The position numbers were made by a program, and so were the translations under genes. Source: Candidatus Eiseniibacteriota bacterium (GTDB taxonomy: Bacteria > Eisenbacteria > RBG-16-71-46 > JABDJR01 > JAWXBZ01). From it: a stretch of DNA of 17,820 bases. Positions 1 to 17,820 of this stretch are shown here, piece after piece; the stretch's first letter is position 1; every line of letters begins with the position of its first letter. Location: NCBI GenBank assembly GCA_034440375.1, contig JAWXBZ010000082.1:1-17820 (forward strand), read 5' to 3'. The notes beneath the pieces were generated by a model. It did not search any database, was not told the DNA's origin, and saw nothing but the letters and a program-made list of their open reading frames with translations.

Positions 1-410
1 CCGGCGGCGGTCATCAGGGGAAAGAATTCGTCATTGACGCGATAGTTTCCGCCACCACAACCGACGATGATGCCGCTTCGGTCATTGAACTGCCGCCGGG
101 CGTCCTCATCGAGTCCATCACGATACGATGGGAGACCGGAAGCCGCGATCGCCTGATCGCCGGCATACAGGCCGAACAGATCGGTCCGGGAGAGCAACTT
201 GTGCAGCTTCCGGTCGGCGACCAGGGTTCGGTTGTCCACCCCGGACACCTCGGCAGAGAGGTGTACCGGCCACCGGTCGGCGTCCCACTGGCGAATCGGA
301 AGAATGGCGGAACGCCCGCAAAGAACGGCATCCCAGATGTCCTCGATGGTCAGGCCGGCGCTGCAGACGGCGCCCATGCCCGTGATCATGATGCGTGGAA
401 CCGGCGTCAT
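1..410 (-). CDS. Beta-ketoacyl-ACP synthase family protein, N-terminal part (runs off the window edge)
   Basis: Not in the ORF track; translated by hand from ATG 410 (ATGA overlap with the upstream stop at 407-409): MTPVPRIMITGMGAVCSAGLTIEDIWDAVLCGRSAILPIRQWDADRWPVHLSAEV...DRKLHKLLSRTDLFGLYAGDQAIAASGL..., a typical ketosynthase N-terminus, open to the edge. Active site not visible. Confidence 0.88.
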   Translation of the reverse strand, partial: MTPVPRIMITGMGAVCSAGLTIEDIWDAVLCGRSAILPIRQWDADRWPVHLSAEVSGVDNRTLVADRKLHKLLSRTDLFGLYAGDQAIAASGLPSYRDGLDEDARRQFNDRSGIIVGCGGGNYRVNDEFFPLMTAA

Positions 411-1726
411 GCCGAACCGGCCCGGGAAAGCGATGCCTCCACGTCGTCAGGATGGCGAAAGACCAGCGTGCTGTTCGAGCCACCGAAGCCGAGCGAATTG
501 GACATGGCGGCCCGAATTCGCGTCGGACGCGATTCGCCCTGAACGATGTTGACATCACAATCGGGATCAGGAGTCAGGAGATTGGCATTGACCGGCGCCA
601 GTTGGCCCTTGATGGCCAGCGCGCAGATGGCGGCTTCGACGGCTCCGGCGGCGGCAATGAGATGCCCCATGCAGCTTTTCGTCGAGCTGACCAGCACCTT
701 GTCGATGTGCGAGCCCATGACGACACGCATGGCGGCGCACTCGCTCCGATCGTTCATCACGGTCGAGGTGCCATGGGCGTTGACGTAGTCGATGTTGTCG
801 GATTCCATCCCGGCGTCCAAAAGGGCCTGGCGCATGGCCTGGATCGGGCCGTCGCCGTCCGGCGGCGAATCCGTGATGCGATAACAGCTCAAGGAATTGC
901 CATCACCCGCCAGCTCGGCGTAGATGTGCGCCCCGCGGGCCCGCGCCGCCTCCCACTCCTCGAGAACCAGAAATCCCGCGCCTTCGCCGAGGACGAAACC
1001 GTTGCGAGTGGCATCGAACGGCCGGCTGGCTCGCTCGGGTGTGTCGTTGTCGGTCGAGAGCGCCCCAAGAAGGCAGAAGGCTGACAGTCCCAGCGGGGTG
1101 AGCATGGAGTCGTAGCCGCCGGCGAGCATGAAATCGGCGCGGCCGCGTCGAATGTACTTCAGGGCGGTTCCAAGGGCCTGACCACCGGAGGCACACGCCG
1201 TGTGGACAGCCGTGGCCGGACCCCGAATGCCGAACTGCCGGGTCAGAAGCCCGAGTCCCAGGTTGGCCTGGCTGCGACAGAAACCGATCGGATCGGCCGG
1301 AAAGGACGGGTCCAGCAGGCCGTCCGGATGAAACTCGCCGTCGGCAGCCGCGAAGGCGTGCACCTGGCGGAAATCCTCGAAAGTGATGCCCATCATGCCG
1401 GCCCCGGTGCTGAATCCCCAGCGATGGCTCGTTGCCGGCTCCGGGCGAATGCCGGCATCCCGGAGAGCCTCCTCGGCGGCGACCAGGGCGAAGCGCTGCG
1501 CCGGCGAGGTGAACTTCAATTGCCTGCGGTCACGGATGGTGGCCCCGGCGTCGAAGTTCTTGACCTCCGCGCCGATGCGGGTTGCGAATCCCCCGGCTTC
1601 AAAACCACGAATTTCGGCGCAGCCGCTCCTGCCGTTGACAAGGGCGGACCAGGTGGTGGCGGTGTCATTCCCGACAGGCGTCACGAGGCCGATTCCGGTG
1701 ATCGCCACCCGACGACGGCTTCTCAT
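407..1726 (-). CDS. fabF: Beta-ketoacyl-ACP synthase II (FabF-type)
   Basis: RRVAITGIGLVTPVG N-terminus; Cys-His-His triad in TACASG, NAHGTST and KSCMGHLIAAAG; SRPFD, GEGAG and SNSLGFGGSN motifs; ATGA overlap with the upstream dehydratase stop. Confidence 0.93.
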   Translation of the reverse strand: MRSRRRVAITGIGLVTPVGNDTATTWSALVNGRSGCAEIRGFEAGGFATRIGAEVKNFDAGATIRDRRQLKFTSPAQRFALVAAEEALRDAGIRPEPATSHRWGFSTGAGMMGITFEDFRQVHAFAAADGEFHPDGLLDPSFPADPIGFCRSQANLGLGLLTRQFGIRGPATAVHTACASGGQALGTALKYIRRGRADFMLAGGYDSMLTPLGLSAFCLLGALSTDNDTPERASRPFDATRNGFVLGEGAGFLVLEEWEAARARGAHIYAELAGDGNSLSCYRITDSPPDGDGPIQAMRQALLDAGMESDNIDYVNAHGTSTVMNDRSECAAMRVVMGSHIDKVLVSSTKSCMGHLIAAAGAVEAAICALAIKGQLAPVNANLLTPDPDCDVNIVQGESRPTRIRAAMSNSLGFGGSNSTLVFRHPDDVEASLSRAGSA

Positions 1727-2562
1727 CGTCGACGGCTCGACAGGCTGATCTGCGCGCTACCGGTAATCCTTCCGGTCCGCCGCGTCTCCACGACTACCGT
1801 CAGGGCATACTCCTCCAGTTCCGTAAGCTGTGCCTCGAGCTCCAATGATTCTCCCGGCGGGATGAACGTCCGCAATTTGACATCCTCCACCCTGGTTGCC
1901 ACCCACTTTTCGTCCAGCGCCGGCGCCGGGATGTCCGCGGCCAGGAGTTCCGCCAGATCCAGGCTCTGGTTCATGAGGAGGCTTCCAGGAAAAACGGGGC
2001 GTCGGGGAAAGTGGTCCATGAAGAAAGGGGCTTCATCGGGTACCTGGAAGTCGGCGACCAGGCTTTGTCCATGAACATGGCGCCGCACCTCAAGCAGGAA
2101 ATACGGCAGGTCGCTGAAGCCGCCGACGGCGGTTCCCGACCCGGAAAGAAGCTCGAACCTCTCTTGCAGGGCCAGGGGGTCGTCGAATTGTTCGGAAGCC
2201 ATCATGGGTCCGATGCAGTGGTAAAGGCGGATGACCGGAATTCCGTCGGCGGACGCTGCCCCGCGATAGACCACCGCGACGTCATCGAGGCTTTCGATCT
2301 CGGCTGCGAGATCAAGAATCTGGCCCGGCCGCACACCGGCCAACAGTTCGATCCGACCGGCGATCCCCGCGAGCGGTCGACGGGCAAAGCTCTTGGCTGA
2401 CATGATTGACCAGGCGGCCAGCTGCCCGACCGCCTCCGCCACCAGGGATGCCGAAAATTCAGAGACGGCTGCCGGGACGGTGTAGCGCCCCGTAATGTCG
2501 ACCCCCGGTTGCCCGGAATCAATATGGTCGACGAATGAAAAGGCCTGGAAATGCGGGCTCAT
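1723..2562 (-). CDS. Fused double-hotdog 3-hydroxyacyl-ACP dehydratase (FabA/FabZ-like)
   Basis: Two FabZ-like repeats: FSFVDHI...LVAEAVGQ...VRPGQIL and DHFPRRPVFPGSLL...FIPPGESL; sits within the FAS cluster. Confidence 0.85.
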   Translation of the reverse strand: MSPHFQAFSFVDHIDSGQPGVDITGRYTVPAAVSEFSASLVAEAVGQLAAWSIMSAKSFARRPLAGIAGRIELLAGVRPGQILDLAAEIESLDDVAVVYRGAASADGIPVIRLYHCIGPMMASEQFDDPLALQERFELLSGSGTAVGGFSDLPYFLLEVRRHVHGQSLVADFQVPDEAPFFMDHFPRRPVFPGSLLMNQSLDLAELLAADIPAPALDEKWVATRVEDVKLRTFIPPGESLELEAQLTELEEYALTVVVETRRTGRITGSAQISLSSRRR

Positions 2563-2581
2563 CCCCGGAATGGCCCTCGTT

Positions 2582-3025
2582 TCATGCTGGCGCCGGCCCG
2601 CCGGCCGTCCCTGCCGCCCGCTGTTGACGCAGGACCATTTTGCAGAATGTCTCCACCGTGAAGAGGCGGGGAATTTCAGACACCTTGAGCGGCGTCTTGA
2701 AACGATCCGCAGGGATTTCCGAGAGAAACGACTTCAGCCGGACGAGTCCGGCTTCGGTGAGGATGCCGCTCTTTTCGAAATCCGCCTCCGACAGGTCGCC
2801 ACGGGCCTCCTCTATGATCTTTCCGCGGGGAATCTTGACCTTGAAGGTCCGCTCCAGGCGAAAGACGATATCGAGGAAATCGATCGACTCGGCCCCGAGA
2901 TCATCGATGAGGCGCGCTCCCGGGTTCATCTTCTCGAGATCACAGCCCAGGGCGTCTGCCATGGTGGCCGCCACTTTCGGATAGATGGCCGCGATCTCTT
3001 CCTCGCTGATGCCTGCCTGATTCAT
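2582..3025 (-). CDS. Acyl carrier protein, extended 147-aa form
   Basis: LIDDLGAESIDFLDIVFRLERTFKVKIP phosphopantetheine region, then an insertion before the TVETF last helix; GGAG RBS overlapping the end of fabG. Confidence 0.9.
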   Translation of the reverse strand: MNQAGISEEEIAAIYPKVAATMADALGCDLEKMNPGARLIDDLGAESIDFLDIVFRLERTFKVKIPRGKIIEEARGDLSEADFEKSGILTEAGLVRLKSFLSEIPADRFKTPLKVSEIPRLFTVETFCKMVLRQQRAAGTAGGPAPA

Positions 3026-3031
3026 GTCGTT

Positions 3032-3796
3032 TCACTCCATCTTGAATCCGCCGTCCACATTCAGGACCTGGCCCGTGATGTAGTCGGCAAATCGGGAACT
3101 TAGAAACCAGACGGCATCAGCAACCTCTTCGGGGCGTCCGATGCGGCGAAGCAGAATTCGGGATAGCACCGTCTCGCCAAGGGCCTCGCGGACCTCTTGA
3201 GACATCGTTGTGTCGATCACACCGGGAGCCACGGCATTCACCATGATATTTCGCGGTGCCAGCTCCACGGCCAGGGAGCGGGTGAAGGCATTGATGGCCC
3301 CTTTGCTGGCCGCATAATTTGTCTGACCTCTCCCGCCTTTTTCCCCCGCCACCGAACTGATGTTGATGATCTTTCCGCGGCGCTTCGACACCATCCAGGG
3401 CGCCACGGCCCGGGTCATGTTGAAGGTGCCGGTCACGTTGGTGTCGAGTACGGCGGCAATGTCCTCATCTTCCAGCGCCATCAGCGGGTTGTCGCGGATG
3501 ATGCCGGCATTGTTGACCAGGACATCAATTTTTCCGGTTCGTTCACAGACCTGTTCCGCGAACCGGGTACAGGCGGCAGGATCGCGGATATCCACCAGTT
3601 TTGCGGTCACACGCTTTCCGGGAAGCGATGCCACCAGTTCGTCCGCGGCCGCCTGGTCATGAAGAAATGTGAAATTGACATCCATTCCGGCGGATGACAA
3701 AACGGAGACAATGGCGCGTCCGATTCCGCGGCTGCCCCCGGTTACAATGGCCACTCCATCCGCCAGACCGGAATCCAGATCGGGGTGTCTGTTCAT
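3032..3796 (-). CDS. fabG: 3-oxoacyl-ACP reductase (SDR)
   Basis: VTGGSRGIG, NNAGIIRD, NISSV, GQTNYAASK (YxxxK), VAPGVIDT and ITGQVLNVDGG motifs. Start placed at ATG 3796 (ATGA overlap with the upstream stop), not 4216. Confidence 0.93.
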   Translation of the reverse strand: MNRHPDLDSGLADGVAIVTGGSRGIGRAIVSVLSSAGMDVNFTFLHDQAAADELVASLPGKRVTAKLVDIRDPAACTRFAEQVCERTGKIDVLVNNAGIIRDNPLMALEDEDIAAVLDTNVTGTFNMTRAVAPWMVSKRRGKIINISSVAGEKGGRGQTNYAASKGAINAFTRSLAVELAPRNIMVNAVAPGVIDTTMSQEVREALGETVLSRILLRRIGRPEEVADAVWFLSSRFADYITGQVLNVDGGFKME

Positions 3797-4548
3797 CCGG
3801 AAATGGAAAAGCCGCCGTCGACGACCAGCGTGTGACCCGTAATCATGGCCGCTTCCGGCAGGCAGAGCAAGTAGACCGCTCCGGCCACATCCTCGGGTGT
3901 GAGTGACGGTCCCGCCGGTGCCCGCTCCGCGAATTCCGCGAGCAATTGCTCCCGATTCGGGAAGTGGCGAAGGGCATCGGTATCCACCACGCCGGCACTG
4001 ACCACGTTGACCCGGATGCCGCGGGGCCCCAGCTCCTGGGCCAGACTGCGGGCCACCGATTCCATGGCCGCCTTGGAGGCGCCGATGAAGGCATAGTGCG
4101 GAATGGCTCTCGAGGCGCCCAGACTCGAAAGCGCGATGATGCTTCCGCCATGCGTCATGAGCGGAACGGCTTGCTGCGCCAGCACGTTCAAAGCCAGCGC
4201 ATTGGTCTCCAGGCACCGGCGCCAGTGCTTTCGCGTCAGTTCCAGCGCCGGCTTAAGGACTCCCAACGCCGCGTTGCTGATCACGAGGTCGACGCGGTCA
4301 AACTGCTCCCGAAAAGCGACAAATGCCTCGACCAGGCTGTCCGGGTCGCCCACATCAGCCTGGATGGCCATCGCCCTCCGACCCATCTCACGAATCGACC
4401 GGCAGACATTCTCCGCTTCTTCGTGGCTATTGTGATAGAGAATCGCCACATGACAACCGGCCGTGCCAAGCTTCAGAGCGATGGCGCGCCCGATTCCCCG
4501 GGAGCCTCCGGTAATGAACGCGGTTCTTTCGGCGAGTGGCTGTGTCAC
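3793..4548 (-). CDS. fabL: Enoyl-ACP reductase, FabL-like SDR
   Basis: ITGGSRGIG; NAALGVLKP; SSLG; Y-x6-K catalytic spacing (YAFIGASK); DTDALRHFPNREQLL closely resembles Bacillus FabL as recalled; GTG start. Confidence 0.8.
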   Translation of the reverse strand: MTQPLAERTAFITGGSRGIGRAIALKLGTAGCHVAILYHNSHEEAENVCRSIREMGRRAMAIQADVGDPDSLVEAFVAFREQFDRVDLVISNAALGVLKPALELTRKHWRRCLETNALALNVLAQQAVPLMTHGGSIIALSSLGASRAIPHYAFIGASKAAMESVARSLAQELGPRGIRVNVVSAGVVDTDALRHFPNREQLLAEFAERAPAGPSLTPEDVAGAVYLLCLPEAAMITGHTLVVDGGFSISG

Positions 4549-4611
4549 GTCTAGTGATAAGAATCCGTTCCGGGAGTCAAATGGCGCCGGCTGGCTGCCT
4601 CGAGAAGGGCG

Positions 4612-4617
4612 ATTCTA
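4612..4617 (-). promoter_or_regulatory. Possible -10 element for the FAS cluster
   Basis: TAGAAT on the minus strand about 65 nt upstream of the fabL-like start; no clear -35 element. Confidence 0.35.
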
Positions 4618-4679
4618 CAGATTTTTACCGGGAAGCGTAGCGCCTGGACAGGATGAGAACAGGACCGTGGCTTCGCGAC

Positions 4680-5441
4680 TCAATCCGGCTGCTTCTGGGT
4701 CAGCTTCTTCAGGGCGGCTTGAGTTTCGGGAAAATACCAGCACTCGAGGAACTCGTCCCGCGAGGAGGCTGCCAGCGGCGCCATCGAACCGGCGGTCGCG
4801 CTGCGAAGATAGCGCTTGATGCGTGCGTACGCCACGTGCGGCAGGGCTGCTCGTTCCGCGGCCACGGTCTCGGCCACCGTTTGCAGATGCCGGAAGGATG
4901 TCACCTCGTGGACGAGGCCGGCCCGGTAGGCCGCCTCGGGAAGCAGGGTTTCTCCGGTCAAGGCCAGCCGATGCGCGGTCCGATTGCCGACCAGCTCCGA
5001 AAGTATCATGACCGCCTCCCGGGGGACCGGCAGCCCCAGCCGAATTTCGGTAAAACCGAGCGAGCGATTTTCATCGCAGACAATCCGGTAGTCCGCCGTC
5101 AGTGCCAGGATCAGGCCTCCGGCCATGGCGTGTCCATTGATGGCGGCTACGAGCGGGCGCGGGAAAAGGTACATGTCACGGCAGAGTCCGAGGAAATCGT
5201 CCACAAAGCTGGTCATCTCCCGCCGCGAGAGTTCCATGAGGCACGCCACGTCGAGTCCGTTGCAGAAGAAACGATCGCCGAGGCCGCAGAGGATGACCGC
5301 GCCGACTGAGTCGTCGTGGGCCATCTCCTCGAAGAGGGCACGAAGCCGCCGAACGATGTCAGGGTCGAGGCTGTGGGTCTTGCCCCTGTCGAGCCTGACC
5401 CAGACCAGGCGGTCGCGTCGATCGATCTGGAGGGGGGTCAT
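4680..5441 (-). CDS. Enoyl-CoA hydratase/isomerase (crotonase) family, delta3-delta2 isomerase-like
   Basis: FFCNGLDV and PLVAAINGHAMAGGLILALTADYR oxyanion motifs; GFTEIRLGL carries the single catalytic Glu. Start placed at ATG 5441; the 5954 extension overlaps another gene. Confidence 0.9.
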   Translation of the reverse strand: MTPLQIDRRDRLVWVRLDRGKTHSLDPDIVRRLRALFEEMAHDDSVGAVILCGLGDRFFCNGLDVACLMELSRREMTSFVDDFLGLCRDMYLFPRPLVAAINGHAMAGGLILALTADYRIVCDENRSLGFTEIRLGLPVPREAVMILSELVGNRTAHRLALTGETLLPEAAYRAGLVHEVTSFRHLQTVAETVAAERAALPHVAYARIKRYLRSATAGSMAPLAASSRDEFLECWYFPETQAALKKLTQKQPD

Positions 5442-5447
5442 TTCGCG

Positions 5448-5453
5448 ATCATA
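5448..5453 (-). promoter_or_regulatory. -10 element of a probable leaderless transcript (crotonase)
   Basis: TATGAT-cgcgaa-ATG on the minus strand; no Shine-Dalgarno sequence. Confidence 0.55.
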
Positions 5454-5473
5454 GCGCCGTGCGATGCCTTCTG

Positions 5474-6154
5474 TCAGCCGAGGCCGAAGCCCTCGGTCAG
5501 CCATCGACCGAGGAACTGCATGCGGCCGATCAGCAGCGAAATTCGGGCCATGACCGTATAGCCGAAGGCGGCACCAAATGTCACCATGAGGAACCATATT
5601 CCGACGCGGGCGGCGCCCCCGAAAGCGCCGGAATGTTCCTTGGAGAAGAAGAAGTACACGAGTCCACACATCACCCCGGTGACCAGAATGATGTTGTTCA
5701 TGGTGTCCAGGAAGACGAACTGGTTGTCTGCCATCACGATGAAGGGCCGAATGGTGGAGTAAATCTGCCCCACGAAGTCCGACTGCATGTAGCGCATCAT
5801 GTTGGTGCCGGCTGTCCAGCCGACGATGAGCGCCACCGCCCAGCGGGAAAGGTGATCGACCGGCGGCACCAAGCGCATAAGGAGCAGGATGCCAAACACC
5901 AGCGGCACCCAGAAGATCGGGTCGGCCGGGGCCTCGGCCAGCTGGGGGAACCAAGGGCGGATGAGCGGTGGATGGATCTTGCCGAACAGGTTCGGCATCA
6001 GCGTGTTCCAGAATGCCGTGCTCATCCAGTAGGCGGCAGAAATGCCGACAAATAGATGTTCGGCAAACTTGTAGAACGGATTGTCCTTGTAAAGAAACGA
6101 GAAGATCATCAGCGTCAGCAGCGCGCCGACCCAGAGCTCCAGCATGTCAGCCAT
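5474..6154 (-). CDS. Uncharacterised polytopic membrane protein (gene D of the DUF6754-like operon)
   Basis: About 6 hydrophobic segments; SFLYKDNPFYKFAEHLFVG and FLMVTFGAAFGYTVMARISLLIGR; TGATG overlap with the upstream stop. Confidence 0.88.
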   Translation of the reverse strand: MADMLELWVGALLTLMIFSFLYKDNPFYKFAEHLFVGISAAYWMSTAFWNTLMPNLFGKIHPPLIRPWFPQLAEAPADPIFWVPLVFGILLLMRLVPPVDHLSRWAVALIVGWTAGTNMMRYMQSDFVGQIYSTIRPFIVMADNQFVFLDTMNNIILVTGVMCGLVYFFFSKEHSGAFGGAARVGIWFLMVTFGAAFGYTVMARISLLIGRMQFLGRWLTEGFGLG

Positions 6155-7029
6155 CAGGCACGCCCTCCACGGGCATTCGACTTCCCGAGAAAATAGGCCA
6201 CATTGCCAACGATGATGAGGGCCAGGATGACCAGGTGAGCCACCGTCTGGGGACCCATCTTGCTGATGGCATCCTCGCTCTTGGCCAGGAACTCGGGATA
6301 TCCGATCGAGAAGGCCGCCTCGTACTCCGCGGCTCCCTGCAGCCCCCCCATCAATCCAAGCAGCTGGCGCGGATAGTAGGGGTAGAGAAGCGGCGCCTCG
6401 ACGGCCGTCACGCCGCCGGCCACGGCCACGTTTGATCGATCACCGGCGAACTGAATCCACTCCTTGACGCCCGGGAAGCCCGAGCCGATGGCGATAATGA
6501 GGTCGAAGTCGGCCACCGAGTTGATCGGTTTCGTCAGCTCGATCTGGTCGGTGGGTGTGCCGGTGGCGTCTCCGGTGAACAGCGTCTTGAACTTGGTGCC
6601 AAGGCTGTTGATGACGCCCTGGTTGCCGGCTTTGTAGCCGAGGTTGACGTAGTCGATGCCGTATGTCGCACTCGGAAAATCCACCTTGACGATTTCGTCG
6701 ATCGCCCGGGTGATGATGTCCGGGCCGGTGGCCCAGAGCGTCATCAGATACAGCTTGTGCCCCTTGGAAAGGACATGCCGCACGGCCGTAGCCGACATCG
6801 GCCAGTTTTCCGCCAACGTGCCCGGGGCGAAATCGAGCGAGACAAGAATCCGGGATCCGGCGGGGAGTGTCTCGATCTTGTCATAGATGGCCTGGACGAC
6901 CGGGCTCGGTCGCGTCGGAATCTTCAGCTTGAACAGCATGGGGATGATGACCGACACTGCGATCAGGAGGAATATCCAGCGCCGGTCGATTCGAGCCAGC
7001 GGATGCTGCGACGCTTGAGGTCGGCTCAT
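6154..7029 (-). CDS. Uncharacterised membrane-anchored alpha/beta-domain protein (gene C)
   Basis: N-terminal TM after RIDRR, soluble domain (YGIDYVNLGYKAG, PYYPRQLLGLMGGLQGAAEYE), C-terminal TM; ATG 7029 lies 1 nt after the upstream stop, with a GAGGGA RBS. Confidence 0.87.
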   Translation of the reverse strand: MSRPQASQHPLARIDRRWIFLLIAVSVIIPMLFKLKIPTRPSPVVQAIYDKIETLPAGSRILVSLDFAPGTLAENWPMSATAVRHVLSKGHKLYLMTLWATGPDIITRAIDEIVKVDFPSATYGIDYVNLGYKAGNQGVINSLGTKFKTLFTGDATGTPTDQIELTKPINSVADFDLIIAIGSGFPGVKEWIQFAGDRSNVAVAGGVTAVEAPLLYPYYPRQLLGLMGGLQGAAEYEAAFSIGYPEFLAKSEDAISKMGPQTVAHLVILALIIVGNVAYFLGKSNARGGRA

Positions 7030-7030
7030 G

Positions 7031-7792
7031 TCAGGAGTCCCTCGCGCCGAGGTAGGACCGCTCGATTCCAAGGATGATCTTGAGTGACGTGGAGATAATT
7101 CCCAGGGCGATGCCGATCAGGATGGCCCGTTGACCGGCCAGATTCGGAATGGCGAGGATCCAGCCGGAGAGATTCGGAATGTGAAAGAACTGGAGCGGCT
7201 CCGGCAGCCAAAAGGTGAGGTAGTGACCGAGTGGCGTGCGGCCCACCAGGATGATGGTGGCCGAGATGAGGAGCAGCGTGGCCTCCTTCGTCTTGGCCCG
7301 GAACGCCCGGTACGACGCCGAGGCCACGAAGAAGGCCAGAAGCGAGAACATCGTCGACTGAAGCGGATTGAACGTCGCCTGGTAGAGCCAGTCGAACAGC
7401 GAGCCCTGGGATTGCACGGTGCCCTTCCATGTGCCCGGCAGCACCAGGGAGTAGAGACCGGCGCCGAGCATGACAACGAAGGCCAGAACGGTCACCAGGT
7501 TGTACTGCCAGTGATGGGCCCGGCGGGAAATCTTCTCGCCGTGAATCTTGAGGAGATTGAGTCCACCGAGAACGAATGCAATGGCGGCGATGATGTTGAA
7601 GAAGCTTGAAAACTTGTCATCGGCCTCGTCGAACGGCGCGTGGGGAATGAAAACCGACGCAACCATGACCGATCCGACCACGAAGGTCACCAGGAGCGGC
7701 AGGGTCCGCCGAAGGGACGGCACCACGATCGATGCCGTCACGCCGGCCAGCACGATGAGCACGATGAGCAGTGCGAACATCCCTGGTGTCAT
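7031..7792 (-). CDS. Uncharacterised polytopic membrane protein (gene B)
   Basis: About 7 hydrophobic segments; PLQSTMFSLLAFFVASASYRAFRAK and AGQRAILIGIALG...ILGIERSYLG; ATG 7792 with a GGGAGA RBS. Confidence 0.88.
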   Translation of the reverse strand: MTPGMFALLIVLIVLAGVTASIVVPSLRRTLPLLVTFVVGSVMVASVFIPHAPFDEADDKFSSFFNIIAAIAFVLGGLNLLKIHGEKISRRAHHWQYNLVTVLAFVVMLGAGLYSLVLPGTWKGTVQSQGSLFDWLYQATFNPLQSTMFSLLAFFVASASYRAFRAKTKEATLLLISATIILVGRTPLGHYLTFWLPEPLQFFHIPNLSGWILAIPNLAGQRAILIGIALGIISTSLKIILGIERSYLGARDS

Positions 7793-7824
7793 GTGTCTCC
7801 CTGCCGAACGGTGATGTCGGCCGC

Positions 7825-8745
7825 CTAGAAGTTGAGTGCGAACATTCGTCGGAATCCTTCGGCGAAACTGGCCATGCCGCCGCCTCCAAAGTTTCCGAAG
7901 GTCATGAGCAGGCAACCCACCACGATCGAGAACATGGCCAGTGCCTTGCCGACATCCTGCCCGCGCAGGCTGCCGAGCATCCGGAGGTCGCGGGAAAGGT
8001 AAGCGCTGGCGGCAAAGAGTTCCTCGCCGATCAACGTGTAGTCGCAGGCGGCCACGAAGAAGGGAAGTTGGGTTGGCTGTGCCGTTCCAGCCACCTGGAT
8101 CGCTCCGATCGAGTTGCCGGTTTCCGCCAGCACCAGCGATTCGGCGAAGAACGCGCCAAGGTAGAAGCAGGCCGCCGGTTTTTCCCGCAGCATGAAACCG
8201 TCCAGAGCGGCGACATAGCCGAACTGCTCGTCCGTGACGTAATAAACCATGTCATCTCGAAAGAGGTCGGGCCGGCCTGCCGCCTGGTAAGACTGCTTTA
8301 CGACTTCCCGGGCGGTGGCCATGACGAGCGATCGCGACGTTGGCACCGTCAGCGATGTTTCATACTCGGCTGTCTTGCGGGCAACCGCTGACAGGATCGT
8401 GAGACCCGCCACCGTCTGGACATTGTCCATGTCCTGATTTCCCGGCACGAACAGAACTGTCTTGCCCATCTCGGTGGCCCGGCCGACCGCCTCTTCGACC
8501 GCGGTGATGGCCGCGATCTTCCGGATATAGAATTCGCGCCCCCGTCCGGCCTGCAGGGTAAAGATCAGGATGGCCGCTGAAACGATGACGGTGAGAACGA
8601 GAAGATTGACCTTTCCCGCATTGAACCAGGGAGAGGGAACGGCGGCCGCATCCTGGGCCAGCGCGGCCGTGGCCAGGGGCAGATGAATCAGGAGGGTGCC
8701 GAGGAGAAACGCGGCCGATTTCTTGAGCCGGACCGGATACGGCAT
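7825..8745 (-). CDS. DUF6754-like membrane protein (gene A)
   Basis: Signal peptide (…ATAALA/QD), TM, then IRKIAAITAVEEAVGRATEMGK...FAESLVLAETG...QLPFFVAACDYTLIGEELFAASAYLS and a C-terminal TM; ATG 8745 with a GAGGGG RBS. DUF name is from recall. Confidence 0.8.
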   Translation of the reverse strand: MPYPVRLKKSAAFLLGTLLIHLPLATAALAQDAAAVPSPWFNAGKVNLLVLTVIVSAAILIFTLQAGRGREFYIRKIAAITAVEEAVGRATEMGKTVLFVPGNQDMDNVQTVAGLTILSAVARKTAEYETSLTVPTSRSLVMATAREVVKQSYQAAGRPDLFRDDMVYYVTDEQFGYVAALDGFMLREKPAACFYLGAFFAESLVLAETGNSIGAIQVAGTAQPTQLPFFVAACDYTLIGEELFAASAYLSRDLRMLGSLRGQDVGKALAMFSIVVGCLLMTFGNFGGGGMASFAEGFRRMFALNF

Positions 8746-8803
8746 CGGACATTCCCCTCGGGTTCGATTCGGACCTTGCCAGCCGGATGTCATGAGCGAG
8801 GTC

Positions 8804-8833
8804 ACAATAAATCGAGCCTGCCACCCGATTCAA
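8804..8833 (-). promoter_or_regulatory. Putative sigma-70 promoter of the four-gene membrane operon
   Basis: TTGAAT (8833-8828), 18-bp spacer, TATTGT (8809-8804) on the minus strand. Confidence 0.45.
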
Positions 8834-8845
8834 CCCCTCGTCGGA

Positions 8846-8851
8846 TAGAAT
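8846..8851 (+). promoter_or_regulatory. -10 element of a probable leaderless transcript
   Basis: TAGAAT-ggacgc-ATG(8858). Confidence 0.55.
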
Positions 8852-8857
8852 GGACGC

Positions 8858-9250
8858 ATGTCGCTCCGGACTGCCGATCATGGCCCGCGTCTGGCCGCTG
8901 CCCTGCGAGCGGGGGCTGTTTACGACTGGATCCTCGGACTGGTCATCCTCACGGCCCACCCGGCGCTCTTCCGGCTATTTCAGACGCCCCGCCCCGATGA
9001 TCTCTTTTTCTTTCGGATGAACGCCCTGGCCCTGTTCCTGCTCGGACTTTTCTATTGGGGGGTGGGGATGGATCCGGTCGGCCGGCGTTGGGCCGTTCGA
9101 CTCGCGGTCTCCTTCCGGTATCTCGGTGGCCTCATCCTCATGATGCTGACGGCTGCCCACCAACCGGAGGGGTGGGCAACCTATGTCGCGTTCGGAGTGG
9201 CCGACCTCGCCTGGGGGACGCTGTGGCTGGTCCTGCTGTCGCGCCAATAA
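8858..9250 (+). CDS. Small four-TM membrane protein of unknown function
   Basis: 130 aa with four hydrophobic helices (GAVYDWILGL, LFLLGLFYW, YLGGLILM, FGVADLAWG); fills the gap between operons. Confidence 0.78.
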   Translation: MSLRTADHGPRLAAALRAGAVYDWILGLVILTAHPALFRLFQTPRPDDLFFFRMNALALFLLGLFYWGVGMDPVGRRWAVRLAVSFRYLGGLILMMLTAAHQPEGWATYVAFGVADLAWGTLWLVLLSRQ

Positions 9251-9283
9251 AAAACCCGCCATCGCAGGGGGACGATAGCGGGT
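9247..9283 (-). terminator. Intrinsic terminator, minus strand
   Basis: Minus strand ACCCGCTATCG-tccccctg-CGATGGCGGGT (11-bp stem with one G-U pair) followed by TTTTTATT; no U-tract on the plus side. Confidence 0.8.
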
Positions 9284-9317
9284 GAACCACCGACCTTCAT
9301 CGGCAGCTGCTTCGGAA
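9247..9317 (-). ncRNA. Candidate sigma-54-dependent small RNA, about 70 nt
   Basis: Bounded by a -24/-12 motif and the terminator; contains a second hairpin, CUGCCGAU-GAAG-GUCGGUGG; no complete ORF inside. Confidence 0.5.
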
Positions 9318-9327
9318 TAAAAAGCAC

Positions 9328-9343
9328 TGCAAGGGGTGTGCCT
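9328..9343 (-). promoter_or_regulatory. Sigma-54 (-24/-12) promoter
   Basis: Minus strand AGGCAC-ACCCC-TTGCA with exact GG-N10-GC spacing, against the consensus TGGCAC-N5-TTGCW. Confidence 0.65.
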
Positions 9344-9550
9344 GAGTCGGTCTACAAATGAAAACCACATAACTCTATCAATTGTAATAAGTTGGAGACC
9401 ACTCCCTGGGCGCTGCCAAAGTCGGGCTGGCAGACAGCTGTAAACTAACTCGACTTTTGGAATCTTGTCAATGTCATCAAACCAGGTGAAATTAACCTAT
9501 CTTATTGCCATAAAATAAGTTGAACTGACACGCTGTTGAACCGTATGGGT

Positions 9551-9564
9551 GTCGAAATTTCGAC
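9551..9564. promoter_or_regulatory. Perfect 14-bp palindrome, candidate activator binding site
   Basis: GTCGAAATTTCGAC, about 240 bp upstream of the predicted sigma-54 start site. Confidence 0.4.
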
Positions 9565-9576
9565 GGGTCTGGCTGG

Positions 9577-10899
9577 CTAATACGGGATAAGGCGGAACCA
9601 GAAGCGGGTCGGATCATCGTCGCCGTCGGTTCGCCGGATGACGTCGAGTCGAATGGCGCGGACCCCGGGAAGCCAAACGTCGCGACGCAGGCCGAGGCCG
9701 ATGGAGGTGCGGGATGCACCATCAAGACTTGGGAGGCGCGTCGAGGAAGCGCCGCGCCCCTCTCCCCAGGTTGTCCCAATATCGACGAAGGGGATGAACT
9801 GCAGATGCAGCAGTTCGAGAAGGGGGATTCGGGCCCGCTTCAGAAGATCGAGGCCGAGCTCATATTCGATGCGAGCCGACAGCCTTCGTCGCCCCGTAAA
9901 TTCCAGCCGTTCGTATCCCCTCAGGTTGCCATCCCCACCCAGGTAAGGTTCCTCCTGGATTGGCGGCGATCCGGCTGTGTTTTGCCCATCCAGGGAGAGT
10001 GAAAGAGTGCCGCCCGGGAGGATCGGGCGGATCGTGATACCGATTTCCTGCGCAGCAAAATCATCGGAAGCCTTTGAGTTTGCCATGCACATCTCGGCTT
10101 CGGCCCGAAGGCTCATCAGGTCACCACCCAGTCGCCAGTCCCCCGCCGCGGTGAGCCCGTTGTGTTTGACCTCGTCGACAACCGGGTTCGGCTGCTCCAT
10201 CGGTGTACCGCCGCCAAGGAGGTGATCGTCGGTCACCGCCTCCGCCGATCGGTCCTCCCGCAGCCAGGCCCCGATTTTGAGTTCACCCTCGCGGCTTCGG
10301 ATCGGGGTCAGCCAGAGGCCTGCCTGTCGGCGCCTGAGGTAGTCCTGCCGGTCCTGTCCGGCCAACAGCGCCAGAAATGCGGACCCGGTTGCAACCGGGT
10401 CGGGGCCAAAGGTCTTCATCCGGTCGAACGCCTCCAGCCGAATCATCGTGCCTGTGCGCCGGCCGCCCGCTGTGAGGACGGCCTGTCCGACCCAACGGTG
10501 CGCCGCGATCGCATAGCCTGCGTCTCCTTTGAATCGCAGACCCCGCGCGATGCGGACGTCCAGTCCGGAGCTGACCCGCGCCCCCTCAACCCGATTGAAC
10601 ATCGACCATCGTCCGGGCGCGACGGCGAGTGAAAAGCCCCCCCGACCGCGAAACGGAACGCCAAGGGAATCAAAATTTCCGCCATCCAGGGCACTGATTC
10701 GCGTGTCCAGCTCCGGCCGGTCGGGGATCCGCGATTCCGGTGAGAGGAGCGAATCGAGTTTCATGCTCTCTCGCGCCAGGACTTGATTCACGTCGGAGGT
10801 GGGGGAGGCATCGGAAGTCGAGGATGGTTCGGCGGCCAGGATCGGCGTGACGGCCGCAAGCCATCCGGCCACCACCCACCAGGTTGTGCGCCGGATCAC
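9577..10899 (-). CDS. Outer-membrane beta-barrel protein (DUF5686 C-terminal-like / Omp85-like)
   Basis: Signal peptide; FNRVEG motif; amphipathic strands; LGGDGNLRGY loop motif; FIPFVDIG; aromatic C-terminus WFRLIPY; GTGA overlap with the upstream stop. Confidence 0.8.
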   Translation of the reverse strand: MIRRTTWWVVAGWLAAVTPILAAEPSSTSDASPTSDVNQVLARESMKLDSLLSPESRIPDRPELDTRISALDGGNFDSLGVPFRGRGGFSLAVAPGRWSMFNRVEGARVSSGLDVRIARGLRFKGDAGYAIAAHRWVGQAVLTAGGRRTGTMIRLEAFDRMKTFGPDPVATGSAFLALLAGQDRQDYLRRRQAGLWLTPIRSREGELKIGAWLREDRSAEAVTDDHLLGGGTPMEQPNPVVDEVKHNGLTAAGDWRLGGDLMSLRAEAEMCMANSKASDDFAAQEIGITIRPILPGGTLSLSLDGQNTAGSPPIQEEPYLGGDGNLRGYERLEFTGRRRLSARIEYELGLDLLKRARIPLLELLHLQFIPFVDIGTTWGEGRGASSTRLPSLDGASRTSIGLGLRRDVWLPGVRAIRLDVIRRTDGDDDPTRFWFRLIPY

Positions 10900-11807
10900 T
10901 CGCTACCCCGATCGAAGATCGACGGGTCCAGTTCTGGATTGAGGCGATAATCGTCGAACGTCATGACAAACTCGATCGAAGCGGGCGCGCCGGCCAGCTG
11001 GACCAGGCCCGTCAGGTCAATTCTCCCCGTGATCCGTTTTTCGAGCCAGCGATCCTCGATGGGTTGCCACTCGCGGGTCAGGAGATCGAGCCCGTCCAGG
11101 GCCCACGCGAACGGCACGTTGGCGAGGACGAACTCCTCACGGACGATCTGGTATCGGGGAGCCAGCAGCCAGAGGCGGCCCCCGGGCAGTTCATCGAAAT
11201 CGGACCTGGGTTCGAACGGGATCTCGAAAACCGCCGTGGAGTCGGTCCGATGGATCGGCCCCTGGAAGAATCGAAACTTGTCGAGCCGCTCCAGATAGAA
11301 GGGTATGTCCTCGATCCGCCTCCGGTTTACATCGACCACGACGCCGTCATCCTCTTCGTCTTCGTCCGGTGGCCGGATCGAACCATCGGCCAACACGGTC
11401 CATGTTGTGTCGAGCACGGCCGCCCCGACCCATCGATCCGGCGCTCGAAAGTAGTTTCGCCGAACCGTCTCCCTGATCTGTGTCCGGGCCTTCCTTCCGG
11501 AGTAGCGAACCACGATGCGGATGCGCCGGGTAAAGGCCATCGTCTCAAGGCCTGCGTATTTTCGCCGCTCGCCGGCAACTGCCTTTCGGAGGATTTCGTG
11601 GAGGTCGACAAGTCGGCCTCCCACGGTCAATTCTCTTATCTCGAGCCGGGGATGCGTGCTGTCGCCCAGTATTTCAGTCCGGCCGGCTCCAGGTGGCTGT
11701 ACCCGAATTTCGTCGGCCTGTGCCCCGGCCGTCCGGCTCGACCCGATCAACAGCAGGGCGAGCAGCCATGAGACACCCGTCTGTCGATACCTATATAGTG
11801 TGGGCAT
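10896..11807 (-). CDS. Secreted protein resembling the N-terminal half of DUF5686 proteins
   Basis: Signal peptide (WLLALLLIG...AGA/QA), EILRKAVAG, VFEIPFEPRS...GRLWL, and a FDDYRLNPELDPSIF end. Start ATG 11807 (or 11810) with AGGAG upstream. Confidence 0.72.
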   Translation of the reverse strand: MPTLYRYRQTGVSWLLALLLIGSSRTAGAQADEIRVQPPGAGRTEILGDSTHPRLEIRELTVGGRLVDLHEILRKAVAGERRKYAGLETMAFTRRIRIVVRYSGRKARTQIRETVRRNYFRAPDRWVGAAVLDTTWTVLADGSIRPPDEDEEDDGVVVDVNRRRIEDIPFYLERLDKFRFFQGPIHRTDSTAVFEIPFEPRSDFDELPGGRLWLLAPRYQIVREEFVLANVPFAWALDGLDLLTREWQPIEDRWLEKRITGRIDLTGLVQLAGAPASIEFVMTFDDYRLNPELDPSIFDRGSE

Positions 11808-11808
11808 C

Positions 11809-12750
11809 ATGCTCCTAGAAGGACGGGTCATCAGCGCCAGAAGCCGAAGCTTCACGGTGGAAACGGCGGACGGCCGATTGACGTGCCGGGTTTTGAAGGG
11901 GTTGCGTAATCGTTTTCCGAATCTGGTCGATCCGGTCGCCGTGGGAGACCTCGTCAAGGTCCGGCGTGGAAACGAGAACGACTCGACCATAGAAGAAGTC
12001 GCTCCGAGGGTCAACAAGATCTCCAGGCCCGCGGTCGGGCGTGAGGACCATGAACAGTTGATCGCGGCGAATCTGGGCCGCGCGGTCATCGTGCAGGCGG
12101 TGGAGCCGCAATGGAAAACATCCACCTGGGATCGCTACCTGGTGATGGCCGCACTCGGTGCCGTGCCGCCGATTCTCGCCCTGAACAAGATCGATCTCGA
12201 TCCCGAGTCGGCTCGCGCTCCTGAATTCGATGTCTACCGGGCGCTGGGAATTCCGGTTCAATCGGTCTCGGCCGTGACCGGCGAGGGGCTGCCCGAGTTG
12301 ATCGGTCACATGGCCGGTGGCATGACGGTCTTCATCGGACCGTCCGGCGTGGGAAAATCAAGTCTCATCAACGCCCTTGGGCCCGGCACGGGCCTTCGAA
12401 CCGGCGAGCTGAGCCGGGGCACCGGAAAGGGGCGCCACACCACCTCATGGACCGAATTGCTCCAGCTCGATCAGGGAATCGAGATCGTCGACAGCCCTGG
12501 GCTTCGGGTTCTCGGCCTGTGGGGCCTTGAAGCACATGAGCTGGCGCCGCTCTTCCCGGAGTTTGCCGGCCTCATCGAGAGCTGCCGTTTTCGCGTCTGC
12601 ACGCACATCCATGAGCCTGACTGCGCAGTTCGGGCAGCCGTGGAATCGGGTGAGGTAGCCGGCTTTCGTTACGAGAGCTTTCTTCGGATTCGGCAGGCGC
12701 TGCTTGACGAGGTGGAGCGACCGCGCGGGGGGCGTGCCCGGCGGCGCTAG
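11809..12750 (+). CDS. rsgA: Ribosome small subunit-dependent GTPase A
   Basis: OB-fold start (EGRVI...VAVGDLV), NKID, GPSGVGKSS, GRHTT, DSPG and the zinc motif CRFRVCTHIHEPDC. Start placed at ATG 11809. Confidence 0.96.
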   Translation: MLLEGRVISARSRSFTVETADGRLTCRVLKGLRNRFPNLVDPVAVGDLVKVRRGNENDSTIEEVAPRVNKISRPAVGREDHEQLIAANLGRAVIVQAVEPQWKTSTWDRYLVMAALGAVPPILALNKIDLDPESARAPEFDVYRALGIPVQSVSAVTGEGLPELIGHMAGGMTVFIGPSGVGKSSLINALGPGTGLRTGELSRGTGKGRHTTSWTELLQLDQGIEIVDSPGLRVLGLWGLEAHELAPLFPEFAGLIESCRFRVCTHIHEPDCAVRAAVESGEVAGFRYESFLRIRQALLDEVERPRGGRARRR

Positions 12751-12786
12751 GAGTTTGCCGGTTGGTGCGGATTCGGCGTGGCGGTA

Positions 12787-13395
12787 CTACTGGAAGTTGG
12801 CTTTTCCGAAGGTGGCGGCCACTTCTGTCTTCCCGGGGATGGGCAAACTGAGGACGCGGTCGTTAGGGAGCCGATAGAGGCGGCGCGAGCGACGACCCCA
12901 GTCGATCGCCTCATCGCGGCTGCCAAACCAGACGTCGGCGCGCAGCGTCCACCGCGGGTGCATCGTGTCCTCGACCTGGAACTGGCCCAGGCCCGGGATT
13001 TCGACCCGGTCGTGAAACGAAAATGGCGCCCCCTGGGTAAACTCACGCAGCATGTCCTGTGACAGTGCAATCACACCGCTCCTGGCCGTCGTGTTGGACG
13101 CGGTGAGACCCGGCGAATCGTCTGTCTCACGGACGCTGCTGCTGTAGCCGGTCACCGTCACCTGGTAGGCCGCATACTGGTCGATCGACTTGCCGGCGGC
13201 GACCGGCAGGACATCCGGGTCGTCCATACAGGGGTTGGCCGGGGTCGGATCGGGATTCAGTGCCGCCTGAGCCCGGGCGGTAAAGGCGGGCCGTCCACCT
13301 CCGGGCAAGGTCAGGCCCGGCCCCCACAATAGGAGGACGGCGCCGAGGGCCAGGACGAAATCGAGCTTTCGACTAATTTTGCGATCGAGTTCCAT
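12787..13395 (-). CDS. 3D-domain (MltA-like) secreted cell-wall protein
   Basis: N-terminal TM or signal; VTVTGYSS..ETD..P..TAS, VIALSQD, VEDTM, ADVWF, AIDWGRR. Start is ATG 13395 or TTG 13419. Confidence 0.85.
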   Translation of the reverse strand: MELDRKISRKLDFVLALGAVLLLWGPGLTLPGGGRPAFTARAQAALNPDPTPANPCMDDPDVLPVAAGKSIDQYAAYQVTVTGYSSSVRETDDSPGLTASNTTARSGVIALSQDMLREFTQGAPFSFHDRVEIPGLGQFQVEDTMHPRWTLRADVWFGSRDEAIDWGRRSRRLYRLPNDRVLSLPIPGKTEVAATFGKANFQ

Positions 13396-13444
13396 GCTGC
13401 TGGCCCAATGGAAAACCAACTGCCGCCTGAATGACGACCCAGAA

Positions 13445-13474
13445 AGGTTAGGTGCGTTGGGGGGGGGGTGTCAA
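13445..13474 (-). promoter_or_regulatory. Sigma-70 promoter with a poly-C10 spacer (3D-domain gene)
   Basis: TTGACA (13474-13469), CCCCCCCCCCAACGCACC (18 bp), TAACCT (13450-13445). Confidence 0.65.
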
Positions 13475-13615
13475 CCTTCAACAGGCCAATGCCTTCCTTC
13501 CACCAGCTGACCATTGTCTTCGGCATCCGATCGGTCACGGCCCCTGACATTTTTCACCCATATTCCGCAATTCTGACGTTTTAGCTGCAACTCAAATAAT
13601 TACAGTGGCTTCGGG

Positions 13616-13644
13616 TTGACATCTCGCAACTGATTAAACATGAT
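13616..13644 (+). promoter_or_regulatory. Sigma-70 promoter of the agmatinase-XRE-XRE operon
   Basis: TTGACA (13616-13621), 17-bp spacer, CATGAT (13639-13644). Confidence 0.6.
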
Positions 13645-13723
13645 TGAGCGTAAATTTCCATTATTCACCGTGCCGTTGGTCCGGTCCGGGGTCGGTGCCG
13701 GACCAGTTCGAGGAGGAAACGCA

Positions 13724-14617
13724 GTGCTTCCCAGGCCGAGAATTCATGTCGAGCCGCCCATGAATTTCGGTGGATTGCCGTCGGAGGAGTCCCTCTTCGA
13801 GACTTCCCCACTGGTCATCCTGCCGATTCCGCTGGAACAGACCACGTCCTATCGCGGCGGGACGAAGGATGGACCGGCGGCGCTCATCCATGCCTCACGG
13901 TTCATGGAATTGGCCGATTGGGAGACCGGCGATGTCCCGGCAACCCGTGGCATCCATACCCTCCCGGCCCTCGAGCCGCGGGCCTCGGGGCCGGCGGAGA
14001 GCCTCGACCAGATCGAGGCCACTTCGCGCTGGCTGCTCGACTCGGGGAAGCTGATCGGCAGCCTGGGCGGTGAGCACAGCCTCACCTTCCCGATCGTCAG
14101 GGCCTACAAGGACTTGTATCCGGATCTGTCTGTGCTTCAGCTCGACGCCCATGGCGACCTGCGGGCCACCTACCATGGATCTGAGTTCAGCCATGCGTCG
14201 GTCATGCGCCGCATCGTTGGAATCGGCGTTCCAACCGTGGGGCTGGGCATCCGCAGCGTCTGCGAGGAGGAGATCGAACTTATCCGGGATCGTCGGCTGG
14301 CTCGCTATTCCGGTCGTGACCTGGTTCGCCGGCGTGTTCCCCTCGAGACCATGCTTCGAGATCTGACCGGGACGGTGTATGTCACGCTCGACCTCGACGG
14401 TTTCGATCCGTCGGAGGCACCCGGCGTCGGGACACCGGAGCCGGGCGGATTCGGTTGGTTTGACTTTCTGGAAATCATCGAGGCGTTGAAGGGACGACGC
14501 CTCGTCGGCTTCGACGTGGTCGAATTGATGCCGATCGCCGGTCAATCGGTCAGCGAATTTCTGGCCGCCAAGGCCGCGTATGTGCTTGCCTCCACCCTCC
14601 TTCGCGGCGTGATTTGA
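13724..14617 (+). CDS. speB: Agmatinase (ureohydrolase family)
   Basis: TTSYRGGTKDGP, GGEHS, LDAHGDLR, SHAS, DLDGFDPS, PGVGTPEPGG and FDVVEL motifs; GTG 13724 after AGGAGG. Confidence 0.9.
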   Translation: MLPRPRIHVEPPMNFGGLPSEESLFETSPLVILPIPLEQTTSYRGGTKDGPAALIHASRFMELADWETGDVPATRGIHTLPALEPRASGPAESLDQIEATSRWLLDSGKLIGSLGGEHSLTFPIVRAYKDLYPDLSVLQLDAHGDLRATYHGSEFSHASVMRRIVGIGVPTVGLGIRSVCEEEIELIRDRRLARYSGRDLVRRRVPLETMLRDLTGTVYVTLDLDGFDPSEAPGVGTPEPGGFGWFDFLEIIEALKGRRLVGFDVVELMPIAGQSVSEFLAAKAAYVLASTLLRGVI

Positions 14618-14618
14618 C

Positions 14619-15185
14619 ATGGCGGCCCCCAACGGCGCAGCCCTCGGTCGGCGCATTCGCAGCCTTCGGATCGAGAAGGGGCTGACCCTGAAGCAAATCG
14701 AGGCCCGGGTGGGTATTTCGGCAACACACGTCTCCGAGGTCGAGCGAGGCCGGACTTCCCCGACCGTCGGTGCGCTGGCCCGTATCGCAGAGGCCCTGGG
14801 GGTCCGCCCATCTCATCTCATCGATTTTCCGGTCGGAAAGCCTCAGACGATCTCCCGGCGGGGGAGTCGCCTCCAACTGGCCGCCCCCGACGGTCGGGCC
14901 AGTTCGGATGTGCTCATCCCCGCTGACCCCGAAGCCGAGGTGAGCATGTTTCTGGTGACACTGGCGCCCGGATTCACCGAGGGGGTTCCGGGCGAATCCC
15001 GGATCGGCGACAAGATATTTCGCATCATCGAAGGAGAGGCCGACCTCGAACTCGGCGACCAGGTTCACCGGCTCGTTCCGGGGGACACGATTCAATTTAG
15101 ATCGAATGTTTCGCACCGCTTGATCAACCGTTCCTCTTCGGTCTGTCGCTTGCTCTGGGTAATGTGGCCCCGGATGACCATTTGA
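14619..15185 (+). CDS. XRE-family HTH plus cupin transcriptional regulator (PuuR/SutR-like)
   Basis: LTLKQIEARVGISATHVSEVERGRTSPTVGAL HTH; C-terminal cupin (LVPGDTIQF..SHRLIN). Confidence 0.9.
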   Translation: MAAPNGAALGRRIRSLRIEKGLTLKQIEARVGISATHVSEVERGRTSPTVGALARIAEALGVRPSHLIDFPVGKPQTISRRGSRLQLAAPDGRASSDVLIPADPEAEVSMFLVTLAPGFTEGVPGESRIGDKIFRIIEGEADLELGDQVHRLVPGDTIQFRSNVSHRLINRSSSVCRLLWVMWPRMTI

Positions 15186-15196
15186 GGAAGAGGGAA

Positions 15197-15784
15197 ATGG
15201 ACGACAGCATGAACACCAGCATCGACAGGGCCGAACTTGGGCAGCGCGTGCGGGATGCCCGTCATCGGCGCGGCATGACGCTCAAGGATCTGGATCAGGC
15301 GGCGGGTCTCTCCGCCACGCACATCTCGGAGATCGAGCGTGGCAAGACCTCGCCGACGATCGGAGTCCTGATCCGGATCGCCGGGGCCCTGGGACGGGAG
15401 GCTTCGTACTTCGTCGAACCGGAAGTACTGCCGGATGTGTCAATCACAAGGGCGAGCGATCGCGTGGCCAGCAATTTCGGCCCGGCACGGATTCGCGTTG
15501 AGACATCCGGCATACCCGGCGGGCGGTTGCAGGCGGTCAGCCTGAGCCTCGATGGGGATCGCAATCCCCTGGTAATCGGTCGGGGCGAGGGCTCGTTGGG
15601 CGCCTTCGTTCTCTCGGGCTCCATCCGGTTCGAAACCGGTGCCGGCGTCCAGGTCCTGGAACCCGGCGATTCCATTTATGTGCGCCTGGAGGAGCCGATT
15701 CGAATCGCCAGTACTGGCGGTCCGGCGGAACTCTTCGCCGTGACCACGGCCCCTCTCGAACCGGGCGACGGGGACACCCCCTAG
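15197..15784 (+). CDS. Second XRE-family HTH plus degenerate cupin regulator
   Basis: MTLKDLDQAAGLSATHISEIERGKTSPTIGVL HTH; LEPGDSIY cupin; ATG 15197 after GAGG/GAGGG. Confidence 0.9.
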   Translation: MDDSMNTSIDRAELGQRVRDARHRRGMTLKDLDQAAGLSATHISEIERGKTSPTIGVLIRIAGALGREASYFVEPEVLPDVSITRASDRVASNFGPARIRVETSGIPGGRLQAVSLSLDGDRNPLVIGRGEGSLGAFVLSGSIRFETGAGVQVLEPGDSIYVRLEEPIRIASTGGPAELFAVTTAPLEPGDGDTP

Positions 15785-15812
15785 GAAGGCGGATGCAACC
15801 CGGTTCAATTCC

Positions 15813-16610
15813 TCAGCGAATTCCCCGCCGTTTCGCTTCGTTCCAGAGCGCGTCCATTTCTGCCAGGTCGCTGGTCGACGGAGTCCTGCCGATCCTGGCC
15901 AGTTCTTCCTCAATGAACCGGAAGCGGTTCATGAACTTGGTGATCGTACCGCGGAGCGCCAGCTCCGGATCAACGCGGACGTATCGGGCCAGGTTGACGA
16001 CCGAGTAGAGGACGTCGCCGATCTCGTCCTGTCGGCGAGTGTTCGCCCCAGCGGTATCGTCGTCCAGGGTCGCCTCGAACTCTGCTATTTCCTCGCGAAG
16101 CTTGGCCAGCGCGCCCCGGATGTCCACCCATTCGAACCGCACCGCCGCGGCCTTTTCCTGGATCCGGTAGGCCGTCGTGAGGGCGGCCAGACCGGTGGGT
16201 CGTCGACCGAGCGTGGTGGTCGACTTCGATTCGGATTTCTTGATTTCCTCCCACTGAGCCACGGCGTCCGCCGTCCCGTTCACGGCCACTTCGCCGAATA
16301 CATGCGGGTGGCGACGGATCAGCTTGTCTGATGCGCCGTCGAGGATGGTAACGAGATCAAGGGCGAGTCCCTGCTTTTGCCCCAGCGCGGCAGCGAATAC
16401 GAGAAGATAGAAGAGATCACCCATCTCCTCGGCCAGGGAAGGGCCGTCAAAGGAGGCGATCGCGTCGAGAACCTCGTGCAGCTCTTCCTGCAGGTATGGG
16501 GTGATCGTCTCGAGGGTCTGCTCACGGTCCCAGGGGCATCCATCATCGGCCATCAGACGCCGGCAGATGCCCACGAGCCGCAAAAGCGATCGCGGGGAGT
16601 CGTCGGTCAT
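15813..16610 (-). CDS. mazG: Nucleoside triphosphate pyrophosphohydrolase MazG
   Basis: GCPWDREQT, EELHEV, EEMGD, KLIRRHPHVF, WEEIK, and second-domain EEIAE, DEIGD, KFMNRFRFIE. Start at ATG 16610. Confidence 0.95.
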   Translation of the reverse strand: MTDDSPRSLLRLVGICRRLMADDGCPWDREQTLETITPYLQEELHEVLDAIASFDGPSLAEEMGDLFYLLVFAAALGQKQGLALDLVTILDGASDKLIRRHPHVFGEVAVNGTADAVAQWEEIKKSESKSTTTLGRRPTGLAALTTAYRIQEKAAAVRFEWVDIRGALAKLREEIAEFEATLDDDTAGANTRRQDEIGDVLYSVVNLARYVRVDPELALRGTITKFMNRFRFIEEELARIGRTPSTSDLAEMDALWNEAKRRGIR

Positions 16611-16616
16611 CCGGTC

Positions 16617-16625
16617 AAGATAGCA
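16617..16625 (-). promoter_or_regulatory. Extended -10 element of a probable leaderless mazG transcript
   Basis: TG-C-TATCTT-gaccgg-ATG on the minus strand. Confidence 0.55.
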
Positions 16626-16717
16626 TGACAACAGTGGCCGACCCGCGCCGGGCTTGATGGCCCCCGGCACCGGTGTGATACTTCGCCTTTGATTTCCGCC
16701 CGCCCCCCCGGAGATTC

Positions 16718-17820
16718 ATGGACTTCCCGACCTGGGTTGAAATCGATCTTGACCGGCTCGACCGGAACCTCCGATCGCTGGTCCTCCTTGCCGGCCAGGA
16801 CGTCTCAATCCTGTTCGTCGTCAAGGCGGATGGCTACGGCCTGGGCGCCGTGGAAGTCGGGCGTTCGGCCATTGCCTCCGGTGCCTCCTTCCTCGGCGTG
16901 GCCACGCTGCACGAGGGAATCGAGCTTCGCCAGGCCGGCATCGAGACGCCGATCGTCATACTTTCCCCGAACTTCGAGGGGGAGTTTCCCGAGGTGCTCG
17001 CCTGGCGCCTCCGGCCGACACTGTCGACGCTCGAGCAGGCGGCGCACCTGGCCTGTGCGGCCCGTGGTGGGGGGGAGGCGTGGCCGGCGCATGTCGAGGT
17101 CGACACCGGCATGGGTCGAACCGGGTTCGATTTCGCCGAGGCTCATGAGTCGATACGGCGGATCGCCGGCATGCCGGAGATCCTGATCGATGGCATCTTC
17201 ACCCACTTTCCGGACAGCGACGGACCCGATCGGTCCTTTACGAGTACTCAGGTCGACCGGTTCGGCCAGTTGCTTGCCTCGCTCGAGCAGGAGGGAATCC
17301 GCCCGCGTTGGCGCCACGCCGCCAACACCGCCGGTCTGCTCGCATTTCCGGAATCACGATTCAACATGGTCCGCCCGGGTCTCGGTGTCCTCGGTCTCGT
17401 GCCGTCGGCCCATGTCCCGATGGCCTGTCCGATCGAGCCGGTCGTATCGCTCCATGCCCGGCTGGCACAGATCCGATCCGTGCCCGCGGGCCAGAACATT
17501 TCGTACGGCACAACATTCGTCACCCGCCGTCCCTCGCGGATCGGCGTCACCACCATCGGCTATGGGCACGGGCTGCCGCGGCGGCTCTCGAATCGGGGCG
17601 AGATGGTCGTCAGTGGTCATCGCGTGCCGATCGTCGGGCGCGTGACCATGGACCTGACGATGGTCGATCTCACCGACCATCCCGGCGCCATGGTTGGCGA
17701 AGAGGTCGTCGTCTTCGGTGCGCCGGCCGCGGCCGGCAGCGCGGTGGAATCGATTACGCTCGAGGAAGTGGCGGCCTGGGCCGAGACGATCACGTGGGAA
17801 ATCCTCTGTCAGATCGACAA
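16718..17820 (+). CDS. alr: Alanine racemase (3' end just beyond the window)
   Basis: Not in the ORF track; translated by hand from ATG 16718 (GGAG RBS): MDFPTWVEIDL...VVKADGYGLG...HVEVDTGMGRTG...IFTHF...HAANTAG...MVRPGL...ISYG...IGYGHG...GRVTMD...ETITWEILC, open to the edge. Confidence 0.95.
   Translation, partial: MDFPTWVEIDLDRLDRNLRSLVLLAGQDVSILFVVKADGYGLGAVEVGRSAIASGASFLGVATLHEGIELRQAGIETPIVILSPNFEGEFPEVLAWRLRPTLSTLEQAAHLACAARGGGEAWPAHVEVDTGMGRTGFDFAEAHESIRRIAGMPEILIDGIFTHFPDSDGPDRSFTSTQVDRFGQLLASLEQEGIRPRWRHAANTAGLLAFPESRFNMVRPGLGVLGLVPSAHVPMACPIEPVVSLHARLAQIRSVPAGQNISYGTTFVTRRPSRIGVTTIGYGHGLPRRLSNRGEMVVSGHRVPIVGRVTMDLTMVDLTDHPGAMVGEEVVVFGAPAAAGSAVESITLEEVAAWAETITWEILCQID

Follow-up and report, generated by a model that had tools for sequence, protein, structure and literature searches.

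The window (the whole 17,820 nt stretch of DNA that was analysed) raises the question of what four co-oriented membrane genes, three of which have no family entry, might do together. All four are on the minus strand in the ORF listing and translations of the window, and are given here in the order A to D.

7825–8745, minus strand: gene A, 306 aa, DUF6754 protein (Pfam PF20539, E 2.3e-119; AF2 pLDDT 88.3)
7031–7792, minus strand: gene B, 253 aa as called, polytopic with 6 conserved TM segments, no family
6154–7029, minus strand: gene C, 291 aa (AF2 pLDDT 95.0)
5474–6154, minus strand: gene D, 226 aa, polytopic with about 6 TM segments (from hydropathy and K+R bias), no family

Operon and Gene Content

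Genes A and B are separated by 32 nt (7793–7824) and B and C by 1 nt (7030), while C and D overlap by 1 nt (6154). This is the four-gene membrane operon, with gaps of 32, 1 and −1 nt, that had been described in an earlier reading made from the letters only (the sequence-only reading), and all four peptide stretches quoted there were found in the translations. Searches with tblastn located A, B, C and D in related loci at identities of 56–70%, 44–64%, 32–58% and 42–63%, respectively, indicating that all four genes are real.

Scans with Pfam and NCBIfam gave no family above cut-off for B, C or D, no match of these three to known transporter families (ABC, MFS, TRAP, TTT, PTS, RND and others in the two collections), and no ATPase gene in the operon. 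Relaxed Pfam scans of 106 B, 117 C and 112 D homologues returned scattered weak matches and no family assignment, and across 80 related loci no ATPase or enzyme family was present within the module or recurred beside it. The scans thus agree with the sequence-only reading, which had seen no ATPase and no recognisable transporter fold, and 'transporter' is used below as a putative designation. That reading also knew of no functional characterisation, and a literature search likewise found no paper naming DUF6754 or PF20539, nor any by phylum plus keyword.

Architecture of A and C

Gene A encodes a full-length DUF6754 member (397.7 bits, where the cut-off is 27; the match spans profile positions 4–250 of 257), and PF20539 matched all of the 64 A cores tested. 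The sequence GAGGGG lies 8 nt upstream of the start ATG (8745). The parts of the protein follow each other as an N-terminal signal-like segment, TM1, a cytoplasmic alpha/beta domain (predicted, see below), TM2 and a short C-terminal helix.

8656–8745, minus strand: A residues 1–30, basic N-terminus, hydrophobic run and Ala-x-Ala (sequence)
8545–8619, minus strand: A TM1, residues 43–67 (AF2 helix 43–67; hydropathy peak 2.32)
7993–8514, minus strand: A alpha/beta domain, predicted cytoplasmic, residues 78–251 (helix a0 and six beta-alpha units)
7885–7986, minus strand: A TM2, a long helix, residues 254–287 (AF2; K+R bias)
6301–6903, minus strand: C alpha/beta domain, predicted periplasmic, residues 43–243 (AF2; helix a0 and six beta-alpha units, b3 and b4 being separated by an insert)

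Residues 1–30 of A are likely to be a Sec signal peptide, judging from their composition; pLDDT falls below 50 at residues 1–19 and 25–28, and FN3, beta-propeller or PPIase ectodomains occupy this position in A homologues. Lysine and arginine around TM1 are biased to the domain side (4.6 versus 1.6 on the N side), and the C-terminus is predicted to be outside. Most of the residues that are invariant in the family fall within the alpha/beta domain; the acidic ones among the invariant residues of A are E92, E202, E208, D235, E241 and E242. The A model drew only weak, Rossmann-like matches from Foldseek, the best being 3wdk_A (E 2.2e-3, TM 0.30), and a PDB profile search matched only the FN3 part of A homologues.

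In C, the order is TM1, periplasmic alpha/beta domain and TM2, with both termini predicted to be cytoplasmic. Its short tails carry more K+R (3.8 and 4.2) than the domain side (1.6 and 1.8), and one C homologue (P0125) has a pair of zinc ribbons at its N-terminus. The best Foldseek match of the C model was 3wdk_D (E 1.9e-4, TM 0.36). A PDB profile search with C gave no family match, and a search of the ESM Atlas gave no usable match among named clusters. The C profile has a marginal match to TagA-type transferases (E 0.19), and TctB was matched by a single one of the 117 C homologues (E 0.11).

The AF2 models of both proteins show the common layout, TM, a0, six beta-alpha units and TM, that had been proposed from the sequence. 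Summed over the flanks of the TM helices, K+R is 8.0 on the domain side of A versus 2.6, and 8.0 in the tails of C versus 3.4 on its domain side. From this charge bias and from natural domain fusions, the A domain is predicted to be cytoplasmic and the C domain periplasmic, so that the two are oppositely oriented, as the sequence-only reading had suggested.

Topology of B and D

The charge distribution in 106 B homologues (K+R 10.4 in even-numbered loops versus 2.2 in odd-numbered loops) clearly predicts an N-in topology, with the C-terminus also in. The start of B in the window carries a caveat. Homologues begin at window-B residue 27, a CTT codon, which cannot be a start; the ATG at 7792 is preceded by GGGAG, and the GTG codons 23 and 24 are other candidates. 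Window B therefore has either an extra N-terminal hydrophobic helix or a start about 70 nt later. Invariant residues R162, A163 and F164 lie within or next to loops predicted to be cytoplasmic. Among the weak matches that recur, the best was to the ABC TMD0 domain (35 of 106 homologues, best E 2.1e-5), a generic helix bundle. The best match of B in a PDB profile search had an E of 0.38, and its matches in the ESM Atlas were to unnamed clusters only.

D is probably N-out on the same grounds, with a basic C-terminal tail that reads ambiguously. Its most conserved parts are short basic loops, and the invariant residues D24, N25 and Y28, and Y167 to G176, likewise map to predicted cytoplasmic loops or their immediate flanks. 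A PDB profile search with D found no sequence relative.

Are A/C and B/D Paralogous Pairs?

The sequence-only reading had taken A/C and B/D for two inverted-topology paralogue pairs, each the product of a gene duplication followed by a flip in the membrane, which together would form a heteromeric transporter. The order and number of secondary-structure elements are the same in A and C. Their secondary-structure strings are co-linear and in the same state in 222 of 295 aligned columns, giving a score of 148; block shuffling yields 82 ± 13, and none of 300 shuffles attained 148. The top PDB family by Foldseek is also common to the two models (3wdk, 3wdl, 3wdm, 4mb0 and 4mb2). The topologies fit as well, with A and C opposed, B N-in and D probably N-out.

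Sequence comparison points the other way. BLASTP found nothing for either pair (E 4.6 for A–C, 1.8 for B–D), and hhalign, run in default, low-mact, global and secondary-structure-weighted modes and with reversed controls, did no better on them than on controls. The A–C probability was 3.3%, covering one TM helix, and that of B–D 0.2%, compared with 2.8% and 0.2% for the cross-pairs A–D and B–C. Local scores were 24.5 for A–C against 24.0 for A–D and 18.9–19.5 for reversed profiles, and 15.4 for B–D against 15.8–17.7 for reversed profiles; with secondary-structure scoring, neither pair rose above controls. A sub-optimal A–C alignment is co-linear over 231 columns (A 37–285 versus C 8–283, P 0.036) and favours kinship. 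The 'similar ends' that had been noted in both pairs proved no more alike than chance by profile comparison, and the C-terminal halves of B and D aligned with a probability of 0.3%. Nor is an internal repeat detectable in B (3.1% probability) or significant in D, where the two halves reach 11%. The 150 matches listed by a search of a 1.84-billion-protein library with the A core are all strong DUF6754 proteins; a link to C might appear among more distant ones.

The six-unit beta-alpha domain is itself a common architecture that could arise twice, and a transporter built from two paralogue pairs is considered distinctly unlikely. Common ancestry of A and C is possible on the architecture of the models, and the two may be very old inverted duplicates; for B and D, sequence comparison lends a relationship no support.

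Co-Inheritance and Spread of the Module

The 80 related loci hold 141 copies of A, 111 of which have at least 2600 nt of downstream sequence, and B, C and D follow in order and on the same strand in 107 of these 111. The locus patterns include a single ABCD (29 loci) and three modules in tandem, ABCDABCDABCD (18 loci); two or three tandem modules are found in many Zixibacteria and Ignavibacteria. For every subunit, each of the three module types makes up a clade of its own, and where a locus has three A copies (21 loci), the tree of each subunit shows no more than 2–3 changes of module rank, 2 being the minimum possible. All four genes are passed on, and duplicated, as a single unit. The co-occurrence expected by the sequence-only reading thus holds, as do the operon, the layout of A and C and their opposite orientation; of that interpretation, it is the paralogy within the pairs that found no support in sequence comparison.

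The DUF6754 module is widespread and strongly conserved across many bacterial phyla. A relative of A was found in at least 582 species-level genomes (582 of 600 genome stretches scanned), the best 80 loci carry at least 10 phylum labels, and in the 1.84-billion-protein library the A core matches 2463 clusters at 50% identity with E ≤ 1e-3, or 1108 with E ≤ 1e-30. The cultured species Caldithrix abyssi carries the module (locus L001), which makes experiments feasible.

Fused Domains and Flanking Genes

The putatively periplasmic termini of A homologues frequently bear variable binding modules. Those at the N-terminus include FN3 domains, PQQ-type propellers and PPIase, and those at the C-terminus RHS repeats, EF-hands and an S49 peptidase. 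The last is a single case (L049), in which A occurs without B, C and D. A PMT_2/DUF2142 fusion was also seen once (P0136).

The genes around the module are heterogeneous, and a survey of 119 flanking ORFs showed no consistent functional theme, so that the neighbourhood provides no hint of a substrate. An M28 peptidase gene is directly upstream in 7 of 80 loci. In the window, fatty-acid-synthesis-like genes begin 32 nt after D; such neighbours are not conserved, the ORF at 4680–5954 having relatives in only 3 of 80 loci.

The fusions bear on whether the module is a machine for envelope biogenesis or periplasmic protein handling, working for example beside the Sec translocon or in quality control, with membrane subunits passing energy or conformational change to client-holding periplasmic modules. 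The ectodomains fused to A are of protein-binding or protein-processing types, namely FN3, the numerous BamB-like PQQ propellers, a parvulin-type PPIase (P0149) and the S49 signal-peptide-peptidase domain of L049, and the upstream M28 peptidases would suit such a role. However, the A protein of the window lacks an ectodomain, no fusion is universal, conservation is highest on the cytoplasmic side, and the flanking survey showed no Sec, Bam or Lol gene recurring next to the module. This role is judged unlikely.

Variable ectodomains paired with a constant cytoplasmic domain could recall a transmembrane sensor, with the periplasmic modules detecting a signal and the A domain as output; the zinc ribbons at the N-terminus of one C homologue would be compatible with this. 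But the ectodomains are not of the usual sensor types, no kinase, cyclase, HTH or other output domain is found in the module or recurs beside it, and three tandem modules, each with at least 12 extra TM helices, are atypical of sensors. We regard a sensor as very improbable.

A third alternative is a group-transfer enzyme complex spanning the membrane. On this view the cytoplasmic A domain takes up an activated donor such as a nucleotide-sugar or acyl-CoA, which B and D would move across the membrane, either as such or as a lipid-linked intermediate, for the periplasmic C domain to transfer to an envelope acceptor. Weak leads in this direction come from the Foldseek matches of A and C, which include GT-B glycosyltransferase halves, UDP-sugar 2-epimerase and OtsA, and from the TagA-type match of C, CoA_binding_3 in 5 of 64 A cores (relaxed Pfam scan) and Acyl_transf_3 in 16 of 106 B homologues. 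The PMT_2/DUF2142 fusion and the fatty-acid-type genes after D could be read in the same way. All of these matches are below significance or curated cut-off, with TM-scores of 0.2–0.4, the fatty-acid-type neighbours are not conserved, and no polysaccharide or lipid gene set recurs beside the module in the flanking survey. Group transfer is accordingly seen as a rather poor prospect.

A Proposed DUF6754 System

Our preferred explanation, held tentatively and at somewhat less than an even chance, is that the four proteins assemble into a single conserved complex of the inner membrane, the 'DUF6754 system', which acts as a machine for transmembrane transport or coupling. Its physical assembly, its transport activity, the role of each part and its energy source are inferred. 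The membrane part would comprise about 16 helices (A 2, B 6, C 2 and D about 6), with two soluble alpha/beta domains of the same architecture, a very strongly conserved one of A in the cytoplasm and a less conserved one of C in the periplasm. The path or transducer would be made up of the polytopic subunits B and D, and the C domain, together with the ectodomains of A, would handle a periplasmic ligand. The A domain would dock on B and D at their conserved cytoplasmic loops and, by binding a conserved cytoplasmic ligand, gate or energise the cycle.

Several observations argue against transport or coupling. B and D match no transporter family and may have a known fold or an enzyme-like one. The A domain is 56–70% identical across phyla, an unusual level for an accessory domain of a transporter and one that an enzyme could show as well. 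In one case A stands without its partners, fused to the S49 peptidase, and the heterogeneous flanking genes suggest no substrate.

A bolder version of the DUF6754 system, which we hold to be doubtful, is that it founds a class of its own among multi-subunit membrane transporters or energy-coupling machines. The near-invariant cytoplasmic domain of A, binding a cytoplasmic ligand, would be its engine, the periplasmic C domain would be a structurally equivalent mirror from a very old inverted duplication, and the system would have diversified into three specialised module types that Zixibacteria and Ignavibacteria maintain side by side.

The module is among the most conserved membrane gene sets of these poorly studied lineages, and only one of its four subunits, A, has a family entry. 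With matching soluble domains predicted on either face of the membrane and no known energising subunit, the putative complex would fall outside the existing classes of transporters, secretion systems and signalling systems. Its role could reveal a new principle of transport or coupling, and solving it would annotate thousands of 'hypothetical' genes in bacteria of sediment, soil and groundwater.

Comparison with Known Systems

Gene A belongs to Pfam DUF6754 (PF20539), an entry that describes a domain of unknown function only and is silent on the partners B, C and D, on topology and on tandem modules.

For both A (E 2.2e-3) and C (E 1.9e-4), Foldseek ranks first the archaeal 4-phosphopantoate-beta-alanine ligase (3wdk, 3wdl and 3wdm; TON1374, 4mb0 and 4mb2), which has an alpha/beta core and long helices. 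Assignment of A and C to this family was rejected, with TM-scores of 0.30–0.42 (a confident superposition would need about 0.5 or more), rmsd of 12–14 Å, identities of 8–13% and no sequence match in PDB profile searches or relaxed Pfam scans. Unlike the ligase, one of the two domains (that of C) would be periplasmic, where ATP is absent. Going by the models, the resemblance is one of shape, not of family membership.

In dual- or inverted-topology pairs, such as those of the small multidrug-resistance type and the Fluc-type channels, the partners are recognisably homologous, small and all-helical. Like these, A and C are encoded by neighbouring genes and have opposite positive-inside bias and the same architecture. 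They differ in that homology between A and C is not detectable and that what is mirrored is a soluble alpha/beta domain anchored through two helices, accompanied by two further, unrelated polytopic subunits (B and D).

Multi-subunit transporters without an ATPase are known from the TRAP (DctPQM) and TTT (TctABC) systems. The DUF6754 module resembles them in having several membrane genes per operon, no ATPase, a periplasmic alpha/beta component (predicted) and paralogous copies per genome. Its sequences match neither DctQ/M or TctA/B nor a family of binding proteins, and it departs from them in two further respects: the putative periplasmic domain is anchored in the membrane at both ends, and a conserved domain is predicted on the cytoplasmic side.

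Organisation of the membrane operon

The window carries four membrane genes, A to D, arranged head to tail:

7825-8745, minus, A: 306 aa, DUF6754 (Pfam, E 2.3e-119)
7031-7792, minus, B: 253 aa, no Pfam or NCBIfam family above cut-off
6154-7029, minus, C: 291 aa, no Pfam or NCBIfam family above cut-off
5474-6154, minus, D: 226 aa, no Pfam or NCBIfam family above cut-off

The ORF listing confirmed the common orientation and the spacings reported in the sequence-only reading (32 nt, 1 nt and a 1-nt overlap), and the four peptide stretches quoted there were all found in the translations. The sequence GAGGGG lies 8 nt upstream of the ATG of A, and a strong terminator-like hairpin (9283-9254, on the strand of A) is located about 500 nt upstream of the A start codon. 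The start codon of B is uncertain; its homologues begin at residue 27 of the window's B, where the codon is CTT, and the candidates are the ATG at 7792, preceded by GGGAG, or the GTG codons 23 and 24. A predicted hydrophobic ORF of 130 aa (8858-9250, plus), belonging to no family, points away from A and reaches as far as the hairpin (9254-9283).

A fatty-acid-synthesis-like set (407-5441, minus) begins 32 nt past the stop of D, and a promoter-like site is found at 5477-5448:

4680-5441, minus, enoyl-CoA hydratase
3793-4548 and ~3032-3790, minus, two short-chain dehydrogenases
2582-3025, minus, acyl-carrier protein
1723-2562, minus, FabA-like dehydratase
407-1726, minus, ketoacyl synthase

Elsewhere in the window, an arginase-family gene (13640-14617, plus) is followed by two overlapping genes for HTH-plus-cupin regulators (14619-15185 and 15164-15784, both plus). 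An ORF of 409 aa without a family (10896-12125, minus) overlaps an RsgA GTPase gene (11515-12750, plus), so one of these two calls may be spurious.

Spread and conservation of the module

Relatives of A number at least 8000 scored candidates, all at E 1e-3 or better, with 60-93% identity among the 120 matches listed; a profile search gave 2463 clusters (50% identity) within the same E 1e-3 cut-off. At least 582 of 600 stretches matched in a genome scan with A were confirmed, and the best 80 of these were examined as loci, so that the counts refer to the nearest relatives of the window's A. At least 10 phyla are named in the record titles of these loci, the best represented being Zixibacteria (26), Ignavibacteriota (13), Eisenbacteria (5), Planctomycetota (5), Gemmatimonadota (4) and Calditrichota (2), with 21 loci lacking an assignment.

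Searching these 80 loci by tblastn with the four window proteins gave 141 copies of A. Among the 111 with at least 2600 nt downstream, 107 lead into B, C and D in the same order and on the same strand, bearing out the expected co-occurrence of the four genes across genomes. Three of the four exceptions are missing solely a B match above the 50%-coverage filter. The fourth is a solitary A in L049, a complete Zixibacteria chromosome, where the DUF6754 gene (9482-11869) carries a C-terminal S49 (SppA-type) peptidase fusion and there is no B, C or D within 10 kb. A, B, C and D make up a single conserved unit. The window's other neighbour genes, including the fatty-acid-synthesis-like set, are not conserved beside the module in the best 80 loci.

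Three A copies, the additional ones being DUF6754 by Pfam, occur in 21 of the 80 loci, and in 18 of the 21 the retrieved sequence spans the third module in full. On FastTree trees limited to these 21 loci, module rank changes three times for A, B and D and twice for C (minimum possible, two), a test that reveals cognate sets, not independent events, as related genomes have labels in common. So few changes indicate that the entire module was triplicated long ago and that its subunits diverged together. The window's A is closest to the middle module type.

Modules of Caldithrix-type loci are interrupted (L001 10816-13217 and 14783-16402; L003, L006, L007 and L010). A is separated from B by a Por_Secre_tail protein or Schlafen/AlbA_2 ATPase-like gene, and C from D by an NYN/OST-HTH nuclease-like gene, while DNA methylase/Mrr genes lie downstream of D; the gene after A in L006 and L010 encodes a nucleotidyltransferase or DNA methylase. 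Such genes resemble mobile or defence-type elements inserted into the operon.

Recurrent neighbours and function searches

The 119 ORFs flanking the modules have no common functional theme, and only three neighbours are recurrent: PPDK (16/80 loci), an M28 peptidase (7/80), and a GlmL-like ASKHA protein (PF13941, ~617 aa) paired with a 375-aa protein (20/80). The pair adjoins the first A gene, co-directional with it or divergent, as in L028 (2105-5122); other examples are L018, L034, L040, L041, L044, L046, L047, L050, L054-L057, L061, L062, L065, L072-L074, L077 and L080. Its hosts are Zixibacteria, Ignavibacteria and Phycisphaerae, and it is not present in the window. The 375-aa protein is soluble and very conserved (71% mean column identity), with no Pfam or PDB relative. 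The pair may act together with the module.

Profile searches of PDB sequences matched A homologues through their FN3 part alone, and B, C and D matched nothing. An Atlas search gave no named neighbour, no paper in the literature searched names DUF6754 or PF20539, and other literature queries returned nothing relevant. When each homologue was scanned against Pfam at relaxed cut-offs, the matches were weak and scattered: ABC TMD0 in 35/106 B homologues, Acyl_transf_3 in 16/106 B homologues and CoA_binding_3 in 5/64 A cores. The last two might recall a transmembrane group-transfer enzyme, a reading that such scattered matches leave distinctly unlikely.

Relationship of A to C and of B to D

The sequence-only reading proposed a transporter built from two inverted-topology paralogue pairs, A/C and B/D. 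Confident AlphaFold2 models made from the locus alignments (A, pLDDT 88.3, pTM 0.81; C, pLDDT 95.0, pTM 0.90) bore out the shared layout of the first pair: both run from a TM helix and helix a0 through six beta-alpha units to a long TM helix, and A has one additional short terminal helix. Their secondary-structure strings agree in 222 of 295 columns and score 148, against 82 +/- 13 for 300 block shuffles (none reaching 148) and 112 for reversed C, but any helix-flanked beta-alpha domain would score well, so this shows common layout, not ancestry.

BLASTP found nothing between A and C (E 4.6) or B and D (E 1.8). Comparison by hhalign of profiles from 100-117 sequences gave the following:

Profile comparisons within and between the proposed pairs
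A-C: 3.3% probability, 27 columns, TM helix alone
B-D: 0.2% probability
A-D (control): 2.8% probability
B-C (control): 0.2% probability

A permissive run produced a co-linear A-C alignment of 231 columns, but only at P 0.036. Local scores did not separate either pair from controls (A-C 24.5, A-D 24.0, reversed profiles 18.9-19.5; B-D 15.4, reversed profiles 15.8-17.7), and adding the models' secondary structure changed nothing. Thus A and C are mirror images in layout and orientation, and kinship between them is not demonstrable. B and D show no relationship in sequence, and neither has a significant internal repeat; that half of the proposal is unsupported. The transporter of two paralogue pairs is accordingly rather improbable.

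Membrane topology

Topology was predicted from positive-inside K+R counts averaged over 100-117 homologues. For A, 8.0 residues lie by the helices on the domain side and 2.6 on the opposite side, predicting a cytoplasmic domain; for C, the two short tails hold 8.0 and the domain side 3.4, predicting a periplasmic one. The opposite orientation claimed for the two domains is therefore upheld by charge bias, and natural fusions agree. FN3, PQQ-type propellers or PPIase are fused to the N-terminus of A, and S49 peptidase, RHS repeats or EF-hands to its C-terminus; among the C homologues, one carries zinc ribbons at its N-terminus and a second has a duplicated ectodomain. B (10.4 versus 2.2) is a predicted 6-TM, N-in protein, and D is probably N-out, its basic C-terminal tail being ambiguous. 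An Omp85-like outer-membrane protein gene (9577-10899, minus) indicates that the organism has two membranes.

Proposed function and comparison with known folds

Conservation peaks in the cytoplasmic domain of A (44 invariant columns in 100 sequences), and the cytoplasmic loops that B and D contribute are highly conserved too. Variation is greater on the periplasmic face: C has 41% mean column identity, and the ectodomains of A come and go. This suggests a constant cytoplasmic process coupled to variable periplasmic partners. A sensor might show the same pattern, but we consider it very improbable. A periplasmic protein-handling machine, which the PPIase fusions would fit, appears unlikely, the conservation peak being cytoplasmic.

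We tentatively favour a heteromeric transport or coupling machine, in which B and D would provide the path across the membrane, C together with the ectodomains of A would serve as the outer handling site, and the domain of A would act as a ligand-binding gate or energiser. That the four subunits physically assemble is something we infer on purely genetic grounds.

Foldseek searches of the PDB with both models gave weak Rossmann-like matches and nothing stronger (best for A, E 2.2e-3, TM 0.30; for C, E 1.9e-4, TM 0.36). The first-ranked family was the same for A and C, the archaeal 4-phosphopantoate-beta-alanine ligase.
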